Notes under the pieces: generated by a model | Seen by the model: only the letters and a program-made list of their open reading frames with translations | What the model was told of the DNA's origin: nothing | Databases searched by the model: none | In this document: piece after piece, positions 1 through 64,000 of the stretch | How the letters are laid out: each line of letters opens with the position of its first letter | Numbering within the stretch: position 1 is the stretch's first letter | Origin: an uncultured Kiloniellales bacterium | GTDB taxonomy: Bacteria; Pseudomonadota; Alphaproteobacteria; Kiloniellales; JAKSDN01 | Reading direction: 5' to 3' | Assembly (NCBI GenBank): GCA_947258885.1 | Contig: CAMYKD010000018.1 | Span: forward strand, 27,150-91,149 | Length of the DNA: 64,000 nucleotides | Made by a program: the position numbers and the translations under genes

Positions 1-468
1 GTCGCCCTGGTCTCGGCCGGGGCCAAGGCAATCCTCGACTTGGCGGGCACGCTCGAGGTATTGGAAACGCAGGGAGTCCCGGTGATCGGCTACGGCACGA
101 ACGAGTTTCCCGCCTTCTATTGTCGGCAGAGCGGTCTCCCGCTCGACGTCCAGGTAGACCGCCCGGAAGCCGCGGCCCGCCTGATACAGGCGCACTGGAC
201 GCTTGGTCTCGGCGGCCTCCTGATCGCCAATCCCCCGCCCGGGGCAGCGGCACTCGATCCGGTCGAAGTCGAAGCGCTGGTCGGCCGGGCCCTTGACGAC
301 GTGCGGTCCGCGCGCGTCGGCGGCAAGCGTCTAACGCCGTTCCTGCTCGACCGGGTCAACGAATTGAGCGGTGGCCGGACCCTGGAGGCCAACGTCGCCC
401 TGATCGAGGCGAATGCCGCCCTCGGCGCCGAACTTGCCGCAGCCGTTCTGGCGCTCGACCGCGGCTGA
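1..468 (+). CDS. psuG: pseudouridine-5'-phosphate glycosidase, C-terminal part (5' end outside window)
   Basis: Frame 1 is open from base 1 (VALVSAGAKAILDLAGTLEVLETQGVPVIGYGTNEFPAFY...). This matches my memory of the conserved C-terminal half of PsuG/YeiN (indigoidine synthase A-like) proteins. Stop at 466-468. Confidence 0.8.
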   Translation, partial: VALVSAGAKAILDLAGTLEVLETQGVPVIGYGTNEFPAFYCRQSGLPLDVQVDRPEAAARLIQAHWTLGLGGLLIANPPPGAAALDPVEVEALVGRALDDVRSARVGGKRLTPFLLDRVNELSGGRTLEANVALIEANAALGAELAAAVLALDRG

Positions 469-688
469 CAGGATTGGGGCAGAAAGCGCGAATTTCTGCA
501 AATTTATCAACGAACTGTCCGTTAACCATATAGCGGCTTGATCTCGGAAAAGGATTCTCGATCCGGGGTTATTTGGTTAAGCCTGATGCTTAATTTGTGC
601 GAAAGAGTTTTGCTGTATTCCTATGAACGGTGCGCGCGGGGATCGCCTCCCCGCTTTGGTCCGCCGCAACGAGAGAGCAGAGAGCCTC

Positions 689-3166
689 ATGGCCGACTCC
701 TTGAAAATCTGCGTAGTGGATGACGACCGCGACGTCGCAGAGGGTTTGGCCGAAATTCTCCAAATGGTCGGCCACCAGGTGCAGACCGTCTTCGCAGGCC
801 CGGATGCCCTGCGCGTCCTGGGCCAAGAAGATTTCGATATCGCCTTCATCAATGCCGAGTTGCCCGATCTGACCGACCTCGAGAGCTTCATGGAGGTCCG
901 CAAGATCAATCCCGGCATGAAGACTGTCATGATGACCGGCTACACCATCGAGCAGTTGCTCAGGCAGGCGGTGGGCAGCGGATCGGTGAACGTGCTGCAA
1001 AAACCCGTCACGATGGACGAGGTGGTGCGGGCCTTGGACGTGGCCAAGCCCAAGGGCATCGTCCTGGTTGCCGAGGACGACCCCGAGATCAGCGACAAGA
1101 TTCGAAATACCTTGGTTCTGCAGGAGTATCGGGTCAGGGTCGCCCATACGACCGGAGAAGCGCTGGATGCGGTTGGCGCCGGTGACTGCGACATCCTGGT
1201 TCTCGACCTACGTCGCCCCGTCATCGACGCATTGGAAGTCTATATCGAACTCGAGAAACAGGACCTGGGCCTGCCCACGATCGTGATCAGCACCCATCCG
1301 GACAAGCAAGCCGGTCCGATCGACGTACTGCGCGACCAGACCGTCACGGGGATACTGATCAAGCCCTTCGATCCGGCGCGATTGCTTGCGGCCCTGGAGA
1401 AGACGCACAAGAAAGGTGCTCCTGCCCCGGTCGAAGAAGAACCGCAAGAAGCAGATCGGGCCGAGGCCCGGGGCGGCCGTATCCTGGTCATCGATGACGA
1501 TCGGGACGTGGCCGAGGGTATGGCCGACGTTCTCACCGACATGGGTCATACCGTCGAGATCGCGCTTACCGGCAGCAAGGCCCTGGAGATCGCCGAACGG
1601 TTCGACGCGCAAATCGCGCTCGTCGATATCAAGCTGGGACGGACCAGCGGCCTCGAACTGATAGCCTCCCTGGAGAAGCTGCGCCCGGGCATCGTCAACG
1701 TCGTGATCACCGCCAACGCCGGCAAGGAATCCGTCATCGCGTCTATGCGCAGCGGGGCTTTCGACTTTCTCAACAAACCCACGCATCCACGGGATCTTTT
1801 CGCGGTGCTCGACCGCTGCTTCGAGAAGATAGACACGCAGAAGAATCAGACACGGAACGTACCCGCCGACGAGCCTTCGCCCGACCTTCGCGCCAGCGTG
1901 GGTCATGAACTCCGCGACCCGCTAAACGCGGTCATCGGATTCTCCGAGATCCTGGGCGACGAGATGCTGGGGCCGCTTGGCTCCGAGCAGTATGTGCACT
2001 ACGCCAAGGGCATCAACGAGGCCGGTCAGCATCTGACCACAGTCATCGACGACCTGTTCGAGGACAGCCAGGCGGAGTCCGGCATGATAGAATCGGGCGA
2101 ACCCCAGCCCGAGGCGCCCAGTTCAGAAGAAGCGGAACCGAAGCAGAGCGAGTCGGGCCAAACCGTCGAAGAAATATCGAACGAATTCGAGCCGGACGAT
2201 CCGGATCTCACCGAAACCACGGTAGAAGAACAGGAGGCGTTCGACCTCGGCCAGTCGGAAACCTTCGAGGCCCTTGCCGATGAGTCGGCGGCAGACGAAA
2301 CGGAGAACGTCGAGCCGCACACTTACGAGCCGCAATCGAGCGAACTAGAGCCGGACATGCCGGAATTCCGCGACCCCTTCGGCAATGAAGAAGAGGCCCA
2401 CTCGGCGGACTCCGGCGGACAAGACTATATCGCAGCCATGGCTGAAGACCCGGCGGCGGCCGAGACGGATACGGCCGAGTCCACTGCATCCGGTTCGGGC
2501 TCGAACGAACTCTATTCCGACCGGCCGGATATTGCTGCGCTCTTCGCCGAAGACCCGGAAGCACGCGAAGCGGACCCCGGACCGGCCGGACCTAATGGGC
2601 CGGAACCGGATGTGGCCCAGCCAGACCCGTTGGATCCGCAATTCCAGGATCCGGATCTATCGGGAATTTCAGCCGACGAGCCGTGGCAGGTGACAGAGGA
2701 CCTGGACAACCTGTTGTCCGGCGCGCTCGACTCCCTGGAACCGGACGTTCAGGACCCGGCCCTGAACGACCCGAACTGGGCCGAACCGTACGCCCCTGAA
2801 GTCGAACAGGCCGACCCGGAGTGGAGCGAACCGGAGCCATATGCGCCCCGGGACGACGCGGTCGGCCAGGACGCGCCGCTTGCAGACCAATCGGAAACAT
2901 ACGATGCGCCCGCCTCAGAACCGGACCCGGCTGAGCCCGAGGTCCATGATCCCGGCCCGAGCGAAGCCGCGTGGGACGAACCCGCGACGGATCGCCCAGA
3001 GATGCAGGGTCCAGTCCTCGACGAGTCCGGCGCACACGACGGGGACGGGAACGAGGACGAGGAAGACAAGGAAGACGAGGACAACGAGGAAGGCGACCGG
3101 AACGAGATCCAGAACGGCAACGGTCGCAAGATCCTGAAATTCGGGCCCTTCAAGAAAGTCATCTGA
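689..3166 (+). CDS. atypical multi-receiver protein: REC(pseudo)-REC-REC-HisKA/DHp without ATPase domain, plus ~370-aa Asp/Glu/Pro-rich tail
   Basis: ORF 623-3166. ATG 689 is preferred because it lies 5 aa before the first receiver. Three CheY-like receivers start at ICVVDDDRDV, IVLVAEDDPEI and ILVIDDDRDV. REC1 has Asn at the acceptor position (FDIAFINAELPD); REC2 and REC3 keep Asp (ILVLDLRRP, IALVDIKLG). An H-box (SVGHELRDPLNAVIGFSEIL) follows, but I see no N/G1/G2 ATPase boxes. The tail is extremely acidic and ends in basic RKILKFGPFKKVI. Confidence 0.85.
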   Translation: MADSLKICVVDDDRDVAEGLAEILQMVGHQVQTVFAGPDALRVLGQEDFDIAFINAELPDLTDLESFMEVRKINPGMKTVMMTGYTIEQLLRQAVGSGSVNVLQKPVTMDEVVRALDVAKPKGIVLVAEDDPEISDKIRNTLVLQEYRVRVAHTTGEALDAVGAGDCDILVLDLRRPVIDALEVYIELEKQDLGLPTIVISTHPDKQAGPIDVLRDQTVTGILIKPFDPARLLAALEKTHKKGAPAPVEEEPQEADRAEARGGRILVIDDDRDVAEGMADVLTDMGHTVEIALTGSKALEIAERFDAQIALVDIKLGRTSGLELIASLEKLRPGIVNVVITANAGKESVIASMRSGAFDFLNKPTHPRDLFAVLDRCFEKIDTQKNQTRNVPADEPSPDLRASVGHELRDPLNAVIGFSEILGDEMLGPLGSEQYVHYAKGINEAGQHLTTVIDDLFEDSQAESGMIESGEPQPEAPSSEEAEPKQSESGQTVEEISNEFEPDDPDLTETTVEEQEAFDLGQSETFEALADESAADETENVEPHTYEPQSSELEPDMPEFRDPFGNEEEAHSADSGGQDYIAAMAEDPAAAETDTAESTASGSGSNELYSDRPDIAALFAEDPEAREADPGPAGPNGPEPDVAQPDPLDPQFQDPDLSGISADEPWQVTEDLDNLLSGALDSLEPDVQDPALNDPNWAEPYAPEVEQADPEWSEPEPYAPRDDAVGQDAPLADQSETYDAPASEPDPAEPEVHDPGPSEAAWDEPATDRPEMQGPVLDESGAHDGDGNEDEEDKEDEDNEEGDRNEIQNGNGRKILKFGPFKKVI

Positions 3167-3271
3167 CAGTCGAGCGCCGGTATCGCGGGCGGACGCGGTC
3201 TCGCGGACGCGCGCGACCCTACCGACCGTTGAAGCGGTGACCGGCCGCAAGAGCCGCGCTATCCTGCCGAG

Positions 3272-5749
3272 GTGACCGCGCTATCCGCATTACCGGAGAA
3301 ACACCTCCCTCTGCCCCACCGCTTCGCCGAATGGTTCGCGGCGAAGGGCTGGCAACCCCACGCGCATCAGCTCGATATGCTGGCGGCGGCGGACTCGGGC
3401 AGGTCCGCGTTGCTGATCGCGCCGACCGGCGGCGGCAAGACCTTGGCCGGTTTCCTGCCCGCCCTGATCGACTTGGCGGAAAGCCCGCGCGACGGACTGC
3501 ACACGCTCTACGTCTCGCCCTTGAAGGCACTCGCCGTCGACATCCACCGCAACCTGACGCGGCCGATCCAGGAGCTGGGCCTCGACATTGACTGCGAGAC
3601 GCGCACCGGCGATACGCCCCAGGCCAAGCGCCAGCGCCAGCGTCGCCGCCCTCCACAACTTCTGCTGACCACGCCGGAATCGCTCGCCCTCCTGCTCTCC
3701 TACCACGACGCGCCGCAGGTGTTCGCAGGCCTGAACTCGGTGGTGGTCGACGAGTTGCATGCGCTGGCCGACAACAAGCGCGGCGATCTGCTGGCGCTCG
3801 GTCTGGCCCGCCTGCAAGGCTTGGCGCCCGGCTGCCGCCGGGTCGGCCTCTCGGCCACGGTGCACGACCCGCAGGCGCTGGTCGCCTGGCTCTCGCCGAC
3901 GGGGCGCCATGAGGACGCACCGCTCCGCCTGATCCAGGCCGGCGGGGGCGCCGCGCCCGAGGTCGAGATCCTGGGGACTCGCGCCCATCTGCCCTGGTCC
4001 GGACACATGGCGGTCCATGCCCTCGCCGAGGTCTTCGAGCGCATCCGCGCGGCACGCACCACGCTCGTCTTCGTCAACACCCGCGCCCAGGCTGAGATCG
4101 TGTTCCGCGAGCTGTGGCGGCTCAACGAGGAGGGCCTCGCGATCGCGCTGCACCACGGCAGCCTCTCGGCCGAACAGCGGCGCAAGGTCGAGGCGGCCAT
4201 GGCGCGCGGCGAGCTGCGCGCGGTGGTCGCGACCTCCTCGCTCGATCTCGGGGTCGACTGGGCGGCGGTCGATCTGGTGGTGCAGGTCGGCGCGCCCAAG
4301 GGCGTCTCGCGCCTGCTTCAACGCATCGGCCGGGCCAACCACCGCCTCGACCGGCCGAGCCGGGCGCTGCTCGTTCCGGCCAACCGCTTCGAGGTGCTGG
4401 AATGCCGTGCCGCGCTGGACGGCCTGCGCGCCGGCACCCTGGACGGCGACCCGGCCAAACCCGGCGGCCTCGACGTGCTGGCCCAGCACATCCTCGGCAC
4501 CGCCTGCTCCGGGCCCTTCGATGCCGAGACCCTCTACGCCGAGGTGACGCGCGCCGCGCCCTACGCCGCGCTCCCGCGCCCGGACTTCGACGACGTGCTG
4601 GCCTTCGTCGCCGACGGCGGCTACGCGCTCGGCGGTTACGAACGCTACCGGCGGCTCGGGCGAGACCGCGAAGGACGCTACCGGGTCGCCTCGCCGGCCC
4701 ATCTGCGCCGCTACCGCATGAACGTCGGCACGATCGTCGAAGCGCCGACGGTCCGGGTGAAGCTGAAGCGCGGCCGCATGCTGGGCGAGGTCGAAGAGCA
4801 CTTCGTCCGGGGCTTGGTCCCCGGCGACAGCTTCGTCTTCGCCGGCGAGCTCCTGACCTTCGAAGGCCTGCGCGAGACCTGGGCCGAGGTCATCCGCGGC
4901 CCTGCCGGCGGCGAACCCAAGGTGCCGGCCTACGCGGGAGGCCGCTTGCCGCTCTCGACCCACCTGGCCGAGCGCGTGCGCGCCATGCTCGAAGCCCCGG
5001 GACGTTGGCGTGACCTGCCGGCGAACGTCGCCGATTGGCTGTTCATGCAACGCCGGCGCTCGATCCTACCGCCGGTTGAAGGCCTGCTGGTCGAAACCTT
5101 CCCGCGCGGCCAAAAGCAGTTCCTGGTCGCCTACTGCTTCGAGGGGCGCAACGCGCACCAAACCCTCGGCATGCTGCTGACCCGGCGCATGGAGCGCGCG
5201 GGCCTGGGGCCGCTGGGCTTCGTCGCCACCGACTACGTGCTCGCGGTGTGGAGCCTCGAGCCCGTGACCGACGCGGCCGCGCTGCTCGACCAGGACATGC
5301 TGGGCGACGACCTGGAAGAATGGATGGCGGACTCCTCCATGCTGCGCCGGACCTTCCGCCAGGTCGCGGTGATCGCCGGCTTGATCGAGCGGCGCTATCC
5401 CGGCCGGGAAAAGAGCGGCCGTCAGGTCACCGTCAGCGCCGATTTGATCTACGACGTGCTGCGCAAGTACGAGCCGGACCACGTGCTGCTGCGCGCGACC
5501 CGGGCCGACGCCGCGGGCGGCCTGACCGACATCGGCCGCCTGGCCGGGCTGCTGGCCCGCGTCCAGGGTCGCATAACGCATCGCGCTCTGCCCCGGGTCT
5601 CGCCGCTCGCCGTGCCGGTCCTGCTCGAGATCGGCAAGGAACAGGTCACTGGCGCCGCGCTCGACGAATTGCTCGACGAAAGCGCGCGGGCGCTGATCGA
5701 GGAGGCCACGGGTAGGCTGCAGGTGATACAGGCGGAGCTGCCGCTGTGA
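3272..5749 (+). CDS. Lhr-like DEXH-box helicase (ligase-associated DNA damage response type)
   Basis: 825-aa ORF with GTG start. Helicase motifs present: APTGGGKT (Walker A), VVVDELHAL (DEXH), LSATV, QRIGRANH (motif VI), followed by a long Lhr-type C-terminal region. The stop overlaps the pdeM start (GTGA). Confidence 0.9.
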   Translation: MTALSALPEKHLPLPHRFAEWFAAKGWQPHAHQLDMLAAADSGRSALLIAPTGGGKTLAGFLPALIDLAESPRDGLHTLYVSPLKALAVDIHRNLTRPIQELGLDIDCETRTGDTPQAKRQRQRRRPPQLLLTTPESLALLLSYHDAPQVFAGLNSVVVDELHALADNKRGDLLALGLARLQGLAPGCRRVGLSATVHDPQALVAWLSPTGRHEDAPLRLIQAGGGAAPEVEILGTRAHLPWSGHMAVHALAEVFERIRAARTTLVFVNTRAQAEIVFRELWRLNEEGLAIALHHGSLSAEQRRKVEAAMARGELRAVVATSSLDLGVDWAAVDLVVQVGAPKGVSRLLQRIGRANHRLDRPSRALLVPANRFEVLECRAALDGLRAGTLDGDPAKPGGLDVLAQHILGTACSGPFDAETLYAEVTRAAPYAALPRPDFDDVLAFVADGGYALGGYERYRRLGRDREGRYRVASPAHLRRYRMNVGTIVEAPTVRVKLKRGRMLGEVEEHFVRGLVPGDSFVFAGELLTFEGLRETWAEVIRGPAGGEPKVPAYAGGRLPLSTHLAERVRAMLEAPGRWRDLPANVADWLFMQRRRSILPPVEGLLVETFPRGQKQFLVAYCFEGRNAHQTLGMLLTRRMERAGLGPLGFVATDYVLAVWSLEPVTDAAALLDQDMLGDDLEEWMADSSMLRRTFRQVAVIAGLIERRYPGREKSGRQVTVSADLIYDVLRKYEPDHVLLRATRADAAGGLTDIGRLAGLLARVQGRITHRALPRVSPLAVPVLLEIGKEQVTGAALDELLDESARALIEEATGRLQVIQAELPL

Positions 5750-6429
5750 GACGCGGTTCCGAGGTCCTGGTCAACGGCGTGGAGCTGCTGGCCGACGTTT
5801 CAGGAGCGCTCTACTGGCCGGCGCTGCGCACGCTGGTGGTCGCGGATCTGCATCTGGAGAAGGGCTCGGCATTCGCGGCACGAGGACAGCTGCTGCCGCC
5901 CTACGACAGCGCCGCGACGCTGCAGGCCCTGGCCGAGGTTATCGTCCGTCGCGATCCCGAGCGGGTCATCTGCCTGGGCGACAGCTTCCACGACGACGGC
6001 GCGGCCGGGCGCTTGGCGTCCGCCGACGGCGCGGCGTTGCGCCGCCTGACCGCCGCCCACGACTGGATCTGGATCGCGGGCAATCACGACCCTGTCCCCC
6101 CGGTCGCTTGGGGCGGGAAGGTCGAAACCCGGGTCACGCTGGGCGCGCTCGCATTCCGGCATCGGGCCGGCGGCGACCGCGCACCCGGGGAGATTTCGGG
6201 CCACTACCACCCCACGGCCTCGGTGCGCACGCGCGCCAGGCGGATCACTGGGCGCTGTTTCGTGGGCGACGGCAGGCGCCTGATTCTGCCCGCCTTCGGC
6301 GCCTACACCGGCGGCCTCGACGTGCTCGACCCGGCCATCGCCGGGCTTTTTCCGCGCGGCTTTTCGGTCCACCTGCTCGGCCGCGGCGCGGTCCACAGCT
6401 TCTCCGGGACGGCATTGGCGGCCGGATAG
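5746..6429 (+). CDS. pdeM: ligase-associated DNA damage response endonuclease PdeM (metallophosphoesterase)
   Basis: 227 aa. Calcineurin-like phosphoesterase motifs: VVADLHLEKG, CLGDSFHD, GNHDP, GHYHP. Translationally coupled to the upstream Lhr-like helicase. Confidence 0.85.
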   Translation: MRRGSEVLVNGVELLADVSGALYWPALRTLVVADLHLEKGSAFAARGQLLPPYDSAATLQALAEVIVRRDPERVICLGDSFHDDGAAGRLASADGAALRRLTAAHDWIWIAGNHDPVPPVAWGGKVETRVTLGALAFRHRAGGDRAPGEISGHYHPTASVRTRARRITGRCFVGDGRRLILPAFGAYTGGLDVLDPAIAGLFPRGFSVHLLGRGAVHSFSGTALAAG

Positions 6430-6683
6430 GTCCTGCGGGCCGGCGGCGACCCGTGGATCAGGAAGCCGATCGTCGGCGCGGGATTGCGGGTCGGTGCCAC
6501 CCATCACCGCTCATACCGGGGGCTCATGGGAAGTCAACAGATCGACCGGATCTGTGGCTGGGCCTGCGAGCACGCACCCTGAAACGAGATCTTTCGTTAT
6601 AGTTGCTTTCTTTTCAAGGATATTCTCCCTTCTCAACGTTCTGGGCCAGCCCCGTCAGGCAGTGCGGGCAATGATCTTTTTCG

Positions 6684-6708
6684 GGAAGAAATCGCCGGAC
6701 CGGGTGTT
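6684..6708 (+). promoter_or_regulatory. ECF-type promoter candidate upstream of G/S-rich gene 1
   Basis: GGAAG-AAATCGCCGGACCGGG-TGTT (GGAAG, N16, TGTT), ending 43 nt before ATG 6752. The same architecture recurs at 9664-9688(-), 9778-9802(+) and 11392-11416(+). The 16-nt block CGGGAAGAAATCGCCG is identical to the one at 11390-11405. Confidence 0.6.
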
Positions 6709-6751
6709 TTCTGAACAACGGCCATTGCAACTACAGAGTAGGTAAAATCTT

Positions 6752-7048
6752 ATGAAAAACAAAACCATAGCCGATGAAGCCGTCGAGACGAACGTCGACC
6801 TGGACCGGCGGCGAGCCCTTGCCCGTCTCGGGCTCGGTCTTTCGGCCGCCTACGCGGTCCCGGCCCTACTGACCTTGAGCCGCGGCGCCCACGCCTCGAG
6901 CGGCGATGGCGGCTCTGGCGGCTCGGGTGGCTCCGGCGGCGATAGCGGCTCCGGCGGCAGCGCCTCTGGCGCCAGCGTCAGCGGTCCGAGCAGCGACGAT
7001 CCGGCGGTCGTGTCGGACGGTAGCAGCGGCCCGTCCGTCGATCCCTAG
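6752..7048 (+). CDS. small Gly/Ser/Asp-rich protein 1 with conserved twin-Arg leader (candidate secreted protein or modified-peptide precursor)
   Basis: 98 aa: MKNKTIADEAVETNVDLDRRRALARLGLGLSAAYAVPALLTLSRGAHA|SSGDGGSGGSGGSGGDSGSGGSASGASVSGPSSDDPAVVSDGSSGPSVDP. It has a Tat-like RR n-region, an h-region and an AxA site. The core has no Lys, Arg or aromatic residues. Paralogous to the ORFs at 9890 and 11473. Confidence 0.75.
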   Translation: MKNKTIADEAVETNVDLDRRRALARLGLGLSAAYAVPALLTLSRGAHASSGDGGSGGSGGSGGDSGSGGSASGASVSGPSSDDPAVVSDGSSGPSVDP

Positions 7049-7065
7049 CCCTAGACAACTTTCAT

Positions 7066-7092
7066 CCGCCGGGCCCTTTACGGGCCCGGCGG
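7066..7092 (+). terminator. strong GC hairpin between G/S-rich gene 1 and the kinase-RRE gene (terminator/attenuator candidate)
   Basis: CCGCCGGGCCC-TTTAC-GGGCCCGGCGG forms an 11-bp perfect stem 18 nt after stop 7048. It is followed by GCTCTTTGT, which is only a weak U-tract. Confidence 0.5.
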
Positions 7093-7155
7093 GCTCTTTG
7101 TAGGATCCCCGACAGAGCGTGAGTCGAACAACGGCGTCGAGCCGGACGAGGCGCT

Positions 7156-8382
7156 GTGCCTGATAGATTGCTTCTCGAATTCGAAGGTCTGAGCCACCGG
7201 ATCGCCCTGCTGGACTGCCGCGAGGTCTATGCCTGCTTTCCGGGGGTGTTCCGCGGCTGGAAGATCCATGAAGCCGGAACCGCCGACCAACCCCCGATCC
7301 TGACCCTCGCGGGCTCTGGCGAAGGCTATACCCTGGAAACCCCCTGGCTCGACCAGCCGCTGGTGCGCCGCGACAAGATCGACGCGCTCTGCGGCTTCAT
7401 CGCCGAGTTCATCCGGGCCTATGTCAACGACGACCAGCGGCTGCTCTGCCTGCACGGCGCGGCAGCCGAGTTCGCCGGCAAACTCGTGGTCTTTCCGAAC
7501 CGCTACCGGGCCGGCAAGAGCGTGCTCTCCGCCTGCCTGGCGGCGGCCGGGGTGCGCCTCTTCGCCGACGACGTGCTGCCGATCGGCGGGCCGGACGACC
7601 TCGGCATGGCGCCGGGCATCGTGCCGCGTCTGCGGCTGCCGCTGCCGGACAACCTGACTCCGGCAACAAGGGACTTCCTGGAGGCCCGCCGGGGACCGAG
7701 CGGCAAGCGTTATCTCTACCTGGACTTGGCCGCGGCGGAACTCGCCAGCTACGGCACGCTGGCGCCCATCGGCGGTTTCGTGCTGCTCGAGCGGGAAGCG
7801 GGGGCGGATCTCGATCTCGCGCCGGTCGACCCGGGCGAGATGCTGCGCCAAGTGATCTGGCAGAACTTCGCCCGCGAGACCCCGGCGCCCGAGATCCTGC
7901 GGCGCCTGGAGCGCATCGTCGGTCGCGCCCGCTGCCTTCGCCTGCGCTACGACCGGGCGGACGAGGCCGTGGCCCTGCTCAAGGAAACATTCGCGAGCTG
8001 GCCCGCGGCCGCGGAGGATCCCGAAGGAGCGGTTCAGGATGCACATGGCCCGGGGCCGTCCGCGCCGACAGGGAACGTCCCGACCGGTTGCTATCTGCGC
8101 AATCCGGACATTACCGAAACGAAGGTGGGGGTGGAACACTTCCTGGCCGACTCGAAGGGCGCGGCGATCCACAACCTCAACGCCGTCGGCTCTGCGCTCT
8201 GGCAGCTCATGGCCGAGCCCAGGACCATCGATGAGCTGGTCGACCCGCTGCACGCCGCCTTTCCCGAGGTCGCTCGCACGCAGATCGAGCAGGACGTGCG
8301 CGCACTGCTCAAGGGTCTCATCGCCAAGCGGCTCGTGATGGCGGGATCCGAGGACATCCGGGGGCGCCAGAGCGCCTCGTGA
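7156..8382 (+). CDS. HprK-like serine kinase domain fused to C-terminal PqqD-family (RiPP recognition element-like) domain
   Basis: 408 aa, GTG start. The N-terminal ~300 aa carry HPr kinase C-domain-like motifs: LCLHGAAAEFAGKLVVF, the P-loop-like RYRAGKSVLSACL, and VRLFADDVLPI. The C-terminal ~90 aa are PqqD-like: AAIHNLNAVGSALWQLMAEPRTIDELVDPLHAAFPEVARTQIEQDVRALLKGLIAKRLV. Confidence 0.75.
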   Translation: MPDRLLLEFEGLSHRIALLDCREVYACFPGVFRGWKIHEAGTADQPPILTLAGSGEGYTLETPWLDQPLVRRDKIDALCGFIAEFIRAYVNDDQRLLCLHGAAAEFAGKLVVFPNRYRAGKSVLSACLAAAGVRLFADDVLPIGGPDDLGMAPGIVPRLRLPLPDNLTPATRDFLEARRGPSGKRYLYLDLAAAELASYGTLAPIGGFVLLEREAGADLDLAPVDPGEMLRQVIWQNFARETPAPEILRRLERIVGRARCLRLRYDRADEAVALLKETFASWPAAAEDPEGAVQDAHGPGPSAPTGNVPTGCYLRNPDITETKVGVEHFLADSKGAAIHNLNAVGSALWQLMAEPRTIDELVDPLHAAFPEVARTQIEQDVRALLKGLIAKRLVMAGSEDIRGRQSAS

Positions 8383-8403
8383 AAGGTGCCCCTGGAAAGC
8401 CGG

Positions 8404-9048
8404 CTAGCTGTCGCTGATCAGAACCAACCGCGTCTTCCACTGGCCCTCGGGCGCGCGGCAGGCGATGGCGCGGCGAATCTCCGATTTGCCGTCCAGCGCC
8501 TCCAACGCGGTGTATTCCCGGCACCACTGGCCGCCTCTGTTCTTGAAGGTGCGCACCGGCGTAATCTCGCCGGTCTTGCCGCTGTCCGGATTGCGCCAGG
8601 CAGCGGCCTCGCCGCTCACATTTTTCTCCAAGGCCTGGGTTAACGCCGCTTCCCTGACCCGCTGATCCGCCTGCCCGACGGCGTGGAGCCGGGCGATCTC
8701 CTGCTCGACCCGGTAGTCGACCAACAGGAACCCGCCGCCCAGCCCGACGATCAGCATGGCAAGCGACGCGGCAAGCGCAACGGGCCAAGGACTGCGCCAG
8801 GGACCGCTGCGGCTCGCCCGCTCGGCGGACGTTGCCTGGATCGCCTGGAGGACGCGGGCCGGAACCGGCGCGTTCAACGGTTCGTTGAAGGCCGAGCGCA
8901 ACAGCTCGGCGCTCTCGCGCAGCCGGCGGACGGTTTCGCGGGCTTCGGAATCCCCGGCAAGCGCCGCTTCCACGCGCGCAGTCTCGCTCTGGTCGAGTTG
9001 TCCGTCTACGTAGGCGACCAAGAATTCCGGATCGATAAATTGGGTCAT
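8404..9048 (-). CDS. anti-sigma factor, single TM, periplasmic surface-antigen-like Cys-pair domain
   Basis: Start at MTQFIDPEFLVAYVDGQLDQSETARVEAALAGDSEARETV, an anti-sigma N-terminal helix-type sequence. ATG 9048 lies 4 nt after the sigma stop. TM segment: WPVALAASLAMLIVGLGGGFLLV. C-terminal domain: W.NPDSGKTGEITPVRTFKNRGGQWCREY...ACRAPEGQW. Confidence 0.8.
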   Translation of the reverse strand: MTQFIDPEFLVAYVDGQLDQSETARVEAALAGDSEARETVRRLRESAELLRSAFNEPLNAPVPARVLQAIQATSAERASRSGPWRSPWPVALAASLAMLIVGLGGGFLLVDYRVEQEIARLHAVGQADQRVREAALTQALEKNVSGEAAAWRNPDSGKTGEITPVRTFKNRGGQWCREYTALEALDGKSEIRRAIACRAPEGQWKTRLVLISDS

Positions 9049-9052
9049 GACG

Positions 9053-9586
9053 TCACCTCGCCGGTTCCGGGGTCGGGGTCGGCTGTTCGCCGCCAACGAA
9101 GGCTTTCAGGGCCAGCCGCGCCCGGGCGAGGCGGCTGGTCACGGTGCCGATGGGCAGCTCCAGCATTTCCGAGACCTCCCGGTAGGACAGGCCCTCCACG
9201 GTAACAAGCAGCAGGATGGTCTTCTGCTCCTCGGGCAAGCGATCGACGAAACCGCGCACCGCCTCGAAGGTCATCTGCGCCTCGGCGGCCCGCACTCCGT
9301 CCACCGTGCCGTGCTCGACCGGGTCGATGCTGGCCAGGTGCTGGCCGCGCACGCCCTTGGCGCGCAGGTCGTTCAGATGGAGGTTGCGTGCGATGCGATA
9401 CATCCAACTGTCCAGCCGGGTCCCCGGTTGCCATTGATCGATGTGGCGGATCGCCCTTTCGCAGGTCGCCTGCAAAAGGTCGTCGCCGTCGTGCACAGAG
9501 CCGGTCAGGCCGTAGGCGAAGCGGCGCAGTCGGGGCAGAAACGCGAGCATTTCACGGCGAATCGTCTCGTCCAACTCTGATCGCAC
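9053..9586 (-). CDS. ECF (extracytoplasmic function) RNA polymerase sigma-70 family factor
   Basis: 177 aa. Region 2: DLLQATCERAIRHIDQWQPGTRLDSWMYRIARNLHLNDLRA. Region 4: LPEEQKTILLLVTVEGLSYREVSEMLELPIGTVTSRLARARLAL. GTG start at 9586; an alternative ATG lies at 9550. Confidence 0.9.
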   Translation of the reverse strand: MRSELDETIRREMLAFLPRLRRFAYGLTGSVHDGDDLLQATCERAIRHIDQWQPGTRLDSWMYRIARNLHLNDLRAKGVRGQHLASIDPVEHGTVDGVRAAEAQMTFEAVRGFVDRLPEEQKTILLLVTVEGLSYREVSEMLELPIGTVTSRLARARLALKAFVGGEQPTPTPEPAR

Positions 9587-9663
9587 CCTTTGCCTGAGAC
9601 CACCCTGGAGACCCTGGTGGACCTGAAGTGTCCCGGATCCTCGAGGACCGACCTCAATTCAAC

Positions 9664-9688
9664 AACACGCGAAATCGGGGTTTATTCC
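9664..9688 (-). promoter_or_regulatory. ECF-type promoter candidate upstream of the sigma gene (autoregulation)
   Basis: On the minus strand it reads GGAAT-AAACCCCGATTTCGCG-TGTT (N16). It lies 77 nt upstream of the sigma start at 9586. Confidence 0.55.
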
Positions 9689-9777
9689 CCCTGCACGACG
9701 CTATTACACTACTCAGTACCAGAGAAACCGACCTACGTTATGGTTAACGACCGTGTACGAAAAGACCCTTGGTCGGC

Positions 9778-9802
9778 GGAAGATTTCTTGCCCTGAGGTG
9801 TT
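9778..9802 (+). promoter_or_regulatory. ECF-type promoter candidate upstream of G/S-rich gene 2
   Basis: GGAAG-ATTTCTTGCCCTGAGG-TGTT (N16), 87 nt upstream of ATG 9890. It is divergent from the sigma-gene promoter candidate. Confidence 0.55.
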
Positions 9803-9889
9803 ATTTGGGCAAGACAGGTAGAGGTGGCGCTCCCTCGCGCCAGTCGCGGGGATCGCGGCAAAGAGTTACACACGGGCAGGAAGCAGTCG

Positions 9890-10432
9890 ATGTCGATCAA
9901 CCAGTTCCGGCGCAATCTTCGCCTACTCGCCTCGACCAGCGTCTTGGCCTGCGCGATTATTGGGGCGCCGGTCTCCGTACGGGTCCAGCTGGACGGCCCG
10001 GGTTGGCATTTCGAAGCGCCTCTGATCGGTTCCGGAGTTTTTCGTCATACCTCCGGCGAGAGCTTGGAGCCCGGCACCGCGGAGCTCGGTACCGACAGGA
10101 GCGCTGACGAAGCGCGGCGCAAGGCCCTGGCGCGCCTCGGCCTGGGTGAAGGCACACCCTATGAGCCTCCCGTATTGCTCACCCTGAGCCAGGCCCAGGC
10201 AGCGTCCGGCAGTGGCAGCGGTGGTGACAGCGGCGGTGATAGCGGTTCCTCAGGGGGCGACGACTCCGGTGGCAACAGCGGCCCCGGAGGGGCATCCGGC
10301 CCAAGCAGCGGCACATCGGGGACTTCCGGTACGGCCGGCGCGAGTGGCGGCAGCTTTGGCGACGTGGAGCAGGCAGGCCCCAGTCTCAGCCAGGATGAAG
10401 AGGCGACAGCGATCAGCACCGGTTGGCAGTGA
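9890..10432 (+). CDS. Gly/Ser-rich protein 2: own N-terminal signal, an internal copy of the conserved leader module, then a G/S-rich tail
   Basis: Preferred ATG 9890 (AGGAAG upstream). Signal: MSINQFRRNLRLLASTSVLACAIIGAPVS. After ~60 aa comes ...DEARRKALARLGLGEGTPYEPPVLLTLSQAQAASGSGSGGDSGGDSGSSGGDDSGGNSGPGG.... The track ORF starts at GTG 9824. Confidence 0.7.
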   Translation: MSINQFRRNLRLLASTSVLACAIIGAPVSVRVQLDGPGWHFEAPLIGSGVFRHTSGESLEPGTAELGTDRSADEARRKALARLGLGEGTPYEPPVLLTLSQAQAASGSGSGGDSGGDSGSSGGDDSGGNSGPGGASGPSSGTSGTSGTAGASGGSFGDVEQAGPSLSQDEEATAISTGWQ

Positions 10433-10812
10433 GTAGCCGCGTCCCGAATCCTTACTATGGACTGCCGTGGCTGGCAGCTTTCATGCTCGCGTCATGCACG
10501 GCGCAGGGTCCGGGATCATCCCAGGAGGCGGCGCGGGACACGTTCTACGATGGCTTGAGCACCGAGGAAATCGCGGTCGCGCAGCAGGCCGTCCAAGAGG
10601 CGCTCGAAAGCCGGCTGAGCAACGAGACGTCCCAGTGGACGTACCCAAACGGCAGCTCAGGCTCGGTCACGCCGCTCCGCACCTTCCGCACCAAGACGGG
10701 TCACTATTGCCGGGACTATGCCGAATCCCTCGCCAAGGGGTCTCAGCCGGGCTCCACCGTCAGGACGGCATGCCGCGGCAGCCAGGGTATATGGCGGGTG
10801 GTCAAGCGCTAA
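10423..10812 (+). CDS. lipoprotein with surface-antigen-like Cys-pair domain (paralog of the anti-sigma periplasmic domain)
   Basis: TTG 10423 (or GTG 10429) overlaps the end of the upstream gene. Lipobox: AAFMLASC. Domain: SQWTYPNGSSGSVTPLRTFRTKTGHYCRDY...ACRGSQGIW. It aligns position for position with the anti-sigma C-terminus. Confidence 0.7.
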   Translation: MAVSSRVPNPYYGLPWLAAFMLASCTAQGPGSSQEAARDTFYDGLSTEEIAVAQQAVQEALESRLSNETSQWTYPNGSSGSVTPLRTFRTKTGHYCRDYAESLAKGSQPGSTVRTACRGSQGIWRVVKR

Positions 10813-11080
10813 CGTCGGCCCCAGAGCGCTGGACCGCGCTCGACTTCGCGGTGCTCGCACGCATCGACAGCGTCAGCAACGCCGGAGGACAGCAAAACCA
10901 GCACGCCCGGCGAGCCGGCTAAGTCCGCCGGCGGTTTCGGCTGTCTCGAACAGATGGGCCCCGACCTGAGCACCGGCGACGAGGCCGAGGCCATCCAGCG
11001 TGGAGGGCAATAACAGCCACGCCTCGGATCGCCCTGCAGGGCCTGATCGGCAACCAAACCCCGCACTCGACAGACCGCGC

Positions 11081-11319
11081 CTAGCCCGCATTTCTCACAC
11101 TGTCCACGGTCTGCGTCGCGTTCAGGCGGTGCGCTCGGCTAGGAGAAGGGCGAAAAGCGCAGCCGTAGCTACGGTTGAGGCTTTCGACGCGGCCGACACC
11201 CGGCTGGGCGCGACCCAGCCGTGCGGCGCGATGCTGAAGCATCGGGCAAGCGGCTTGACGCACCCTGTTGGCGGGACAGCGTCGCGCAGACCATGGACAG
11301 TGTGAGAAATGCGGGCTAG
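11081..11319. repeat. ~239-bp element bounded by 35-bp inverted repeats (MITE-like element or long-stem structured RNA)
   Basis: The left arm at 11081-11115 is CTAGCCCGCATTTCTCACACTGTCCACGGTCTGCG. The right arm at 11285-11319 is its reverse complement with one mismatch. The interior holds several short palindromes (CCGTAGCTACGG, GGCTGGG..CCCAGCC, GATGCT..AGCATC). No credible ORF. Confidence 0.7.
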
Positions 11320-11391
11320 CGGCGGACTTACGGGTCTCGTCTACCGGTGGCCTTCCCGATCTCCCCGCACGAACTTTTCTTTCGCCGCGCG

Positions 11392-11416
11392 GGAAGAAAT
11401 CGCCGTTCGGCGTGTT
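11392..11416 (+). promoter_or_regulatory. ECF-type promoter candidate upstream of G/S-rich gene 3
   Basis: GGAAG-AAATCGCCGTTCGGCG-TGTT (N16), 56 nt upstream of ATG 11473. Confidence 0.6.
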
Positions 11417-11472
11417 TGGTTAATGGAAGGTTAACGCACTCCCTTTGTCCTACGCTCGAGAGGAGTTATGTC

Positions 11473-11877
11473 ATGAGCAACAAAACCGAAGAGAAAGCGA
11501 CCGACGGGCTCACGGCCGAAATGAATCGCCGCAGGGCACTTGCCCGCATTGGCTTGGGCGTTTCCGTTGCCTATGCAGCACCGGTCCTGATGAACCTAAG
11601 CCAAGCGGCGGCGTCGTCCGGCAGCGGTTCGAGCGGACCGAGCGGCCACGGCGGGCCGGACGGCGACGAAGGGTCGAGCGGCCACAGCGGGCCGAGCGGC
11701 CACGGCGAGTCGAGCGGCGACGAAGGGTCGAGCGGCGACGAAGGGTCGAGCGGCCACAGCGGGCCGAGCGACTATAGCGAAGGGCCCAGCTCTCCCTCGG
11801 GACCGAGCGACTATAGCGAAGGGCCCACCTCTCCCTCGGGACCGAGCGACTATAGCGAAGGGCCCACCTATCGCTAA
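11473..11877 (+). CDS. small Gly/Ser/His/Asp-rich protein 3 with conserved twin-Arg leader and tandem SDYSEGP repeats
   Basis: 134 aa from ATG 11473 (GAGGAG upstream). Sequence: MSNKTEEKATDGLTAEMNRRRALARIGLGVSVAYAAPVLMNLSQAAA|SSGSGSSGPSGHGG...(SGPSDYSEGPxSP)x3...TYR. The N-terminus and leader are collinear with gene 1. Confidence 0.75.
   Translation: MSNKTEEKATDGLTAEMNRRRALARIGLGVSVAYAAPVLMNLSQAAASSGSGSSGPSGHGGPDGDEGSSGHSGPSGHGESSGDEGSSGDEGSSGHSGPSDYSEGPSSPSGPSDYSEGPTSPSGPSDYSEGPTYR
11761..11870 (+). repeat. 39-bp in-frame tandem repeat (~2.8 copies) inside G/S-rich gene 3
   Basis: GG(G/A)CCGAGCGACTATAGCGAAGGGCCCA(G/C)CTCTCCCTCG occurs at 11761, 11800 and, truncated, at 11839. GGCGACGAAGGGTCGAGC is also repeated three times between ~11663 and 11751. 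Confidence 0.9.
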
Positions 11878-11991
11878 GAATCGAGGGGTCCTTCGGGCTC
11901 GATCGGTCTCACGCCGACCTAATCTCGGGGATCCTCGAGAACGCGGCAGAGAAAGCAGCGTTCGGAATGTGATGCGCGGCGAGGCCGGCCC

Positions 11992-13392
11992 CTACCCGGC
12001 CTCGCCGAGGCATTCGTCGAGGATGCCGAGCGCCCGGTCCATTTCGTCTTCGGTGACGACGAGCGGCGGGCTCAGGGTCAGCACGCTGCCCATGGTGGTT
12101 TTGAAGCTGAGCCCGCGGTCGAGCGCCCGATACAGGACCTCCTCGGTGGCCTCCGTCGCGGGCTCCTTGCTCTCCCTGTCGGCCACCAGCTCCAGTCCGA
12201 GCAGCAGCCCGCGCCCGCGCACGTCGCCGACCAAGCGATGCCGGTCCTTCAGGTCGTGCAACCGTTCGAGCGCGCGGGCCCCGACCTCGGCGGCATGCTC
12301 GACCAGCCCCTCCTGCTCGATGATCTCGATCGTGGTGAGCGCCGCCCGGGCGGTCACCGGGTTCTTTTCGTGGGTGTAGTGGCCGACCGCCCAGGCACCG
12401 GCCGCGTCCAGCCCGGGCTGGCAAAGCACGGCCGCAATGGGCAGCATGCCGCCGCCCAGCGCCTTGCCGAGAACCAGGATGTCCGGCACCACCGCCTCGT
12501 GCTCGCAGGCGAACATGCGCCCGGTCCGGCCCAGCCCGGTCGGGATCTCGTCGAAGATCAAGAGCGCCCCATGGTCGTCGCAGGCCTGGCGCACCGCCTG
12601 CCAGAAGCCCGGCGGCGGCAGGTAAGGCACGGCACGGGCCGGCTCGGCGACCACCGCCGCCACGTCGCCCTCCTTCTCCAGCACGTAGCGTACGAAATTG
12701 GCGCAGGTCATGTGGCAGAGATCGAGCTGTGGCCGACCGTCGCGATCCGGATAGCCATAGGGGCAGCGGTAGCAGGTGAAGGGGGCGACATGCTCGCCGC
12801 CCGGCAGCAGCGGCCCGACCGGCCCGGAGCGGAATAGCTGCTCGCCGCCAACGCTGGCGCCGCCGAAGCCCGCGCCGTGGAAAGAATCCCAGAACGACAC
12901 GGTCTTGTGCCGGCCCGTGGCCGCGCGGGCGACCTTGAGCGCCACGTCGATCGCGTCGGATCCGCCGGTCGTGAACAGCGCCTTGGAGAGCGCGCCCGGC
13001 GAGATCCCGGCCAGCTTGCGCGCCAGCGCCACGGCCGGCTCGCAGGTAAAGCGCCGCGGCGCGAAGGGCAACTCGTCGAGCTGCGCCTTGATCGCCGCCT
13101 TGAGCCGCGGATGGCCGTAGCCGATGTGATGGACGTTGTTGCCGTGGAAGTCCATGTAGCGCCGGCCGGCCAGGTCCTCGATCCAAATGCCCTCGGCGCG
13201 GCGCACGACCGAAAGGCAGGGCGTCGAGATCGACTGGTGCAGAAAGTAGCGGGCGTCCTGCTCGACCAGCGCCCGGGTCGCCGCATCGTGGGTCGCCGCC
13301 GTCCAGCGCCGCCGGCGTTCGGAGGTGTTGCTCTCGCCTTCCGAGAGATGCGGCACGGCTCCCGGCTTGACCTTGCCCTCATTTGTGCTCAT
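11992..13392 (-). CDS. class-III (fold-type I) PLP aminotransferase-family enzyme; candidate PbfA-type (R)-1-hydroxy-2-aminoethylphosphonate ammonia-lyase
   Basis: Start at MSTNEGKV (ATG 13392). Motifs: FTTGGSDAIDVALKVAR, LLIFDEIPTGLGRTG, VLGKALGGG (PLP Lys). Located directly downstream of phnW and phnX on the same strand. The PbfA assignment comes from context only. Confidence 0.8.
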   Translation of the reverse strand: MSTNEGKVKPGAVPHLSEGESNTSERRRRWTAATHDAATRALVEQDARYFLHQSISTPCLSVVRRAEGIWIEDLAGRRYMDFHGNNVHHIGYGHPRLKAAIKAQLDELPFAPRRFTCEPAVALARKLAGISPGALSKALFTTGGSDAIDVALKVARAATGRHKTVSFWDSFHGAGFGGASVGGEQLFRSGPVGPLLPGGEHVAPFTCYRCPYGYPDRDGRPQLDLCHMTCANFVRYVLEKEGDVAAVVAEPARAVPYLPPPGFWQAVRQACDDHGALLIFDEIPTGLGRTGRMFACEHEAVVPDILVLGKALGGGMLPIAAVLCQPGLDAAGAWAVGHYTHEKNPVTARAALTTIEIIEQEGLVEHAAEVGARALERLHDLKDRHRLVGDVRGRGLLLGLELVADRESKEPATEATEEVLYRALDRGLSFKTTMGSVLTLSPPLVVTEDEMDRALGILDECLGEAG

Positions 13393-13543
13393 GGCTTTGC
13401 GCTGTGCTCCAAGGCCGCGACATGGACGACTGCCAGGTCGAAGGCATCGGTTCGCGGTCCCGCGCCGGACGGGTCCCGCTTGGCGCGTCACTGGACTTGC
13501 GGCGCCAAGCGGGACGGGTTCGGACCGATGAACGCCTTTCGAG

Positions 13544-14398
13544 CTATGGCTTTTCGCCGCGGGCCAGGCGCTCGTTGACGTCGTCGATGACCTCGGGCAG
13601 CTGGGTGAACTCGTCGATGACGTAGTGGGCACCCGCCTTGCGCAGGATCTCCCGAGTCAGGGCCAGGCGACGCTGCATCTCCTCGTCGGGCAGGCTCTTG
13701 GCCTCGTCGAGCGAATTGACGTTCATGTAGTTGCTATAGCGGGCGATGCCGACGCCCCAGCAGCCGGCTTCCAGGGCCTCGCCGACGCCCGAGACGGTGT
13801 CGTCGACCTTCACGACGGACTGGATCGGATGCACGTCCAGCATGTCCAGGTTGCGATAGACCATAAAGGGCTTGGGGCGCGCGCCGTGCTCGACCTCGTC
13901 GCCGGCGACCGAGGCATCGGGCGTGTAGCCCTGCTTCTTGGCGTCCTCCTCGAGGATGTCGACCATGGAGCGCACGAAGCCGGTCGAGCTGCCGATCTTG
14001 ATGCCGTAGTCGTTCTGCAGCCTCTGCGTGGTCTCGGCCACGCCGGGCAGCAGGTCCGTGTACTGGCGCAAGCACTCGAGCTGCATCGGCACGAAGTCCG
14101 CGAACATGCGGTCGATGTCGCCCTGGTCGGGGTCCTTGCCGTGGACCGCCTTCCAGCGTTCGCGGATCTCAGGCACCTCGGTCAGCGCCTTGATGTGAAG
14201 ATCCTTCCTGAGCCCCATGGGCCCCCGGGCCTCGAGCATGGAGATCTCGACACCGTGCTTCCCGAACACGTCGACGAAAACCACGGCAGGAGCCAGCACA
14301 TAGGCGTCAGCGGTGGTGCCGCTCCAATCCAGAACGATCCCCTTGACCTTGCCCCTGTAGCTTCTGGTGTAAACGTAATCCGAACGCAGACTCATCAT
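13544..14398 (-). CDS. phnX: phosphonoacetaldehyde hydrolase (phosphonatase)
   Basis: 284 aa. HAD motif I in the PhnX context (IVLDWSGTTAD). Adjacent to phnW. Confidence 0.9.
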   Translation of the reverse strand: MMSLRSDYVYTRSYRGKVKGIVLDWSGTTADAYVLAPAVVFVDVFGKHGVEISMLEARGPMGLRKDLHIKALTEVPEIRERWKAVHGKDPDQGDIDRMFADFVPMQLECLRQYTDLLPGVAETTQRLQNDYGIKIGSSTGFVRSMVDILEEDAKKQGYTPDASVAGDEVEHGARPKPFMVYRNLDMLDVHPIQSVVKVDDTVSGVGEALEAGCWGVGIARYSNYMNVNSLDEAKSLPDEEMQRRLALTREILRKAGAHYVIDEFTQLPEVIDDVNERLARGEKP

Positions 14399-14491
14399 GT
14401 CCTCCTATGGATTTGTCCCACGGGTGCCGGGCCGGCTCCCTATTTCTACGCGTTTGCTTCGCCGGGCCGACAAGCCCGCCTTCCGCCGACC

Positions 14492-15637
14492 TCAGGCGGC
14501 CGCCGGCATACAGTTGGCCACGCCCATTTCGCCGAGCGTCTCGCGGATGGCGGCGAGCGCGCCTTCCATCTGTTCGGGTCCCAGGCGGCCGATGCAGCCG
14601 ATGCGAAAGCTGTCGGCAACGGTCAGCTTGCCCGGATAAATGACATAGCCGCTCCGGCGCAGCCGGTCGTAGAAGGCCTCGAAGTCGAACTTCGGATCGA
14701 CCGGCTTGTGAAATGTCACGATGACCGGCGCCTGCAGCGCGTCGGGCAGCAGCGTGCGAAAGCCGAGCGCGCGCATGCCCTCGATCAGGATCCGGCAGTT
14801 CCGGGCGTATCGCGCGCCGCGTCCCGCGACACCGCCCTCGGCCTCGAACTCCTCGAGTGCCCGGTCGAAGGCGAGGATGCAGTGGGTCGGCGGCGTGAAG
14901 CGCCACTGGCCGTTCTGTTCCATCGAAACCCATTGGTCGTAGAGATCGAGGCTGAGCGAAGGGCTGTTGCCCTTGGTCCGCTCCAGCGCCTCCTTGCGTG
15001 CGATGCAGAAACCCATGCCGGGCACGCCTTCCAGGCATTTGTTGGACGAGGCCACCACGGCATCGAAGGGTATCGCGCGCGCGTCCAGCGGGATCGCCCC
15101 GAAGGCGCTCATCGCGTCGATCAGGAGGCCTCGGCCGTGCCTGGCCGTCACTTCGGCCACGGCCTGGAGCGGGTTGAGGATGCCCGAGGTCGTCTCGCAG
15201 TGGACCACGGCGACATGGCTTACTTCGCGGTCGGCAGCCAGTGCGGCGTCGAGCGCTTGGGGATCGACCGGCGTGTCCTCGGGCGTTTCCTGGATCACCG
15301 TGGCGCGGTCGTAGTACTCGCAGATCCGGGCGATCCGCTTGCCGTAGGCGCCGTTCACCAGGACCAGGACCTTGCCGTCGGGCGGCACGAAGTTGCCCAT
15401 CATGGCCTCGACCACGAAGGTGCCGCTGCCTTGGAGCGGCACGCAGACGTGGCCGTCATCGCCGTTCACGATCTCGACCAGCCGCTCGCGGACCCGCCGG
15501 TTGACCGCGATGAAACGCGTATCGCGCGAGCCGTAGTCGTGCAGCATGGCCTCTTTGATACCTGGCGAGGTGGTCAGCGGGCCGGGTGTGAGCAGCCAGG
15601 GGTCGCCGGTCGGCGAAGCGGAAGGTGCGGTGGTCAT
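14492..15637 (-). CDS. phnW: 2-aminoethylphosphonate--pyruvate transaminase
   Basis: Start at MTTAPSASPTGDPWLLTPGPLTTS (ATG 15637, GAGGGGA RBS). Class-V aminotransferase fold with SSNKCLEG (PLP Lys). The track ORF extends to 15694. Confidence 0.9.
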   Translation of the reverse strand: MTTAPSASPTGDPWLLTPGPLTTSPGIKEAMLHDYGSRDTRFIAVNRRVRERLVEIVNGDDGHVCVPLQGSGTFVVEAMMGNFVPPDGKVLVLVNGAYGKRIARICEYYDRATVIQETPEDTPVDPQALDAALAADREVSHVAVVHCETTSGILNPLQAVAEVTARHGRGLLIDAMSAFGAIPLDARAIPFDAVVASSNKCLEGVPGMGFCIARKEALERTKGNSPSLSLDLYDQWVSMEQNGQWRFTPPTHCILAFDRALEEFEAEGGVAGRGARYARNCRILIEGMRALGFRTLLPDALQAPVIVTFHKPVDPKFDFEAFYDRLRRSGYVIYPGKLTVADSFRIGCIGRLGPEQMEGALAAIRETLGEMGVANCMPAAA

Positions 15638-15707
15638 GGCGGGTGTCCCCTCGTTGTCATGCGGTGGACGGTTGCGCACTATGGGAACGATCATTAATAT
15701 AAATCAA

Positions 15708-15744
15708 ATCGATATTTTTTATATCTATCATAGGTTATATCGAT
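15708..15744. promoter_or_regulatory. AT-rich divergent phnW/lysR control region with inverted repeat ATCGATAT-N21-ATATCGAT
   Basis: The 8-bp arms lie at 15708-15715 and 15737-15744, in the only AT-rich stretch between the divergent genes. Plausible LysR-type operator; not proven. Confidence 0.3.
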
Positions 15745-16615
15745 GAATTTTGCTCAGCTTCGGGCCTTCCATGCGGTCGCGACCGCGGGCAGCTATACCC
15801 GGGCCTCCGAGACCCTCCACGTCACCCAGCCGACCCTCTCGGGCCAAGTCAAGGCGCTGGAGGAAAGTTACGGCGTGCGGCTGTTCGAGCGACGGGGGCG
15901 GGGCGTCGAACTGACCGGGCTGGGCCGCGGGCTGCTCGACATCACCCGCCGACTCTACGCGATCGAGGCCGAAGCGGAGCAGCTGCTCTCGGCGGCCCGC
16001 AGTCTGACCGGCGGCCAGCTACGGGTCGGGGCCGACGCGCCCTACCACGTGATCCCCCTGCTCGCCGCCTTCAACCGGCGCCATCCGGGCATCCAGCTCT
16101 CGCTGAGCTTCGGCAACTCGGAGAAGGTGCTGCACGACCTCTTCGAACGGCGTAGCGAGGTGGCGGTTCTGGCCGACCTCAAGGCCGACCGGCGGCTCTA
16201 CGCCCTGCCCTTCCGCAGGGACCGCCTGGTGGTCTTCGTCGAGCGGGGCCATCCCTGGGCCCGGCGCCGCAGCATCCGGCTGGCCGAGTTGGCCGACCAG
16301 CGGCTGGTGCTGCGCGAGCCGGGCTCGATCACGCGGGCCATCTTCGAGCGGGCGATTGCGGCGGCCGAAGTGGCGCCGGGCGAGATCCTGGAGATCGGCA
16401 GCCGCGAGGCGGTGCGCGAGGCGGTGGCCGCGGGCCTCGGCATCGGCGCGGTCTTCGAGAGCGAGTTCGGCCGCGACCCGCGCCTGCACGCGCTGGCCGT
16501 GCGCGATGCGGATCTGGAGGCCGTCGAGTCCGCCGCCTGCCTCGAGGACCGCCGGCCGGTGCGCGTCGTGCGCGCCTTCTTCGATCTCATACGGGAAACG
16601 AACCCGGCGATTTGA
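15743..16615 (+). CDS. LysR-family transcriptional regulator (phosphonate cluster)
   Basis: 290 aa. N-terminal wHTH: MNFAQLRAFHAVATAGSYTRASETLHVTQPTLSGQVKALE. Divergent from phnW. Confidence 0.9.
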   Translation: MNFAQLRAFHAVATAGSYTRASETLHVTQPTLSGQVKALEESYGVRLFERRGRGVELTGLGRGLLDITRRLYAIEAEAEQLLSAARSLTGGQLRVGADAPYHVIPLLAAFNRRHPGIQLSLSFGNSEKVLHDLFERRSEVAVLADLKADRRLYALPFRRDRLVVFVERGHPWARRRSIRLAELADQRLVLREPGSITRAIFERAIAAAEVAPGEILEIGSREAVREAVAAGLGIGAVFESEFGRDPRLHALAVRDADLEAVESAACLEDRRPVRVVRAFFDLIRETNPAI

Positions 16616-16888
16616 TGGCCGGCGGCAAGGCCGCGGTTCTTGCCTGTCGCGTAACCTGTCGGTAGTAATTTTGGAGCATTCTGCCTCGGACGACTCGGCC
16701 GGACCCTCCTCGGGGATGGGTCGATCGGCCTTGCCGTACCATGGTCATGAGCCAATTTCGCCCGTGGACGACCGTGGCAAGTCGAGAGGTTCGATGAACG
16801 TGCCAGACATCATCGGGAATATCTGTCGGGCCTTATCCGGCTGGCCGGACGTATTGGATTTTCAGGTAATAATGTTCAGGGGTAGATC

Positions 16889-18109
16889 ATGACGGGACCT
16901 TCGCGTTGGACACGAGCGCCCACTTGGTTTGCAATCCTTTTGGTGGCGGTCGCTCTCTCGGCCTGCATCACGGTCGTCGAGCAACAGCGGCCCTACGTGC
17001 AGCCCCAGCCCCAGGTGCCTCTGGTACCGTCGATCGAGGGCCTGGCGTTGGACCGCGCCCGGGCAGAGCTCGAGCACGCCGGCTACCGGCTGGGCCACGT
17101 GGCCAAGGAGAGGGACCGCTACGCTCCGCCACGATCGGTTCTCTGGCAAGACCCGGAACCCTATACACGGGCGCCCAGGGGCAGCCGTGTGGACGTCGTT
17201 ATCGCAGCGCGCGCCCTGCCCGATGCCGCCCCGCCGCCGGACCTGACCTCGGTTCCGGAGCTTCACGGCCTCAGGCTCAAGAAGGTCCGGCGTGAACTCA
17301 GGCGCGCCGACCTTCGCCTTGGCGAGGTCACCGAACGCTTTACCAACCGCGCGCCCGCAGGCACCGTTATCCGGCAGCGTCCCTCCGCGACGCGTCGGGT
17401 AGAGCCCGGCAGCACCGTCAACATAGTGATCGCCCGGGCCGAGGCCAACCAGCCGGTCGCCGGGGCCAAAGTGCCGAAACTGCGCGGCCTGCCCCTCCAA
17501 AAGGCCCGCGCCAGACTGGACCAGGCGCAGCTTCGCCTGGGTCAGGTCACGGAAAGGGCCGATAACAACGCCCGCAGGGGAACCGTGATCGGCCAGCAGC
17601 CCGCGCCGCGGACCCAGGTCCGGCCCGGCACCGCGGTCGACCTGGTGATCGCCGGACGGCAGCCGAACCAGCCGGTCGCCGGGGCTAAAGTGCCGAAACT
17701 GCGCGGCCTTTCCCTCAAGCAGGCCGGCGCCAGGCTAAAGCAGGCGCAGCTCCGACTGGGCCAAGTGACAGAGAAGGCCGATGGCAACGCCCGCAGGGGA
17801 ACCGTGATCGGCCAAGAACCCGCGCCGAAGCGGCAGGTCAAGCCCGGCACGGCAGTCGATGTCGTGGTCGCCGGCGCCAGTCAGGAACAGCAGCCCAATG
17901 CGGTCGAAGTTCCCGACCTGGTCGGCAAGAATGTCAGAATCGTCGGCGCCTTGCTCGAGCGCTCAGGTCTGAAACTCGGCACGATACGCAAGGAGAAGGA
18001 GGGCAACGGCAAGCGCAACACGGTGCTCGTGCAGACGCCGCAGCCCGGCACGATGGTCCGACCGGGCACCGCCGTGGATCTGGTCGTCCTGAGAACGCGA
18101 GACAAGTGA
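16889..18109 (+). CDS. lipoprotein composed of five PASTA domains
   Basis: 406 aa. Lipobox: LLVAVALSAC. It contains five ~70-aa repeats of the PASTA pattern (VP.L.GL.L..A...L..A.L.LG.V.......GTVI.Q.P...T.V.PGT.VDLVIA). No kinase or transpeptidase domain is attached. Confidence 0.8.
   Translation: MTGPSRWTRAPTWFAILLVAVALSACITVVEQQRPYVQPQPQVPLVPSIEGLALDRARAELEHAGYRLGHVAKERDRYAPPRSVLWQDPEPYTRAPRGSRVDVVIAARALPDAAPPPDLTSVPELHGLRLKKVRRELRRADLRLGEVTERFTNRAPAGTVIRQRPSATRRVEPGSTVNIVIARAEANQPVAGAKVPKLRGLPLQKARARLDQAQLRLGQVTERADNNARRGTVIGQQPAPRTQVRPGTAVDLVIAGRQPNQPVAGAKVPKLRGLSLKQAGARLKQAQLRLGQVTEKADGNARRGTVIGQEPAPKRQVKPGTAVDVVVAGASQEQQPNAVEVPDLVGKNVRIVGALLERSGLKLGTIRKEKEGNGKRNTVLVQTPQPGTMVRPGTAVDLVVLRTRDK
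17447..17884 (+). repeat. 219-bp in-frame tandem duplication (PASTA repeats 3 and 4)
   Basis: AACCAGCCGGTCGCCGGGGC(C/T)AAAGTGCCGAAACTGCGCGGCCT... recurs at 17447 and 17666. Nucleotide identity is high across the unit. Confidence 0.85.
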
Positions 18110-18173
18110 CGGCGGTCATGGCCCAAACGGCAGACCATGGCGTGATCCGGCGGCACGGCGACGGGCGCGCCCC

Positions 18174-20174
18174 TCACCTCGTTCGCCAGGCCTGGGTGCG
18201 GCGGTGCAGGCCGCGAGTGAGGCCCGCGTGCAGCAGGCGCACGCCGGCATTGGTATAGAAGATCATCATGCCCATGGCCGCGGCCGGAGCGATGTCGCCA
18301 GCGTCGTCCATGTTGAGCACCGCGACCGAGGCCAGCGTCGTGTCCGGCGAATATAGGAAGACGACCGCCGAGACCGTCGTCATGGCGTTGACGAAGAGAT
18401 AGATCGAGATATCCAGGATGGCCGGCAGGCAGACCGGCACGGTGACCCGCGCGAAAATCTTGGTGAATGGCTGTTTGAGCGATTGCGAGACCGCTTCGAA
18501 CTCCGGGTCCATCTGCTTCAGCGCGGTCACCGCGGTCAGGTGCGAGACCGTGTAGAAGTGGGTCACGGTACAAATCACGAGAATGCCCATGGTACCGTAA
18601 ACGAAGTTGAGCGGATTGTTCGGGTGGTTGAAGAAGAAGATGTAGGCGAGCCCCAGCACCATGCCCGGGATCGCCATCGGCATCATGGCAAGAAACTGGA
18701 AGCCCGTGCGCCCACTGTTGAACCCCTTGCCCTTCTCGACCATGTAGGCCCCGGTGAACACCATGAAAGTCCCGACGACCGCTGTGTAGAACGCCATCCG
18801 GACGGAGTTCGCATAGGAATCCCAACCGCCGCCGTCCATGACGTCGAAGTTGTAGTTGCCCAGGCTGAGCGACAGGTTGTAGGGCCAGAACTTGATCAAG
18901 GCGGCGTACTGGCAGACCGCTAGCACGCCGAGGACGAAGAAGGCGACGAAGCAACAGTAGGCGAACATGGCCCGATCGAAGCGCCGGCTGGGTTTCGGCT
19001 CGTAAGGCACGGCGCGGGCCGAGAGCAGCGCCACCTGTTTCTTCTGGACGATGCGGTCGACCGTGAAGGCGATCAGGGCCGGGATCAGCAGCACCACGCT
19101 GACCACCGCGCCCATCTGGAAGTTCTGCTGGCCGATCACCTGCTTGTAGATGTCGACCGCGAGCACGTTGAACTGCCCGCCGATCACCTTGGGCACGCCG
19201 AAGTCGGTGATTACTAGGTTGAACACGACGAAGGCCGCGGAAATCAGGCCGTAGCGCGCGCCCGGAATCGTTACGGTCCAGAAGATCCGCGGCTTGGGCG
19301 CCCTGAGCGCGACCGCCGCCTCGTAGAGCCTGGCGTCGGCGATCGACAGCGCCGTGATGATGATGATGAGCGCGTGCGGAAAGGTGAAGAAGACCGAGGC
19401 GATCACGATCCCGGTCGGACCGTAGATCTCGGAAGGGCCATAGGCGCCGTTGGCCAGCATGTCCCACCAGGGCGCAACCGTCTCTTCACCGAACGCCCAC
19501 TCCGCCACCTTCAAGACGAGGCTCTGCTTGCCGAAGAGATAGATCAAACCGATGCCGGCGAGCAGCGAGGGCACCAGGATCGGCACCATGGCGATCATCT
19601 TGAACGCGCCCTTGAAGCGCATGCAGCTTCGGGTCAGCGCGTAGGCATAGAGAAAGGCCAGCGTCACGGTGACGATCGTGCTGATCACCGCGATCATGAG
19701 GCTGTTGTGGATCGAGGTGAACAGTGCGGGGGTCGAGAAGTACGACAGGTAGTTGCCGGTCCCGGTCGCCTGTGTCGGGCGGATTTGGACACGCCGAAAC
19801 TCGCCGCTGGTCAGCTCGAACCAGTCCGTGCCGGTGGCCGGTCGGCCCTTGACCAGGAAACCGCCGCTGCCCTCCTTCGTGTTGCGGATACGGTAGAGCG
19901 TCTTGGCCCGGAAGCTGAAATCGGGGAAGAAACGGGTCGCCGGAAAACGTCCGTCGGCCGTGGTGACGAGGGCCCCCGGGGCCACGACGCCCAGGCCTTC
20001 GCCCAGCGCCATCGCGTTCAGGGTCTCGCCCCAGCCCTCGCCCCTGTCGACCTGGAATTCCACCGCGTCGAAACGGAAGGCATAGGTTTCGAAGGACTTG
20101 GACAGCATGACGTAGAGCGGAAAGGCGAGCGCGATCAGCAGGTAGAGAACGATCACCAGCATGTAGGCGCGCAT
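18174..20174 (-). CDS. phnU: 2-aminoethylphosphonate-type ABC transporter permease (fused double permease)
   Basis: Start at MRAYMLVIVLYLL (ATG 20174). ~666 aa and multi-TM, with two binding-protein-dependent permease units. Downstream of phnS and phnT. The N-terminal 110 aa of the track ORF overlap phnT and look spurious. Confidence 0.8.
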   Translation of the reverse strand: MRAYMLVIVLYLLIALAFPLYVMLSKSFETYAFRFDAVEFQVDRGEGWGETLNAMALGEGLGVVAPGALVTTADGRFPATRFFPDFSFRAKTLYRIRNTKEGSGGFLVKGRPATGTDWFELTSGEFRRVQIRPTQATGTGNYLSYFSTPALFTSIHNSLMIAVISTIVTVTLAFLYAYALTRSCMRFKGAFKMIAMVPILVPSLLAGIGLIYLFGKQSLVLKVAEWAFGEETVAPWWDMLANGAYGPSEIYGPTGIVIASVFFTFPHALIIIITALSIADARLYEAAVALRAPKPRIFWTVTIPGARYGLISAAFVVFNLVITDFGVPKVIGGQFNVLAVDIYKQVIGQQNFQMGAVVSVVLLIPALIAFTVDRIVQKKQVALLSARAVPYEPKPSRRFDRAMFAYCCFVAFFVLGVLAVCQYAALIKFWPYNLSLSLGNYNFDVMDGGGWDSYANSVRMAFYTAVVGTFMVFTGAYMVEKGKGFNSGRTGFQFLAMMPMAIPGMVLGLAYIFFFNHPNNPLNFVYGTMGILVICTVTHFYTVSHLTAVTALKQMDPEFEAVSQSLKQPFTKIFARVTVPVCLPAILDISIYLFVNAMTTVSAVVFLYSPDTTLASVAVLNMDDAGDIAPAAAMGMMIFYTNAGVRLLHAGLTRGLHRRTQAWRTR

Positions 20175-20238
20175 GATCCAGTCGTCGCGCCCGACCTTTG
20201 GCCGGATTACCGGTGCCCGTGCGACAGCCTGGGCGGTG

Positions 20239-21354
20239 CTAGCCACGGACGGCGCTTCCCGGGTAGATGCGGATGCGCTCCCGAGGCAGCAGGACCGAAA
20301 GGGCGTCGCCCTCGTTGATGCCCTGGCTGCGGACCAGGTTGATCGACAGATCGGCGCGGAGGCGTGCTTCGCCGAGACCTTCGGACACCAGATCGGCGCG
20401 GTAGAAGGAGCCGAGGAACTCCATCTCGCCGATACGCGCCTCGACGGCGTTCTCCTCGCCGCCCTGAACGCTCTGGACCACGATGTCCTCGGGCCGCACC
20501 GCAACGGTCACCGCCGTACCCTCGGCGAGGCCATCGGATTCGCAGGCGAGGTCGACCCCGGCGAGCCGCACCCGGTCCGGTCCGGAAACGGTGCCCGGCA
20601 CGAAGTTCATGGTGCCGATGAAGTCGGCCACGAAGGAGGTCGCCGGAAGCCGGTAGATTTCGAGCGGCGTACCGATTTGCTCGATTACGCCGTGGTTCAT
20701 GACCACGATACGGTCGGCCATGGTAAGCGCCTCCTCCTGGTCGTGGGTTACCATGACCGTCGTGATGCCGAGGCGCCGCTGCAGGTCCTTGACCTCGTGA
20801 CGCAAGTGAACCCGCACCTTGGCGTCGAGCGCCGAGAGCGGCTCGTCGAGCAGCAGCAGGCCGGGCGAGCTGGCGATCGCGCGGGCCAAGGCGATGCGTT
20901 GCTGCTGTCCGCCGGACAGCTGCGCCGGGTACTTGTCGCCCTGGTCCGGCAGGCCGACCAGGTCCAGCAGCTCCGTCACCCGGGCCGCGATCTCGGCCCG
21001 CGAGGCCTTGCGGTTCTCCAGCCCGTAAGCGATGTTCCTGGTCACGGTCAGGTTAGGAAAGAGCGCGTAGGACTGGAACACGATGCCGAAATCGCGCTCG
21101 GACGGCGGCAGCGCCGAGATGTCCTTGCCGGCCTGCTCGACCCGGCCGCGGGTTTGGATGTCGAGCCCGGCGATCGCCCGCAGGAGTGTCGTCTTGCCGC
21201 AGCCCGAGGGTCCGAGGAAGCAAACGAACTCGCCCTCGTAGATCTCGAGCGTGACGTCCTTCAGCGCGGTGAAGCCGCCGAACTTCTTCGTCAGATCCTC
21301 GATGCGCAGATAGACCGTACGGTCCGTCTCCCCGCCTGCCCCGGATTCGCTCAT
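20239..21354 (-). CDS. phnT: 2-aminoethylphosphonate-type ABC transporter ATP-binding protein
   Basis: Start at MSESGAGGE (ATG 21354). Walker A: GPSGCGKT. Signature: LSGGQQQR. Walker B: LLLLDEPLSALD. PotA/CysA-like C-terminal domain. Confidence 0.85.
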   Translation of the reverse strand: MSESGAGGETDRTVYLRIEDLTKKFGGFTALKDVTLEIYEGEFVCFLGPSGCGKTTLLRAIAGLDIQTRGRVEQAGKDISALPPSERDFGIVFQSYALFPNLTVTRNIAYGLENRKASRAEIAARVTELLDLVGLPDQGDKYPAQLSGGQQQRIALARAIASSPGLLLLDEPLSALDAKVRVHLRHEVKDLQRRLGITTVMVTHDQEEALTMADRIVVMNHGVIEQIGTPLEIYRLPATSFVADFIGTMNFVPGTVSGPDRVRLAGVDLACESDGLAEGTAVTVAVRPEDIVVQSVQGGEENAVEARIGEMEFLGSFYRADLVSEGLGEARLRADLSINLVRSQGINEGDALSVLLPRERIRIYPGSAVRG

Positions 21355-21483
21355 ATCCCCGTTTCCTGCAACGCGCCCTTTTCCGTGACGATAGCACTTC
21401 GCGGGCCGACAGGAAAAGAAAGCCGGCCGCCGCCGTGTCACCCGGCGGCGGCCGGCTGGTTCAGCGGTCGGCTGAGAGCCGGT

Positions 21484-22524
21484 CTAGTTCTTCGGCTCCG
21501 ATTTGCCGTCGTAGCGCTTCTGCCACTCGGCGAGAATCGCCTTGCGGTTGTTGGCGGCGAACTCGAAGTCGTTGTCGATCATCGCCTCGGTGATGCCCTC
21601 CGGGAAGTACTTCACCGGCTTGGCGATGCCCGGAATGGCGACCACGGCATAGCCCTCGTTGTAGAGCTTGTTGGCCTTCTCGGTGATCGACCAGTCGACC
21701 AGATTCTTGGCGGCCTCCAGCTTGCCGGTCCCGGCGATGATCGCGGTCGCTTCCATGTCCCAGCCGATGCCTTCCTTGGGTACGATGATCTCGAGCGGCG
21801 CGCCCGCGGCCTTGGACTTGGCGCCGCGGAACGCGAAGGAAACGCCGATCGGCACCTCGCCGGCCGCCGCCTGCTTGCAGGGCTTGGAGCCGGAGTGGGT
21901 GTAGTGGCTGATGTTCTCGTGGAGCGCGTCCATGAACTCCCAGCCGCCCTTCTCGCCGAATATCTGCAGCCAACTGGAGACGTCGAGGAAGCCCGTGCCC
22001 GAGGAGTTCGGGTTGGGCATGGCGACATGGCCCTTGTAGACCGGCTTGGTCAGGTCCTTCCAGGAGGTCGGTGTCGGCAGTTTGTTCTTGTTGGCCTCGA
22101 CGGTATTGACGCAAACCGAGGCGACCCAGGCGTCCATGCCTGTCCAGCTCGGCGGGTTGTCCTTGTCGCGGAACTTCGGATCCAGCTTGTCCAGCCCCTT
22201 GGGCGCATAGGGCTCAAGCATGCCCTCGCCCTTCATCAGGAGCAAGCTGGTCGCCGCCAGACCCCAGACCACGTCGGCCTGCGGGTTGTTCTTCTCGGCC
22301 AACAGCTTGGCGGTGACGATGCCGGTCGAGTCCCGGACCCACTTGATCTCGATATCCGGATAGTCCTCGTTGAAGGCCTCGGCATAGCGCTTCAGGTCCT
22401 CGGCCTCCACTGCGGTATAGACGGTCAGTTCCGTCTTGGCGACGGCTCCACCGGCCACGAAGGCCAGACCGGCAGCCGCCATGACGGTGCCCTTGAAAAC
22501 TTGGCTGAATACTCCCTGTTTCAT
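21484..22524 (-). CDS. phnS: 2-aminoethylphosphonate-type ABC transporter periplasmic substrate-binding protein
   Basis: 346 aa with a signal peptide (...AAGLAFVAGGAVA). Iron(III)/2-AEP-type SBP. First gene of the phnS-T-U operon. Confidence 0.8.
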   Translation of the reverse strand: MKQGVFSQVFKGTVMAAAGLAFVAGGAVAKTELTVYTAVEAEDLKRYAEAFNEDYPDIEIKWVRDSTGIVTAKLLAEKNNPQADVVWGLAATSLLLMKGEGMLEPYAPKGLDKLDPKFRDKDNPPSWTGMDAWVASVCVNTVEANKNKLPTPTSWKDLTKPVYKGHVAMPNPNSSGTGFLDVSSWLQIFGEKGGWEFMDALHENISHYTHSGSKPCKQAAAGEVPIGVSFAFRGAKSKAAGAPLEIIVPKEGIGWDMEATAIIAGTGKLEAAKNLVDWSITEKANKLYNEGYAVVAIPGIAKPVKYFPEGITEAMIDNDFEFAANNRKAILAEWQKRYDGKSEPKN

Positions 22525-22615
22525 GTGTTCTTGCTCCTTCCTGTTGGGGCCGGCTTGGCATCCTGCCGGCGCCGGCCTGATGGGGCCTTACTCGGCCCCG
22601 TTCTACTTTTCATAA

Positions 22616-22631
22616 TTGCATTATATTGCAA
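22616..22631. promoter_or_regulatory. TTGCA-N6-TGCAA palindrome upstream of phnS (LysR-box candidate)
   Basis: TTGCATTATATTGCAA lies ~90 nt upstream of the phnS start, in an AT-rich spacer. It fits the generic T-N11-A LysR pattern. Confidence 0.3.
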
Positions 22632-22854
22632 CTTTACGACGGCCGCCCTGAATATTCCTCCCAAATGCTTGTGAACCGCAAGCCCGCTGTGGGCCTGCCC
22701 CCAATATCGGCCGTTTTCGCTCTCGCCATGCCCAGTGGCCACGAATTTTCGGATGAATCCCATGCCGTGTCCGCTATGCTGGACAGATGAGCACAAACCG
22801 GCCCGGTGGTGGTCTCCCGACCGCGCTCCGCGGGGCCGAAGACAGGGAGGAGTT

Positions 22855-24450
22855 ATGAATATGCACAAAACTTTCGCCTGCCTCGCGCTGGGGTTGGTTC
22901 TCGCGCTCGGCGGTACGCCGGCCACGGCCAAGACACCGAACGACACCCTCGTGATTGCCAAGGACATGAGCGACATCATCACCCTCGATCCGGCCGAGGT
23001 GTTCGAGTTCACCGGCGGGGAGCTGATCGCCAACATCTACGACCGGGTCATGATGTTCGAGCCCGAGGACCTGACCAAGCTGGTCGGCGGGGTCGCGGAA
23101 AGCTACACGGTCAGCGACGATGGCAAGACCATCACGCTCAAGGTCCGGGCCGGCCAGACGTTCCACTCCGGCAACCCGGTAACCGCCGAGGACGTGGCCT
23201 TCTCGCTGCAGCGGGTGATCAAGCTCAACAAGACCCCGTCGTTCATCTTCACCCAGTTCGGCTGGAGCGCGGACAACGTCGACAGTCTGGTCAAGCCGAC
23301 GGACGCCATGACTGTCAGCCTGACCATCAACGCGGAGTTCTCGCCCGGGCTGGTGCTCAACTCGCTGCAGGCCGGCGTCGGCTCTGTGGTCGACAAAAAG
23401 ACCGTCATGGCCAACGAGAAGGACGGCGATCTGGGTTACGAGTGGCTCAAGAATCATAGTGCCGGTTCCGGCGCCTTCTCGCTCAAGACCTGGAAGGCAA
23501 ACGAGCTGGTAACCCTCGAGGCCAACCCGAACTACCGCCACGGCGCCCCGGGCATGAAGCGGGTCATCATTCGCCACGTGCCCGAGCCCTCGGCTCAGCG
23601 GCTGCTGGTCGAAAAGGGCGACGTCGACATCGCGCGCAATCTGCAGCCCGACCAGATCAAGGGCCTGGCCGGTAACAACGATGTCGTGATCGGCAAGTAC
23701 CCCAAGGCGGGCCTGACCTACGTGGCCACCAACGACGCCCACGAGATCCTGAGCAAGCCCCAGGTGCGCCTGGCCATGCGCTACCTGATCGACTACGAGG
23801 GCATGGTCAATTCGTTCCTGGCCGGCGAATACAAAATCCACCAAGCGGTCTGGCCGTCGGGGCTTTGGGGCTCCTATGACGAGACGCCGTTCTCGCTCGA
23901 CATCGAAAAGGCCAAGGCACTGCTCGCCGAGGCCGGCTATCCGAACGGCTTCAAGATCAAGATCGACACCTTGACCGAGGCGCCCTTCTCCGAGATCGCC
24001 CAGTCGATCCAGCAGAGCCTCGCGAAGGCCGGCATCGAGTCCGACATCACCCTCTCGGAGGGTAAGACCCTGTGGCCGAAATACCGGGCGCGCAAGCATG
24101 AGATCATTGTCGCCCGCTGGTCGCCGGATTACATCGACCCGCACTCCAACACCGACTCCTTCGCCCACAATCCGGACAACCGGCTGGAGGCGAAGCTGAC
24201 CGGCAAGCTGGCCTGGCGCACCTCCTGGTTCGATCCGGAGATCAACGTCCTGACCGAGGGCGCGGCCAAGGAGTTGGATCTCACCAAGCGTAAGCAGATG
24301 TACGCCGAGCTGCAGCAAAAGGTGCAGATGGTCTCGCCGTTCTCGATCATGTTCCAGCGTAGCGAGCAAGTCGTGCTGCGCAAGAACGTGAAGGGTTTCG
24401 TGAGCGGCTCCAACTTCGACCTGGTGTTCTATCGGAACATCACGAAATAG
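22855..24450 (+). CDS. ABC transporter substrate-binding protein, family 5 (Dpp/Opp/Nik type)
   Basis: Start at MNMHKTFACLALGLVLALGGTPATA (ATG 22855, GGGAGGAG RBS). ~531 aa. Confidence 0.85.
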   Translation: MNMHKTFACLALGLVLALGGTPATAKTPNDTLVIAKDMSDIITLDPAEVFEFTGGELIANIYDRVMMFEPEDLTKLVGGVAESYTVSDDGKTITLKVRAGQTFHSGNPVTAEDVAFSLQRVIKLNKTPSFIFTQFGWSADNVDSLVKPTDAMTVSLTINAEFSPGLVLNSLQAGVGSVVDKKTVMANEKDGDLGYEWLKNHSAGSGAFSLKTWKANELVTLEANPNYRHGAPGMKRVIIRHVPEPSAQRLLVEKGDVDIARNLQPDQIKGLAGNNDVVIGKYPKAGLTYVATNDAHEILSKPQVRLAMRYLIDYEGMVNSFLAGEYKIHQAVWPSGLWGSYDETPFSLDIEKAKALLAEAGYPNGFKIKIDTLTEAPFSEIAQSIQQSLAKAGIESDITLSEGKTLWPKYRARKHEIIVARWSPDYIDPHSNTDSFAHNPDNRLEAKLTGKLAWRTSWFDPEINVLTEGAAKELDLTKRKQMYAELQQKVQMVSPFSIMFQRSEQVVLRKNVKGFVSGSNFDLVFYRNITK

Positions 24451-24465
24451 CCCTCGAGTACCGCT

Positions 24466-25530
24466 GTGGCACATAGCGGCAATCCGATCGCGGGGACGGG
24501 CACTGGCTCGTCCCCGCGACTATTTGTCGCCAGGGCCGCCAACCTCCTTTTCACGCTGTCGCTGACCTTCGTCGGCCTGACCGCGATCACCTTCATCATC
24601 GGCCGGGTCATGCCCGCCGATCCGGTGTTGGCGATCGTCGGCGACCGCGCGCCCAAGGAAGTCTACGAGGCCATGTACGTGAAGCTCGGCCTCGATAAGC
24701 CGTTGATCCAGCAATACCTGATCTATCTCGTCAACGTGTTGCAGGGCGATTTCGGCAAGTCGATCATGACCACCCGGCCGGTGCTCGACGACCTGATCCG
24801 CTTCTTTCCGGCGACCTTCGAGCTGGCCAGCATCGCCACCATCGCGGGCGTCTTTATCGGCGTGCCCATGGGGGTGGTCGCGGCGGTGCGCCAGGGCCGG
24901 CTGACCGACCACATCGTGCGCGTGGTCGGGCTGATCGGCTACTCGGTGCCGATCTTCTGGCTCGGCCTGATGGCGCTTCTGGTGTTCTACGCGCGCCTCG
25001 AATGGCTACCGGGTCCGGGCCGCATCGAGGTCTACTACGACGGCATCGTCGAGCCTACCACGGGCTTCATATTGATCGATTCTGCGATGCAGAAGGAGTG
25101 GGAGGTGTTCCACAATGCGCTTTCCCATATCGTCCTGCCGGCGGCCATGCTCACGACCTTCGCGCTCGCCTATATTGCGCGCATGACACGCAGCTTCATG
25201 CTCGATCAGCTGAACCAGGAGTACGTCATCACCGCCCGCGTCAAGGGCCTGTCGGAAATGGCAGTGATCTGGCGTCATGCTTTCCGGAACGTGCTCATTC
25301 AATTGATCACCATCATCGGCCTCACCTACGCCTCGCTGCTCGAAGGCTCGGTTTTGACCGAAACGGTCTTCGCCTGGCCCGGCATCGGCCAGTACATCAC
25401 CAACTCGCTGTTCAACGCCGACATGAACGCCGTCATCGGCGGCACGGTGGTCGTCGGCATCTGCTTCGTCGGGATCAACATGATCTCCGATGCGCTCTAT
25501 CGGATCGTCGACCCCAGGGCGCGCCGATGA
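24466..25530 (+). CDS. ABC transporter permease (DppB/OppB-like)
   Basis: 354 aa and multi-TM. The GTG start is uncertain. Confidence 0.8.
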   Translation: MAHSGNPIAGTGTGSSPRLFVARAANLLFTLSLTFVGLTAITFIIGRVMPADPVLAIVGDRAPKEVYEAMYVKLGLDKPLIQQYLIYLVNVLQGDFGKSIMTTRPVLDDLIRFFPATFELASIATIAGVFIGVPMGVVAAVRQGRLTDHIVRVVGLIGYSVPIFWLGLMALLVFYARLEWLPGPGRIEVYYDGIVEPTTGFILIDSAMQKEWEVFHNALSHIVLPAAMLTTFALAYIARMTRSFMLDQLNQEYVITARVKGLSEMAVIWRHAFRNVLIQLITIIGLTYASLLEGSVLTETVFAWPGIGQYITNSLFNADMNAVIGGTVVVGICFVGINMISDALYRIVDPRARR

Positions 25531-26465
25531 CCAGCAGCGCGGCCGTCCCCCGGAGCCCGTCCCGGCGCTTGAAAACCTGGCTGCTGTCCGATTCGCCGGA
25601 ATCGGTCTTCCACGCCCGTTGCCAGCGGCTCTACCTCGGCTGGCGCGTCTTCAGCATAAACCCGATCGCCATGACCGGGCTGCTGATCATCGTCTCGCTG
25701 GTGCTGGCCGCCGCCCTGGCCCCACTCTTGACCCAGGGCGACGGTACCGAACAGGTCCTGTCGCGACGCCTGCTGCCGCCGGGTGCCGAGCACTGGTTCG
25801 GCACGGACGAGTTGGGCCGCGACATTTACGACCGGATCGTCTGGGGATCGCGCATCACGCTGTATATCGTCGGGCTCGTCGGCGTCCTCGTGGTGCCCAT
25901 CGGGCTCGTGATCGGCACCGTGGCCGGCTATGTCGGCGGCTGGGTCGACAACGTGCTCATGCGCTTCACCGATATCTTCCTCGCCTTTCCACGGCTCATT
26001 CTGGCGCTCGCCTTCGTTTCGGCGCTCGGCCCCGGCATCGAGAACGCGGTGCTGGCCATCGCGCTCACCACCTGGTCGCCCTATGCCCGCCTGGCCCGGG
26101 CCGAAACCATCACCATTCGCAACAGCGAGTACATCATGGCCGCCAAGCTGCAGGGCGCGTCGGGCTGGCGCATCCTCTACGGCCACATCGCGCCGCTCTG
26201 CATCTCCTCGGTGATCATCCGCCTGACCCTGGACATGGCTGGGATCATCCTGACCGCCGCGGGTCTGGGCTTCCTGGGCCTGGGCGCGCAGCCGCCGCTG
26301 CCCGAGTGGGGCGCCATGATCTCGACGGGGCGGCAATATCTCCTGGACCAATGGTGGGTGGCGACCGTGCCCGGCATCGCCATCTTCGTGGTCAGCCTGG
26401 GCTTCAACCTCCTGGGCGACGGGCTGCGCGACGTGCTCGACCCGAAAGGCGGGGGGACCGGATGA
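25527..26465 (+). CDS. ABC transporter permease (DppC/OppC-like)
   Basis: ATGA overlap with the upstream stop. Starts MTSSAAVPRSPSRRLKTW. Multi-TM. Confidence 0.8.
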   Translation: MTSSAAVPRSPSRRLKTWLLSDSPESVFHARCQRLYLGWRVFSINPIAMTGLLIIVSLVLAAALAPLLTQGDGTEQVLSRRLLPPGAEHWFGTDELGRDIYDRIVWGSRITLYIVGLVGVLVVPIGLVIGTVAGYVGGWVDNVLMRFTDIFLAFPRLILALAFVSALGPGIENAVLAIALTTWSPYARLARAETITIRNSEYIMAAKLQGASGWRILYGHIAPLCISSVIIRLTLDMAGIILTAAGLGFLGLGAQPPLPEWGAMISTGRQYLLDQWWVATVPGIAIFVVSLGFNLLGDGLRDVLDPKGGGTG

Positions 26466-27313
26466 CGGAAGGACCCCTGCTTGCGGTCGAGGATCTGCAC
26501 GTCGATTTCGCCACGCCCAAGGGGCTCGTGGAGGCGGTGCGCGGCGTCAGCTTCTCGCTCGGCCGCGAAAAGCTCGGCATCGTCGGCGAATCGGGCTCGG
26601 GCAAGTCGGTCACCGGCCGCGCGATCCTGCGCCTCGTGCGACCGCCCGGGCGGGTGCGCGCCGATCGTCTGGAATTCGACGGCATCGACCTGCTCTCGGC
26701 CAGCGAACGCGTCATGCGCGATATCCGCGGCGAGCGCATCTCCATGGTCATGCAGGACCCCAAGTTCTCGCTCAATCCGGTCATCACGGTCGGACGGCAG
26801 ATCGCCGAGGCCTACCGCATCCACGGCAAAGTGTCCCGGCGCGAGACCAAGCGCAAGGCGCTGGAGATGCTGAAAGCCGTGCGCATCCGCGATCCCGAGC
26901 GGGTCTATCACGCCTATCCGCATGAGGTCTCGGGCGGCATGGGTCAGCGCATCATGATCGCCATGATGCTGATCCCGGACCCGGATATCCTGATCGCGGA
27001 CGAGCCGACCTCCGCGCTCGACGTCACGGTGCAGCTTCAGGTGCTCGCCATCCTCGATGACCTGGTGACCCAGCGCGGCCTGGGCCTCATCTTCATCAGC
27101 CACGACCTCAGCCTCGTGGCCTCGTTCTGCGACCGGGTACTGATCATGTATGCCGGACGGGTTATGGAGATCTGCAACGCCAAGGAACTGGCCCAGGCCC
27201 GGCATCCCTATACCCGGGGACTGCTCAATTGCCTGCCGCAGGTCGACGCGGGGGGCAGGGTGGAGTTGCCGGTGCTCGACCGCGACCCGGCCTGGCTGGA
27301 GCACGGCCTTTGA
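26462..27313 (+). CDS. ABC transporter ATP-binding protein (DppD-like)
   Basis: ATGA overlap with the upstream stop. Starts MTEGPLLAVEDLHVDF. Walker A: GESGSGKS. Signature: VSGGMGQR. Walker B: ILIADEPTSALD. Confidence 0.85.
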   Translation: MTEGPLLAVEDLHVDFATPKGLVEAVRGVSFSLGREKLGIVGESGSGKSVTGRAILRLVRPPGRVRADRLEFDGIDLLSASERVMRDIRGERISMVMQDPKFSLNPVITVGRQIAEAYRIHGKVSRRETKRKALEMLKAVRIRDPERVYHAYPHEVSGGMGQRIMIAMMLIPDPDILIADEPTSALDVTVQLQVLAILDDLVTQRGLGLIFISHDLSLVASFCDRVLIMYAGRVMEICNAKELAQARHPYTRGLLNCLPQVDAGGRVELPVLDRDPAWLEHGL

Positions 27314-28095
27314 TCCAGGCCGAAAACCTCGACGTCACTTTCGGGCGCGGCAAGCATGCCGTCCATGCGGTGCGCAACGTTTCCTTCCAAGTGGCCGAAG
27401 GCGAGAGCTTCGGATTGGTAGGCGAGTCGGGCTCGGGCAAGTCGACGGTCGTGCGCGCGCTCTGCGGCCTCAACCCGAACTGGACCGGGCGCGTGACGAT
27501 TGCCGGGCGGATCATGGCGGCGCGGCGCGACAAGGCCTTCTTCAAACTGGTGCAGATGGTGTTCCAGGATCCCTACGGCTCGCTCCACCCGCGTCATACC
27601 GTCGACCGTATCCTATCCGAGCCCATCGCCATCCATCGTCTGGGCGAGGTCGACCGACGCGTGTCCCGGGCCTTGGACGAAGTGGGCCTGGGACCGTCGT
27701 TTCGCTACCGCTATCCGCATCAGCTCTCGGGCGGCCAGCGCCAAAGGGTCGCGGTGGCGCGCGCGCTGATCCTCGAGCCCAGGATTCTTCTGCTCGACGA
27801 ACCGACCTCGGCACTCGACGTCTCGGTGCAGGCCGAGGTGCTCAACCTGCTCCAGCGCCTGAAGCGCGAGCGGGAGCTGACCTACATCCTGGTCAGCCAC
27901 AACCTGGCCGTGGTCGCCCACATGTGCGCGCGCTTGGCGGTCATGAACCACGGCCGAATCGTCGAAGAGCTCTCCGTCGAGCAACTCAGGTCCGCCACGC
28001 CGAGCGAGCGCTACACGCAACAGCTCCTGACCGCCAGCCTCGGCTACGACCGTGCCGCGGTGGACAGGTTCGAGGACTTCGCCGCGGAAGCTTAA
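27310..28095 (+). CDS. ABC transporter ATP-binding protein (DppF-like)
   Basis: TTG 27310 overlaps the upstream TGA. Begins (M)IQAENLDVTFGRGKH. Walker A: GESGSGKS. Signature: LSGGQRQR. Walker B: ILLLDEPTSALD. Confidence 0.8.
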   Translation: MIQAENLDVTFGRGKHAVHAVRNVSFQVAEGESFGLVGESGSGKSTVVRALCGLNPNWTGRVTIAGRIMAARRDKAFFKLVQMVFQDPYGSLHPRHTVDRILSEPIAIHRLGEVDRRVSRALDEVGLGPSFRYRYPHQLSGGQRQRVAVARALILEPRILLLDEPTSALDVSVQAEVLNLLQRLKRERELTYILVSHNLAVVAHMCARLAVMNHGRIVEELSVEQLRSATPSERYTQQLLTASLGYDRAAVDRFEDFAAEA

Positions 28096-28118
28096 GCGCG
28101 CCGGTCGCCGCCCCGCGG

Positions 28119-28715
28119 CTACAGCCGAAATCGCGGCAGGAATCGCGGCACGCTGTTCCGGTAGCTCTTGTAGGCGGCACCGAAGCGCGCGACGAGCTCG
28201 CGCTCCTCGAAGATTGTGACGGCATAGATCGCCGGCCAATAGACGACCAGGAGCCCGTAGACCGCCAGGTAGTTGGTGAAGCAGGCCAAGGCCAGCAGGC
28301 CGAGCCCGCCGGCGGCGTAGCGCGGATGGCGGACCCGGGCGTAGATGCCCTCGGTCAGTAGCCTGCCGGGCGCCCGGCTTGGCACGAGTTCGGGCAGACC
28401 GATCAGGGTACCGATCGAGAGCTGTCGGCGGCACAGCACCTCGAGCACGATGGCGGCGAGGTAGGCGAGCGCGGCCGGCGGCCACAGCAAGGGCACCGTC
28501 CCGAACTCGACCGCGAGCAGTGGGCCGCGCAGCGCGAAGATCCCCGCGCCGATCAGGACCATGACGGCCGAGGCCGCACCGTAGGCGATCCCCGGCCCCA
28601 GCCGCCGCCACAGGCCCACGAAAGGATGGATCAGGAACCAGAAGGCCAGCAACGGCACGAAGCTCACCATGACGAAGAGCGCCAGGTAGTAGCGGACGGC
28701 CTCGAATATCGTCAT
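28119..28715 (-). CDS. isoprenylcysteine carboxyl methyltransferase (ICMT/PEMT)-family membrane methyltransferase
   Basis: Start at MTIFEAVRYYLALFVMVSF. C-terminal motif: GIYARVRHPRY...EERELVARFGAAYKSY. Confidence 0.7.
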   Translation of the reverse strand: MTIFEAVRYYLALFVMVSFVPLLAFWFLIHPFVGLWRRLGPGIAYGAASAVMVLIGAGIFALRGPLLAVEFGTVPLLWPPAALAYLAAIVLEVLCRRQLSIGTLIGLPELVPSRAPGRLLTEGIYARVRHPRYAAGGLGLLALACFTNYLAVYGLLVVYWPAIYAVTIFEERELVARFGAAYKSYRNSVPRFLPRFRL

Positions 28716-28896
28716 GACGGGCGCACTCCCCGCCTCGTCGGCCGCGGACCTTGCCGTCAGCTCGCCTCCACCTCGGGCGGCACATTGACGGGCGCGGGCG
28801 GCAGGCCGCTCCACAGCGCGTCGCTCCCCGTGGTGTGGGCGTTGTAGAGGAAGGTTTTCGAGAAACAGGTCGCCATGAGTCGCACCACGGGGCGCG

Positions 28897-29277
28897 CTAC
28901 CGGGTCACCGCGCCGCCGGCCCGGACCCAGGCCTGGATGCCGCCGGCCATGTTGACCACGTTGTCGAATCCCATTTCGTCGAGGGTCTTGGCGGCCATGG
29001 CCGAGCGCGCGCCCGTGCCACAGAACAGGATCAGCCTCTTGCCGGAGGCGAAGGCCGAATTGTGCATCGGACCCTGGGGGTCGGCGATGAACTCGATGAA
29101 GCCGCGCGGCGCGTGGACCGAATCCGGGATCGTGCCCTTGGCCCGTTCCTCGGGCTCCCGCACGTCGACGAAGACCACCTCGCCGCCGCCGTGCAGGTCG
29201 ACGGCATCGTGCACGGCGATCACGTCGACCACCGCGTTGGCCTCGGCCAGCAGGTCCTTGAAGCCCTTGGTCAGCAT
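28897..29277 (-). CDS. rhodanese-like sulfurtransferase domain protein
   Basis: Start at MLTKGFKDLL. Active-site loop: ILFCGTGARS. Single rhodanese domain. Confidence 0.8.
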   Translation of the reverse strand: MLTKGFKDLLAEANAVVDVIAVHDAVDLHGGGEVVFVDVREPEERAKGTIPDSVHAPRGFIEFIADPQGPMHNSAFASGKRLILFCGTGARSAMAAKTLDEMGFDNVVNMAGGIQAWVRAGGAVTR

Positions 29278-29361
29278 GCTTTCCTTTCCCCTCCGCAACG
29301 CCGCAGCCGGTCCCCTTGCCCGGGCCACCGATGTTACAGATAGGATTCCGCGGCGCGGTTG

Positions 29362-30177
29362 CTAGAGGGTGGCGCCCGGACTGGCCAGGGCGTATTGGCT
29401 CAGCTGCTCGGTGATGTAATCGAAGGCCTCGTCGACAGAATCGGTGCGGAAGAACAGCTCGGTGTCCTCGGGGGAGATCGTGCCGTAGCGCTCCAGGGCC
29501 TCCAGGTTGATGACCTCGGCCCAGTACTTGCTGCCGAACAGGATGATCGGCATGTGCTTCTTGATCTTTTCGGTCTGCACCAGGGTGAGCAGCTCGAACA
29601 GTTCGTCCAGCGTGCCGAAACCGCCCGGCATGACCACGACCGCCTTGGCCAGGTAGGCGAACCAGAACTTGCGCATGAAGAAGTAGTGGAACGCGAAGCT
29701 CAGCTCGCGGGTGATCGAGGCGTCGCCGGACTGCTCGAAGGGCAGCGAGATGCCGAGTCCGATGTTGACGCCCTTGGCCTCGGAGGCGCCCCGGTTGGCC
29801 GCCTGCATGATGCCCGGCCCACCACCGCTGCACACGACGAAGCGCCGGTCCGTCTGGTCCAGTCCCTTGGACCAATCCGTCAGCCGCCGGGCCAACTCGC
29901 GGGTGGCCTCGTAGTAGGCCGAAAGCTCGTAGCGCATCTCGGCCCGCTTCAGGTCGCCGCCCGCCGCCTTCGCTGCCTCCAGTTCCTTTTCGGCCTCTTC
30001 GCGCGCCACGATCCTGGCCGAGCCGAAGAAGACGATCGTGTCGTCGATCCTGTAGTGCTCGAAACGGGCACGAGGCTCCAGATACTCGGCCAGAATGCGC
30101 AGCGGCCGCGCGTCGGCGCTGCTCAAAAAGTGTTGGCTCTTGTAAGCCTTCAAGATGTCGTGGGGTTTATCGTTCAT
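29362..30177 (-). CDS. LOG-family (TIGR00730-type) nucleotide/nucleoside 5'-monophosphate nucleosidase
   Basis: Start at MNDKPHDILKAY (ATG 30177). Motifs: GGGPGIMQAANRGA and PGGFGTLDELFE. Confidence 0.8.
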   Translation of the reverse strand: MNDKPHDILKAYKSQHFLSSADARPLRILAEYLEPRARFEHYRIDDTIVFFGSARIVAREEAEKELEAAKAAGGDLKRAEMRYELSAYYEATRELARRLTDWSKGLDQTDRRFVVCSGGGPGIMQAANRGASEAKGVNIGLGISLPFEQSGDASITRELSFAFHYFFMRKFWFAYLAKAVVVMPGGFGTLDELFELLTLVQTEKIKKHMPIILFGSKYWAEVINLEALERYGTISPEDTELFFRTDSVDEAFDYITEQLSQYALASPGATL

Positions 30178-30492
30178 CGCAGCCTGTGGTCCGTCGTTCG
30201 CCGCACATGGTGCGCGCCGCGTCCGGCTACCATAGGCTGCCGCCGTCATGAACGGCAATGGCCGGCGAGCATCGACAAAGCGCGAAAAGGCCGAGCTCAG
30301 ACGAATTGGGCCCCGCCCAGGGAAGGAAAGGCGGGGCCCTAACACGCAAAGGAGGCCCAAGGGCAATGAGTTGTCAACCCTTGGAAACACCACCATAGCT
30401 CCCATTTCCTTACAGAATCCTAATTTGTCGAAATAGAATTCGGGACTGCGGCAACCGCTCCGCAGTCGAGGGTGGGGGACGGGGATGGACGC

Positions 30493-30684
30493 ATGGTCGA
30501 GGTCATGATCGAACGGTGGACGAACGCGGACGGCAGCACCGATCACCTCTGGTCGCTGTGGCGCGACGGCGATCGTCTCCAGTTCGGCCGCAAGCACGAG
30601 ACGTGCGAGGCGGCGGAGGCCGAGGCGCTGGAGTTCTGCCACCGCTCGCTCGGGGTCCAGCCCGACCGGGTGACCCACCTGTGA
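30493..30684 (+). CDS. small hypothetical protein translationally coupled to the rhomboid gene
   Basis: 63 aa (MVEVMIERWTNADGSTDHLWSLWRDGDRLQFGRKHETCEAAEAEALEFCHRSLGVQPDRVTHL). Its TGA overlaps the rhomboid GTG (GTGA). I recognise no family. Confidence 0.4.
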   Translation: MVEVMIERWTNADGSTDHLWSLWRDGDRLQFGRKHETCEAAEAEALEFCHRSLGVQPDRVTHL

Positions 30685-31355
30685 GCACCTCGGCACCGGG
30701 CGCGCCGATTCGCCGGCAACCGATCTTCAACGCGCCGCCGGGCACGCTGTGGACCTGCGGCGCCCTGGTGGTCAGCTATCTTCTGTTTCTCTTGGCCGGA
30801 CCGGTGTGGCGGCAGACGGCCCTCGACACCTTCGCTTTCGTTCCGGCACGATTCCTGGCGCGCTTCGCCGCGGGCGAACCCGGATCGTCGGCCCTGGATC
30901 TGCTGCCGTTGATCGGCCACGCGTTCCTGCACACCGACGCCCTGCACCTGCTGGTCAATACCGGCCTCTTGCTCGCTTTCGGTGCGGCCGTCGAGCGCCG
31001 GCTGGGCGTTTGGCGTTTCCTGATCCTCTTCGCCGCCGGCGCGGCAGCCGGCGCCCTGGCCGAGGCCCTGGCCGGCCACGCCGGTCCGGTTTATCTGATT
31101 GGCGCCTCGGGCGCGGTCTACGGCATGATGGCCGCGGCCATACCTATTCTGTTCCGTGCCGGCATACCCGGCCGGCGGCGTCGGGCGCTCGAGTTCATCG
31201 CCGTCATCATGGGGCTCAACGTGCTCGTGGCGATCATCGGCCTCGGCGATTTTCTGGCCGGCGCCGAGATCTCCTGGCGGGCTCATGTGGGCGGTTTCCT
31301 CGCCGGCCTGGTCTTGGGCTTCGCGCTCTCGCCTCGGCCGGCAGAGTCAAGCTGA
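30681..31355 (+). CDS. rhomboid-family intramembrane serine protease
   Basis: GTG 30681. Motifs: HAFLHTDALHLLVN, catalytic GASGAVYG, and AHVGGFLAGL (catalytic His). Multi-TM. Confidence 0.8.
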   Translation: MSTSAPGAPIRRQPIFNAPPGTLWTCGALVVSYLLFLLAGPVWRQTALDTFAFVPARFLARFAAGEPGSSALDLLPLIGHAFLHTDALHLLVNTGLLLAFGAAVERRLGVWRFLILFAAGAAAGALAEALAGHAGPVYLIGASGAVYGMMAAAIPILFRAGIPGRRRRALEFIAVIMGLNVLVAIIGLGDFLAGAEISWRAHVGGFLAGLVLGFALSPRPAESS

Positions 31356-31358
31356 GCC

Positions 31359-31709
31359 TCAAAAACCCAACAAACCGCCGCGCCGCGCCACGGTCAGCAG
31401 AACGAGCGCGACGACGCCGGCAGCGACCCCGGGCAGGACCTTGCGGCGCCAGCCGAAGAAGACCAGGAAGGCGATCGCCATGGCCGCCAGACGATCAGAC
31501 AGCGGCACCTCGGCCAGAATGCCCAGCGGCATGATCGTCATACGCGAGATCAGGCCGGCGAGCATGGCATAGGACACGCAGGTCACCCACCGGAAGACAG
31601 CGCCCTGCGGATCGATCCGCGTCGAGACGAGCACGCCCAGCCCGCGCCACAGATAGGTCGCCGCGATGGCGAGCAGCAAGAACGGCCAAGCCTCGAATCC
31701 GGCGGTCAT
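31359..31709 (-). CDS. azlD: AzlD-family branched-chain amino acid transport protein
   Basis: Start at MTAGFEAWPFLLLAIAATYLWR. ATGA overlap with the azlC stop. ~116 aa and hydrophobic. Confidence 0.75.
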   Translation of the reverse strand: MTAGFEAWPFLLLAIAATYLWRGLGVLVSTRIDPQGAVFRWVTCVSYAMLAGLISRMTIMPLGILAEVPLSDRLAAMAIAFLVFFGWRRKVLPGVAAGVVALVLLTVARRGGLLGF

Positions 31710-32425
31710 GGGCGGGCTCCCGACCGGGGGAGCCGCGCCAGCCAGAAGGCCGCGGTGCCGGCGATCACCCCGGTCGCCAAGAGGCCCCAGTCCGGCGAGA
31801 CCAAATGCAGGAGCGGCCCGACCACGGCGCCGATCAAGAGGGCGAAAGCCGTCGCCCTGTCCCGCGCGTCGGCAAATATGAGGGCGAAGAAAACGGGGTT
31901 GAGGAAAACCAGGCCGTAGGTGACCGGCTGCGGCAACGCGCCGGCCGCCAAATGCCCCGCGGCGGTCCCGATCAAGGCGGCCGTCATGCAGACCGTACCG
32001 AAGACTGCGAAATAGCGCCGCCGCTCGGCCCCGGGCAGGCCCGGGCAAACCCTGAGGCCGGCCGCCCAGGTGTTGACCGAGATGAACTGCACCAGCGCAT
32101 AGAGCCAGGCGCGCCGGGCCAAACCGGGCTGCAGCAGGGGCATGAACGAGACGGCCATGGGCAGGAAGCGCGCATTGGCCAGCGAGACGGCCATGACCAC
32201 AGCCACGATTTCACTGCCAGCGGCGTAGAGCTCGGCCAGCGCGATCTGTCCGGGCAGCCCCCAGATGCCGGCCGTGGCCAGCAACGCGATCTCGAGGCCG
32301 AGCGCGCTCTCGCGCGCCAGCGAGCCGAACCCGGTCATGCTGGCGAGCAGGACCAACGACGGCATGCCCAGCGCGTCGAGCACGGCGCGCCGGACGATGC
32401 CGCGTGACGCTGGCGTGTCGCTCAT
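31706..32425 (-). CDS. azlC: AzlC-family branched-chain amino acid transport permease
   Basis: 239 aa, multi-TM, with an AzlC-like N-terminus (GMPSLVLLASMTGFGSLARE). Confidence 0.8.
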   Translation of the reverse strand: MSDTPASRGIVRRAVLDALGMPSLVLLASMTGFGSLARESALGLEIALLATAGIWGLPGQIALAELYAAGSEIVAVVMAVSLANARFLPMAVSFMPLLQPGLARRAWLYALVQFISVNTWAAGLRVCPGLPGAERRRYFAVFGTVCMTAALIGTAAGHLAAGALPQPVTYGLVFLNPVFFALIFADARDRATAFALLIGAVVGPLLHLVSPDWGLLATGVIAGTAAFWLARLPRSGARP

Positions 32426-32470
32426 CGCCCGCCGCTTCCCCTCGCCGGGACGACGGCCGGGTTGTGGGGT

Positions 32471-33235
32471 TCAGAGCTCGTCGCCGACATTCGATTCGAG
32501 CGCCCGGCCGAGCTCCGAGGCGGCCGCGCGCAGGTCGGGCAGATAGCTCCGCGCCTGCGCCTCGTCCATGCGCGCCTGCGGGGCGTGAACCGCCAGAGCC
32601 GCGACCACCCGATCGCCGCTATCACGGATCGGCACGGCGATGCCGAGCAGCCCCAGCATGTATTCCTGCACGTTGATCGAGACCGCCTGCTCGCGGATCG
32701 ATTCCATCTGCTCCTCCAAGCGCTGCGGGTCCGTGACCGTGTGCGGGGTGTACGATTCGAGCGGTGCGCCGCCGAGCAACCGCCGCCGCGCCCGCGGCGC
32801 CATGTAGGCGAGGAGCAGCTTGCCGATCGCTGAGCAATGGGCCGGCAAGCGGCTGCCGGGCTGAAGCTGCAGGCGCAGCGGCCAATCGCATTCGACGCGG
32901 TCGAGGTAGATCACATCCCGGTCGTCGAGGATGCCGACGTTGCAGGTCTCGCCGATCCGCGCGACCAGCTTGCGCAGTACCTCGTGGGAGGCGCCGGTCC
33001 GCTGAGACGCCGAGAGCGCCGACAGCGAGAGCTGCTTGAGCCTGTGTCCGACCAGGTAGTGCTCGCGAAGCGGTTCGTGCAGCAGCAAGCCGTTCGTCTC
33101 GAGCTGACGCAGCACGCGGTGGGCGGTCTGCCGGGAGAGGCCCGTCTGGCTGGCCAGGTCCGACAAGCCGAGCGTGCGTGGACTGCCCGCCACCGCCTCG
33201 AGAAGCGCTATAGCCTTTTCAAGCGCCGATCCCAT
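32471..33235 (-). CDS. IclR-family transcriptional regulator
   Basis: Start at MGSALEKAIALLEAVAGSPRTLGLSDLASQTGLSRQTAHRVLRQLE (wHTH), followed by an IclR effector domain. Divergent from tctC. Confidence 0.85.
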   Translation of the reverse strand: MGSALEKAIALLEAVAGSPRTLGLSDLASQTGLSRQTAHRVLRQLETNGLLLHEPLREHYLVGHRLKQLSLSALSASQRTGASHEVLRKLVARIGETCNVGILDDRDVIYLDRVECDWPLRLQLQPGSRLPAHCSAIGKLLLAYMAPRARRRLLGGAPLESYTPHTVTDPQRLEEQMESIREQAVSINVQEYMLGLLGIAVPIRDSGDRVVAALAVHAPQARMDEAQARSYLPDLRAAASELGRALESNVGDEL

Positions 33236-33494
33236 CGCCCCTCCCGCGTGCGGTCCCGTGCCGCCTTCGGTGCCGGATTTCCTAACGTCAAGACAATACC
33301 TTACTGCAAAGCGGCGTGAGAACATCAAAAAAATTGACAGATTGTCCTGTTTTTTGCTTTCCAGTCGCTATGGCATTGATGTAAGGTCCTCCGCAAAAGG
33401 ATCGCGACTTCGGCCTGGACGTAGCCAAGGACAAGGCTATCGCAACAGGCTAGAGTACCGGCGAATAAAGAAACTCGGAACTTGGGAGGTTTTG

Positions 33495-34514
33495 ATGGTC
33501 ACCAGAAGAGACATTGGAAAACTATTCGCGGGCGCGCTTCTTGGGGCGACCCTGGCCCTGCCCGCCCTCGCGGCAGAGGACAAGCTGCCGGCCAGCATGG
33601 ACAAGCCGGGGGGCTTTCCGGAACGCCCGCTCAACATGATCGTGCCCTACGGTCCGGGCGGCGGCTCGGGCCAAGTGTCGCGTGCCATGATCCAGGCCTT
33701 CACCGAGTTGACGGGTGTCGGCGTCAACCCGGACTACAAGCCCGGCGGCAGCGGAATTGTCGGCCTGGGCAACTACATGGCTGCGCCCGCCGACGGCTAT
33801 ACCGTGCTCGAGCACATCGACGACGCCACCAGCGCCTACGTGTCCGGGTCCAGCGGCGTCAACCCGGCCAGCGACCTGGTGCCGTTGGTGATCTCGCAGA
33901 TCACCTTCAGCCAGATCTACATTCGCTCCGACGAGGACCGCTTCTCCGACTGGGCGACCTTCGTCGCCTGGGCGAAGGCGCAGGACGGCAAGGCGACCAT
34001 CGCCAACGTGTCGCGCGAGGGCTCCATGGAGCGGATCAACCTGAAGCTGGTGATGGACCACTTCGGATTCGATCTGCAACAGATCAGCTTCGACAAGGGC
34101 GGGCCGCGCTATGGCGCGCTCAAGGGCGGACAGGTGGACGCGCTGTTCGAGCAGCCGGGCGACGTGCGCGGCTTCCTGGACAGCGGCGATTTCAAGCCGA
34201 TCCTGACTCTCCTGAAGGAACGGCCGGCAGCCTTTGCCGAGGTCCCGGCGATGGGCGACGTCGGCTTGACCTTCGAGCCGCTGATGCGGTTCCGCGGCTT
34301 CTACGTCAAGAAGGGCGTCCCAGAGGACCGACTGGAATGGCTCCAGTGGGCCTTCCAGAAGGCCTACTTCCAGCCCAGCTATCAGGCCTACAACAAGACC
34401 AAGTTCATGGATCTGATCGACAGCTTCCGCGACACCGCGGGCGCCGTCGAACTGATCAATCAGACCGCCGAAGGCTACAAGGCCGTCTACAAGGAGATGG
34501 GTCTGATCAAGTAG
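33495..34514 (+). CDS. tctC: tripartite tricarboxylate transporter substrate-binding protein (TctC/Bug family)
   Basis: ATG 33495 (GGGAGG RBS). Tat/Sec-type signal: MVTRRDIGKLFAGALLGATLALPALA. Bug-family motif: IVPYGPGGGSG. Confidence 0.85.
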   Translation: MVTRRDIGKLFAGALLGATLALPALAAEDKLPASMDKPGGFPERPLNMIVPYGPGGGSGQVSRAMIQAFTELTGVGVNPDYKPGGSGIVGLGNYMAAPADGYTVLEHIDDATSAYVSGSSGVNPASDLVPLVISQITFSQIYIRSDEDRFSDWATFVAWAKAQDGKATIANVSREGSMERINLKLVMDHFGFDLQQISFDKGGPRYGALKGGQVDALFEQPGDVRGFLDSGDFKPILTLLKERPAAFAEVPAMGDVGLTFEPLMRFRGFYVKKGVPEDRLEWLQWAFQKAYFQPSYQAYNKTKFMDLIDSFRDTAGAVELINQTAEGYKAVYKEMGLIK

Positions 34515-34607
34515 GCCGGTCGGGCCTTTTGGGCCCGGCCCGAGGCTAGGGGGCCCGGCGCGGCGACACCCCGCCGGCCCCCGGACCGCAAAGGGGGACA
34601 ACGAAGC

Positions 34608-35141
34608 ATGGCCAGGCTATCCCGCAGCCAGATCCTCGAGGCCGCCTTCTGGATCGGCTTCGCGGCCCTGGCCTATGTCTTCAGCTATAACTTCGACCGC
34701 GAGATCGAGATCTACCGCTTCGGCGCCTCCGGCTGGCCGCGCGTGGTGATCCTGCTGATCGCCCTTGCCGCGGTCTGTCAGATCCTCCAGTCCCTGCGCG
34801 AAAGCCGCAGGAACGCCAGACGGGCCGTCGTGCAGATCACCGAGACGGTACCGGAACGCAAGCTGGAAGACAGCCTGCGGATCACCGCCGTGCTCGGTCT
34901 GCCGGTGCTCTATGCGGCGCTGCTCGACATCAGCGGGTTCTATTTCACCACGCCGATCTTCATAGCGGCCTATCTCTGGCTGAACGGCGAGCGTCGCCTC
35001 CCCTGGCTGATCGGCGTGCCGGTATTTATCTACGCCGTGCTGCTGACGGTTTTTACCAAGCTGCTCTACATCGGCCTGCCGACCGGCTACGTCCGGCCGT
35101 TCTACGATTTCAGCAACTGGCTGCTGGTGCTGATCAAATGA
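34608..35141 (+). CDS. tctB: tripartite tricarboxylate transporter small membrane subunit (TctB family)
   Basis: 177 aa with 4 predicted TM segments. Located between tctC and tctA. Confidence 0.75.
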   Translation: MARLSRSQILEAAFWIGFAALAYVFSYNFDREIEIYRFGASGWPRVVILLIALAAVCQILQSLRESRRNARRAVVQITETVPERKLEDSLRITAVLGLPVLYAALLDISGFYFTTPIFIAAYLWLNGERRLPWLIGVPVFIYAVLLTVFTKLLYIGLPTGYVRPFYDFSNWLLVLIK

Positions 35142-35172
35142 CGGCCGGCGGAACCTGACGAGACGGCCACGG

Positions 35173-36681
35173 ATGGAAGACTTCCTTCAAGGCACGCTCA
35201 CGCTGTTCGGCAACCCGACCAGTGTCATGATCTTCGTCGGCGGGTTGCTCGGCGGCATGCTATTCGGCGCGGTGCCCGGCATCTCCATGCTGACCCTGGC
35301 GGCGATCATCCTGCCGTTCACGGGCAACCTGACCGCGTCCGATGCGATCATGCTCTATTCGGTGATATACTGCGCCGGCGTGTTTGGCGGGGCGATCACC
35401 GCGATCCTGTTCAACATTCCAGGCGCGCCGGAGAACGCGCCGACCGCCTTCGACGGCTATCCCATGACCTGCAAGGGCCAGGCCGGCAAGGCCGTGGGCG
35501 CGGCGGTGCTCTGCTCGGCCTTCGGCGGCACCTGCTCGGCGCTTTTGATGATGGCGGCGACCGCGACCATCGCCGACTGGGCGATCAGCGCACTCGGGCC
35601 GCCCGAGATCTTTGCCCTGGTGTTCTTCGGCCTGGCGGTCGCCTCCTCGGTCGGCGCGTCGACGCTCTGGAAGGGCTGGCTCTCCGTGCTCCTGGGCCTG
35701 ATGGTCGCGACGGTCGGCATGGATCCCGTGGGCGGGCTCAGGCGTTACGATTTCGGCTTCACCTACCTTCTGGCCGGCATCCACTTCATTCCGACCATCC
35801 TCGGCTTCTTCGCCGTGTCCGAGGTCTTCGTCCAGCTCGAGAAGCGGGTGCGCGGCACCTACGAGGCGCCCAAGGTGAACCTCGATTTCCCCAGCTTCCT
35901 CGAGTTCTGGAAGCTGAAGCTGGCCGTCGTCCGCTCGGTGGTGATCGGCTTTTTCGCCGGAATCCTGCCGGGGATCGGCGCGGTGCTGGCGGCCTTCATG
36001 GGGTACAACGAGGCGGTGCGCTGGTCGAAGACCCCGGAGAAATTCGGCACCGGCGAGTTGGAGGGCGTGGTGTCCTCGGAGACCGCCAACAACGCGGCGA
36101 CGGGCGCCGCCATGATCCCGCTCCTGGCGCTCGGCCTGCCCGGCGGCGCGCTCACCGCCATGATGATCGGCGTGTTCCAGATCCACGGCATCGAGGCCGG
36201 GCCCCTGGTCTTCATCAACAGCAAAGACCTGGTCTGGGTGGTCTTCTCGGCCATGTTCTTCGCCAACATCTCGATCTTCTTCCTGGGCTGGCTGCAGACC
36301 AAGACGGTCGTCCATCTCCTGCGTGTGCCGTTCCATTTCCTGGCCCCGGCCATCCTGCTGTTCGGCTCGGTCGGCGCCTATGCGGTGCGCGGGCTGGCGC
36401 TCGACGTGCTGGTCATGTTCGCCGCCGGGATCCTCGCCTTCTTCCTGCGCCGCTCCGGCTATTCCGTGGCCGGCATCGTGCTCGGCCTCATCCTCGGCAA
36501 GATCGGCGAGCAGAACTTCGCCCAGGCCATGCAGATGGTGCACTATGATCCGGTCGCCTTCATGGGCCGGCCGATCGCCGCGCTCCTGCTCGTGGGCGGC
36601 GCGCTGACCATCGCCGTGAACGTGGTCAAGGCGTTCCGGGGCACGCGCGCCTCGGTCGACGACGAAACCGCCGAGGCATAA
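35173..36681 (+). CDS. tctA: tripartite tricarboxylate transporter large permease (TctA family)
   Basis: 502 aa, multi-TM, TctA-like. Confidence 0.85.
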   Translation: MEDFLQGTLTLFGNPTSVMIFVGGLLGGMLFGAVPGISMLTLAAIILPFTGNLTASDAIMLYSVIYCAGVFGGAITAILFNIPGAPENAPTAFDGYPMTCKGQAGKAVGAAVLCSAFGGTCSALLMMAATATIADWAISALGPPEIFALVFFGLAVASSVGASTLWKGWLSVLLGLMVATVGMDPVGGLRRYDFGFTYLLAGIHFIPTILGFFAVSEVFVQLEKRVRGTYEAPKVNLDFPSFLEFWKLKLAVVRSVVIGFFAGILPGIGAVLAAFMGYNEAVRWSKTPEKFGTGELEGVVSSETANNAATGAAMIPLLALGLPGGALTAMMIGVFQIHGIEAGPLVFINSKDLVWVVFSAMFFANISIFFLGWLQTKTVVHLLRVPFHFLAPAILLFGSVGAYAVRGLALDVLVMFAAGILAFFLRRSGYSVAGIVLGLILGKIGEQNFAQAMQMVHYDPVAFMGRPIAALLLVGGALTIAVNVVKAFRGTRASVDDETAEA

Positions 36682-36764
36682 GATAAGATGAAAGGTGCCG
36701 GGGAGGCCAATCGAGCATCGGGAGCGCTTTCGACCTTGTCGGGAGCGCCGCAAAGCTGATCAAG

Positions 36765-38204
36765 GTGACTGTCATGCTCCGTCCTCAGACCAAACACGCG
36801 ACCGATCCCCAAGACGAGAGCGCGATCGCGGCCGAGCTAGCCGCCCGCGGCCGGACCGCCATGGCGGCCCTGGAGGGCGCCAGCCAGGACCGCATCGACG
36901 AGGCGGTCACGGCGCTCGCTTGGTCGATCTACAAGCCCGAGAACGCCCGCATGCTGGCCGAGATGGCGGTCGAGGACACCGGACTCGGCAACGCTCCCGA
37001 CAAGATCATCAAGAATACGCGCAAGACCTTCGGCACCCTGCGCGACCTGCTGCGCGTCCGCAGCACCGGGGTGATCGAGGAAGACCCGGCGCGCGGCCTG
37101 ACGATCTATGCCAAACCGGTCGGCGTCGTGGCCGCGGTCTGCCCCTCGACCAACCCGGCGGCGACGCCGATCAACAAGGCTATGATGGCGCTCAAGGGCG
37201 GTAACGCCGTGATCGTCGCCCCCTCGCCCGCCGGCTGGTCGACCTCGGCCCGGACGGTCGCGCTGGCGCGCGCCGAGCTGGAGAAGATCGGCCTGCCGAG
37301 CGACCTGATGCAGGTGCTGCCGCAGCCAGCCAGCAAGGGCCTCACCCAGGCCCTGATGGAGGCCGCGGACCTGGTCGTCGTCACCGGCTCGCAGAACAAC
37401 GTGCGACGCGCCTATTCAAGCGGCACGCCCGCCATCGGGGTGGGCGCCGGCAACGTGCCGGTGATCGTCGACGAGAGTGCCGACTTCGCCGACGCGGCCC
37501 AGAAGATCATGGCATCGAAGTGCTTCGACAACGCGACCTCCTGTTCCTCGGAGAACTCCGTCGTCATCCTCGACAAGGTTTTCGACCAGGCGATCGCGGC
37601 ACTGGAGGCGGCCGGCGGCTACCTGGCGAACGCCGAGGAAAAGCAGCGTGTGGTGAATACGCTGTGGCAGGACGGCAAGCTGAACCGCCACCTGATTGCC
37701 AAGGACGCCCCGGTGCTGGCCGCGGCCTTCGACCTGCCGGAGGCGGCCCAGGACGCCCGCTTCTTCATGATCGAGGAGAGCGGCGTCGGCGAGGACTTTC
37801 CGCTGTCCGGCGAGAAGCTGTCGCTGGTGCTCACGGTCTACCGCGTGCCTGATTTCGACGCGGCCCTGGCCAAGGTCGCCGAGATCCTCGGCTACCAGGG
37901 CATCGGCCATTCCTGCGGCATCCACACCGCCGCGCCGGACCGCGCCCGGCGCCTGGCCGAGGAGCTCGACGTGGTGCGCGTGCTGGTCAACCAGGCGCAC
38001 ACCTTCGGCAACGGCGGCGGCTTCGACAACGGCCTCAACTTCACGCTCTCCATGGGCTGCGGCACCTGGGCCGGCAACTCGATCAGCGAGAACCTGAACT
38101 GGCGCCACTTCGTCAACCTGACCCACCTGGTCACCACGATTCCCGAGGACAAGCCGGACGAGGAGGCGCTGTTCGGCGCCCACTGGGCGAAATACGGAAA
38201 ATGA
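36765..38204 (+). CDS. CoA-acylating aldehyde dehydrogenase (EutE/SucD-Ck/SauS-like)
   Basis: 479 aa. Aldehyde dehydrogenase fold with a catalytic Cys context (DNATSCSSENSVVI). It has the short C-terminus typical of acylating enzymes. Confidence 0.75.
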   Translation: MTVMLRPQTKHATDPQDESAIAAELAARGRTAMAALEGASQDRIDEAVTALAWSIYKPENARMLAEMAVEDTGLGNAPDKIIKNTRKTFGTLRDLLRVRSTGVIEEDPARGLTIYAKPVGVVAAVCPSTNPAATPINKAMMALKGGNAVIVAPSPAGWSTSARTVALARAELEKIGLPSDLMQVLPQPASKGLTQALMEAADLVVVTGSQNNVRRAYSSGTPAIGVGAGNVPVIVDESADFADAAQKIMASKCFDNATSCSSENSVVILDKVFDQAIAALEAAGGYLANAEEKQRVVNTLWQDGKLNRHLIAKDAPVLAAAFDLPEAAQDARFFMIEESGVGEDFPLSGEKLSLVLTVYRVPDFDAALAKVAEILGYQGIGHSCGIHTAAPDRARRLAEELDVVRVLVNQAHTFGNGGGFDNGLNFTLSMGCGTWAGNSISENLNWRHFVNLTHLVTTIPEDKPDEEALFGAHWAKYGK

Positions 38205-38208
38205 CGCT

Positions 38209-39333
38209 ATGAACTTCGAGGAACACGCCGCCAAGCCGCTGCTGGCGGAAGCCGGTATCGCGATCCCCGAGGGTGCGGTCGCGGAAGACAGCGCCGCGGC
38301 GGCCGGGATCGCGGCAAGGCTCGGCCCGGTCGTGGTCAAGGCGCAGGTGCCGGCCGGCAAGCGCGGCAAGGCCGGTGGGATCAGGCCGGCCGATACGCCG
38401 GAGGAGGTCGCGCAAGCGGCCGAGGCCATCCTCGGCATGACGATCGGCGGACATCAGGTCGAGAAGGTCCTGGTCGAGAGCCGGGCCGACATTGCCCGCG
38501 AGCTCTATGCCGCGGTACTGAACGATCCCGCCAGCCGCTCGCCCCTGGTCATGTTCTCGACCCGGGGCGGCATGGACATCGAGGAGGTCGCGGCGAGCGA
38601 GCCGGCGGCCGTGCGTCGCCTTGTCGTCGACATCACCTCCGGTTTCGACAAGACGCAGGCCGAAGACTTGCTCTCCGGGCTCGACCTCGGGTCGGCCGGC
38701 GCCGCGGCGGCCGAGGTCCTGGCGAAGCTCTACGCGCTCTACCGGGCGCGCGACGCCGAGTTGGTCGAGATCAATCCGCTGGTCGTCACGGGCGACGGCC
38801 GCGTGGTCGCCCTCGACTGCAAGCTGGCGCTGGACGACGGCGCCCTGCCCCGCCAGGGCGACCTGGCCGAGGCCGGCGCGCCCGAGCCCATGACCGGGCT
38901 GGAGGCGCGCGGCCGCGAGCTCGGTCTGCGCTACATCGAGCTCGACGGCCCGGTCGGCGTGCTGGCCAACGGTGCGGGCCTCACCATGACGACGATGGAC
39001 GCGGTGGTGCACTGCGGCGGCCGGCCGGCGAACTTCCTCGAGATCGGCGGCGAGGCCTACACCAAGGCCACGGCGGCGCTGGAGCTGGTGCTCGCCAACC
39101 CTCGGGTCGAGAGCCTGGTCGTGAACTTCTGCGGCGCCTTCGCCCGCTGCGACGTCATGACCGAGGGCGTGGTCGCGGCCTGGGAAACGCTGAAGCCCGA
39201 GATCCCCGTGTTCTTCTCGATCCACGGCACCGGCGAGGACGAGGCTGTCGCCCTGCTCAAGGAGCGCCTCGATATGGAACCCTTCGACCTGATGGACGAC
39301 GCGGTGAAGGCCGCGATCGAGGCCGCCCGATGA
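38209..39333 (+). CDS. succinyl-CoA synthetase beta-subunit-like (ATP-grasp) ADP-forming acid-CoA ligase subunit
   Basis: 374 aa. Starts MNFEEHAAKPLLAEAGIAIPEG..VVVKAQVPAGKRGKAGGI. 4-nt overlap with the alpha subunit gene. Confidence 0.8.
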   Translation: MNFEEHAAKPLLAEAGIAIPEGAVAEDSAAAAGIAARLGPVVVKAQVPAGKRGKAGGIRPADTPEEVAQAAEAILGMTIGGHQVEKVLVESRADIARELYAAVLNDPASRSPLVMFSTRGGMDIEEVAASEPAAVRRLVVDITSGFDKTQAEDLLSGLDLGSAGAAAAEVLAKLYALYRARDAELVEINPLVVTGDGRVVALDCKLALDDGALPRQGDLAEAGAPEPMTGLEARGRELGLRYIELDGPVGVLANGAGLTMTTMDAVVHCGGRPANFLEIGGEAYTKATAALELVLANPRVESLVVNFCGAFARCDVMTEGVVAAWETLKPEIPVFFSIHGTGEDEAVALLKERLDMEPFDLMDDAVKAAIEAAR

Positions 39334-40202
39334 TCGTCCGCCAGCAGGACCGCGTCCTGGTCCAGGGCATCACCGGCCGCCAGGGCAGCTTCTGGACCGA
39401 GCGCATGCAGGCCTACGGCACCAGGGTCGTCGGCGGCGTCAACCCGAAGAAGGCGGGCAGCGAGCACTGCGGCGTTCCGGTCTTCGCCAGCGCCCGCGAG
39501 GCCATGGACCAGGGCGGTTTCGACGCCTCGGTCCTGTTCATCCCGCCGCTCGCCGCCAAGGACGCCGCGCTCGACGCGATCGAAGCGGGCGCCAAGACCC
39601 TGGTCATGCTGACCGAGTTCGTCCCGGTGCAGGACGTCATGGCAATCCTGGCCGCGGCCCGGGCCCACGGCTGCTGCGTCGTCGGACCGAATACCGCCGG
39701 CCTGGTCACACCGGGCGAATGCTTCGTCGGCATCATGCCGGGCTTCAACGAGAATATCTTCCAGCCCGGGCGCATCGGCGTGATCTCGCGCAGCGGCTCG
39801 CTGGGCACGCTCCTCTGCCTCAACCTGGTGCGCGCCGGCTTCGGCCAGTCCGCCTTCATCGGCATCGGCGGCGACCCGGTCTCGGGCACAACCATGCGCG
39901 AGGCGCTGGAGCGGCTCGACGCGGACGAACGGACCGACGCGGTCGTGCTGGTCGGCGAGATCGGCGGCGCCAAGGAGGAGGAGGCCGCCGACTACGCCGC
40001 CGGCATGGCCAAGCCGGTGGTCGCCTTCATCGCCGGCCGCGCCTCGCCGCCGGGCAAGAAGATGGGCCACGCGGGCGCGATCGTCATGGGCGACCAAGGC
40101 ACCCACGCCTCGAAGAAGGCGGCGTTCGAGGCTGCCGGCGTGCGGGTTCTCGACATGCCCTCCGGGGTGGGACCGGCGCTCAGCGCAGCCCTCGCCGGCT
40201 GA
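39330..40202 (+). CDS. succinyl-CoA synthetase alpha-subunit-like acid-CoA ligase subunit
   Basis: 290 aa. CoA-binding motif: [11 protein letters not shown]. Phosphohistidine loop: MGHAGAIV. Confidence 0.8.
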
Positions 40203-40232
40203 AGCCGCAACGCGCCCTCGCCCGGAACTCCG

Positions 40233-40982
40233 ATGTTCGGACTCGACCCCGAGACTCTTCTGGGCATCACGCTGGCCCTGGCGCTGGGCGGCCTGGTCAA
40301 GGGCACGATCGGCATCGGCCTGCCGATCGCCAGCGTGGCGGTGCTCTCGCAGTTCCTCGAGGTGCCGCTGATCCTGGCGCTGATGAGCCTGCCCATCGTG
40401 CTGACCAACGTCTGGCAGGTCGTGCAGGCCGGAAGGCCGCGGGAGGCGGCCCGGCGCTTCTGGCCGGTCATCCTGTTCCTGATGATCTTCATCTTCGCGA
40501 GCGGCCTCCTCGTCGTGCGCCTGGACCAGCGGCTGGTCTACAGCCTGATCGGCTTGGCCATCCTGGGCTTCGCGGTCATGAACCTGACCCGGCCGGCCGG
40601 CCGGTTGGCGCCGCGCGGCGAGCGCTGGGCGGGGGCCCTGGCCGGCGCTCTGGCGGGCGTGCTGGGGGGCATATCGACCATCTGGAGCCCGCCGATCCTG
40701 ATGTTCTTCATCATGCTGCGCCTGCCCAAGGAGGCCTTCGTCAGGGCGCTCGGGCTGGTCCTGCTGAGCGGCAGCTTTCCCCTGATCCTGGCCTATGTCC
40801 AGAACGGCATACTCACGCCGCGCACGGCGGCCATGTCGGCCGCGGCCACGCTGCCGGCCCTGGGCGGACAGGCGGCGGGCCAGTGGCTGCGCCAGCGCAT
40901 CGACGAGGCGCGCTTCCGCAAGATGGTCCTGTTCGCCCTCCTCCTCAGCGGCCTCAACCTGCTGCGCCGGGCGGTGTTCTGA
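40233..40982 (+). CDS. TauE/SafE-family sulfite/organosulfonate anion exporter
   Basis: 249 aa, multi-TM. TauE-like N-terminus: LALALGGLVKGTIGIGLPIASV. Confidence 0.75.
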   Translation: MFGLDPETLLGITLALALGGLVKGTIGIGLPIASVAVLSQFLEVPLILALMSLPIVLTNVWQVVQAGRPREAARRFWPVILFLMIFIFASGLLVVRLDQRLVYSLIGLAILGFAVMNLTRPAGRLAPRGERWAGALAGALAGVLGGISTIWSPPILMFFIMLRLPKEAFVRALGLVLLSGSFPLILAYVQNGILTPRTAAMSAAATLPALGGQAAGQWLRQRIDEARFRKMVLFALLLSGLNLLRRAVF

Positions 40983-41039
40983 CGCCGCGCCGCAGGCCGT
41001 TCATGGTTGGACTTCGACCTTTGGAATCGGCTTCGGATT

Positions 41040-41060
41040 TGGTATGATATATTCATACCA
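41040..41060. promoter_or_regulatory. palindromic operator candidate for parDE
   Basis: TGGTATGA-TATAT-TCATACCA has perfect 8-bp arms and ends 16 nt upstream of the parD ATG. Confidence 0.5.
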
Positions 41061-41076
41061 TGGTGAGAGGACGGAC

Positions 41077-41355
41077 ATGGGCACGCTGGAGAAGATCACG
41101 ATCTCGCTCCCGGAAGAGATGGTCGCTGAGATCAAGGCGGCAGTCGAGGCCGGCGAATTCACCAACACCAGCGAGGCGATACGCGACGCCCTGCGTCACT
41201 GGCGGCGCTCTCGCACCGTCATCGCCCTCAACGACGAGGAACTGCGACGGCTCGTCGCGGAGGGCCGGGAGAGCGGCGCGCCCGTCGACGCGGATACGGC
41301 GCTCCAGCGCCTGCGCGCGAAGTATACGGCCTTGTTGGCCGGGGAAGGCCGGTGA
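41077..41355 (+). CDS. parD: type II antitoxin, ParD/RHH (CopG-like) family
   Basis: 92 aa, starting MGTLEKITISLPEEMVAEIKAAVEAGEFTNTSEAIRDALRHW. Overlaps the parE start. Confidence 0.85.
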   Translation: MGTLEKITISLPEEMVAEIKAAVEAGEFTNTSEAIRDALRHWRRSRTVIALNDEELRRLVAEGRESGAPVDADTALQRLRAKYTALLAGEGR

Positions 41356-41639
41356 GTGGTTTCCGGCTGAGGCCGAAAGCCGTCGAAGATCTCGAAACCA
41401 TCGGCGACTTCATCGCGGCCGACGATCCGGGGCGCGCCGTTTCCTTTATCGACGAGATCGTGTCCCTTTGCACAAGTATCGCAGAAAGCCCGCGCGCCTA
41501 CAGTCGCCGGGACGACCTCGCCAAAGGTCTGAGACAAGCCGTTCACGGGCGCTATCTCGTCTTCTTCACCGCCGATGACCAGGGCATCGTAGTCGAGCGC
41601 GTCCGGCCCGGCGCCCGCCGACTAGAAGACCTGTTTTGA
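41352..41639 (+). CDS. parE: type II toxin, ParE/RelE family
   Basis: 95 aa with a GTGA overlap. Sequence: FRLRPKAVEDLETIGDFIAADDPGRAVSFIDEI...GRYLVFF.... Confidence 0.85.
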   Translation: MSGFRLRPKAVEDLETIGDFIAADDPGRAVSFIDEIVSLCTSIAESPRAYSRRDDLAKGLRQAVHGRYLVFFTADDQGIVVERVRPGARRLEDLF

Positions 41640-41745
41640 CAGATCGGACCACCGATTCGTGATTGTGATCCGGAGGCTGTTCCGAAGGCCGGATCTGATC
41701 TATAAGCGGGCGAATACCCTTCCGAACGACGCTGGATGACAAGCC

Positions 41746-42315
41746 ATGGCCGATAAACCCATCAGTCGCTTTCCCGTGCCCGAATTGGCGGCGCTGCCCG
41801 GGGACATTCAGGAGAGAATTATCGCGGTCCAGGAAAAGTCCGGCTTCATACCGAACGTCTTTCTGACGCTGGCCCATCGACCCGACGAGTTCCGCGCGTT
41901 CTTCGCCTACCACGACGCGCTCATGGAGAAGGACAGTGGGCTGACCAAGGCCGAGCGGGAAATGATCGTGGTCGCGACCTCGAACGCCAACAGCTGCCAG
42001 TACTGCGTCGTGGCTCACGGCGCAATTCTGCGCATCCGCGCCAAGGCCCCCTTGGTCGCGGACCAGGTCGCGGTCAATTACCGCAAGGCCGACATCACCG
42101 AACGCCAGACGGCGATGCTGGACTTTGCCATGAAGCTGTCCCAGGACTCCGGCTCGGTCGGGGAGAGCGACCTCGAGACCTTACGGGGTCACGGGTTCTC
42201 CGATGAAGACATATGGGATATCGGCGCGGTCGCGGCGTTCTTCGCAATGAGCAACCGCTTGGCGAACCTCACCTCGATGAGACCCAACGACGAGTTCTAC
42301 AATCTGGGTCGATAG
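41746..42315 (+). CDS. peroxidase-related AhpD/carboxymuconolactone decarboxylase (CMD)-family protein
   Basis: 189 aa with the CxxC-type motif NSCQYCVVAHG. Confidence 0.75.
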   Translation: MADKPISRFPVPELAALPGDIQERIIAVQEKSGFIPNVFLTLAHRPDEFRAFFAYHDALMEKDSGLTKAEREMIVVATSNANSCQYCVVAHGAILRIRAKAPLVADQVAVNYRKADITERQTAMLDFAMKLSQDSGSVGESDLETLRGHGFSDEDIWDIGAVAAFFAMSNRLANLTSMRPNDEFYNLGR

Positions 42316-42325
42316 CCGCCGCGCC

Positions 42326-44575
42326 CTACCGATAGACGTAGATCGGGCTGGACCAGGCCTGGTGGCCGTCCTCCTGGGTGACGCGGACATAGAGCGGGTT
42401 GTCGCCCTCGGGGCGCAGCTCGATGCGGCGCTCGACGGTCATGCGGCGGTGCGGGTTCTCCTCGGGCAGGCGAAAGATGCGGACGCGGCGGCCCAGGGCG
42501 CCGGCCTCGATGGTCTCATCCTCCAGGCCGATCTCCTCGACCGGCACGCCGCACTTGACCGGCGCGGTCTCCAGCTTGAGGGTGCCCGCATAGGGGTCGG
42601 CGAGCCAGGCGTCGAAGCCGCCCAGGTTGCCCGTCGTCAGCGCCCGCCAGCGAAGGTCACTATCAGAAACCTGGTCCAACGTCTTGTCGCGGTTGAAGAA
42701 GTTGATCGGCCGCGCGTCCAGGATCCGGTTGCCCGAAAGGGTGGCCGTGCCGTCCCAGATGACCTGGCGGAAGCGGCCGCGGTATTCCGCGCCCTCCCAG
42801 ACGACGCGGATGCGGTTGCCCAGCTCGTCCGCGCCGTAGGGCCGGATCGTCTGGAGATGCTCCAGGCCGTTGAAGACGTCCAGCCGCTCGATCGGCGCAG
42901 AGCCCAGAACCTCGATCCGCAGCGTGACGCCACCCTCGGGCAGGTGGACGATGTCGCCCATCATCGCGGTCTCGGCCTGGCACCCCTCGGCCGGGCCCAA
43001 CTCCGGGTCCTCGTGATAGAGCGTGGCCGGGCCGTCGATGCGGGCCCAGACGTCCAGATGCAGGCGCGCGCCCGTGGTGCCGAAGTGACGCCGCTTGCGC
43101 AGGCAGTCGAACACGGCGGCTCGGCTCAGCTCGGGCAGGAACAGGCAGGTCAGCCCTCCGACCGCGCCGAACAGCGAGGCGCCCGGGTAGCTCGCCCCCG
43201 GCCGGCCCTTGTGGCCGTCGCTGTTGGAGACGATCCCGACCCTATAGCCCATCTCGAAGGCGTCGCGCAGCAGCCACTCGAAGGTGCCCCAGGAGGAGTG
43301 GATCTCGACCGATCGCTCGAACCGCCCGTCGTGGGCCAGCTTGATGTCGGCGTAGCGCCCGCCGCAGTGGGCGAAGCAGACCGCGTCCTCGCCGTCTTTC
43401 GCGAGGGCCTCGAACAGCTCGGCGGCGGTGGCGCAGTCCGATTCGACGTCGCTCTTATCCTCCACCAAAGCATGCGAAGAGCGGCGTATTACGCTGCTTT
43501 CGCTTGAGAAATATACATTGCGATCGCCACCAAGACCGGTGTTGCCGGACCACTCGTAGCCGGGCAGGACGACGAAGCGGCCCGGTTCCTCGAACTCGGT
43601 CGCGAGTTCGCCGAGCGTGCCCCAGAAGTCCTTCGTGATCTGGAAGTCGTTGCCCTGATGGCCGGTCGCGTCGAGGAAGGCCAGGTCTCGGGCGAAGGCG
43701 AAGTAGTCGCGGGCACTGTTGGTGCCGATCGTCTCCTCGCTCTGGCCGTGCAGGTCGCCCCAGTAGGACACCAACTCGGCCTGCTCGACGAGGCGCAGCG
43801 GGTTGGAGCGGGCGAGCAGCGCGCCCGCTCCGTCCAACATCTCGATCTCGAGCTCGCCTTCGCCCTCCGCCGAAAGGCCTTCGAGCACCATGGCGAAGCG
43901 TCCGGCATTGTAGTCCAGCGTCTCCGGCAGGCCGGCCACCGGCCGCGAAGCCCGCAAATGCAGGCGGGCTTCCGCCTTGTCGCTCGGGTTGCCCCACTTG
44001 TCCTCGGCCTTGATCGATAGGCGGAAGGGCTCGCCAATGCGGCGCAGGGTCGGCAGGATGGCCTGCCAGCGCTCCGGCGGGCCGGGCACGATCGCGATAG
44101 TCGGCTGGACCGGCAGGGGTTGATAGCCGTAGGTGGCGATCGGATCGACCAGGACCCTGAATTCGAAGGTCTCCTCGCAGAAGGTCTGCAGACGCATGCC
44201 GGGCGAGCCGCGGCGCGGGTCGCCGTAGCGCACGGTGATCCAATCGCCCTCGCGCAGGAAGCCCCGGACCACCTTGATGTAGAGCGTGCGGTCCCAGGGC
44301 CGGACGTTGCCCTTGGGGTCGTAGCGGACCTGCAGGACCGCGTCGTTGCTGGCCTCTACCGTCGTGTAGTTGAAGCCCTCCGGGTCCTCGAACTGCGGGC
44401 GGGTCTGGTCCGAGGCGAAGCGCGAGACGATCTTGAGGCTGCCGCTGTCGTCGATGCCGTGCAGGCCGGCGGTGTAGGTCAGCGTGAAGGCGACCGTGCT
44501 GCCGGCCTCGAAGGCCCCGGCAGGCGTGACCTCGGCGCGCCCCAGCAACTCGGCGGCGATCGGCTCGTGGGCCAT
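42326..44575 (-). CDS. large uncharacterised protein, possible PHP/DUF3604-like metal-dependent hydrolase
   Basis: 749-aa ORF with typical codon bias and no signal peptide. The central segment YWGDLHGQSEETIGTNS...GHQGNDFQ resembles metal-binding PHP-type motifs. The family assignment is from memory only. Confidence 0.6.
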   Translation of the reverse strand: MAHEPIAAELLGRAEVTPAGAFEAGSTVAFTLTYTAGLHGIDDSGSLKIVSRFASDQTRPQFEDPEGFNYTTVEASNDAVLQVRYDPKGNVRPWDRTLYIKVVRGFLREGDWITVRYGDPRRGSPGMRLQTFCEETFEFRVLVDPIATYGYQPLPVQPTIAIVPGPPERWQAILPTLRRIGEPFRLSIKAEDKWGNPSDKAEARLHLRASRPVAGLPETLDYNAGRFAMVLEGLSAEGEGELEIEMLDGAGALLARSNPLRLVEQAELVSYWGDLHGQSEETIGTNSARDYFAFARDLAFLDATGHQGNDFQITKDFWGTLGELATEFEEPGRFVVLPGYEWSGNTGLGGDRNVYFSSESSVIRRSSHALVEDKSDVESDCATAAELFEALAKDGEDAVCFAHCGGRYADIKLAHDGRFERSVEIHSSWGTFEWLLRDAFEMGYRVGIVSNSDGHKGRPGASYPGASLFGAVGGLTCLFLPELSRAAVFDCLRKRRHFGTTGARLHLDVWARIDGPATLYHEDPELGPAEGCQAETAMMGDIVHLPEGGVTLRIEVLGSAPIERLDVFNGLEHLQTIRPYGADELGNRIRVVWEGAEYRGRFRQVIWDGTATLSGNRILDARPINFFNRDKTLDQVSDSDLRWRALTTGNLGGFDAWLADPYAGTLKLETAPVKCGVPVEEIGLEDETIEAGALGRRVRIFRLPEENPHRRMTVERRIELRPEGDNPLYVRVTQEDGHQAWSSPIYVYR

Positions 44576-44891
44576 GCGCCCTGCCCTCCTTTTTCCAACC
44601 GCCCGGCCGGCGGCCCTCCCATTTTGCGGTCCCGGTGAGGTCTGTCAATGACGCCACCGCCCGGGGGCGCCGGCGCGTCCGGACCAGGAACGTGGCCGAC
44701 ACTCCTCAATCGTAGTTAATCCAAGAAAAATCAACCACTGATTAGGGAATGGCGCATAGGATCCCGATGGCAGGCCGGGACCCTTGTAACAACATCGCGG
44801 CGACACACATACCAGACCACACCATCCGGATGCGGCCGCGGGGTGATTTGAACCGAGTATTGACGTGTCCTTTTCAAGACCTGGGCGGGCC

Positions 44892-45518
44892 ATGGAGATT
44901 TCCGAGCTGCGCCACGATCTGGTGCGCAACAATCTGAGATTTCTGAGGCTCTGGCTGCAACGGCCGGCGCGCCTCGGCGCCCTTGTGCCCAGCGGCAGGA
45001 GCCTGGCCGCGGCCATGGCCGCTGAAATCGATACGACGGCCCCGGGCGCGGTGGTCGAGCTGGGCGGCGGAACCGGCAACATCACGGCGGCCCTGCTGGA
45101 CATCGGTACCGATCCCCGGGACATCGTGGTGATCGAGCGCGAGCCCTCGCTCTGCCGCGTCATCGCCAGGCGCTTTCCCCAGATCCGCGTGATCTGCGGC
45201 GACGCCACCAAGCTGCGCGGCCTGTTGCGCCGGGCCGGGATCGGACCGGTCAAGGCCGTGGTCTCGGGCTTGCCGCTCCTGGCGATTCCCAAGCGGGCCG
45301 AGCGCCTGATCGTCGCCCAGGCCTTCGACGTCCTGGCCGACTACGGCGTCCTCATCCAGTTCACCTACGGCCCGAGGGCCCCGATCTCGCGTGCGGTCGC
45401 CAGCGGGCTCGATATCGCCGGCGACCGTTCCCATTGGGTGCTCGGCAACCTGCCGCCCGCCGCAGTCTGGCAGTACCGGCGCCGGGCCGAGTCACGGGAT
45501 ATCGCCGGCGCGGCCTAA
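44892..45518 (+). CDS. class I SAM-dependent methyltransferase (phospholipid N-methyltransferase PmtA / rRNA adenine MTase-like)
   Basis: Start at MEISELRHDL. SAM motif: VVELGGGTGNITAALL. Confidence 0.7.
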   Translation: MEISELRHDLVRNNLRFLRLWLQRPARLGALVPSGRSLAAAMAAEIDTTAPGAVVELGGGTGNITAALLDIGTDPRDIVVIEREPSLCRVIARRFPQIRVICGDATKLRGLLRRAGIGPVKAVVSGLPLLAIPKRAERLIVAQAFDVLADYGVLIQFTYGPRAPISRAVASGLDIAGDRSHWVLGNLPPAAVWQYRRRAESRDIAGAA

Positions 45519-45635
45519 GTGCCCTTCCCGCGCCTCTTGCCAGATGGCGCGGCATTCAGCACGATCCGGACCCAGGGACTCCGAACGCAGGGCGCACCGC
45601 CCCGCGCGAACCCAATTCCAGGGAGGTCCGGGCGC

Positions 45636-46373
45636 TTGAGTCAAACGGGGCGATCGGAACGCGAATTGACCGTCGAGGTCTGGCGCGGCGGCGCGGAGGG
45701 CCGCTTCGAGCGCTACCGGGTACCGGCGCGGGAGAACCAGAGCGTGCTCGACCTGGTCACCTGGGTGCAGCGCCACCTCGAGCCGGCCCTGGCCTACCGC
45801 TTCGCCTGCCGAGTCGGCATGTGCGGGTCCTGCGCCATGACCGTGAACGGCCGGCCGCGCTGGACCTGCCGCACTCACGTCGGCCAAGTCGCGAAAGGCG
45901 GCCGCCTTAAGATCGCGCCGCTCGGCAACCTGCCGGTGATCCGCGACCTGGTCACCGACATGACCCCGTTCTTCGAGAAGTGGCAGAGGGCGCGCGGGCG
46001 CTTCTCCCCGACCCGCACGCGCGAGGACGAACCGGCTGCGGTCGACCCCGGCAGCAAGGCGAGGCGCGCGGCCGACGCCGGCATCGAGTGCATCAACTGC
46101 GCGGTCTGCACGGCCGCCTGCGACGTTGTGCGCTGGAACCCGGACTACTTGGGTCCGGCGGCGCTCAACCGGGCCTGGACGCTGATCAACGACGCGCGCG
46201 ACGGCGCACGGGCGGCACGTCTCGCGGCAGTCTCGGGCGCGGCCGGCTGCCACAACTGCCACAGCCACCAGGGCTGCGCCGAGCACTGCCCCATGGGCCT
46301 CAACCCAACCGCCGCCATCGCCGGTCTGAAGCGTGCCTCGCTGATCGCCCTGCTCAAGGGGGAGCTGTCGTGA
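45636..46373 (+). CDS. succinate dehydrogenase/fumarate reductase-type iron-sulfur subunit
   Basis: TTG 45636 (GGGAGG RBS). [2Fe-2S] motif: CRVGMCGSCAMTVNG. Further clusters: CINCAVCTAAC and CHNCHSHQGCAEHCP. Confidence 0.8.
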   Translation: MSQTGRSERELTVEVWRGGAEGRFERYRVPARENQSVLDLVTWVQRHLEPALAYRFACRVGMCGSCAMTVNGRPRWTCRTHVGQVAKGGRLKIAPLGNLPVIRDLVTDMTPFFEKWQRARGRFSPTRTREDEPAAVDPGSKARRAADAGIECINCAVCTAACDVVRWNPDYLGPAALNRAWTLINDARDGARAARLAAVSGAAGCHNCHSHQGCAEHCPMGLNPTAAIAGLKRASLIALLKGELS

Positions 46374-46711
46374 CCGCGTGGCTTTCCCTGCTCCAGCGCC
46401 TTTCCGCCCTGGTCCTGGCGCCGCTGGTGCTGGTCCACCTGGGGCTGATGGTCTATGCCATCGGCGACGGGCTCACCGCGGCCGAGATCCTGGGGCGCAC
46501 CCGGGGCAGCCTGTTCTGGGCCTTGTTCTACGGCCTCTTCGTGATCGCGGCGGCGGTGCACGGGCCGATCGGCCTGCGCACGGTGCTCGCCGAGATGACA
46601 GCTTGGCGCGGCCGGAGCCTGGACCGCGCCCTGCTCGCCTTCGGCCTGGTGCTGCTCGCGCTGGGCGCGCGCGCCGTTCTCGCGGTGGTGCTGCCGGGGG
46701 CAGCTCCGTGA
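46370..46711 (+). CDS. Sdh/Frd-type small hydrophobic membrane anchor subunit
   Basis: GTGA overlap with the upstream stop. 113 aa with 3 TM segments. Contains His (LVLVHLGL, AAAVHGPIG). Confidence 0.65.
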   Translation: MTAWLSLLQRLSALVLAPLVLVHLGLMVYAIGDGLTAAEILGRTRGSLFWALFYGLFVIAAAVHGPIGLRTVLAEMTAWRGRSLDRALLAFGLVLLALGARAVLAVVLPGAAP

Positions 46712-47046
46712 TCCGGCCGCACCGCAACCACCCGGGCTATTGGGCCTTCGTGCTGCACCGCCTGTCGGGCGTCGTCCTGGCGCTCTTCCTGCCGGCCCAT
46801 TTCCTGGTTCTCGGTCTGGCGGTCGAAGAAGCGGCGCTCGACTCCTTCCTCTCGTGGTCTGACGCGCCGCTGGCGAAATTGGCCGAAAGCGGCCTCGTCG
46901 TCCTGCTTGCCGTTCACCTAACCGGCGGCCTTCGTCTGCTCGCCCTCGAGCTCCTGCCCTGGTCCGACCGCCAGAAGGGCTTAATCGCGCTCGCCACCGG
47001 CCTGGCCCTCGCCGCTGGCGGTCTGTTCCTACTGAGCGCGGGTTGA
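46708..47046 (+). CDS. Sdh/Frd-type membrane anchor/cytochrome b-like subunit
   Basis: GTGA overlap with the upstream stop. 112 aa with 3 TM segments (HRLSGVVLALFLPAHFLVLG). Confidence 0.65.
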   Translation: MIRPHRNHPGYWAFVLHRLSGVVLALFLPAHFLVLGLAVEEAALDSFLSWSDAPLAKLAESGLVVLLAVHLTGGLRLLALELLPWSDRQKGLIALATGLALAAGGLFLLSAG

Positions 47047-47050
47047 GCCA

Positions 47051-48785
47051 ATGCCCGAACACTTCACCACCGACATCCTGATCATCGGCGCCGGGGGGGC
47101 GGGGCTGTTCGCGGCGTTGCACACCAAGCAGGCGGCGCCGGAGCTCGAGGTCACGGTCGCGGTCAAGGGGCTGCTCGGCAAATGCGGCTGCACGCGCATG
47201 GTCCAGGGCGGCTACAACGTGGCCCTGGCGCCCGCCGACTCGCTCGAGCGGCACTTCATGGACACCATCGTCGGCGGCAAGTGGCTGCCGCGCCAGGATC
47301 TCGCCTGGCGCCTGGTCGAGGGCGCGGTCGAGCGGATCCGCGAGCTGGAGAACGAGCTCGGCTGCTTCTTCGACCGCAACCCGGACGGCTCCCTGCACCA
47401 AAAGGCCTTCGCCGGGCAGAGCTTCGACCGCACGGTGCACAAGGGGGATCTCACCGGCATCGAGATCATCAACCGCCTGTCCGAGCAGGTCTGGGCGCGC
47501 GACATCAAGCGCCTCGAAGAGCACCGTGCCGTCGCCCTCGTCCCGGCCGCCGCGGGTGACGGGCTTGCCGGCGTGCTTTTTCCGCGTGATCCAGGCCAAG
47601 GCCGTGCTGCTGGCGGCCGGCGGCGGGCCCACCATGTACCTCTACCACACGCCCTCGGGCGACAAGGCCTGCGATGGCATGGCCATGGCGCTCAGGGCCG
47701 GCCTGGCGCTGAGGGACATGGAGATGGTGCAGTTCCACCCCACAGGCCTGATGGCAGGGCCCGACACGCGCATGACCGGCACAGTGCTGGAAGAGGGCCT
47801 GAGGGGCGCCGGCGGCTGGCTCTTGAACGGCGCCGGCGCGCGCTTCATGACGGACTACCACGCCCACGGCGAGCGCGCCACGCGCGACATCGTCTCGCGC
47901 GCCATCTTCGCCGAGATGCGCGCCGGCCGGACCTCGCCCTTGGGCGGTGTCTTCGTCGAGATGAAACACCTCGGCCCGGACGAGGTGCGTCGCCAGTTCA
48001 AGGGCATGGTCGAGCGCTGCGCGGACTGCGGCTTCGACCTGGCCGGCGGGCGCGTCGAGGTGGTACCGACCGCACATTACATGATGGGCGGCGTGGTCTT
48101 CGAGCCCGACGGCACGACCGCCCTGCCCGGCCTTTACCTGGCCGGCGAGGATGCCGGCGGCGTGCACGGCGCCAACCGCCTGGGCGGCAACGGCGTCGCC
48201 AATTCGACGGTCTTCGGCGGCATCGCCGGCGACAGCATGGCGGCCTTCGCCGCCAAGGAGGGCGCGCTGCGCGAGCCGGACCCCGAGGCCATCGAGGCCG
48301 CCGTGGCGCGCTGTCGGCGGCCCTTCGCGCAAGCCCCCGGCGACCTGAACGGCCTGCGAGAGCGGCTGGCGCAGTTGATGTGGGACGACGTCGGCATCCT
48401 GCGCGACCGCGCCGGCCTGCAGCGGGCGATCGCGGCGCTCGAGGACCTGGCCGCGGAGCTCGAGGAAACCGGCATTCCCGACAGCCAGCCGGCCTTCAAC
48501 CTGACTTGGCACGACTGGCTCAACCTGGACAGCCAGATCCTGGTCAGCCGGGCGATCGCCCGGGCCGCGCTCGCCCGTGAAGACTCGCGCGGCGCCCATT
48601 TCCGCGAAGACTTTCCCGATGCGGGCGATGCGGAGAAAAGCGCGTATACTGTGGTGCGGCAGGCGGAAGACGGGCTCGAGGTGAGCCAACAGCCGGTCGC
48701 CTTCACCATCGTCCGGCCGGGCGAGAGCCTGATCGAGGGCGAGGCCGGGGCGCCGCCCGGCGCGGAGCAGGAGCAGACGGCATGA
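47051..48785 (+). pseudogene. Sdh/Frd-type FAD flavoprotein subunit, interrupted by a frameshift at a T5 run (47577-47581)
   Basis: The N-terminal part, in frame 47051, is DILIIGAGGAGLFAAL...GLAGVLF. The continuation RVIQAKAVLLAAGGGPTMY...MEMVQFHPTGL...HYMMGGV... lies in the frame of ORF 47526-48785. Removing one T would give one continuous ~577-aa protein. Confidence 0.75.
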
Positions 48786-49747
48786 TCCCCAAGGCGCTGA
48801 TCGAGGAGACCGCCTACCAGCTCATGTTCACGGCGGGTATCGAGATCCCCGAGGACTACCTGGCCGGCATCAAGGCCATGGCGAGCGCGGAAACGGGCGA
48901 CCTCTCGGCCTTCGTGCTAAGGGCCATGCTCGAGAACTGGGAGGCGGCGAAAGACGACCGTCGGCCGATGTGCGCCGATACCGGCCTGCCGCGCTATTTC
49001 GTCAAGGCGGGCAACGAGGCCGTCATCGAGGGCGGCTTCGTGGCGCTCGAGCAGGCGCTCAGGTCGGCCACGGCGCGAGCCACCCACGACATCCCGCTGC
49101 GGCCGAACCGGGTCCATCCGCTGTCGCGGCTCGACCACGACAACAATGTCGGCGTGAACGCGCCCGAGATCGACTACAGCTTCGAGCCGGGGGCCGAGTG
49201 GCTCGACATCACCACGGTGCACAAGGGCGGCCTGTTCGGCAGCGACTACCGCATGCTTTTCCCCGGCGACGGCATCGACGGCATCAAGCGCTTCCTGCTC
49301 GATACCCTGATCGCCTTCGGCAAGCGCGGCCTGGCCTGCCAGCCGGCCATCGTCGGCGTCGGGCTGGGCGGCTCCAAGGACGTCTGCATGACGCTCGGCA
49401 AGCAGGCGGCCTGCCTGCGGGTGGTCGGCGACCGCAATCCTGACCCCGAGATCGCCAAGCTGGAGCTGGAGCTCAAGGACCTCGGCAACTCGATCGGCAT
49501 GGGGGCGATGGGCTTCGTCGGCTCCTCGATGGTGGTCGATTGCCACGTCGAGGTCGGCTATACCCATACCGGCGGGATGCCGATGAGCGTGCACTGTTTT
49601 TGCCTGTCGTCGCGGCGCGCGGTGGCGCGCATCCACGCCGACGGCCGTGTCGAGCAGCGCACCGACCCGCAGTGGTTCACCCCCTACCTGAGACGGGACA
49701 CGGTCGAATGGCCTCAGAACGCAGCAGGCTTAAGGAAATCCGGCTGA
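48782..49747 (+). CDS. Fe-S type hydro-lyase (class I fumarate/tartrate/mesaconate hydratase) alpha-type subunit
   Basis: ATGA overlap with the flavoprotein stop. 321 aa. The Cys-ligand context (PMCADTGLP) resembles the CQDTG motif. Confidence 0.75.
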   Translation: MIPKALIEETAYQLMFTAGIEIPEDYLAGIKAMASAETGDLSAFVLRAMLENWEAAKDDRRPMCADTGLPRYFVKAGNEAVIEGGFVALEQALRSATARATHDIPLRPNRVHPLSRLDHDNNVGVNAPEIDYSFEPGAEWLDITTVHKGGLFGSDYRMLFPGDGIDGIKRFLLDTLIAFGKRGLACQPAIVGVGLGGSKDVCMTLGKQAACLRVVGDRNPDPEIAKLELELKDLGNSIGMGAMGFVGSSMVVDCHVEVGYTHTGGMPMSVHCFCLSSRRAVARIHADGRVEQRTDPQWFTPYLRRDTVEWPQNAAGLRKSG

Positions 49748-50388
49748 CCACGCCGGTCTCGGCCGACGCCATCGCGGCGCTCGAGCTGGGCGACGTGGTG
49801 TTCCTGGACGGCATCATCTACACCGGCCGCGAGGGCGTCTACCGGCGCATCCTCGACGAGGGGATCGAGCCGCCGGTCGACGTGAAGTTGCTCAGCAACG
49901 TCAACTTCCACTGCTCGCCGGCCGCCGCCGTGGATCCGGACGGCGGCTACACCGTCGGTGCGGTCACGGCCACGGCGAGCTTCCGTTTTTCCCAGAAGCT
50001 GCCGAAATGGTTCGAGGTCTCCGGCTGTAAGGTGATCATCGGCAAGGGCGGCATGAGCGAGGCCGACTACCGCGATGTCTTCGTGCCGAACGGTGCCGTC
50101 TACCTGACCACCGTCGGCTACGGCACCGGCGCGCTTCTGGGCCGCGGCATCAAGCGGGTGCTTGGTGCCCACTGGATCGAGGAGCTGGGCATCGCCCAGG
50201 CGCTCTGGGTTTTCGAGGTCGAGAACATCGGCCCCTTCCTGGTCGAGAGCGACCGCGCCGGCAACAGTCTCTTCGAGCAAAACAACCGCGCGGTGAACAG
50301 CCGCATCGAGGCTCTCTACCAAGGCCTGCGACAACCGAGCCTGAGCCGCTTCGGCGAGACCGGCGACCGCAAGGACGAGGTGATCTGA
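49708..50388 (+). CDS. Fe-S type hydro-lyase beta-type subunit
   Basis: Start at MASERSRLKEIRLTTPVS, 40 nt inside the alpha gene. Beta-subunit motifs: GDVVFLDGIIYTGREG and IIGKGGM. Confidence 0.7.
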   Translation: MASERSRLKEIRLTTPVSADAIAALELGDVVFLDGIIYTGREGVYRRILDEGIEPPVDVKLLSNVNFHCSPAAAVDPDGGYTVGAVTATASFRFSQKLPKWFEVSGCKVIIGKGGMSEADYRDVFVPNGAVYLTTVGYGTGALLGRGIKRVLGAHWIEELGIAQALWVFEVENIGPFLVESDRAGNSLFEQNNRAVNSRIEALYQGLRQPSLSRFGETGDRKDEVI

Positions 50389-50752
50389 CCGGCCGCACCG
50401 CTCGGATCATCGATGAGCTTTGGTATCATGCGATCCCCGGGTCTGTGGCGGCGTGGAGCACAAATTTGACACCGGATACCGCGTGACCGGCCACGTCTGA
50501 CTGCGCTATATTGAGAATTAGTCCATTAGTGCCTGTCGTTCTTGATCAAAATCCAAGATAAATTGCTGATGTTGCAAAGGATTACAACGATCCTGACCGG
50601 CGATTTCCGGTTGCGCGAACTCCGAACTAAGAGGTAGGAGTATAGACAAAACTGGTGGCATATTGGTGGAACCGTCGAGATTTCGGACAGGTCCGGCAAA
50701 TACAGTGCCGCTGCCCGCCTCGAGCGTGGTTTTCCACCATAGGAGCGTGTGG

Positions 50753-51043
50753 ATGCTTGAGAGGGTAGGTTCTGTTCTTCGCGATCTGGGTATTCCGTTG
50801 CCGGGACGGCGCACCCGTGGCCAGGGAACGGCGCAGGATGTCCGCGAAGGCATGTCCTTCGCCCGCTTGCTCTCGGCCAACGTCACAGAGACCGCGCGCG
50901 TGCTGGAGGTGGTCACCGATAGTGCCGGCATTCCCCACATTCGCTATTCCGTCGAGGTGAGAGATCAGAGCGGCCAACACGACGAAGGTTCGCGGGTTCT
51001 CGCCCAATCCTCCTTCCTGGCCCTGTACCGAAGGGTGAGGTAA
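50753..51043 (+). CDS. small hypothetical protein
   Basis: 96 aa from ATG 50753, with AGGAG 7 nt upstream. Sequence: MLERVGSVLRDLGIPLPGRR...IRYSVEVRDQSGQHDEGSRVLAQSSFLALYRRVR. I recognise no family. It lies in the AT-richer spacer. Confidence 0.4.
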   Translation: MLERVGSVLRDLGIPLPGRRTRGQGTAQDVREGMSFARLLSANVTETARVLEVVTDSAGIPHIRYSVEVRDQSGQHDEGSRVLAQSSFLALYRRVR

Positions 51044-51244
51044 CACCGCCGGTCTCCTCGGAGGGCGACGCCAAGCTCGGTCTGCCGACCGAATTCGTCA
51101 TCGGACCCCGGTGGTGGTCCTACCGGGCGGTGCGTTGCGCCCCCCGGCAGGCACGCTATTTTGAAGTTGCAAAAGACGGGGCGTCCCGGGACAATCAAGC
51201 AATAATAACTACATAAAAGACAGTAGGGAGGAGCGAAGGAAGCG

Positions 51245-51529
51245 ATGACCACGCTGACCGGCGCCGTTTCGAGCGTCGAGCAGGTTGCAGGCGGTGTCGT
51301 TGCAGGCGCAGCGCGATACATGGAAACGCTGGTTGCCGTGGTTCGGGCGCTTCGGGTGCGGTCGGGGCCCAGACCCGACCGTGAAGAGATGGATTTCTTT
51401 CCGGTGATCAAACGCTCAACAGATCCACTGGTGGGTGCTGTCAGAGGGTGCGGTGGACCCGCATTCACTGGTTTTCAAGGCGAAGGCGCAGTCTGTCGTG
51501 GGTTAGCATCCCGCAACGCTCTGTGCTAA
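51245..51529 (+). CDS. small hypothetical protein
   Basis: 94 aa. Strong RBS (GGGAGGAGCGAAGGAAGCG-ATG). No recognisable domain. The coding call is uncertain. Confidence 0.3.
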   Translation: MTTLTGAVSSVEQVAGGVVAGAARYMETLVAVVRALRVRSGPRPDREEMDFFPVIKRSTDPLVGAVRGCGGPAFTGFQGEGAVCRGLASRNALC

Positions 51530-51645
51530 CCTTAAGGTGAGAGATCGCCTCCCGACGCTGGAACGAGAGGCTGTCTTGTCAATGTGTTAGCCGACGAGCT
51601 GCAGAGGCGCCGCCAGCTAGGCGTCAGGCGAGGGAAGGTGCAGTC

Positions 51646-53106
51646 GTGTCCCTGACCTTACAGGTCAAAGATTTCGACCGGTTGCTGCCGGAAGCGGATT
51701 GCTCGAGGGTCCTCGAGACGGGCACCCTGACCATTGGTCGGGGGCTGGAGAACGACTGGGTGCTGCCCGATCCCGAAAGGGTCATCTCCAAGCGACACTG
51801 CGCCATTGAAGCGGCCGGCGGCCAATATCTGCTCATCGACATGAGCTCCAATGGGGTTTTTCTCAACCGGTCGGATACGCCCATCGGCCAAGGCAATTCC
51901 GTTGCCTTAAAGGACGGCGACCATCTCAGGGTCAGCCATTTCGAAATCGAAGTGGGAGTGAGCGAACAGCGGGACACCGCCCCGGCCGGACACGCCGACG
52001 CCATGGGAGGCGAATCCGTGTCGACCTTCCCCGAACTCCCGGGAGAGCCTTCGGCTACCGATGCGTCGCTGGATGACATCCTAGGCTTTTCAGAAGATCT
52101 CGAGCCCGCGCGCGAGCAGCAAGCGGAGCCCGGCTCCATATCCGGTCACGATCTCTTCGCGCCGGAGCCCGCCGGCGAAAGCGTATCCCCGGATTTCACC
52201 GCCGAGATGGAGCACGCGCCCCTGGACCAGGATTTCCTGCAGGTTCCCGAACCGGTCCCCGACGCGGCTCCGGAGATCCCGGACGATTGGGACGAGGAAT
52301 GGACACCCGCCGAAGCGCCGGCCCAGCACGCGGAATCCGGTGACACGTCGTCCTGGCCGGACAGCGACGACCCCTTTGGCCCGGCCGCGGCGCCAGGGCC
52401 GGACCTGGCCGAGAGCGAGGCGCCGCCGCCGCTGCCGCCGGAACAACCGACGGCGGCCCCGTCCCGGGCTCGTCGGGCGCCCCAACCGGCCGCGCAGCCG
52501 CCGGCAATAGCCGCGAAAAAAGCGCTCGAGGCTTTCTACGCGGGTGCCGGACTGAGCGAGGTCGAAATCCCCGAGGCGGAGGTCGCACAGACGCTGGAGA
52601 TGCTCGGCACGCTTTTCCGCGAGGTCGTGCAGGGACTGATGGAGGTGCTGGCGGCGCGCAGCAGCATCAAGAGCGAATTCCGCCTGTCCCAGACGATCAT
52701 TCAGCCGGTCGAGAACAATCCCTTGAAGTTCTCGCTCGGCGTGGATGATGCCTTGATCGCGCTGCTCACCAAGCACGGCAAGGGGTATCTGCCGCCCGTC
52801 GACGCGATCCAAGAGGCTCTCGACGACATCAAGGCCCATCAGGTCGCCGTGCTGGCCGGTATGCAAGTGGCCTTGACCAGCCTCCTGGCGCGCTTCGACC
52901 CCAATGCTCTCGAGACACGGATCGGCCAGGAGAAGGGGATCGGGACACTGTTGACGGCAAAGAAATCCCGCTATTGGGACGAGTTCACTCGCCTGTACCA
53001 GAACATCGCCGTGGAAGCCGAGGACGATTTCCAACGCGTGTTCGGGCGCGAGTTCGGCCGTGCTTACGAGGACCAAGTTCGCAAGCAGGGCAAACGCCGC
53101 ACCTGA
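51646..53106 (+). CDS. tagH: type VI secretion system FHA-domain protein TagH (Fha)
   Basis: 486 aa. N-terminal FHA domain: LTIGRGLENDWVLPDPERVISKRHCAIEAAGGQYLLIDMSSNGVFLN. Then a Pro/acidic linker and a conserved TagH C-terminal domain. Confidence 0.9.
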   Translation: MSLTLQVKDFDRLLPEADCSRVLETGTLTIGRGLENDWVLPDPERVISKRHCAIEAAGGQYLLIDMSSNGVFLNRSDTPIGQGNSVALKDGDHLRVSHFEIEVGVSEQRDTAPAGHADAMGGESVSTFPELPGEPSATDASLDDILGFSEDLEPAREQQAEPGSISGHDLFAPEPAGESVSPDFTAEMEHAPLDQDFLQVPEPVPDAAPEIPDDWDEEWTPAEAPAQHAESGDTSSWPDSDDPFGPAAAPGPDLAESEAPPPLPPEQPTAAPSRARRAPQPAAQPPAIAAKKALEAFYAGAGLSEVEIPEAEVAQTLEMLGTLFREVVQGLMEVLAARSSIKSEFRLSQTIIQPVENNPLKFSLGVDDALIALLTKHGKGYLPPVDAIQEALDDIKAHQVAVLAGMQVALTSLLARFDPNALETRIGQEKGIGTLLTAKKSRYWDEFTRLYQNIAVEAEDDFQRVFGREFGRAYEDQVRKQGKRRT

Positions 53107-53156
53107 AGCCCGAACCGGGGGGAGGTGCGAAAAGAGTAAAAGGGAAGGACCGGAGC

Positions 53157-53678
53157 ATGAGACCTGTCAACAAGCAGACCGCCCGGATTTTGCTGCTTTT
53201 CGGCATGGTCGTGCCCGTGTTGTCGGGATGCATCGCGGACGCGGCCTCGGGTGTTACCACGGCGCTCATCGATAAGATATTCGAGCCCGGCGCGACCTCG
53301 ATAGAGGCGAATATTGTCGCTGCCGAGGACTTGAACCCGGATTACGACGGCCAGGCGTCTCCGCTCGTCGTGCGCATGTACGAGCTAAAGTCGCCGACGG
53401 CCTTCAACAATGCGTCCTTTTTCGCCCTGTACGACAGCGACGTGGCCGAATTGGGCGACGACCTCAAGGGCAAGGAGGAAATCGAGCTGCGGCCCGGCGA
53501 CAAGCTCGAGTTGGAGCGCGAGCTGCAGCCAGAGACGCGCTTCGTCGGCTTTATCGCGGGCTATCGGGACATCGAGAACGCCTCGTGGCGGGCCGTGGCC
53601 GAGGTGCCCGAGGGCGAGACGACCGACCTGAAGATCGACTTCGGTCGGCTAGCCGTGAAGATCGTCGAAGTAGACTGA
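53157..53678 (+). CDS. tssJ: type VI secretion system lipoprotein TssJ
   Basis: ATG 53157. Lipobox: VPVLSGC. TssJ core: LNPDYDGQASPLVVRMYELKS...FFALY. Confidence 0.85.
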   Translation: MRPVNKQTARILLLFGMVVPVLSGCIADAASGVTTALIDKIFEPGATSIEANIVAAEDLNPDYDGQASPLVVRMYELKSPTAFNNASFFALYDSDVAELGDDLKGKEEIELRPGDKLELERELQPETRFVGFIAGYRDIENASWRAVAEVPEGETTDLKIDFGRLAVKIVEVD

Positions 53679-53809
53679 TGACCGCCCGGCGTCGTCTGCT
53701 CGGTCCTGCAGTCTGCCGCAGCCATCGGGTCTGAACATGTGTCAAAATTCACATACTGGAGCCTCTGTTTTCGGCATGAACAGAGCGACTTGTCATTACG
53801 GGGCCATGC

Positions 53810-55144
53810 ATGACGCTTTATAACAAAGTGGTCTGGTGCGAGGGGATGTTCCTGCGTCCCCAGCACTTCCAACAGCAGGACCGTTATGTCGAGCATCTGG
53901 TGCGCCAGAGTTCGGCCAGCTTCCGGCCCTACGCCTGGGGCTTCAAGGAGTTGAAGATCGACCATGACCTGCTGCAGACCGGTAAGTTCGCCCTGAGTCG
54001 TTCCAGGGGCGTCATGCCCGACGGGACTCCCTTCGACCTTCCGGAGGAGGCCGCCGCCCCCGAAGCGCTGGACCTGAGCGAGAAGATAGAGAACGCGACG
54101 GTATTTCTGGCCTTGCCGGTGCGCGATGCGCGGGGCATGGACATCGACCATGGCGGCGTGGGCAACGGGATGCTGCGCTATGCCGTCGAGGAGTCGGAGG
54201 TCCACGACAGCAGCGGCGGCGCCGAGGGCGCCAGCCAGATACAGATTGGCCACCTGAACTTCCGGTTGATGCTGGAGGACGAGGAGCGCAGCGGATATCA
54301 CTGCCTGGGTCTGGCTCGGATCGTCCAGGTGGGCGCGGACAAGACCGTGGTGTTCGACGAGGACTTCATCCCGTCGTGCATCGACTTTCACGCCGCCGAC
54401 AAGCTCGGTGGCTTCGTGAACGAGCTTGAGGGTCTGCTCCACCAGCGCGGCGAAAGTCTGGCGGGCCGGGTTTCGGAATCGGGCCGCGGCGGCGCCGCTG
54501 AGATCGCCGATTTCCTGCTTCTGCAGGCGGTCAACCGCTATGAGCCGCTGGTCGCCCATTTATCGCGCGTGCCGGACGTGCACCCCGAGACGCTGTATCG
54601 CTTCTTGGCGGAGATGGCCGGCGAACTTGCCACCTTCGGCACGCAGAACAAGCGGCCGCCAGCATTCCCGGAGTACCGGCAGGATGCGCTCAAGGAAACC
54701 TTCGAGCCGGTTATGACCTCCTTGCGGCAATCGCTCAGCATGGTCTTCGAGCGCACGGCGGTCGCCATTCCGCTGGAAGAGCGAAAGTACGGCATACGGG
54801 TGGCCATGATCTCCGACAAGGCCCTGTTGTCGGAAGCCACCTTCGTGCTGGCGGTAAATGCGGACGTGCCGGTCGAAGGACTACGCCGGAACTTTCCCGC
54901 CCAGGTCAAGATCGGACCCGTGGAGAAGATCCGCGAACTTGTGAACCGGGCGCTTCCGGGGATAGGGCTGAACGCCTTGCCGGTGGCGCCGCGGCAAATT
55001 CCCTATCATGCGGGCGTGACCTATTTCGCGCTTGATACCAAGGGTCAATTCTGGAAGGAGCTGGAACGCTCGGGCGGCCTTGCGATTCACGTGGCGGGCA
55101 AATTTCCCGGCCTTGAAATGGCCCTCTGGGCGATCAGGCAGTGA
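53810..55144 (+). CDS. tssK: type VI secretion system baseplate subunit TssK
   Basis: 444 aa. Canonical N-terminus: KVVWCEGMFLRPQHFQQQDRY. Confidence 0.9.
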   Translation: MTLYNKVVWCEGMFLRPQHFQQQDRYVEHLVRQSSASFRPYAWGFKELKIDHDLLQTGKFALSRSRGVMPDGTPFDLPEEAAAPEALDLSEKIENATVFLALPVRDARGMDIDHGGVGNGMLRYAVEESEVHDSSGGAEGASQIQIGHLNFRLMLEDEERSGYHCLGLARIVQVGADKTVVFDEDFIPSCIDFHAADKLGGFVNELEGLLHQRGESLAGRVSESGRGGAAEIADFLLLQAVNRYEPLVAHLSRVPDVHPETLYRFLAEMAGELATFGTQNKRPPAFPEYRQDALKETFEPVMTSLRQSLSMVFERTAVAIPLEERKYGIRVAMISDKALLSEATFVLAVNADVPVEGLRRNFPAQVKIGPVEKIRELVNRALPGIGLNALPVAPRQIPYHAGVTYFALDTKGQFWKELERSGGLAIHVAGKFPGLEMALWAIRQ

Positions 55145-55149
55145 TGTAG

Positions 55150-56514
55150 ATGTCGGACAAAGATCCCTTTTCCGATTTTGATTCGGAACCGGAAGACCTC
55201 GAACGGACAATCATCATGCCGGCGCCTGGCGGTCGGCGACGCACGCAGAGCGAGGCTTTCGAACCGCCCCGGCCCATGGCGCGGCCCAGTGGGCCGGCGC
55301 CGGTCGTCGAGAGTACGGCCAAGAATCCGCTGATCCGCGCCGCAGCCACGGCCTTCGCCCTGGTCCGACGCCTGCGCAACACGGCACGCCACGACGACGT
55401 TCCCGGGCTGCGCGACAGCGTGCTCGCCACGATAAAGGAATTCGAGACCAAGGCACGCGGCCTCGGCTCGGGGTCCGAGACCACTTATGCGGCCCGCTAC
55501 GCGCTCTGCGCCCTGATCGACGAAACGGTTCTATCCACGCCCTGGGGCAGCCAGAGCGCCTGGACCACGGAAAGCCTCCTGGGCACGCTCCACAACGAAA
55601 CCAAGGGCGGCGCCAAGTTCTTTCAGATCCTGGAGCGAATGTCCGAGAGCCCGGCACACAACATCGACCTGCTGGAGTTTCTTTACCTCTGCCTCAGTTT
55701 GGGCTTTCAAGGCAAGTTTGCGGTCATGGATCGGGGCGCTGCCCAGCTCGAGGAGATTACGCACAATCTCTACCGGACGATCCGCAACCAGCGCGGCGAG
55801 GGCGAGCGCGAGCTTTCGCCGCACTGGCGGGGCATCGCCGACCGTCGGCCGGCCGTCGCGCGCTATATCCCTCTGTGGGTGGTCCCGGTCGCCGTCTGTG
55901 CCGTGGCCGTGGCCCTCTACCTGGGCTTCAGCTACAGCATCAACCGCGCTTCCGACGATGTCTTCGCCAAGCTCAACACTCTGGGCGGCGAGGCCGCGCA
56001 GCTTTACGAGCGTCCGGCCGCCACCGAGCCGCTTGTGGTCGAGACCGTCGCCCTGGCCTCCGACGAACCGCCGCCGCCACCGCCCGCCGTGAGGATCGGT
56101 GGCCTGCTCCAAGAGGAGGTGGAGCGCGGACTGCTCCAGGTTGTGGACCTGGGCTATGCGACAAACATCGTGGTTCACAACAAGGGCCTGTTCCCCTCCG
56201 GCAGCGCCAGGGTGTCGAATGACTATCGTCCGGTGATCCTCAAGATCGGCGACGTGTTGAAGAACGAGCCCGGACCGCTTCTGGTCACTGGTCATACCGA
56301 CAAGATTCCGATCCGCACGTTGAAGTTTCCGTCCAATTGGCACTTGTCGGACGCCCGGGCAAAGGCGGTTGTCGCCCTGATGTCCGAATCCGTCGGCAAT
56401 TCGAACAAATTGGTCGCCGAAGGCCGCGCCGACACGGAGTTGATCGCGCCGGGCAACAGCGCCAAAGACCATCAGCGAAACCGGCGTATCGAGATCAAGA
56501 TCCCAGTGAAGTAG
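55150..56514 (+). CDS. tssL: type VI secretion system membrane subunit TssL (DotU), long form with OmpA/MotB-like peptidoglycan-binding domain
   Basis: 454 aa with a DotU core, a TM segment (YIPLWVVPVAVCAVAVALYLGF) and a C-terminal OmpA-like domain (VTGHTDKIPI...NRRIEIKI). Confidence 0.9.
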   Translation: MSDKDPFSDFDSEPEDLERTIIMPAPGGRRRTQSEAFEPPRPMARPSGPAPVVESTAKNPLIRAAATAFALVRRLRNTARHDDVPGLRDSVLATIKEFETKARGLGSGSETTYAARYALCALIDETVLSTPWGSQSAWTTESLLGTLHNETKGGAKFFQILERMSESPAHNIDLLEFLYLCLSLGFQGKFAVMDRGAAQLEEITHNLYRTIRNQRGEGERELSPHWRGIADRRPAVARYIPLWVVPVAVCAVAVALYLGFSYSINRASDDVFAKLNTLGGEAAQLYERPAATEPLVVETVALASDEPPPPPPAVRIGGLLQEEVERGLLQVVDLGYATNIVVHNKGLFPSGSARVSNDYRPVILKIGDVLKNEPGPLLVTGHTDKIPIRTLKFPSNWHLSDARAKAVVALMSESVGNSNKLVAEGRADTELIAPGNSAKDHQRNRRIEIKIPVK

Positions 56515-56658
56515 GTACTAGAGGCATTCGGAGGCAAGGGGAATGGCTGGAAGCAAGATGCGCTCCAAGGCACCCACACCGAGAGAGACCAACACAGTCC
56601 ATGGCGAGGCCGCCGGCGAGCGCGCCCGGAATCCGGAAACTCGCGAAAGGTAAGCGCG

Positions 56659-59600
56659 ATGCTGAAACGCCTGTTTGGATGGCTGCTGAACCGGTGGGTC
56701 ATTTCGATCCTCGGGCTTCTTCTTCTTGGCCTCCTGATCTGGTTCGTCGGTCCCTTGATCGCCTTCGCGGGATGGGAGCCCTTGGCCAGCGCCGAGGCCC
56801 GGCTGGCAATCATCGTCACGATCGTCCTGATCTGGGCCGTCAAGGCGATTTGGACGGCCATCCGCGCCAGGCAGACCAATGCCCAGGTAATCGAGAGCCT
56901 GGCGTCCGGCCCGGAGGAGGGCGCGGACGGCCAGGCCTCGGAGGAAGAGCTGGCGATCCTGCGCGAGCGGTTCCGGGAGTCGCTGGCGGTCCTCAAGAAG
57001 GCGAAGCTAGGCGGCAAGGGGCGTAGACGCCAGCTCTATCAGCTGCCCTGGTACCTGATCATCGGGCCGCCGGGCGCCGGCAAGACGACCGCGTTGAAGA
57101 ACTCGGGCCTGAAGTTCCCCCTGTCGGGTCAGACAGGCGGCGAGGACGTCCGTATCCGCGGCGTCGGCGGCACCCGGAACTGCGACTGGTGGTTCACCGA
57201 CGAGGCCGTGTTGCTAGACACAGCCGGCCGCTATACCACGCAGGACAGCGACCGGACGGTCGACAGCGCGGCCTGGACCGGGTTCCTTCAGCTGCTGAAG
57301 AAGCACCGCCGGCGCCGCCCGGTCGACGGCATCATCGTCGCCTTCAGCTTGGACGACATGGCCCGGCAGGGCGAAGAGGAACGGCGGCTGCATGCCGTCG
57401 CCGTCCGCCAACGGCTGCAGGAATTGGCCAACGAGCTCAAGGTCAAGGTTCCGGTCTACGTCGTGCTGACGAAGTGCGACCTGGTCGCGGGCTTCATCGA
57501 GTTCTTCGACGATCTGGGCCGCGAGGAGCGTGGCCAGGTCTGGGGCCTGACCTTTCCGATCGCCACATCAGAGAATCCAAGCGGCGTCATCGCCGACTTC
57601 GGGACCGAGTACGACGCGATCATGGAGCGCCTCGATGGCAGGCTGATCACGCGTCTCGATCAGGAACGGGACATCAACCGGCGTGGCGCGATCCAAGGCT
57701 TTACCCAGCAGATGGCGGCACTCAAGGGGTCGATCCAGGACTTCCTGGCAGAGACCTTCCAGCCGAGCCGATTCGAGGAGCCCTGCCTGCTGCGCGGTAT
57801 CTATTTCTCCAGTGGGACCCAGGAGGGAACTCCAATCGACCGCGTGATCAGCTCGATATCCGGGACCTTCGGGCTGGACCGCCAAGTCATGCCTGCGTTC
57901 AGCGGCCCGGGCCGGAGCTACTTCCTGACCCGCCTGCTGCGCGACGTCGTGTTCCAGGAGGCCGATCTGGTCGGCCATACCGGGCTGCTGCATCAGTATC
58001 GCGTCTGGTTCCAGCGCGCCGCCTATGCCGGAGCGGCCGCGCTCGTGGTCCTGCTGGCGGCGGCCTGGTCGACCAGCTACCTGCGCAATCAGAACTACAT
58101 CGGCGAGACGGAGACCCAGGTCCAGGAGTACGAACAGCTGGCCGAGGCGTTGGCTGCCGGCAGCGGTTCGGTGGAGGAGATGCTGATGCCGCTCAATGCG
58201 CTTCGCGCGCTGCCCGGCGGTTACGATGATCGGGACAAGCCGGTGCCGGTGATGATGGGTCTTGGCCTGTATCAGGGCGACAAGCTCGGGGCGGCCGCCC
58301 AAGGCGCCTATCGCAGGGCGTTCCAGACCATCCTTCTGCCGCGTGTTATGGAAGGCCTGGAAGACCAGATGCGCCTCTACGTCGAGCGCTCCGACATCCT
58401 CTACGAGGCGCTCAAGGCCTACCTGATGATGGGCAACCCCAAGGTCCTCGACCGCGAGTTCGTACAGCTCTGGGTCTCGCTGGATTGGGGCGCACGCCTG
58501 CCGGGCGCCACCAACGAGCCCTTGCGCGAGCAGTTCCAAACGCACTTGGCGGCTCTGATGGAGGGCGATTTGGTACCGCCGGCGCTGAACGCAACGCTGG
58601 TCACCCAGGCGCGGGAGATCCTGGCCCGGCGGCCACTGGCCGAACGGCTCTACGGGCAGGTCAAGCGCGAGGCCATGTCGGACGGCCTCGAGGACTGGCG
58701 GGTCACCGACAAGATCGGCGATGGCGGGCGCTACTTCAGGCGCCGTAGCGGCGAGTTGATGACCAAGGGTATTCCCGGGCTGTTCACCTACAGCGGCTAC
58801 AAGGACGCCTTTCTCGTCAAGCTGCCCGAACTCGCGCGTGTAGCGGTCGCGGAAACCTGGGTCATCGGCACCGAGCACAGCCAAACTCCCGGCGAAACCG
58901 ACCTGCCCGCGCTCGAGCGCTATGTCACCGACCTCTATTTCGCCGAGTATGTACGGCAGTGGGAGGACTTCCTGGCGGATGTCGACATCGTCCGGTTCCG
59001 AGGCTTCGGCGAGGCGGCCAACGCGATGAACGTCCTTTCGTCCATAGACTCGCCGATCAAGGGCTTTCTCAAGGCGGTGGCCGATGAGACCATGCTGTCC
59101 AAGTCGCCGATCGATATCGGCGTGGTGGCCGAGGCCTCGGACAAGCTCAAGGAAATGAAGGACCGACTCGGCAAGCTGCTCGCTATGGCCCCGGGCTCCG
59201 GGGAGCTCGTGCCGGACAAGGACGCGTCCAGCGTCGTCGACCGCCGCTTCGAGCGGATCCACACGCTGGTCAAGGGAAGCAGCGACAGTCCACCGCCGAT
59301 CGGCCGTGTCCTGGACACCCTGAACGACCTCTACGTGCACCTGAGCGCGGCGCGCGGCGGCGGTGCCACGCTCGCGCCGCCGGGCTCGGTCGATGCCATC
59401 GCGCGCGTCCGCCTGGAGGCCGAGCGCCAGCCCGAGCCGCTGGCGGCGTGGCTGCGCAGCCTGGCGGGGGAGAGCTCCCAGGTGACCGTGAGCTCGGTGA
59501 AGGCCCGGCTCAACAATATATGGACCGCCGATATCGCCCCCTACTGCCGCAGCGCGTTGGCCAACCGTTACCCCCTGGCGAGGAACAGTGCCCAGGACGT

Positions 59601-60213
59601 CAACCTGAACGACTTCTCGAACTATTTTGGCCCGCAGGGCAAGGTCGCCGCCTTCTTCTCCATGCACCTCAAGCCCTATATCGATATCTCGGTCCGGCCG
59701 TGGCGGCCGATCTCGAGCGCCGGCGCGAAAATCGCCATCTCCGAGGGCACGCTCAAACAGTTTGAAAAGGCGGCGCGCATCAAGGAGGCGTTCTTCGCCG
59801 GCGGCGCCTCGCAACCGCTGGTGAATTTCCAGATTCGCCCGCTGGGTCTGGACAAGTCGGCCCGTCAGGTGCTGCTCGAGCTCGGCGATCAGCGGCTCAC
59901 CTACCGCCACGGACCGACGCGCCTGGAGAGCATGCAGTGGCCGCCACCAAGCGGCGAAAGCCGGGCCCGGCTCGTGTTCACGCCCCTGGGCGGCGCCGGC
60001 GCCCAGTCGTCGAGCATCAGCGCCGAAGGGCCCTGGGCCCTGTTCCGCCTGCTCGACAAGGCCAAGGTCGGCTCGACCACCATGGCGGACCGCTTCAAGG
60101 TGACCTTCGACGTCCAGGGCCAGACGGCGGTCTTCGAGCTGCGGGCCTCGAGCGTGGCCAATCCCTTCCGTTCGAGCGCCTTGGGGGGCTTCCGGTGCCT
60201 GGGGAAGCTGTAG
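56659..60213 (+). CDS. tssM: type VI secretion system membrane subunit TssM (IcmF)
   Basis: 1184 aa with N-terminal TM segments, Walker A (GPPGAGKTT) and IcmF-related C-terminal domains. Confidence 0.95.
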   Translation: MLKRLFGWLLNRWVISILGLLLLGLLIWFVGPLIAFAGWEPLASAEARLAIIVTIVLIWAVKAIWTAIRARQTNAQVIESLASGPEEGADGQASEEELAILRERFRESLAVLKKAKLGGKGRRRQLYQLPWYLIIGPPGAGKTTALKNSGLKFPLSGQTGGEDVRIRGVGGTRNCDWWFTDEAVLLDTAGRYTTQDSDRTVDSAAWTGFLQLLKKHRRRRPVDGIIVAFSLDDMARQGEEERRLHAVAVRQRLQELANELKVKVPVYVVLTKCDLVAGFIEFFDDLGREERGQVWGLTFPIATSENPSGVIADFGTEYDAIMERLDGRLITRLDQERDINRRGAIQGFTQQMAALKGSIQDFLAETFQPSRFEEPCLLRGIYFSSGTQEGTPIDRVISSISGTFGLDRQVMPAFSGPGRSYFLTRLLRDVVFQEADLVGHTGLLHQYRVWFQRAAYAGAAALVVLLAAAWSTSYLRNQNYIGETETQVQEYEQLAEALAAGSGSVEEMLMPLNALRALPGGYDDRDKPVPVMMGLGLYQGDKLGAAAQGAYRRAFQTILLPRVMEGLEDQMRLYVERSDILYEALKAYLMMGNPKVLDREFVQLWVSLDWGARLPGATNEPLREQFQTHLAALMEGDLVPPALNATLVTQAREILARRPLAERLYGQVKREAMSDGLEDWRVTDKIGDGGRYFRRRSGELMTKGIPGLFTYSGYKDAFLVKLPELARVAVAETWVIGTEHSQTPGETDLPALERYVTDLYFAEYVRQWEDFLADVDIVRFRGFGEAANAMNVLSSIDSPIKGFLKAVADETMLSKSPIDIGVVAEASDKLKEMKDRLGKLLAMAPGSGELVPDKDASSVVDRRFERIHTLVKGSSDSPPPIGRVLDTLNDLYVHLSAARGGGATLAPPGSVDAIARVRLEAERQPEPLAAWLRSLAGESSQVTVSSVKARLNNIWTADIAPYCRSALANRYPLARNSAQDVNLNDFSNYFGPQGKVAAFFSMHLKPYIDISVRPWRPISSAGAKIAISEGTLKQFEKAARIKEAFFAGGASQPLVNFQIRPLGLDKSARQVLLELGDQRLTYRHGPTRLESMQWPPPSGESRARLVFTPLGGAGAQSSSISAEGPWALFRLLDKAKVGSTTMADRFKVTFDVQGQTAVFELRASSVANPFRSSALGGFRCLGKL

Positions 60214-60920
60214 CGGCGCAAGGCGGGCCCGCCGTCCTCGGCTACTACGGCAAGGTGCCGACCAAGGGGGACTTCGTGCTCCGGCGCCTGCCCAGGTCCT
60301 TCGTGGACCCCTGGGACGCGTGGCTGCAGCGCGCGATGGCGATCAGCCGCGAGCAGCTGGCCGAGGCTTGGCTCGACGCCTACCTGACCAGCCCGATCTG
60401 GCGCTTTGCCCTGACCGCCGGGGTGTGCGGCGGACACGCGGCCGCCGGGGTGCTGATGCCCAGCGTCGATTCGGTGGGGCGTTATTATCCCATGACCATC
60501 GCGACCCTGCAGCCGGCGCCGCGCAACCCCTTCGACGTCGCGGCACGGGAGGAAGCCTGGTTTGCCGGCGCGGAGGACGCGGCTTTGTCCTGCCTGGAAC
60601 AGGGTTTTCGTCTCGAGGGCCTCGACGAACGCCTGGGCAACCTGGGCGCCACCCCGGACGGCGCCGGCGCCCAACCGGCGCAGCCCCTGCCCCAGACATC
60701 GGCCGGCGGGCTCGGCTGGTCTCTCGGCCAGGACGCGCCGGACCGGCTCTGTCAGGGCCTTTACCCCGAGATTCTGGACGACTTGCTGCGCGCCAAGTTC
60801 CGGACCTACAGCCTGTGGTGGACCACCGGATCGGACCAAATCGCGCCCTCGCTGAGGGTCTACGAGGGCCTGCCCTACCAGGGCGACTTCGCCGCCTTCC
60901 TCCGCGGCGCCGGGGCCTGA
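60195..60920 (+). CDS. tagF: type VI secretion system-associated protein TagF
   Basis: GTG 60195 overlaps the tssM end. Hallmark motif: GYYGKVPTKGDFVLRRLPRSFVDPWDAWL. Confidence 0.8.
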   Translation: MPGEAVAAQGGPAVLGYYGKVPTKGDFVLRRLPRSFVDPWDAWLQRAMAISREQLAEAWLDAYLTSPIWRFALTAGVCGGHAAAGVLMPSVDSVGRYYPMTIATLQPAPRNPFDVAAREEAWFAGAEDAALSCLEQGFRLEGLDERLGNLGATPDGAGAQPAQPLPQTSAGGLGWSLGQDAPDRLCQGLYPEILDDLLRAKFRTYSLWWTTGSDQIAPSLRVYEGLPYQGDFAAFLRGAGA

Positions 60921-61094
60921 ACCAAAGGTCATCGATATCGACCGTCGTCGGAGAGGGGACCCGGCGGGCCGCGGTTCTTTGCCCCGACGTCGCAGAAACT
61001 TTAGGTGAAAAAGCCGCCGGCACCGCGCTTTTTGTTGAAAAGACCTAGAAAAAAGACGAACAATGGGGGGCAGGCTACAAAAAAGGGGCGCCTC

Positions 61095-61883
61095 ATGGAA
61101 GATCGCTTTGACATGGCGAAGCTGCTCGATCTTCGGAAACTGACCACCGCGATCGCAGAAATTCTCCAGGGGCAGCTGGCCGGGTATCTCTCGACTTTGC
61201 ATCCACTGTTCGCGCCCCAGCGGGTGCTCGGCAACAACACCAGCCCGGGTACCAGCGCGACCGTCAAGGGCGCCGACAAGGCCTTCGCCGATCTGCAGGC
61301 GACCTACATCAGGTTGGCCGGGACCAAGCTCTACAATCTGCCCAAGGCGCTCGAGCCGCCGATACCGGTCACCACCTCCCGGCCCGAGATCGTGCGCGTG
61401 GAGTATCCTTACGAAGCGAGCGCCGACGGCGCGACCAAGAGCCTGACCGCGGTCGCGCCGCTCAAATGGGTGTTGACCTACAGCGGCTTCACGCCCGAGC
61501 ACCTGCGTGCGCTGCTGGCCCAGGGCGTCAACGTGAACGAGCGCCAGCTCACGGAAACCCTGCTGCACATCCTGATGATGGACCTGGTGGTCAGTCAGCA
61601 ATCAGGGCTGACCGACATCCTCTCCGCGCTCGGCTTCACCATCGAGGCGTCGCACGCGCCCGAGTTCGGCGAGCTGCCGCTGACCTACGTCAGCGCCCCG
61701 GTCCATACCCGGCGCCCGCCCGACCAGCTCATGCTGCAGATCGCCGAGATCTCCGGCAGCCCGCTCTTCGAGGAGGTGGTGCGCATCGAGGACATCGTGG
61801 CCCTGAAGACGCCGCTGAAGGACCGGCTCCTGGAGGCGGCGCGCAGCCACGCCGGCGGCCTGCTGGAGGCGGCGGGCGGCTGA
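61095..61883 (+). CDS. hypothetical protein of unknown function in T6SS cluster
   Basis: 262 aa from ATG 61095 (MEDRFDMAKLLDLRKLTTAIAEIL...). It has the codon bias of its neighbours. I recognise no TM segment, signal peptide, or kinase/phosphatase motifs. Confidence 0.65.
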   Translation: MEDRFDMAKLLDLRKLTTAIAEILQGQLAGYLSTLHPLFAPQRVLGNNTSPGTSATVKGADKAFADLQATYIRLAGTKLYNLPKALEPPIPVTTSRPEIVRVEYPYEASADGATKSLTAVAPLKWVLTYSGFTPEHLRALLAQGVNVNERQLTETLLHILMMDLVVSQQSGLTDILSALGFTIEASHAPEFGELPLTYVSAPVHTRRPPDQLMLQIAEISGSPLFEEVVRIEDIVALKTPLKDRLLEAARSHAGGLLEAAGG

Positions 61884-61918
61884 GCCTTTTCATATTTCGC
61901 GGAACCTGCCGGTATTCC

Positions 61919-63229
61919 CTATCGACCCAGTAACTTTTGCTGCCGGACGCCTGGCGCGCGGGTCTCGAACAGCGGTTGGCCCAGCTCCAAGAGGGCGAGC
62001 TCGAGCGCCGCGCCGTTCCGCTGTCGCTGGAGGCCCGTCGCGAGTACCTCCCGGCAGTGCTCGGCGGTGATCGGCTGGCCGACCAGGTATCGCGTGCCGG
62101 CGTGAAAGCGGCTCTTGTTGGCCTCCCACCAGCCCTGCACCAGGTCCGGCTTCGGCCAAGGCAGGTCCCCGTCCGGGTCCATCTCGACGTCCTCGTCCTC
62201 GGGGCTTTCCGTAGGCACCGCTTCCAAATCCTCCGGCCCCTCGCCCTCCAGATCCTCATAGGCCAGGTCCGCCCCGGTGATGATCGAGAAGGCCTCGCCT
62301 GCCACGCGCGCGATCTCGGGCGTTTCCATCTGCTTGATCAGCCAGGGGACATAATGCGCATCGCCGCGCGCGCCGGTCGCCATGATGACCGTGCGCAGCC
62401 AACTCGGATCGGCCACCAGTCCCTTGAGCCAGGCCTGCGCCGCCGAGCTTTCGAGGGCCCGCGGAACGAGCTGAAGCGCGCGCTCGGCAAAGGGCGAGTC
62501 CGAGACGACCTCCACCTTGAGGCTCTCCAGCGCCCGGCGACGCTCGCCCAGCAGCACCGCCGACCAGGCCGCCCAGAAGCGGCAGCCCGGGTCTTCCTCG
62601 ATCTCGGCCCGCTCGCCCAGCAGAGGCAGCAGGTCCTTGCGGCCCAGCTCGCCCGCCGCACGCAGGGCGCGGGTGCGAAGCGGCACATCGTCGTCGGTCA
62701 GCGCGCTGTCCAGCCGCGGGCCCGGGTCGACCCGGTGCAGCGCACAGGCCGCAATGCCGAGCCGGCGCAAGAAGGGCGAACCGCCGTTCAAGAAGGTCTT
62801 GCCGGTGCCCTTGAGCTGCTTCGGCGTGACCCAGCCGAGCGCCGAGACGAAGCCGCGCGTCGTCTCCGGCACCTCCTCCGCCACGGCCAGCACTTGGTCG
62901 AGGCGCTTCGGGTTCCGGCTTTCGAGCGCCAGCACCGCGGCCGCGAAGACCTCGCCCGGCTCCTGTAGCTCGAGCTGGGCGGCGGCCAGTTCCCAACCCA
63001 ACTCGCCGGCTACGCGCAGGCCGTCCAGGTTGGCGTCGACCCGTTCGTCCAGCTCGACCAGGTCGTCGAGATCGTACTGCGGCGCGTGCACCGCGAGGTC
63101 GCGCAGGAACCAAAGGAACGGCGCCTCGTCGGCATGCTCGGCTGCGATGTCCTTGATGATCAACGGTCCGCCCGCATCAAGAGAACGAGAGTTTGTGCAT
63201 TTTGCCACATTATTTTTCCGCCGGTCCAC
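61919..63229 (-). CDS. HEAT-like repeat protein, TIGR02270-type (T6SS/DUF2169-associated)
   Basis: 436 aa. N-terminal signature: IAAEHADEAPFLWFLRDLAVHAPQYDLDDLVELDERVDANLDGLRVAG. The GTG start is uncertain. Confidence 0.7.
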   Translation of the reverse strand: MDRRKNNVAKCTNSRSLDAGGPLIIKDIAAEHADEAPFLWFLRDLAVHAPQYDLDDLVELDERVDANLDGLRVAGELGWELAAAQLELQEPGEVFAAAVLALESRNPKRLDQVLAVAEEVPETTRGFVSALGWVTPKQLKGTGKTFLNGGSPFLRRLGIAACALHRVDPGPRLDSALTDDDVPLRTRALRAAGELGRKDLLPLLGERAEIEEDPGCRFWAAWSAVLLGERRRALESLKVEVVSDSPFAERALQLVPRALESSAAQAWLKGLVADPSWLRTVIMATGARGDAHYVPWLIKQMETPEIARVAGEAFSIITGADLAYEDLEGEGPEDLEAVPTESPEDEDVEMDPDGDLPWPKPDLVQGWWEANKSRFHAGTRYLVGQPITAEHCREVLATGLQRQRNGAALELALLELGQPLFETRAPGVRQQKLLGR

Positions 63230-63484
63230 TACAGTGGTTCGTGTCCGCCGCCCGGCCTCCGGCCAAGATCAGCAAAGCGTGGTGGACGCGACGGAGATCT
63301 GGGGAAAGTCACACCGTGGCGGCATATTTCTTCGCGGCGCTTTTGGGGGCGGTCCGGTCGCCGCGAACCGTCGGTCGGCGTGACGATCGGCGGCAAGCCG
63401 TGTTGCCACCGGATTTGCCGTGGCCTAGACTTTTTGCCGAGGTCGGCGCAGGCCGCAAGCACTCTGGGGGAAGGGAATAGGCGC

Positions 63485-64000
63485 GTGCTGCAGCTCAAGA
63501 ACGAGAGTCCCTTCGAGCCGGCGATCGCCCTGTTCCCCGACGAGAACGGCATCGACACGCTCTACGTCGTGGTCAAGGCCACCTTCCACCTGGGCGACCG
63601 CCTGGAGATCGCCGAGGAGCAGGTGCCGCCCGTCCTGGCCGACGAGTACTGGAGCGAGCCGGGCGTCTCGAGCCTCAAGTACGCGTCCGATCTGCACCTC
63701 TGCAAGCCTGCGACCGACGTGGTGCTGGTCGGCCAGGCCTGGGCGCCCGAGGGCAAGCAGGTCGGACAGCTCGACATGGGCATCGCCGTGGGCGAGCGGC
63801 GCAAGCTGGTGCGCGTGTTCGGCGAGCGGGTGTGGCGCAACAAAGGCGCCGCGATCTCGCCGCCCGAGCCGTTCGAGAGCATGCCGCTGGTCTACGAGCG
63901 CGCCTATGGCGGCGTGCACGAGACCGAGGCGAACGGCGAAACCCTGCTGGGCGAGGGACGCAACCCGGTCGGCCTCGGTTTTCGCGGCAAGCGAAAGGCC
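63485..64000 (+). CDS. DUF2169-family protein (T6SS effector/VgrG-associated), N-terminal part; runs off window
   Basis: Absent from the ORF track because no stop lies inside the window. GTG 63485 opens VLQLKNESPFEPAIALFPDENGIDTLYVVVKATFHLG...KPATDVVLVGQAWAP...VFGERVWR...MPLVYERAYGG, which is the DUF2169 pattern. Confidence 0.75.
   Translation, partial: MLQLKNESPFEPAIALFPDENGIDTLYVVVKATFHLGDRLEIAEEQVPPVLADEYWSEPGVSSLKYASDLHLCKPATDVVLVGQAWAPEGKQVGQLDMGIAVGERRKLVRVFGERVWRNKGAAISPPEPFESMPLVYERAYGGVHETEANGETLLGEGRNPVGLGFRGKRKA

Follow-up and report, generated by a model that had tools for sequence, protein, structure and literature searches.

What kind of system joins Ser-rich, low-complexity small proteins, an ECF sigma/anti-sigma pair and a kinase-like protein fused to a peptide-binding domain? 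This combination occupies positions 6684–11877 of the 64,000-nucleotide stretch of an uncultured Kiloniellales genome that we analysed (the window). The components that an earlier note had listed are all present where it placed them, well beyond chance (Table 1), and its reading of the flanks as housekeeping genes for pdeM and phosphonate catabolism holds, since profile matches identify pdeM and, as the phosphonate gene, the lyase PbfA. We think it probable that the locus encodes a ribosomal-peptide modification cassette built on a leader-guided serine kinase and controlled by a stress sigma factor.

Table 1. Features of the locus in window coordinates.
Feature	Position	Strand	Details
ECF-type promoter-like motif P1 (GGAAGA-N14-GTGTT)	6684-6708	+	44 nt 5' of precursor 1
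Precursor peptide 1, 98 aa	6752-7048	+	Leader HMM E 7.5e-18
GC-rich hairpin	7065-7093	+	12-bp stem, 11 GC pairs, then short T-containing tail
Fused kinase-RRE enzyme, 408 aa	7156-8382	+	PqqD 51.9 bits; TIGR04352 E 1.4e-10
Anti-sigma factor, 214 aa	8404-9048	-	Anti-sigma domain at the N-terminus, then one TM segment and a periplasmic sensor domain (17kDa_Anti_2)
ECF sigma factor, 177 aa	9053-9586	-	TIGR02937 78.2 bits
Promoter-like motif of sigma gene (GGAATA-N14-GTGTT)	9664-9688	-	Motif scan; kept in L001, L002 and L018
Promoter-like motif P2, precedes precursor 2	9778-9802	+	Motif scan and relatives
Precursor 2 (type 2), 180 aa	9890-10432	+	Leader HMM; internal leader motif
Lipoprotein, 129 aa, lipobox L-A-S-C	10423-10812	+	17kDa_Anti_2 29.7 bits
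Decayed type-2 precursor C-terminus remnant (GGFGCLEQMGPDLSTGDEAEAIQRGGQ*)	10930-11013	+	Without leader or start codon
Promoter-like motif P3, precedes precursor 3	11392-11416	+	Motif scan and relatives
Precursor peptide 3, 134 aa	11473-11877	+	Leader HMM E 4e-19

The enzyme contains an N-terminal beta domain and an HprK/PEPCK-fold P-loop kinase-like domain (amino acids ~1–285, nucleotides 7156–8010; with H100, G120-K121-S122 and D138-D139), a disordered linker (amino acids 286–305) and a C-terminal lasso-B1-type RRE/PqqD domain (amino acids ~306–396, nucleotides 8071–8343). The earlier note had proposed such a fusion, and both domains have fold matches. The PqqD match (amino acids 327–394) exceeds the Pfam cutoff of 23.4 bits. 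The anticipated similarity to TIGR04352 (HprK_rel_A) stands in part: its E value is significant but its score is only 40.7 bits against a curated cutoff of 200, and the kinase is thus a relative rather than a member of that family. In the structure model (pLDDT 85.8), the kinase domain matches PEPCK (Foldseek E = 2.7e-6) and HprK/P (E = 1.4e-4). The nearest solved relatives of the RRE domain are TbiB1 (E = 1.2e-8; TM 0.84–0.87, rmsd about 2 Å), LppB (E = 5.5e-8), PbaB1 and TfuB1 (E values up to 1.6e-3). The His-Lys-Asp-Asp tetrad is kept in 254–256 of 257 family members. In lasso-tailoring kinases this tetrad is reported to be indispensable (PMC9266682). Its spacing in the window's enzyme, 21 residues from His to Lys and 17–18 from Lys to the Asp pair, matches that of L. 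casei HprK/P (H140, K161, D178/D179). Atypically, the Walker A motif (P-N/S-x-Y-R-A-G-K-S) has no first Gly. The enzyme has no signal peptide and is therefore predicted to be cytoplasmic.

Three ORFs match a single leader HMM (E values from 3e-13 to 4e-19). They are paralogous, as the earlier note had claimed, but not uniformly small, the second reaching 180 amino acids. Precursor 1 consists of a leader (amino acids 1–48, with RR19-20, Y34-x-x-P37-x-L39, T41-L42-S43 and A46-H-A48) and a Ser/Gly/Asp-rich core (amino acids 49–98; 34% Ser, 32% Gly). Precursor 3, which follows a good Shine-Dalgarno sequence (GAGAGGAG), joins a canonical leader to a Ser/Gly/Pro/Glu/His repeat core (SGPSGHG... and SGPSDYSEGP repeats; 31% Ser). 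Precursor 2 starts with a signal-like segment of its own; its internal leader keeps all invariant residues and has acidic residues within the hydrophobic stretch. Next come a Gly/Ser/Asp core and a conserved C-terminal motif (FGDVEQ-GPSLS-DEEA-AI--GWQ); sigma-adjacent paralogs with an EEA...GW(Q/D) C-terminus occur in L001, L002, L018, L017 and the Desulfobacterales locus L033. The decayed remnant, which is absent from the ORF list, shares 17 of 27 residues with the C-terminus of precursor 2 by eye. Leader codons differ from those of L018 by 19 synonymous and 5 non-synonymous changes, indicating clear protein-level constraint.

A YxxPxL motif overlooked in the earlier note lies in the leader; according to published work, the discrete RREs of lasso peptides and of linear polyphosphorylated peptides (LPPs) recognise YxxPx[L/V] (PMC13381572). 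Y0, P+3, A-12, G-7 and S+9 do not vary among the 42 leaders compared, of which 41 have RR, 36 have T+7 and 33 have L+5. Most leaders (40 of 44) have a stretch of 17 uncharged residues (mean hydropathy 1.3–2.1) followed by AxA. From this anatomy, the leader looks like a signal peptide of the twin-arginine type, with AxA as its signal-peptidase site, as well as a recognition sequence. Type-2 paralogs keep the leader invariants even though Asp and Glu spoil the hydrophobic stretch, which argues for a role of these residues in protein recognition beyond membrane targeting alone. When precursor 1 was modelled as a fusion to the enzyme with AlphaFold2, the leader did not dock confidently (leader pLDDT 26–37).

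The earlier note held that no described system had this composition, but precedents exist (PMC13381572, PMC11626156). Both lasso precursors and the LPPs of Bacillota are phosphorylated by RRE-guided HprK-like kinases (PMC13381572). The kind is already known from these peptides and the locus is accordingly not categorically new; it appears to be a Gram-negative relative, so far undescribed, of the phosphorylated peptide natural products discovered recently in Bacillota. LPP clusters encode the precursor LppA, the HprK-like kinase LppK and the RRE protein LppB, together with an SpI-like peptidase (LppS), an exporter (LppD) and an NTP-transferase (LppN) (PMC13381572, 2026). LPPs resemble the window's system in being linear ribosomal peptides whose conserved leader contains YxxPx[V/L]L and whose C-terminal part varies (35–200 amino acids), in pairing an HprK-like kinase with a lasso-type RRE (LppB being the second-best solved relative of the window's RRE domain) and, as predicted for the window, in losing the leader at a signal-peptidase-type site and carrying the modified Ser directly past that site. 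In contrast to LPP clusters, the window has kinase and RRE in one polypeptide, a core cassette without a dedicated SpI-like peptidase, MsbA-like exporter or NTP-transferase, a twin-arginine-type leader (RRxALxRLGL... AxA) without the HQxIxFETxxS part of the LPP motif, long Ser/Gly low-complexity cores and ECF sigma control, and the hosts of kinase-RRE cassettes are Proteobacteria and Desulfobacterales.

The (poly)phosphorylated lasso peptides, made with the kinases PadeK (paeninodin), ThcoK and SyanK (PMC8498205, PMC9266682), include proteobacterial examples. They share with the window an HprK-homologous kinase with the essential His-Lys-Asp-Asp motif, a linear precursor as its substrate (predicted for the window) and probably recognition of YxxPxL by a B1-type RRE. 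However, the lasso target is a C-terminal Ser and the window's precursors have no conserved terminal Ser. Neither a lasso B2 peptidase nor a C macrolactam cyclase was found in any locus examined, and the system is thus not a lasso pathway.

The conserved core unit is a two-gene cassette of precursor and fused kinase-RRE. Co-occurrence of the two genes, expected in the earlier note, was found across four classes: 34 of 41 loci have a leader ORF directly 5' of the kinase-RRE gene, whereas L003 has the enzyme without an adjoining precursor. Two-gene loci occur in Alpha-, Beta- and Gammaproteobacteria and in Desulfobacterales, and the gammaproteobacterial pairs have otherwise unrelated neighbours. 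Clustered at 50% identity, the kinase-RRE family comprises about 508 representatives; all 35 genome matches come from MAGs, which leaves no cultured host available. The sigma module is confined to some lineages. Most cassettes examined lack a dedicated protease or transporter. Some sister loci also encode an S8 peptidase together with an orthologous sigma factor (in L041, of the S8-peptidase subfamily, sigma is 51% and anti-sigma 33% identical to that of the window). The Thalassobaculum locus L043 has the same leader with the K/B1/N set that paeninodin and LPP clusters contain: a discrete kinase, a discrete PqqD protein and an NTP-transferase. The fused enzyme and these discrete parts with the same leader provide Rosetta-stone evidence for a leader-guided kinase.

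Alternatively, the small ORFs could be ordinary Tat/Sec-exported low-complexity envelope proteins and the fused protein a chaperone or proofreader that binds their signal peptides, like TorD, DmsD or NapD, with the kinase-like domain hydrolysing or sensing nucleotide to time release without covalent modification. The full Tat-signal anatomy of the leader (RR, 17-residue uncharged stretch, AxA), the lack of a dedicated protease or transporter in most cassettes, the PepSY-like globular domain on some leader proteins and the atypical Walker A motif would all fit. We nevertheless regard this explanation as improbable. The tetrad, whose Asp-Asp pair is needed for phosphotransfer in relatives, is kept in over 98% of the 257 members; the unfused sister pairs its kinase with an NTP-transferase, as do phospho-glycosylated lasso and LPP clusters; type-2 paralogs retain the motif where signal function is impossible; and Ser/Thr richness is the single universal trait of very dissimilar cores.

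This trait is pronounced. Ser (or Thr) is the sole constant of the cores, in which Gly varies from 1 to 68%; Ser makes up 10–38%, the exception being L028, where Ser is absent and Thr accounts for 17%. In 41 of 44 cores, the first Ser/Thr comes within four residues of AxA. Such richness would go unexplained if the phospho-acceptor were instead the invariant leader S+9 of T-L-S (Ser43 in precursor 1), where a phosphate six residues before AxA would gate export or signal-peptidase cleavage and make the enzyme a secretion regulator. S+9 and the frequent T+7 invite this idea, and a tethered active site could reach a residue nine positions from the RRE-bound Tyr. We consider it very unlikely, as ordinary signal peptides, too, often have a small residue near -6 and the modified Ser of LPPs lies past the cleavage site, 18 residues from Tyr (PMC13381572), a distance that corresponds here to the first core residues.

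The peptides might also be modified by chemistry other than plain O-phosphorylation of serines in the core. Candidates are nucleotidylylation, pyrophosphate-dependent phosphorylation/phosphorolysis of the HprK/P type, and a phosphate that serves as the leaving group in a subsequent step. HprK/P is a bifunctional kinase and phosphorylase, the nearest fold matches are PEPCKs rather than HprK, and sequence similarity to characterised peptide kinases is remote. Against this, the two-gene cassettes examined contain no lyase, transferase or other partner enzyme, and the characterised peptide-tailoring members PadeK, ThcoK, SyanK and LppK are all ATP-dependent Ser kinases (PMC8498205, PMC13381572). 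We judge a different chemistry unlikely.

The regulatory genes bear out the remaining parts of the earlier note: an ECF sigma/anti-sigma pair, a lipoprotein paralogous to the anti-sigma sensor domain, a promoter-like motif before every transcription unit except the kinase, and a hairpin ahead of the kinase gene. The sigma factor exceeds the TIGR02937 cutoff of 42.9 bits and also matches Sigma70_r2 and r4_2. We re-set the anti-sigma start to an ATG 4 nt past the sigma stop. Its N-terminal domain matches NF052375 (E = 1.7e-16), with zf-HC2 just under the cutoff (20.8 versus 22.2 bits), and its C-terminal 17kDa_Anti_2 domain scores 38.2 bits (cutoff 26.6). The lipoprotein, whose start overlaps the stop of precursor 2, passes the same Pfam cutoff and is 35% identical to the sensor domain over 75 amino acids (E = 6e-15). 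GGAAKA-N14-GTGTT occurs four times in the window (0.01 expected), each time before one of the precursor genes or the sigma gene. The copy at P1 is at the same position in L001, L002 and L018, where that of the sigma gene is conserved too, and a different subfamily with orthologous sigma/anti-sigma has analogous GGAATA-N15-GCGTT promoters. The copy before the sigma gene implies that this gene may be autoregulated. A hairpin of different sequence occupies the same position in about 24 of 29 related loci, several with T-runs after it, and is likely a partial terminator/attenuator.

From anatomy, homology, motif conservation and co-occurrence, we judge it most likely that the RRE guides phosphorylation of serines in the cytoplasm and that the peptide then leaves by a general export route. 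Each precursor would present a ~45-amino-acid leader (RRxALxRLGL-(5)-YxxPxLxTLSxAxA), on whose YxxPxL the lasso-B1/LppB-type RRE would dock. Tethered by the ~20-amino-acid flexible linker, the kinase domain (His100, Lys121, Asp138, Asp139) would use ATP to phosphorylate one or more serines at the start of the core or along it, presumably in the cytoplasm because the enzyme has no export signal. One Ser might receive a polyphosphate chain, as with LppK, ThcoK and SyanK, or the peptide might be phosphorylated at many sites; the earlier note had raised the latter as a possibility, which remains one option, but known relatives extend polyphosphate on a single Ser. The modified peptide, by then heavily anionic, would probably exit by the Tat pathway and be cut after AxA; such a signal, with its signal-peptidase-I site, would explain why most cassettes have no protease or transporter of their own. 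The hairpin may keep the precursor:enzyme ratio high. The four promoters would place sigma/anti-sigma, the three precursors and the lipoprotein paralog of the periplasmic sensor in one autoregulated ECF regulon, suggesting that an envelope signal switches production on. RRE-leader recognition, a kinase acting on the Ser-rich core and ECF control, all proposed in the earlier note, have passed computational tests; the role of the leader, the precedents and the core unit are revised.

Bufferins, signal-peptide-bearing periplasmic RiPPs under the ECF sigma system SigF/NrsF (PMC11626156), also have unusually long precursors, a general-export signal peptide rather than a transporter of their own, a partner protein that carries an RRE-type domain, control by an ECF sigma/anti-sigma pair and a presumably periplasmic site of action. 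Unlike the window's system, they undergo MNIO thiooxazole formation on Cys, and modification does not require their signal, which is of the Sec type; in the window the signal-like leader itself contains the RRE recognition motif, and its twin arginine suggests Tat. HprK/P and the HprK-related kinases A/B (TIGR04352/TIGR04355) share the PEPCK/HprK-type P-loop kinase fold with the window's enzyme, which differs in its predicted substrate (a leader peptide rather than HPr), its fused RRE and its N-terminal domain.

Among the leader-bearing proteins, some have a PepSY-like globular domain at the C-terminal end (in L021, 23.1 bits against a cutoff of 24); this counts against the cassette reading, being compatible with a sorting signal and equally with a RiPP leader.

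We identified at least 293 full-length fused homologs of the kinase-RRE enzyme in one search and, in a second (E <= 1e-30), 508 representatives of 50%-identity clusters, nearly all of about 400 aa. Where the source gives these homologs any name, it is just 'PqqD family protein' or 'hypothetical protein'. The 35 genome loci, all from MAGs, span Alpha-, Beta- and Gammaproteobacteria and Desulfobacterales, and the family is so far almost confined to uncultured marine and sediment bacteria. A literature search found no paper describing a kinase-RRE cassette family and nothing for HPr-rel-A or TIGR04352/3/5, and two RRE survey papers make no mention of kinase fusions. Four longer members (P0081, P0165, P0194 and P0207) were considered as natural precursor-enzyme fusions and rejected.

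The co-occurrence of kinase-RRE genes with leader ORFs, which the earlier note had put forward as a check on its proposal, holds across genomes. Of 41 loci, 34 have such an ORF, identified with a leader HMM, directly upstream of the enzyme gene and in the same orientation; the remaining seven are mostly truncated or masked, and one (L003) is a true orphan enzyme. In Gammaproteobacteria, the pair adjoins unrelated housekeeping genes, and the conserved unit is thus a two-gene cassette. In about 24 of 29 loci, the precursor and enzyme genes are separated by a strong hairpin, which a T-run often accompanies and whose sequence varies by locus.

In the window, all of the components that had been claimed for positions 6684-11877 were found there. 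The three leader ORFs do share one common leader (HMM E 3e-13 to 4e-19), but they are not uniformly small: ORF2 encodes 180 aa and has its own N-terminal signal-like segment, with the leader motif copy internal. The anti-sigma gene was assigned its coordinates because its start lies 4 nt after the sigma stop. Two related loci, L002 and L018, have pdeM ... pbfA flanks as well, so the entire sigma/peptide island is syntenic within the order.

Coordinates of features in the window and in related loci (L-numbered handles)
Feature	Locus	Position	Strand	Remarks
PdeM (flank)	window			TIGR04123, 221.6 bits (cutoff 150)
PbfA, phosphonate lyase (flank)	window			NF049939, 661 bits
Lhr-type helicase ORF	window	3272-6429		825 aa
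Precursor 1 (ORF1)	window	6752-7048	+
GC hairpin, 12-bp	window	7065-7093		between ORF1 and enzyme gene
Kinase-RRE enzyme	window	7156-8382	+	408 aa
Anti-sigma	window	8404-9048	-
ECF sigma	window	9053-9586	-	TIGR02937, 78.2 bits (cutoff 42.9); regions 2 and 4 only
Precursor 2 (ORF2, type 2)	window	9890-10432	+
Lipoprotein with 17kDa_Anti_2 domain	window	10423-10812		35% identity to anti-sigma sensor, E 6e-15
Type-2 C-terminus remnant	window	10930-11013
Inverted repeat arms	window	11065-11115 / 11285-11335
Precursor 3 (ORF3)	window	11473-11877	+
C-terminal EEAxA..GW(Q/D) motif	window	10350-10432
Sigma-adjacent precursor with C-terminal EEAxA..GW(Q/D) motif	L001	8587-9294
Sigma-adjacent precursor with C-terminal EEAxA..GW(Q/D) motif	L002	8587-9276
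Sigma-adjacent precursor with C-terminal EEAxA..GW(Q/D) motif	L018	8663-9283
Sigma-adjacent precursor with C-terminal EEAxA..GW(Q/D) motif	L017	4419-4859
Sigma-adjacent precursor with C-terminal EEAxA..GW(Q/D) motif	L033	1-495
Second leader-bearing gene	L021	1284-2060
Second leader-bearing gene	L034	7175-7774
S8-peptidase subfamily	L041	2280-6478
Unfused form	L043	4700-7309
TGGGAA-N4-6-TTCCCA palindrome	L005, L008, L010, L011, L012, L019, L024, L036, L038

The 42 distinct leaders have the consensus RRxALxRLGL-(5)-YxxPxLxTLSxAxA. Counted from the motif tyrosine (Y0), residues A-12, G-7, Y0, P+3 and S+9 are invariant in all 42, RR is present in 41, and position +5 is always L, V, I or A (L in 33). 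The leader codons show protein-level constraint, with 19 synonymous and 5 non-synonymous differences relative to L018, and 6 and 0 relative to L001. An RRE recognition motif is defined as [Y/W]xxPx[L/V/I...]; YxxPxL has been published for discrete lasso RREs and is also contained in the leader motif of LPPs (PMC13381572). A partner peptide bearing this motif is encoded near the enzyme gene.

An uncharged stretch of 17 residues (hydropathy 1.3-2.1) followed by AxA is found in 40 of 44 leaders. With its RR, h-region and AxA c-region, the leader appears to have the anatomy of a twin-arginine (Tat) signal peptide. ORF2 and the other three Kiloniellales 'type 2' paralogs have acidic residues that interrupt the hydrophobic stretch, yet they keep all of the invariants. 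This points to protein recognition, beyond membrane targeting. In L021 and L034, a second leader-bearing gene lies downstream of the enzyme gene; its product continues from the leader through a linker of Gly, Ser and Arg into a PepSY-like C-terminal domain (23.1 bits, cutoff 24, in L021; nothing above threshold in L034). The leader is thus able to precede a folded domain.

The AlphaFold2 model of the enzyme (pLDDT 85.8, pTM 0.82) has two domains and a disordered linker at aa 286-305. The C-terminal domain, at aa ~306-396, matches PqqD (Pfam accession PF05402), as the earlier note had anticipated, at 51.9 bits against a cutoff of 23.4, with profile positions 1-67 complete across aa 327-394. It adopts a winged-helix RRE fold, with a sheet of three strands and three helices, that Foldseek aligns to TbiB1 (5v1v/5v1u) with a TM of 0.84-0.87 and an rmsd of 1.8-2.2 A. 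Its closest solved relatives in a sequence-profile search are TbiB1, LppB, PbaB1 and TfuB1, all of them leader-binding RREs of the lasso/LPP type. In an AlphaFold2 model of a precursor 1-enzyme chimera, for which only the enzyme portion had an MSA, the leader stayed at pLDDT 26-37 without confident docking, which speaks neither for nor against binding.

The proposed HprK similarity of the N-terminal domain survives as a distant one. The domain matches TIGR04352 with E 1.4e-10 (best stretch aa 93-140), but its 40.7 bits fall far below the curated cutoff of 200. Membership in this equivalog (HprK-related kinase A) was rejected on that score, and the enzyme is classed as a relative of TIGR04352. 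A PDB sequence-profile search of the domain gave no HprK match; one came from the fold search alone, in which this domain had Foldseek matches with ATP-dependent PEPCK (E 2.7e-6) and HprK/P (3tqf, 1ko7 and 1kkm, E 1.4e-4 to 2.5e-4).

A His-Lys-Asp-Asp motif is reported to be essential in lasso-tailoring kinases (PMC9266682). Residues H100, K121, D138 and D139 of the enzyme correspond to this motif and are conserved in 254, 256, 254 and 256 of 257 family members, respectively. In rival readings, the enzyme would serve as a chaperone only or carry out chemistry of another kind; phosphorylation is the better-supported reading. The enzyme has no signal peptide and is therefore expected to act in the cytoplasm.

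Core types include GGSGG tracts and SEASEM, PSEPSE, GGTS and SGPSDYSEGP repeats. The sole constant among them is Ser/Thr richness: Gly ranges from 1 to 68%, and Ser from 10 to 38% except in L028, whose core has no Ser and 17% Thr. In 41 of 44 cores, Ser or Thr first appears at most 4 residues from the AxA site. The Ser that is phosphorylated in LPPs lies 18 residues past the motif Tyr, just after the cleavage site (PMC13381572), a position that appears to correspond to the first core residues of these precursors. A rival reading would place the phosphate on leader Ser43; phosphorylation of core serines is preferred here.

The ECF sigma gene is adjacent to a gene for a membrane anti-sigma factor, which has an N-terminal anti-sigma domain (E 1.7e-16, under the curated cutoff) and a C-terminal 17kDa_Anti_2 domain. 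The shared promoter-like motif described in the earlier note, GGAAKA-N14-GTGTT, recurs as reported: four copies in the 64-kb window, where 0.01 are expected, located before ORF1, sigma, ORF2 and ORF3. All four positions are kept in L001 and L002, and three in L018, which lacks the third precursor. With a copy upstream of its own gene, the sigma factor is predicted to be autoregulated, and the sigma and anti-sigma genes, 4 nt apart, are predicted to be co-transcribed.

Sigma, anti-sigma and extra 17kDa_Anti_2 proteins are encoded beside the cassette in the Kiloniellales-like loci L001, L002 and L018, in L017, and in the Desulfobacterales loci L026, L030 and L033. Sequence reaches the sigma-adjacent precursor in five of these (L001, L002, L018, L017 and L033). 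In both Alphaproteobacteria and Desulfobacterales, this precursor has a common C-terminus, ...(S/P)xxEEAxA(I/V)xxGW(Q/D)-COOH; the type-2 C-terminal peptide in the window is ...DEEATAISTGWQ. The EEA..GW motif may be bound as a ligand by the 17kDa_Anti_2 sensor or by a protease that reads C-termini. Gammaproteobacterial cassettes have an operator-like palindrome, TGGGAA-N4-6-TTCCCA (e.g. TGGGAATAAAATCCCA), 25-45 nt ahead of the ATG of the precursor gene, replacing the ECF promoter motif.

A leader profile search added 77 short proteins that have different cores; their contexts form two groups. The first is an S8-peptidase subfamily (L041, L042 and L045) that encodes a subtilisin-type S8 peptidase, a precursor of 65-73 aa in which an Arg/Ser 'SFS' repeat core follows the same leader, and a kinase-RRE fusion of 420 aa (35% identity to the window enzyme, E 2e-63). 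L041 and L042 also encode an orthologous ECF sigma and anti-sigma, 51% and 33% identical to the window pair, and L041 has three promoter-like GGAATA-N15-GCGTT sites. The second is an unfused form (L044 and L043, the latter from Thalassobaculum sp. GCA_040222255.1), the only named-genus context found. In L043, two precursors carry the same leader ahead of short cores that contain Cys (MGPSCAKNPANC). The kinase (264 aa, hhalign probability 95% against the kinase domain) and the PqqD protein (90 aa) are discrete there, and an NTP_transf_5 protein is encoded as well; paeninodin-type and LPP clusters have this same K/B1/N gene set. That one leader type accompanies kinase and RRE in fused as well as unfused form argues strongly for a joint function of all three parts.

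Among known systems, the cassette comes closest to the Bacillota LPPs (PMC13381572) and to lasso peptides that are phosphorylated (PMC8498205, PMC9266682). LPP clusters encode a discrete RRE, whereas that of the window locus is fused to the kinase. They also encode an SpI-like leader peptidase, an MsbA-like exporter and an NTP-transferase, which are absent from the window and from the neighbourhoods of the Gammaproteobacterial cassettes; a discrete RRE with an NTP-transferase occurs only in the distant Thalassobaculum variant. From the LPP leader motif, YxxPxVLxHQxIxFETxxS, just YxxPx[VL][LM] is shared, and the remainder reads T-L-S-x-A-x-A in these leaders. A lasso pathway was rejected, as neither a B2 leader peptidase nor a C macrolactam synthetase is encoded in the window region or in the neighbourhoods examined. 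The cassette probably works like the LPP and lasso kinase systems but belongs to none of the LPP, lasso or TIGR04352 groups. What appears to be new is the fused enzyme, the signal-peptide-embedded recognition motif, the low-complexity Ser-rich cores and the large unannotated family.

In the best-supported reading, for which we infer binding, chemistry, export and function, the RRE domain would dock on the leader YxxPxL and the tethered kinase would phosphorylate one or more core serines in the cytoplasm. The same leader would then direct general, probably Tat, export, and signal peptidase would cleave behind AxA. The hairpin would hold the enzyme sub-stoichiometric, and in the Kiloniellales lineage an envelope-sensing ECF sigma would switch the set on. 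A more elaborate joint reading seems unlikely as a whole: the leader would serve two purposes, as a Tat signal peptide and, through its hydrophobic core, as the RRE docking site, and the fused kinase would retain the precursor in the cytoplasm, densely phosphorylate its Ser-rich tract and then free it, now a polyanionic polymer of phosphoserine and a bacterial equivalent of phosvitin or phosphophoryn, for export to the envelope under ECF stress control, with the type-2 EEA..GW C-terminus feeding back on the anti-sigma 17kDa_Anti_2 sensor or its lipoprotein paralog.

That a single type of ECF sigma/anti-sigma pair recurs with the cassette suggests a role of phosphorylated low-complexity peptides in envelope stress; we know of no such function described for them. 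RRE-guided peptide phosphorylation has been described for lasso peptides and, in 2026, for the Bacillota LPPs (PMC13381572); bufferins (PMC11626156) set the precedent for RiPPs that have a signal peptide and are controlled by an ECF sigma. If confirmed, the cassette would extend RRE-guided peptide phosphorylation to Gram-negative bacteria in a minimal form, a single fused enzyme and a precursor without a protease or exporter of their own. It would also offer a clear example of a general-export signal peptide that houses a RiPP recognition motif, which poses the question in what order modification and export take place.

Two other readings of the locus were rejected. Collagen-like adhesin matches of ORF3 fell far under cutoff and were low-complexity artefacts, and a defence-system reading was dropped after PADLOC gave no matches for the enzyme, anti-sigma, lipoprotein or ORF2. 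Across window positions 6300-12000, the sole Rfam match was a sub-threshold PhotoRC-I, and therefore no known riboswitch or sRNA accounts for the intergenic regions. The Lhr-type helicase ORF runs 4 nt into the start of pdeM, an arrangement typical of ligase-associated DNA-damage-response genes.

About 660 nt separate the lipoprotein gene from precursor 3 in the window, versus about 200 nt in L001 and L002. The window gap contains an inverted repeat pair with 51-nt arms, 86% complementary and 169 nt apart, that form a long hairpin (-174 kcal/mol, z -10.9) without an Rfam match. The 23-nt core of the arms occurs in just these two copies in the window, and the structure may be a small inserted palindromic element. 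Beside the lipoprotein gene lies a remnant of a type-2 precursor C-terminus (GGFGCLEQMGPDLSTGDEAEAIQRGGQ*), without leader or start codon, that looks like a decayed duplication.

Follow-up and report, generated by a model that had tools for sequence, protein, structure and literature searches.

In the 64-kb window, which is the whole stretch of DNA analysed, four copies of a GGAAK-N16-TGTT motif are very probably promoters for RNA polymerase bearing the ECF26-like sigma factor encoded next to them, and their cargo would be Gly/Ser-rich (G/S) proteins together with a leader-binding, kinase-like enzyme. We computed how significant the motif is, what is conserved, how sigma and promoter covary, and which gene families and folds are present. 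From these we infer the transcription start sites (TSSs), the sigma dependence, the inducing signal, the leader binding, the phosphorylation and the export. The four putative promoters are as follows.

6684..6708, + strand: P-GS1, GGAAGAAATCGCCGGACCGGGTGTT, ECF26-type; exact match, PWM score 24.0, rank 2 of 127,940
9664..9688, − strand: P-sigma, putatively autoregulatory, GGAATAAACCCCGATTTCGCGTGTT; exact match, PWM score 25.2, rank 1
9778..9802, + strand: P-GS2, divergent, GGAAGATTTCTTGCCCTGAGGTGTT; exact match, PWM score 20.4, rank 3
11392..11416, + strand: P-GS3, GGAAGAAATCGCCGTTCGGCGTGTT; exact match, PWM score 18.0, rank 4

An exact scan of both strands of the window found these four matches and none other, recovering every coordinate and strand of the first-pass annotation, which had proposed such an exhaustive search. 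In 100 dinucleotide-preserving shuffles the mean number of matches was 0.30, the highest was 2 and none reached 4, so the earlier order-of-magnitude estimate of roughly one chance match was too cautious. All four copies are intergenic and each is directed toward a gene. The extended pattern GGAAKAWWYC...GT returned the same four sites and nothing more in the window. The motif ends lie 43 nt from the GS1 start codon (ATG 6752), 77 nt from that of the sigma gene (GTG 9586), 87 nt from that of GS2 (ATG 9890), and 56 nt from that of GS3 (ATG 11473), matching the 43-87 nt first reported. A PWM was trained on 46 orthologous sigma promoters, with the window and its close relatives left out. The window sites took ranks 1-4 of the 127,940 positions, and the fifth position scored 10.5, at least 7.5 bits below the fourth site (background mean −34.7, sd 9.9). 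Because S. meliloti ECF26 promoters start 8-9 nt past the −10, the P-GS1 TSS is predicted at ~6716-6717; the predicted TSSs of P-sigma, P-GS2, and P-GS3 are ~9655-9656, ~9810-9811, and ~11424-11425.

Of 83 orthologous sigma genes, 60 carry the motif within the 200 nt upstream. Its density is 3.4 per kb upstream of the sigma orthologues versus 0.08 per kb-strand across the loci, an enrichment of more than 40-fold. Among the 60 orthologous motifs, 49 have an N16 spacer and 11 an N17 spacer, and positions left free in the search pattern are nevertheless conserved (35/49 have A at position 7, 34/49 a T two bases past GTT). The other 23 upstream regions fail the strict pattern; on inspection, most contain degenerate −35 variants, but 3-4 show nothing convincing. 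For ECF26 sigmas, the cross-species consensus pairs a −35 of GGAATA with a −10 of GT; promoters mapped in S. meliloti carry GGAATAA...CGT(T/C). Where a generic ECF −35/−10 layout was proposed at first, the refined motif is specifically ECF26-type, GGAATAA-N14-(C/T)GTTnT. Both spacer features described earlier, A(A/T)(A/T)(T/C)C after GGAAK and a G before TGTT, hold at the window sites. Across orthologues the A-rich start persists as part of the extended −35 GGAATAA, but the G is not conserved.

The syntenic metagenome relative L082 keeps all four sites, with P-GS1 at 7506, an identical P-sigma, and GGAAGAATCCGCGCGCCCGCGTGTT as the counterpart of P-GS3, in which the −35 and −10 are unchanged and the spacer is altered. 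L084 and L085, whose contigs stop short of the GS1 promoter region, both keep the sites of sigma and GS2, and L084 keeps that of GS3 as well. A motif divergent from the sigma gene occurs at many orthologous loci, L082, L084, and L085 among them.

A 28-nt block recurs at 86% identity in the GS1 and GS3 sites, which may therefore be paralogous copies of one duplicated promoter and not independent occurrences. Such a block is what would remain after a gene was duplicated along with its upstream region, and the motif might then be a relic accompanying the paralogous G/S genes, or a conventional transcription factor site, and not a sigma element. We give this explanation almost no credence. The two blocks of the motif keep a fixed distance of 16-17 nt and lack dyad symmetry, and they stay constant while the spacers diverge. 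The motif is found as well ahead of the sigma gene, which is not a paralogue of the G/S genes, and ahead of S8 peptidases and Hint-domain proteins, and it covaries with a residue in sigma domain 2 (below). The sigma and anti-sigma genes are as follows.

9053..9586, − strand: ECF sigma factor, ECF26-like, Sigma70_r2 and r4_2 domains, Asn72 at the RpoE-Asn84-equivalent position
8404..9048, − strand: anti-sigma factor, N-terminal anti-sigma domain, one TM segment, periplasmic 17kDa_Anti_2 domain

The sigma factor has two domains, and the membrane anti-sigma gene comes next. Orthologues occur at loci L001-L080, and the window protein is 43% identical (E 1e-39) to RpoE6 of S. meliloti, an experimentally studied ECF26 member. 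By this identity and the published promoter consensus, the sigma factor is ECF26-like. The anti-sigma factor matches PF16998 (1.1e-9) and NF052375 (1.5e-16), scores under cutoff against the zf-HC2 and RseA_N profiles, and is 28% identical to S. meliloti EcfR6 across 223 aa. We compared the system with S. meliloti RpoE1/E3/E4/E6 and their EcfR partners in the classifications of Staron 2009 and Casas-Pastor 2021. It resembles them in its two-domain sigma co-transcribed with a single-pass anti-sigma, its promoter consensus (−35 GGAATA, −10 (C)GT), and its small, local regulon. S8 serine proteases and lipoproteins are frequent divergent targets in ECF26 systems (rpoE6/SMa0142, rpoE1/SMc01418), and S8 proteases are the divergent target at L021, L037, L053, L057, L092, and L094. 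S. meliloti rpoE6 is reported under an RpoD-type promoter, so autoregulation is not universal within the group. The window differs in its TGTT −10 with Asn at the RpoE-N84 position, versus CGTT with Asp, and in the periplasmic 17kDa_Anti_2 domain of its anti-sigma, to which a lipoprotein of the regulon is paralogous. Its targets, G/S leader proteins and a kinase/PqqD protein, are unlike the sulfite-oxidation genes of RpoE1/E4 and the catalase and cytochrome b561 of ECF26s1.

Sigma residue 72 and the first −10 base pair with 0 exceptions in 80 scored pairs: D72 with CGTT in 63 and N72 with TGT(T/A) in 17. Three further N72 cases beyond these 80, seen by eye, fit the same pairing. On a tree computed with this column masked, the residue changed state about three times. 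The window pairs an Asn72 sigma with a TGTT −10 at all four sites. Residue 72 was equated with E. coli RpoE Asn84, which is experimentally shown to set the −12/−13 preference, by a helix-anchored manual alignment, and the Asp/Asn-C/T covariation fits the published ECF specificity code. As for RpoE Asn84 (Todor et al. 2020), the same domain 2 position covaries with the upstream edge base of the −10; here the Asp/Asn to C/T switch is a natural one within a single ECF group, known from comparative analysis alone.

In S. meliloti the ECF26 sigmas RpoE1, E4, and E6 have similar motifs and cross-activate each other's targets, so another paralogue elsewhere in the genome could contribute, and the visible portion of this genome is 64 kb. 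The four sites would then be genuine ECF-type promoters read mainly by that paralogue, with the adjacent sigma as a minor factor or one input. We regard this as improbable, for N72 of the adjacent sigma matches the unusual TGTT at every site, a pairing with no exception among 80 sigma-promoter pairs, and in at least five lineages the motif and the targets remain in physical linkage with this sigma.

Reading by the adjacent sigma also suits the recurrence of the whole arrangement. At L003, on a Shinella plasmid (L092), and at L094, the motif stands before the sigma gene, before the divergent target, and before the leader-peptide/kinase-PqqD operon, so that three lineages repeat the placing of the precursor-kinase module under ECF control. 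The ECF regulon first suggested, including the sigma gene itself, is supported in that all computational tests able to refute it came out in its favour, with motif statistics, orthologue enrichment, synteny, recurrence, and covariation in agreement. The operons additionally hold the kinase/PqqD and lipoprotein genes, which the first list lacked. The putative target region contains the following.

6752..7048, + strand: GS1, ORF of 98 aa; twin-arginine/YxxPxL/AHA leader, G/S-rich tail (33% Ser)
7065..7093, + strand: strong hairpin with T-rich tail in the gap from GS1 to the kinase/PqqD gene, 12 bp of which 11 G-C, from a terminator scan
7156..8382, + strand: kinase/PqqD fusion, 408 aa; N-terminal HprK/PEPCK-fold P-loop kinase-like domain, disordered linker, C-terminal PqqD-type RRE
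9890..10432, + strand: GS2, ORF of 180 aa; N-terminal signal anchor, internal leader-like module, G/S-rich region
10423..10812, + strand: lipoprotein, lipobox LASC; 17kDa_Anti_2 domain (PF16998, 6.1e-7)
11473..11877, + strand: GS3, ORF of 134 aa; leader as in GS1, G/S/H/D/E-rich tail of tandem repeats (18-nt and 39-nt)

GS1 matched no Pfam or NCBIfam family and has an orthologue in L082. The hairpin is probably a partial terminator or attenuator; hairpins of other sequence occupy the same position in L082, L003, L085, L086, and L089-L092. Divergent sigma targets at L001, L005, L006, L016, L044, and L058 share the anchor of GS2 and its conserved C-terminus (...EQAGPSLSQDEEATAISTGWQ), and GS2 is a member of this family. 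The lipoprotein ORF overlaps the GS2 stop and is thus probably co-transcribed with GS2. It is paralogous to the anti-sigma periplasmic domain, and its homologues lie 3' of the divergent target at L001, L003-L006, and L016.

The kinase/PqqD fusion family is uncharacterised and comprises at least 526 clusters at 50% identity. The window protein matches PF05402 at residues 327-394 and, partially, TIGR04352 at 93-140 (40.7 versus a cutoff of 200 bits), and single-sequence searches from its kinase domain fail to reach HprK. In its AF2 model (pLDDT 87.5), Foldseek relates the kinase-like domain to PEPCK (E 1.6e-6) and HprK/P (about 1e-4) and the RRE domain to TbiB1 with leader (TM 0.85); a profile search of the PDB also gave TbiB1 (4.8e-9). 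H100, G120-K121-S122, and D138-D139 are invariant in the family alignment.

In sequence and fold, the C-terminal domain is nearest to the lasso B1/PqqD-type RREs TbiB1 and TfuB1, and the putative GS substrates carry YxxPxL, the lasso-leader motif required for B1 binding. HprK-family kinases that act on a linear precursor before further processing have precedent in paeninodin PadeK and in BsfK. Unlike lasso systems, the window has kinase and RRE in a single polypeptide, substrates of 100-180 aa with long repetitive G/S cores versus about 40-aa lasso peptides, no C-terminal Ser (the lasso kinase target site), and an extra invariant twin arginine in the leader. Neither a lasso cyclase (C) nor a B2 protease was found in the window locus or in the roughly 12 contexts examined.

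The three G/S-rich proteins have a common twin-arginine, YxxPxL-containing leader (invariant RR, A, R, GL, Y..P, and L in leader alignment A4), with a hydrophobic stretch and an AxA-type end. The same leader also heads exported S8 peptidases and peptides that adjoin a methyltransferase or other enzymes in the absence of a PqqD gene, so it is possibly chiefly an export signal. It could then be a plain twin-arginine/Sec signal; the G/S proteins would be exported without modification and be disordered components of the periplasm or envelope, and the PqqD-kinase-like protein would be a chaperone or NTPase that binds the signal peptide, not a peptide kinase. We consider this account possible but rather unlikely. 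Tat models match the leader weakly, with scores under their cutoffs, and the GS2 module is internal, past a separate signal anchor, and has acidic residues where a signal peptide would be hydrophobic. Moreover, the P-loop Lys-Ser and the Asp-Asp pair are invariant across the aligned enzyme family, and cores linked to the enzyme are Ser-rich (16-33% Ser).

In the preferred model of a modified cargo, the sigma would be held at rest by its co-transcribed membrane anti-sigma and freed by a periplasmic signal acting via the 17kDa_Anti_2 domain. Domain 4 would contact the −35 GGAA(T/G)AA and domain 2 the −10 TGTT, with Asn72 paired with T. The freed sigma would transcribe its own sigma/anti-sigma operon in positive autoregulation, GS1 with read-through of the hairpin into the kinase/PqqD gene, GS2 with the lipoprotein paralogous to the anti-sigma sensor domain, and GS3. 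The products would be Ser/Gly-rich disordered polypeptides bearing the leader. The PqqD/RRE domain of the fusion most likely binds the YxxPxL-containing leader, and the HprK-like domain would modify the Ser-rich tail, probably by phosphorylation, ahead of export through the twin-arginine-type leader. The regulatory circuit would be of an ordinary kind. The cargo is less ordinary and appears to be an undescribed set, in which G/S-rich, probably exported proteins are joined by a putative leader-binding, kinase-like enzyme.

An exact scan of both strands of the 64 kb window for GGAAK-N16-TGTT returned the four copies that the first-pass annotation had claimed, at 6684-6708(+), 9664-9688(-), 9778-9802(+) and 11392-11416(+), and no fifth. 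The mean chance level of this pattern is 0.30 copies, and none of 100 dinucleotide-preserving shuffles gave four. A pattern lengthened by the common spacer start (GGAAKAWWYC) yields the same four sites only. All four sites are intergenic and face their genes, with 43 nt from the motif to the start codon for GS1, 77 nt for the sigma gene, 87 nt for GS2 and 56 nt for GS3, where GS1-GS3 are genes for Gly/Ser-rich proteins. The sigma and GS2 promoters are arranged divergently back-to-back, 89 nt apart. The GS1 and GS3 sites have in common a 28-nt block with 86% identity and for this reason may not be independent occurrences. The features of the region are listed below.

Features of the ECF sigma region (window coordinates)
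6752-7048, forward strand: GS1, a small protein with a leader followed by a Gly/Ser-rich repetitive tail
7065-7093, forward strand: 12-bp G+C-rich hairpin between GS1 and the fusion gene
7156-8382, forward strand: 408-aa fusion protein, 3' of GS1 and past the hairpin
8404-9048, reverse strand: predicted single-pass anti-sigma whose periplasmic part is a 17kDa_Anti_2 domain (domain searches)
9053-9586, reverse strand: two-domain ECF sigma of 177 aa (PF04542 7e-15 and PF08281 3.4e-15, no other domain; TIGR02937 above cutoff)
9373-9375: codon for Asn72 of the sigma
9890-10432, forward strand: GS2, with the leader module internal, behind a signal anchor, and a conserved C-terminus
10423-10812, forward strand: lipoprotein gene overlapping the GS2 stop, its product a paralogue of the sensor domain of the anti-sigma
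11473-11877, forward strand: GS3, a small protein with a leader followed by a Gly/Ser-rich repetitive tail

The sites were compared with those of related loci. From a sigma-family alignment scan with one genome per species came 80 loci of Alphaproteobacteria, among them Rhodospirillales MAGs, Stella and Tagaea, and closer relatives were added through metagenome look-ups. The pattern GGAA[GTC][AT]-N14-16-[CT]GTT is present within 200 nt upstream of 60 of the 83 sigma orthologues, a density of 3.4 per kb compared with 0.08 per kb-strand for the loci as a whole. Of these 60, 49 have an N16 and 11 an N17 spacer, and the consensus is GGAATAA-N14-CGTTnT. Conservation extends beyond the search pattern to an A at position 7 (35/49) and a T two bases past GTT (34/49). 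For a weight matrix, 46 orthologous sigma promoters served as the training set, the window and the loci L082-L085 being left out. Among 127,940 window positions, it placed the four sites at ranks 1-4 with scores of 25.2, 24.0, 20.4 and 18.0. The fifth position scored only 10.5, so no additional regulon member is visible in the window. Sites are also retained in the closer metagenome relatives. All four are kept in L082 (about 89% kinase identity, full synteny), where the GS3 spacer has changed at several positions. The sigma and GS2 sites are found in both L084 and L085, and the GS3 site also in L084; the two contigs stop short of the GS1 promoter region. A sigma-70 promoter scan of 6300-12100 found no housekeeping-type promoter, leaving no competing promoter model in this interval. 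An Rfam scan of the same interval at E<=1 gave two chance-level matches, neither of them at the motifs or at the inverted repeat upstream of GS3.

This inverted repeat of 51 nt has arms at 11065-11115 and 11285-11335 that are 86% complementary and 169 nt apart, and 57 nt separate it from the GS3 -35 element downstream. It has no other arms in the window, sits in an indel relative to L082, and may represent either a structured RNA or a MITE-like insertion. The first part of the GS3 5'UTR at 11417-11440, TTGGTTAATGGAAGGTTAACGCA, contains a GGTTAA direct repeat and is near-identical in L082 at about 11968-11990, while the adjacent upstream promoter spacer has diverged; it may be a conserved leader-RNA element. 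At 10813-11013(+), the frame of the lipoprotein gene stays open past the stop without a start codon and ends in ...SAGGFGCLEQMGPDLSTGDEAEAIQRGGQ before a second stop. Homology between this end and the C-terminus of GS2, ...SGGSFGDVEQAGPSLSQDEEATAISTGWQ, is clear, and the segment, which is not in the syntenic L082, is probably what remains of another gene of the GS2 type. Farther along, a very AT-rich island, TTAATATAAATCAAATCGATATTTTTTATAT, lies at 15690-15725, the rest of the window being 67% G+C. It is flanked by a divergent class-V aminotransferase gene (14492-15694, reverse strand) and a LysR-type regulator gene (15743-16615, forward strand), and is probably a regulatory region common to the two, unrelated to the ECF motif.

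The sigma shares 43% identity (E 1e-39) with S. meliloti RpoE6, a member of ECF26 (Lang et al. 2018). The cross-species ECF26 consensus is a -35 of GGAATA and a -10 of GT, and the mapped S. meliloti promoters include GGAATAACACAGGCGACCGGACGTT (Lang et al. 2018). The four sites of the window agree with this consensus, reading GGAA(T/G)A...GTT. The anti-sigma gene starts 4 nt past the sigma stop. Its product aligns over its full length with EcfR6, the anti-sigma partner of RpoE6 (28% identity over 223 aa), and scores below the cutoffs of zf-HC2 (21.0 bits, cutoff 22.2), RseA_N (18.9, cutoff 24) and NF052375 (1.5e-16). The supported description of the sigma is 'ECF26-like', which falls short of formal membership in the group.

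The alignment of the orthologues also connects the motif to the sigma itself. Residue 72 (...RIARNLHL-N-DLR...) is the sole alignment column that splits sigmas with TGTT promoters from those with CGTT promoters, Asn going with T and Asp with C. When residue 72 was set against each sigma's own promoter with relaxed -35 matching, we counted 63 D/C and 17 N/T pairs, with no N/C and no D/T, and three more N72 loci read TGTT by eye. The own -10 of N72 sigmas is TGT(T/A) and that of D72 sigmas is CGTT. A neighbour-joining tree with the column masked, which is a rough tree, gives about three state changes at residue 72, and the correlation is thus not one inherited event. With the conserved W-x-Y-R-I-A-x-N helix as anchor, residue 72 aligns with Asn84 of E. 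coli RpoE, a position that sets the -12/-13 base preference in saturation mutagenesis (Todor et al. 2020). The Asn72/TGTT covariation ties the motif to the window sigma. Residue 72 is a predicted natural one-residue/one-base specificity switch (Asp/Asn to C/T) and an instance of a known code; it could serve orthogonal promoter design. The ECF-regulon interpretation of the annotation is supported by the statistics, the comparative genomics and the sigma-promoter covariation together.

The gene divergent from the sigma gene carries the motif in many orthologous loci. Its product has a signal anchor and a low-complexity region of acidic or G/S type; the C-terminus is often ...EQ(A/V)GP(D/S)LS..EE..AI..GW(Q/E). 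Other loci encode an S8 peptidase with acidic repeats in this place, and a divergent target next to the sigma, such as an S8 peptidase, is given as typical of ECF26 (Lang et al. 2018). In L001, L003-L006 and L016, a gene for a lipoprotein with the sensor-like domain comes next after this target. The locus would be an autoregulated ECF26-type local regulon, a supported reading and a known sort of device that would not surprise a specialist. Several divergent targets have a Hint module (intein/hedgehog-type autoprocessing; PF05203 3.5e-10, PF14623) between the signal anchor and the acidic repeats, as in L001 (about 6160-7230, reverse strand), L002, L005 and L016, which suggests self-cleaving secreted proteins within this regulon family.

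The conserved GS leader has a D/E-rich N-terminus, an invariant RR-x-A-L-x-R-L-G-L, a Y-x-x-P-x-L motif and an AxA-like end. YxxPxL is present in GS1, GS2 and GS3, and its Y..P is invariant throughout the leader alignment. The invariant twin arginine and the AxA-type end raise the possibility that the leader is primarily a Tat-type export signal. The curated Tat models stay below cutoff on it, the best TIGR01409 score being 13.3 bits (cutoff 16.7). YxxPxL is the lasso-leader motif needed for binding by B1, the RRE protein. The export-signal and RRE-binding readings are compatible, since one export signal could also be bound by an RRE. The exported S8 peptidases divergent from the sigma in L092 (4512-5849, reverse strand) and L094 (4607-5902, forward strand) open with the GS-type RR/YxxPxL leader and then a short linker rich in Ser/Gly or Ser/Arg, so that protease and small peptides have one targeting/recognition signal in common. 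In the GS3 coding sequence, nested 18-nt and 39-nt tandem repeats are found at 11639-11885 (SGHSGP/SGDEGS and GPSDYSEGP(S/T)SPS units), and a composition rich in His, Asp and Glu hints at metal binding and at repeat numbers that vary from strain to strain.

The AlphaFold model of the 408-aa fusion, a confident one (pLDDT 87.5, pTM 0.83), has two domains joined by a disordered linker. The N-terminal domain has a PEPCK/HprK P-loop kinase fold (PEPCK E 1.6e-6; HprK/P about 1e-4). The C-terminal domain superposes on the leader-bound lasso RRE TbiB1 with a TM of 0.85 and an rmsd of 2.1, and its profile search found TbiB1 (4.8e-9) and also TfuB1. Across 36 diverse members of the family, H100, G120-K121-S122 and D138-D139 do not vary. 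TIGR04352 (HprK-related kinase A) matches residues 93-140, the P-loop core only, with 40.7 bits vs a cutoff of 200, and PDB sequences searched with the kinase core as a single query gave no match to HprK. The kinase domain is HprK-type-like by its predicted fold, yet outside the curated family TIGR04352. The fusion family comprises at least 526 clusters at 50% identity (E<=1e-30), annotated at source only as 'PqqD family protein' or 'hypothetical'. The literature searched yielded only lasso-peptide papers and no description of the family, which does not prove that none exists. Longer members (P0201, P0403, P0438 and P0449) were considered as natural precursor-enzyme fusions and are not such fusions.

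A small Ser-rich leader gene lies directly 5' of the fusion gene in every context examined, usually with a strong hairpin between the two that is conserved in position and not in sequence. In the gamma-like contexts L086 and L088-L091, the precursor/enzyme pair stands alone, without sigma and without ECF motif. An ECF26-type motif is found 5' of the precursor gene in the window clade, L003, a plasmid of the cultured Shinella sp. WSC3-e and L094, so ECF control of the module is seen in distinct lineages that differ in partner genes and in core composition. The rpoE6 region of S. meliloti pSymA contains no kinase/PqqD module. The Ser content of the cores is 16-33% in enzyme-linked peptides vs 4-10% in two unlinked leader peptides, a small sample. 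In L086 (7440-7500) and L089 (about 7390-7440), which have no ECF sigma, AT-rich DNA with GGGAAT(T/A)(T/A)A(T/A)(T/A)CCC palindromes lies ahead of the precursor gene, which suggests a different control of the module, probably of repressor/activator type. L093 (6001-7621) has no PqqD gene and encodes, adjoining a TPR-methyltransferase, two tandem peptides with this RR/Y..P leader and Cys-containing cores (...PTPC...GKGKGG..CPPD). The view that only partners of the kinase/PqqD protein carry the leader was therefore rejected, and the leader family is broader than this partnership.

The module resembles lasso systems in its TbiB1-like PqqD-type RRE and in the YxxPxL leader of the GS proteins, the binding of the two being predicted. 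Neither a lasso cyclase (Asn-synthetase-like C) nor a B2 protease (transglutaminase-like) was found in the window cluster or among the Pfam-labelled neighbours of L082-L086, L088-L092 and L094, and the module is therefore not a lasso system. The HPr-kinase homologues of lasso peptides phosphorylate a C-terminal Ser, whereas the GS proteins lack it, ending in ...SVDP, ...TGWQ and ...PTYR, and their homologues in ...IQED, ...NGQT and ...RSFT. We infer phosphorylation from the fold, the conserved residues and the substrate composition only. Our tentative proposal, which we hold to be possible though rather doubtful, is that the regulon runs an undescribed modification system. The RRE of the fusion would dock on a YxxPxL leader, which would also serve as a twin-arginine export signal, and the HprK-like domain would multiply phosphorylate, or otherwise modify in an NTP-dependent manner, long disordered Ser/Gly-rich polypeptides before export. 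Within this proposal, the lipoprotein that is a paralogue of the sensor domain could, with the conserved ...GWQ C-terminus, act back on the anti-sigma.

ECF26 is large and poorly characterised, its sole known function being the sulfite response of S. meliloti RpoE1/E4 (Lang et al. 2018, among other sources). The locus and its more than 80 relatives form a coherent ECF26-like subfamily with a compact, computationally well-supported regulon. It is the cargo, not the regulatory device, that raises interest. The regulon is the first regulatory handle on the uncharacterised, widespread kinase-RRE fusions and their leader-bearing Gly/Ser-rich partners. Overexpression of the sigma or deletion of the anti-sigma should turn on the whole module and make its chemistry testable. 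If the proposed modification is true, the products would be stress-induced, highly charged envelope polymers and a new RiPP-like class, sigma-controlled in some lineages.

Follow-up and report, generated by a model that had tools for sequence, protein, structure and literature searches.

In Bacillota, linear polyphosphorylated peptides (LPPs) are produced by a system that comprises the precursor LppA, the HprK-like kinase LppK, the RiPP recognition element (RRE) LppB, the signal-peptidase-I-like LppS, the exporter LppD, and the NTP-transferase LppN (Popov et al., Nat Commun 2026, PMC13381572). LppK and LppB act with a YxxP leader, which is removed by the signal-peptidase-I-like enzyme (PMC13381572). 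The phosphorylated lasso peptide pathways employ the kinases PadeK, ThcoK, and SyanK (paeninodin type), or BsfK with the RRE BsfB1 (PMC8498205, PMC10368454); BsfK is an experimentally validated lasso kinase, and BsfB1 stimulates its phosphorylation reaction (PMC10368454). The motif bound by lasso-type RREs is YxxPxL (PMC13381572, PMC10368454), and Ser3 of LppA and of BsfA provides a precedent for polyphosphorylation.

The locus described here, found in a 64-kb window (the whole stretch of DNA analyzed), resembles the LPP systems but is not a member of them. Both have linear ribosomal precursors of 35–200 aa with an N-terminal YxxPx[V/L] leader and no cyclase, an HprK-like kinase, and a lasso-type RRE, whose Tyr/Pro/Val contacts fall on conserved, mostly invariant columns of the present enzyme family. 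Leader removal would be of the signal-peptidase type in both (cleavage is inferred here), with the Tyr ~15–16 residues ahead of the cleavage site. In the present system, however, kinase and RRE are fused in one polypeptide, and no homolog of LppS, LppD, or LppN is conserved near the cassette. Its leader is a full RR/h-region/AxA export-like signal without the LPP-specific ...VLxHQxIxFETxxS tail, and its cores, whose phosphorylation is inferred, are low-complexity repeats of Gly/Ser or Ser/Glu/Pro. It occurs in Alpha-, Beta-, and Gammaproteobacteria and in Desulfobacterota, whereas LPPs are described as restricted to Bacillota (PMC13381572). Shared with the phosphorylated lasso pathways are an HprK-homologous kinase, here predicted to work on a linear precursor, and a YxxPxL leader of the kind bound by B1 RREs; both BsfK and BsfB1 can be aligned to the enzyme profile. 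The lasso cyclase (C), B2 peptidase, and ABC exporter are absent, the leader lacks Thr/Ile at position −2, and the low-complexity cores are far longer. Lasso peptides are ruled out as products. These comparisons suggest a proteobacterial relative, so far undescribed, of the Bacillota phosphorylated-peptide systems.

On balance we lean toward a two-gene system for leader-guided Ser/Thr phosphorylation, in which the leader, with its AxA cleavage site, has a second role as export signal; the phosphorylation, the RRE binding, and the export are all inferred. A cytoplasmic 408-aa enzyme would dock through its C-terminal lasso-type RRE onto YxxPxL within the leader module, and its N-terminal HprK/BsfK-like kinase domain would phosphorylate Ser/Thr of the low-complexity core that follows. 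The chemistry and site are likewise inferred: phosphate might be added to a single Ser close to the leader/core junction, perhaps as a polyphosphate, or to many Ser. In genes 1 and 3 the module would double as a cleavable export signal, the general Tat/Sec machinery and housekeeping signal peptidase I standing in for the dedicated exporter and leader peptidase of related pathways. In gene 2 a newly acquired lipoprotein-type signal at the N-terminus would have taken over export; hydrophobicity of the module is lost but its putative docking residues are kept, so that the protein would remain a substrate. A single enzyme would thus serve three substrates. Against this proposal, export targeting would face competition from an RRE bound to the h-region, chains that are phosphorylated and strongly acidic may be poor Sec/Tat cargo, and there is no experimental work on any family member.

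The leader module and the three precursors

The three Gly/Ser-rich ORFs and the peptide strings quoted for them in the original prediction were all found as written, on the forward strand. Gene 1 (6752–7048) encodes 98 aa, with the module at aa 18–48 (nt 6803–6895); gene 2 (9890–10432) encodes 180 aa, with the module at aa 75–105 (nt 10112–10204); and gene 3 (11473–11877) encodes 134 aa, with the module again at aa 18–48 (nt 11524–11616). Longer ORFs exist for gene 2 (9824–10432) and gene 3 (11347–11877). The ATG codons at 9890 and 11473, preceded by the ribosome-binding sites AGGAAG and GGAG, respectively, were taken as the real starts; a promoter-like motif lies within the longer ORF of gene 3. 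The predicted sharing of a leader holds: pairwise identity is 18–19 of 31 residues, a level reached in 0 of 100,000 shuffles, and module-only blastp gives E = 2e-10 to 4e-13. None of the precursors matches an NCBIfam or Pfam family, and one database protein (P0001) is 100% identical to the gene 1 product.

The gene 1 protein consists of a hydrophilic N-region (aa 1–17), the module, and a 50-aa Gly/Ser/Asp core. Its YxxPxL motif, YAVPAL (6851–6868, forward strand), places the Tyr 15 residues ahead of the predicted cleavage site between AHA and S; the gene 3 equivalent is YAAPVL (11572–11589, forward strand). The gene 3 core is composed of Ser/Gly/Pro/Asp/Glu and is encoded by tandem DNA repeats of 18/36/54 and 39 nt. 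The cores had been described as net acidic and free of Lys, Arg, Trp, and Phe. They are indeed acidic, with net charges of −6, −9, and −13 for genes 1 to 3, but the claimed absence is not strict: the conserved C-terminal tail of gene 2 contains a single Phe and a single Trp, and the final residue of gene 3 is Arg. Elsewhere in the family some cores are poor in Ser (the L049 core has fractions of 0.02 for Ser and 0.16 for Thr, and members of the 64-aa type contain just 1–3 Ser/Thr), which also counts against the phosphorylation proposal.

Across 15 diverse leaders there is no variation at R19, R20, G27, L28, Y34, and P37 and almost none at L39. Y..P occurs in all 63 distinct family sequences scored, and the L of YxxPxL is nearly invariant. 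Genes 1 and 3 do have the RR pair, uncharged stretch, and AxA of a Tat signal, as the original prediction held, but the label is justified only at the level of motifs; a Tat-signal HMM search gave no match. Because the RR pair is kept in the non-exporting copy of gene 2, it need not indicate Tat; it may have a role in enzyme recognition.

These same features (no Tat HMM match, RR in gene 2 where the module cannot act in export) are counted against the phosphorylation–export proposal and leave room for a leader with no export function, the products being cytoplasmic or released by an unlinked exporter and protease, and the likeness to Tat signals being coincidental. The leaders of the lasso and LPP pathways are not signal peptides, which fits such a reading. 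We consider it unlikely, though it keeps some support. Nearly all family members have ~18 uncharged residues followed by AxA, and the gene 2 types acquired a separate signal exactly where hydrophobicity was lost. Elsewhere the module precedes periplasm-type domains, which lie beyond a G/S stretch: dihaem cytochrome c, PepSY-like, and Ysc84. Fusion to the first two, together with linkage to an ECF sigma factor and an anti-sigma factor whose sensor domain is periplasmic, argues against a leader without export.

The internal module of gene 2

As predicted, the gene 2 module is internal and lies behind a separate N-terminal signal. This signal, with a lipobox-like VLAC (aa 1–21, nt 9890–9952), is kept in orthologues and is followed by a poorly conserved linker, the module, the Gly/Ser core, and a conserved C-terminal tail, GGSFGDVEQ.GPSLS.DEEA..I..GWQ (nt 10346–10429). 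A TTG at 10064 would make the module N-terminal; it was rejected as the start because the N-terminal MS.NQFRRNLRLLASTSVLAC segment is conserved in frame in the orthologues L010 and L011 and in the more distant L029. Identities over this segment are 90, 83, and 53%, respectively, and most of the differences affect the third base of a codon. The same Met is the start in an independent gene call (P0230).

As predicted, the former h-region of gene 2 contains Glu and Pro; RRKALARLGL, YEPPVL, and TLSQA are retained. Over the 19 residues that follow RRxALxR (the h-region and first c-region residue), the gene-2-type copies of the window, L010, and L011 have a mean Kyte–Doolittle hydropathy of 0.05–0.17, with 2–3 charges, compared with 0.85–1.82 in the other 60 family members. 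The L029 orthologue LGLDESVSYTIPIVV, which was left out of the scoring, likewise has D/E in this region. A charged h-region is confined to this subfamily, which has gained a separate N-terminal signal.

It might be supposed that genes 1 and 3 are true substrates and that in gene 2 an old signal peptide merely persists as a functionless, decaying module, in which Glu, Asp, and Pro have accumulated. L031, with a gene-2-type C-terminal tail and an intact N-terminal module, has the appearance of an intermediate. This seems rather improbable in view of the pattern of divergence. The module of the window is 90, 86, and 59% identical to those of L010, L011, and L029, whereas the linker is only 49, 51, and 20% identical. 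Changes within the module fall mainly on third codon positions. Relative to L010, differences at the three codon positions number 1/1/8 in the module and 13/10/14 in the linker. Precisely RR.ALARLGL, Y..P.L, and TLSQA are kept, only Ala/Ser filler residues have changed, and gene 2 has the same promoter-like motif as genes 1 and 3. Judged by these substitutions, the comparison shows coding-type purifying selection on the internal module and not on the preceding linker.

The kinase–RRE fusion enzyme and its association with the module

The 408-aa enzyme (7156–8382, forward strand) has an HprK/PEPCK-fold kinase-like domain (aa ~1–285, nt 7156–8010) fused to a lasso-type RRE/PqqD domain (aa ~310–396, nt 8083–8343). 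It is probably cytoplasmic, since no signal peptide is evident. Its homologs are labeled merely "PqqD family protein" by NCBI. The C-terminal domain matches Pfam PqqD (1e-13) and, in NCBIfam, lasso and PQQ PqqD models, and the best NCBIfam match of the N-terminal domain is TIGR04352 HprK_rel_A (1.4e-10). All scores against the curated NCBIfam models fall far below the cut-offs, at 40.7 bits versus 200 for TIGR04352 and 30.7 versus 80 among the PqqD models.

The RRE domain resembles TbiB1 and LppB. Profile matches are 7.5e-9 to TbiB1, 1.1e-7 to LppB, and 4.8e-6 to PbaB1, and a PDB profile search retrieves four solved YxxP/WxxP-binding RREs. An AF2 model of the enzyme (pLDDT 87) finds PEPCK, HprK/P, and TbiB1 with Foldseek, and the RRE fold superimposes on TbiB1 with TM 0.84–0.86 and rmsd 1.5 Å. 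The LppB residues that contact the leader Tyr/Pro/Val (numbering and contacts from PMC13381572) correspond to residues that are invariant in the enzyme family alignment A2: L32 to L341, N33 to N342, W40 to W349, D70 to D380, F74 to L384, M78 to L388, and L83 to L393. Y60 corresponds to F369, which is nearly invariant.

The kinase-like domain is related to BsfK. The family profile matches BsfK with 25 bits and BsfB1 with 29 bits, and the BsfK alignment runs through LHG...GxGKS...ADD...G.AP.LRL. BsfK alone as query is enough to retrieve the enzyme ORF, both in the window and at 41 loci. The P-loop, PNRYRAGKS (aa 114–122, nt 7495–7521, forward strand), belongs to an atypical Walker A of the form [NS]xYRAGKS rather than GxxGxGKS; paralogous second-type enzymes carry GGPRSGKS.

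The atypical Walker A, the lack of a sequence-level PDB match to HprK, and the low TIGR04352 score weigh against a kinase; the first two, the placement of the binding site inside the h-region, and the great diversity of the cores, some Ser-poor, would suit a signal-binding chaperone or gatekeeper that delays export, its HprK-like domain being a nucleotide switch. TorD, DmsD, and NapD are such chaperones of Tat signal peptides. The resemblance extends to the RR n-region, moderately hydrophobic h-region, and AxA; here too a protein of the cytoplasm is predicted to engage the signal ahead of transport, which would put maturation first. In contrast to the Tat systems, the binding domain here is a RiPP RRE (winged helix-turn-helix) and not a TorD/NapD fold, the predicted contact is with a YxxPxL embedded in the h-region, a kinase-like catalytic domain is part of the partner protein, and Tat dependence is unproven. 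We give a chaperone as the main function little credence, for H100, K121, S122, D138, and D139 and the RLRLP loop, which align with the catalytic residues of BsfK/HprK, are invariant, and the nearest characterized relatives are true peptide kinases that work with RREs (PMC10368454, PMC13381572).

The module forms ~656 clusters in total, and its co-occurrence with the enzyme was counted in the 43 genome loci with enough flank and in five metagenome contexts. A module-bearing ORF adjoins the enzyme in 41 of the 43, nearly always directly upstream, and the enzyme comes after the module ORF in all five metagenome contexts. Widespread homologs of the module without modifying enzymes would have refuted the original prediction; given these counts, that outcome is not met. 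Paired paralogous cassettes occur in L004, L007, L008, L043, and L057. No B2-like peptidase was matched in any locus, and in the annotated contexts no transporter, peptidase, or cyclase is conserved near the cassette. Some cases count against the favored phosphorylation system. L012 has the enzyme with no precursor nearby, and at least one module protein, P0177, in which the module is joined to a dihaem cytochrome c, is encoded on a 3.8-kb contig without an enzyme gene; c-type cytochromes are normally exported by Sec in unfolded form.

That the module is a mere Tat/Sec signal on plain secreted low-complexity proteins, with an unrelated PqqD-domain neighbor, is scarcely tenable: RR, uncharged stretch, and AxA in genes 1 and 3 and the existence of module proteins with periplasmic domains, one lacking the enzyme on its short contig, would allow it, but YxxPxL is invariant in the h-region across four bacterial groups, far beyond normal signal-peptide conservation, the RRE enzyme is a nearly constant neighbor, and the internal copy of gene 2 is conserved despite its charged h-region. 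The invariant motif, the lasso-type RRE next door, the co-occurrence, and the selection on the internal copy support the predicted role of the module as an RRE-binding recognition leader and not only a targeting signal, in the absence of binding or modification data.

The promoter-like motif and the ECF sigma factor

Exact matches to a promoter-like motif, GGAAGA-N14-GTGTT, number three in the 64 kb (0.03 expected), and each lies on the forward strand upstream of a leader-bearing gene: at 6684–6708, 44 nt from the gene 1 ATG; at 9778–9802, 88 nt from that of gene 2; and at 11392–11416, 57 nt from that of gene 3. The motif is likewise upstream of leader-bearing genes in L010, L011, and L029. 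A copy with one mismatch, GGAATA-N14-GTGTT (9664–9688, reverse strand), precedes by 78 nt the gene for an ECF-type sigma-70 factor (9053–9586, reverse strand; Sigma70_r2/r4_2, TIGR02937), as would fit an autoregulated ECF regulon. The sigma factor gene is again beside the cassette in L010, L011, L026, L029, L031, L044, L051, and L056. It is probable that this factor regulates the three precursor genes, although regulation is inferred; the motif common to these genes and the sigma gene suggests a regulon of the envelope-stress type.

The accompanying anti-sigma factor (8404–9096, reverse strand) combines a zf-HC2/RseA-like N-terminus with a 17kDa_Anti_2 domain on the periplasmic side; a single membrane span is predicted. 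A small lipoprotein-like protein (10423–10812, forward strand; lipobox LASC) likewise carries a 17kDa_Anti_2 domain, a paralog of the sensor domain in the anti-sigma factor, and its reading frame begins before gene 2 has ended.

The leader module and its proposed cognate enzyme

The three Gly/Ser-rich open reading frames, and the peptides quoted from them in the original prediction, are present exactly as they were written there. Gene 1 (6752-7048, + strand) encodes 98 residues, with the module at residues 18-48. The best start for gene 3 is the ATG at 11473, which has a GGAG ribosome-binding site and gives a protein of 134 residues with the module again at 18-48; a longer frame from 11347 crosses a promoter-like motif. 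Gene 2 is best read from the ATG at 9890 (ribosome-binding site AGGAAG), as a protein of 180 residues in which the module occupies residues 75-105. In pairwise comparisons of the module alone there are 18 or 19 identities in 31 residues, a level reached by none of 100,000 shuffles, and module-only blastp among the three genes gives E values of 2e-10 to 4e-13. The likeness of the genes is thus not due to their Gly/Ser tails, and the sharing of a module is confirmed. The cores do have the predicted acidic character (net charges of -6, -9, and -13), but they are not strictly free of Lys, Arg, Trp, and Phe: that of gene 2 contains one Phe and one Trp, and gene 3 has a C-terminal Arg.

The DNA encoding the gene 3 core (11633-11869) consists of tandem repeats with periods of 18, 36, and 54 nt, and also holds 2.8 copies of a 39-nt unit at 97% identity (GPSDYSEGP.SPS). 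Relative to the orthologue in the metagenome-assembled genomes (MAGs) L010 and L011, the leader of gene 3 is kept and the core is wholly different, being made there of TSGG repeats.

The module belongs to a large family. When 5.8 billion sequences were searched with a profile of the three leaders, 29 small proteins emerged. An exhaustive HMMER search with the leader (E <= 0.001) covered 1.8 billion representative proteins and returned 656 clusters, formed at 50% identity; among the top 150 of these clusters, almost all have 44-260 residues and an N-terminal module. The consensus, DLxRRxALxRLGLxxSxAYAAPVLLTLSxAxA, is followed by low-complexity Gly/Ser or Ser/Glu/Pro sequence, and no model in NCBIfam or Pfam describes the precursors. 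Residues R19, R20, G27, L28, Y34, and P37 of the module are invariant, and L39 is nearly so. Lasso-type RREs bind Y-x-x-P-x-L, and the corresponding leader motif has been defined as [Y/W]xxPx[L/V/I/F/A] (PMC10368454; PMC13381572). The modules in the window conform to it with YAVPAL, YEPPVL, and YAAPVL, and its Tyr and Pro are invariant in all 63 family sequences scored. Counted from the predicted AxA cut, the module Tyr is residue -14 or -15. Canonical lasso leaders have the equivalent position at -17, LppA at -16, and PbaA at -15.

The protein encoded at 7156-8382 (+), 408 residues long, combines a kinase-like domain with a putative reader of this motif. Residues 327-394 match Pfam PF05402 (PqqD) with 51.9 bits, against a gathering threshold of 23.4 (E = 1e-13). 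The NCBIfam model TIGR04352 for HprK-related kinase A aligns weakly (E = 1.4e-10) with residues 93-140 only, and its 40.7 bits do not reach the cut-off of 200; the enzyme scores under every specific curated cut-off in NCBIfam and Pfam. Its homologues form at least 293 clusters, all of about 400 residues and annotated at most as "PqqD family protein". In an AF2 model built on 30 homologues (pLDDT 87, pTM 0.84), residues ~1-285 match the folds of ATP-dependent PEP carboxykinase and HPr kinase/phosphorylase, and residues ~310-396 superimpose on leader-bound TbiB1 with a TM score of 0.84-0.86, an rmsd of 1.5 A, and 28% identity. The family profile aligns with BsfK, an experimentally validated lasso kinase, over LHG...G.GKS...ADD...G.AP.LRL, and also with its RRE, BsfB1 (sequences from PMC10368454). 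BsfK alone as query recovers the enzyme frame in the window and at 41 loci, and H100, K121, S122, D138, and D139 of the enzyme are invariant. From the fold, the RRE, and the BsfK and BsfB1 matches, the enzyme is a fusion of K and B1 proteins. HprK itself was not matched when the kinase core was compared with PDB sequences, so that the relationship to HprK rests on the fold, the NCBIfam match, and the BsfK alignment.

The recognition domain resembles RREs of known function closely enough for individual leader contacts to be traced. The family profile matches four solved leader-binding RREs, namely TbiB1 (7.5e-9), LppB (9x8z; 1.1e-7), PbaB1 (9x90; 4.8e-6), and TfuB1 (5.5e-4). In LppB, N33 fixes the kink at the leader Pro and D70 hydrogen-bonds the Tyr hydroxyl (PMC13381572). 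When the profile alignment is transferred to the residue numbers of that study, N33 corresponds to N342 of the enzyme and D70 to D380, while the pocket residues L32, F74, M78, and L83 correspond to L341, L384, L388, and L393. The 30-sequence alignment shows no variation in any of these six columns, and almost none in that of F369, the equivalent of Y60.

Module and enzyme also occur together. Starting from module proteins, a PqqD protein of about 400 residues was found 100-800 bp downstream in five of five distinct metagenome contexts. Starting from the enzyme, 50 genome loci were obtained from Alpha-, Beta-, and Gammaproteobacteria and Desulfobacterota, nearly all of them MAGs, with a single isolate, Mesorhizobium sp. 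KR9-304. Upstream sequence of 450 bp or more was available at 43 loci; a module frame adjoins the enzyme in 40 of them, or in 41 if L013 is counted, where a run of N masks the leader and the tail of a Gly/Ser core is visible. Locus L012 has no precursor next to the enzyme, and L059 contains only a partial enzyme. At five loci there are two paralogous enzyme genes, each preceded by its own type of precursor, including one of 64 residues; conversely, a single enzyme accompanies three module genes in the window and likewise in L010 and L011. No further gene is conserved around the precursor/enzyme pair in the annotated neighbourhoods.

The second type of precursor, about 64 residues long, shares the leader, in the form QRRALARLGLA.AGAYVAPTLLALRS, but has a short hydrophobic core, TAVTAMPAVDIGVAA, without Gly/Ser repeats. 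Copies are found in L004 (9879-10073), L007 (3190-3384), L008 (3927-4121), L043 (~6162-6293), and L057 (~7603-7731), and each is followed by its own paralogous enzyme with the canonical P-loop GGPRSGKS.

Export and the internal module of gene 2

Genes 1 and 3 have the sequence features of a twin-arginine (Tat) export signal: RR in the n-region within the first ~35 residues (residues 19-20), an uncharged h-region of at least ~13 residues after it, and AxA. The h-region of gene 1 is LGLGLSAAYAVPALLTLS, followed by RGAHA/S, and that of gene 3 is IGLGVSVAYAAPVLMNLS, followed by QAAA/S (the slash marks the predicted cut); their mean hydropathies are 1.25 and 1.24. The module of gene 2 fails in both respects, its RR lying at residues 76-77 and its would-be h-region having a hydropathy of 0.17 and two Glu. 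Across the family the RR is invariant, and nearly all members have the RR, ~18 uncharged residues, and AxA. No match to the curated Tat-signal models (TIGR01409 and PF10518) was found with six leaders at E <= 10, or at E <= 0.1 for Pfam; the sole Tat-related match is a weak one (0.022) of one homologue to "formate dehydrogenase region TAT target". Because no Tat model is matched and the RR is kept in the gene 2 module, assignment to the Tat pathway specifically is unproven.

Some module proteins carry domains of periplasmic type after the Gly/Ser stretch. Examples from the databases are P0177 (708-1271 of locus L060), with a dihaem cytochrome c domain (PF09626, 2.5e-24), P0150, with a Ysc84 domain (PF04366, 5e-32), and P0233 (1754-2314 of locus L061), with a weak match to a PepSY-like domain. 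The gene for P0233 is translationally coupled to the enzyme gene, directly downstream of it and upstream of a response regulator. The system may thus act on exported proteins too, and not only on peptides. The only subfamily with a charged h-region, the gene 2 type, has a separate N-terminal signal. The uncharged stretch with its AxA, the fusions to periplasm-type domains, and the new signal of the gene 2 type argue that the module would normally export its cargo, an inference from sequence features.

Gene 2 is the case in which export and the proposed recognition role could be told apart. If translation began at TTG 10064, 17 residues would precede the RR, as they do in genes 1 and 3, and the module would be N-terminal. 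This start is ruled out by the upstream segment, whose frame is preserved in L010, L011, and L029, with changes biased to third codon positions. Orthologues in these genomes, a Rhodospirillales MAG (L010) and two Kiloniellales MAGs (L011 and L029), are all one continuous frame and keep the N-terminal segment MS.NQFRRNLRLLASTSVLAC, which in L029 reads MPTPRFRRRVYLLASTSLVAC. The N-terminal signal is 90, 83, and 53% identical in amino acids to those of L010, L011, and L029, with 2, 1, and 8 differences from L010 at the three codon positions. The values for the linker are 49, 51, and 20% with 13, 10, and 14 differences, and those for the module are 90, 86, and 59% with 1, 1, and 8. By this codon-level comparison the N-terminal extension is coding and the module is internal, and purifying selection on the module matches that on the real signal in strength and far exceeds that on the adjoining linker. 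The would-be h-regions of the three gene-2-type copies scored have a mean hydropathy of 0.05-0.17 and two or three charges, against 0.85-1.82 in the other 60 family members. An apparent intermediate is found in L031, where an intact N-terminal module is joined to a C-terminal tail of the gene 2 type.

Motif invariance, the RRE matches, co-occurrence, and the selection on gene 2 together support in silico the proposal that the module is a recognition leader and not only a targeting signal. In the absence of binding data, we regard it as quite likely that the module is the docking site of the RRE.

The conserved C-terminal tail of gene 2 (GGSFGDVEQ.GPSLS.DEEA..I..GWQ; 10346-10429) is shared by the orthologues in L010, L011, and L029 and by the L031 protein, and a similar ending, ...NNGWQ, occurs in the unrelated family member P0263. 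This GWQ-type tail may be a C-terminal sorting or recognition motif.

Relation to lasso and linear phosphopeptide systems

A PqqD-like RRE is encoded beside the precursor, as is expected for a lasso-type leader. BsfB2 has no match in the window or in 59 loci, and no Asn-synthase or transglutaminase-type family was found in the Pfam-annotated neighbourhoods or in window frames from 3.2 to 16.6 kb. With no C or B2 protein in the loci and frames covered, the cassette does not qualify as a lasso cluster.

Of the systems described so far, the family of linear polyphosphorylated peptides (LPP) comes closest. Its precursor, with a YxxPxVL leader, is accompanied by the HprK-like kinase LppK, by LppB as a discrete RRE, by LppS, which resembles signal peptidase I, and by an exporter and an NTP-transferase (PMC13381572). 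The window cassette shares the HprK-like kinase, the RRE, and the YxxP leader, but kinase and RRE are fused here and discrete there. No archaeal-type signal peptidase I (LppS), MsbA-like exporter (LppD), or NTP-transferase (LppN) was found in the annotated neighbourhoods or near the window cassette. The extended LPP leader, YxxPxVLxHQxIxFETxxS, is absent; only YxxPx[VL] is common to it and to RRxALxRLGLxxSxAYAAPVLLTLSxAxA. The cores are low-complexity repeats, unlike those of LPP. The phyla differ as well: this linear phosphopeptide logic of kinase, RRE, and YxxP was described only in 2026, and its authors report it as restricted to Bacillota (PMC13381572), whereas the present loci come from Alpha-, Beta-, and Gammaproteobacteria and Desulfobacterota. 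Literature searches yielded nothing on "HprK-related kinase", connected an RRE with an HPr kinase only in lasso papers, and gave nothing relevant linking twin-arginine signals with a RiPP leader. The cassette is probably a compact and novel proteobacterial form of leader-guided peptide phosphorylation, one whose leader also acts as an export signal.

A plausible sequence of events can be proposed. The cytoplasmic enzyme would dock through its RRE on YxxPxL, and its kinase domain would then phosphorylate Ser/Thr of the core, a chemistry inferred from homology. The target could be a junction Ser, for which Ser3 of LppA and of BsfA is a precedent, or many Ser residues. The leader would next direct export, with presumed cleavage by signal peptidase I at AxA. 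The gene 2 product would be anchored through its own lipobox signal while retaining the docking module. For this full mechanism of leader-guided phosphorylation and export, which remains inferred, the balance tips only slightly in favor. More tentative, and in our judgment short of an even chance, is the specific suggestion that a RiPP-style leader has arisen here by co-option of a bacterial export signal peptide. The kinase-RRE fusion would read YxxPxL in the h-region and phosphorylate a Ser-rich disordered cargo before export, leaving the rest to the general Tat or Sec machinery and a housekeeping signal peptidase.

If the co-opted-signal proposal is true, a two-gene cassette suffices for secreted, heavily phosphorylated polyanionic peptides or protein tethers, and docking is separable from export, as in gene 2. 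Proteobacteria and Desulfobacterota would then have a widespread but so far unstudied way of making periplasmic or extracellular phosphoproteins, controlled at the ECF (envelope) level. A single 31-residue segment would carry both export targeting and enzyme docking, with gene 2 as a natural separation-of-function variant, and four Gram-negative lineages would be added to the range of linear phosphopeptide logic, which in them would be fused, pared down, and reliant on housekeeping secretion. Possible products are polyanionic phosphopeptides that are secreted and take part in metal binding, the matrix, or envelope signalling. Genome mining, and the leader-guided phosphorylation of Ser-rich peptides made by design, could both build on the leader profile and the fused enzyme.

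Regulation and genomic surroundings

There are exactly three copies of the promoter-like motif GGAAGA-N14-GTGTT in the 64-kb window, where 0.03 are expected. All three are on the + strand, at 6684-6708, 9778-9802, and 11392-11416, lying 44, 88, and 57 nt upstream of the ATG of genes 1, 2, and 3, respectively. A copy with one mismatch (9664-9688, -) lies 78 nt upstream of an ECF sigma gene, and the motif is found at the same places in L010, L011, and L029. The classical ECF motif, GGAAC-N15-18-CGT, is absent upstream of these genes. Beside the cassette are genes for the ECF sigma factor (9053-9586) and an anti-sigma factor (together 8404-9586, -) and for a small 17kDa_Anti_2 lipoprotein (10423-10812, +). 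The anti-sigma factor has a periplasmic 17kDa_Anti_2 sensor domain, of which the lipoprotein is a paralogue. By tblastn, the three recur in distant Alphaproteobacteria and Desulfobacterota (L026, L031, L044, L051, L056, L046, L040, L050, and L045), and they are the only recurrent neighbours of the cassette. GGAAGA-N14-GTGTT is probably the target promoter of the ECF sigma factor. The shared motif and the recurring sigma, anti-sigma, and lipoprotein genes suggest a regulon, inferred to be under envelope-signal control, that includes the precursor genes and the ECF sigma gene.

An Rfam scan of 6400-11950 gave no matches. The intergenic region before gene 3 contains a 51-nt inverted repeat (11065-11115 and 11285-11335), 86% complementary with a perfect 23-nt core, GCCCGCATTTCTCACACTGTCCA, which flanks 169 nt, is single-copy in the window, and matches nothing in Rfam. 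Compared with L010 and L011, the spacer that holds it has ~440 nt more, so that it may be a small inserted element.

In L004, L007, L008, and L009, which are of one lineage, a gene for a 121-residue single-domain response regulator lies immediately upstream of the precursor gene. Glycosyltransferase genes are found a few kb downstream in L004 and L008, and glycosyltransferase, Stealth, and sulfotransferase genes are nearby in L001. The upstream flank of the window cassette (3272-6429) shows conserved synteny with L010, L011, and L029. From their translations, we take genes of this flank to encode an Lhr-type helicase and a PdeM-like phosphoesterase. The downstream flank (11992-16615), read in the same way, presumably encodes a class-III aminotransferase, an apparent phosphonoacetaldehyde hydrolase, an apparent 2-aminoethylphosphonate transaminase, and a LysR regulator.
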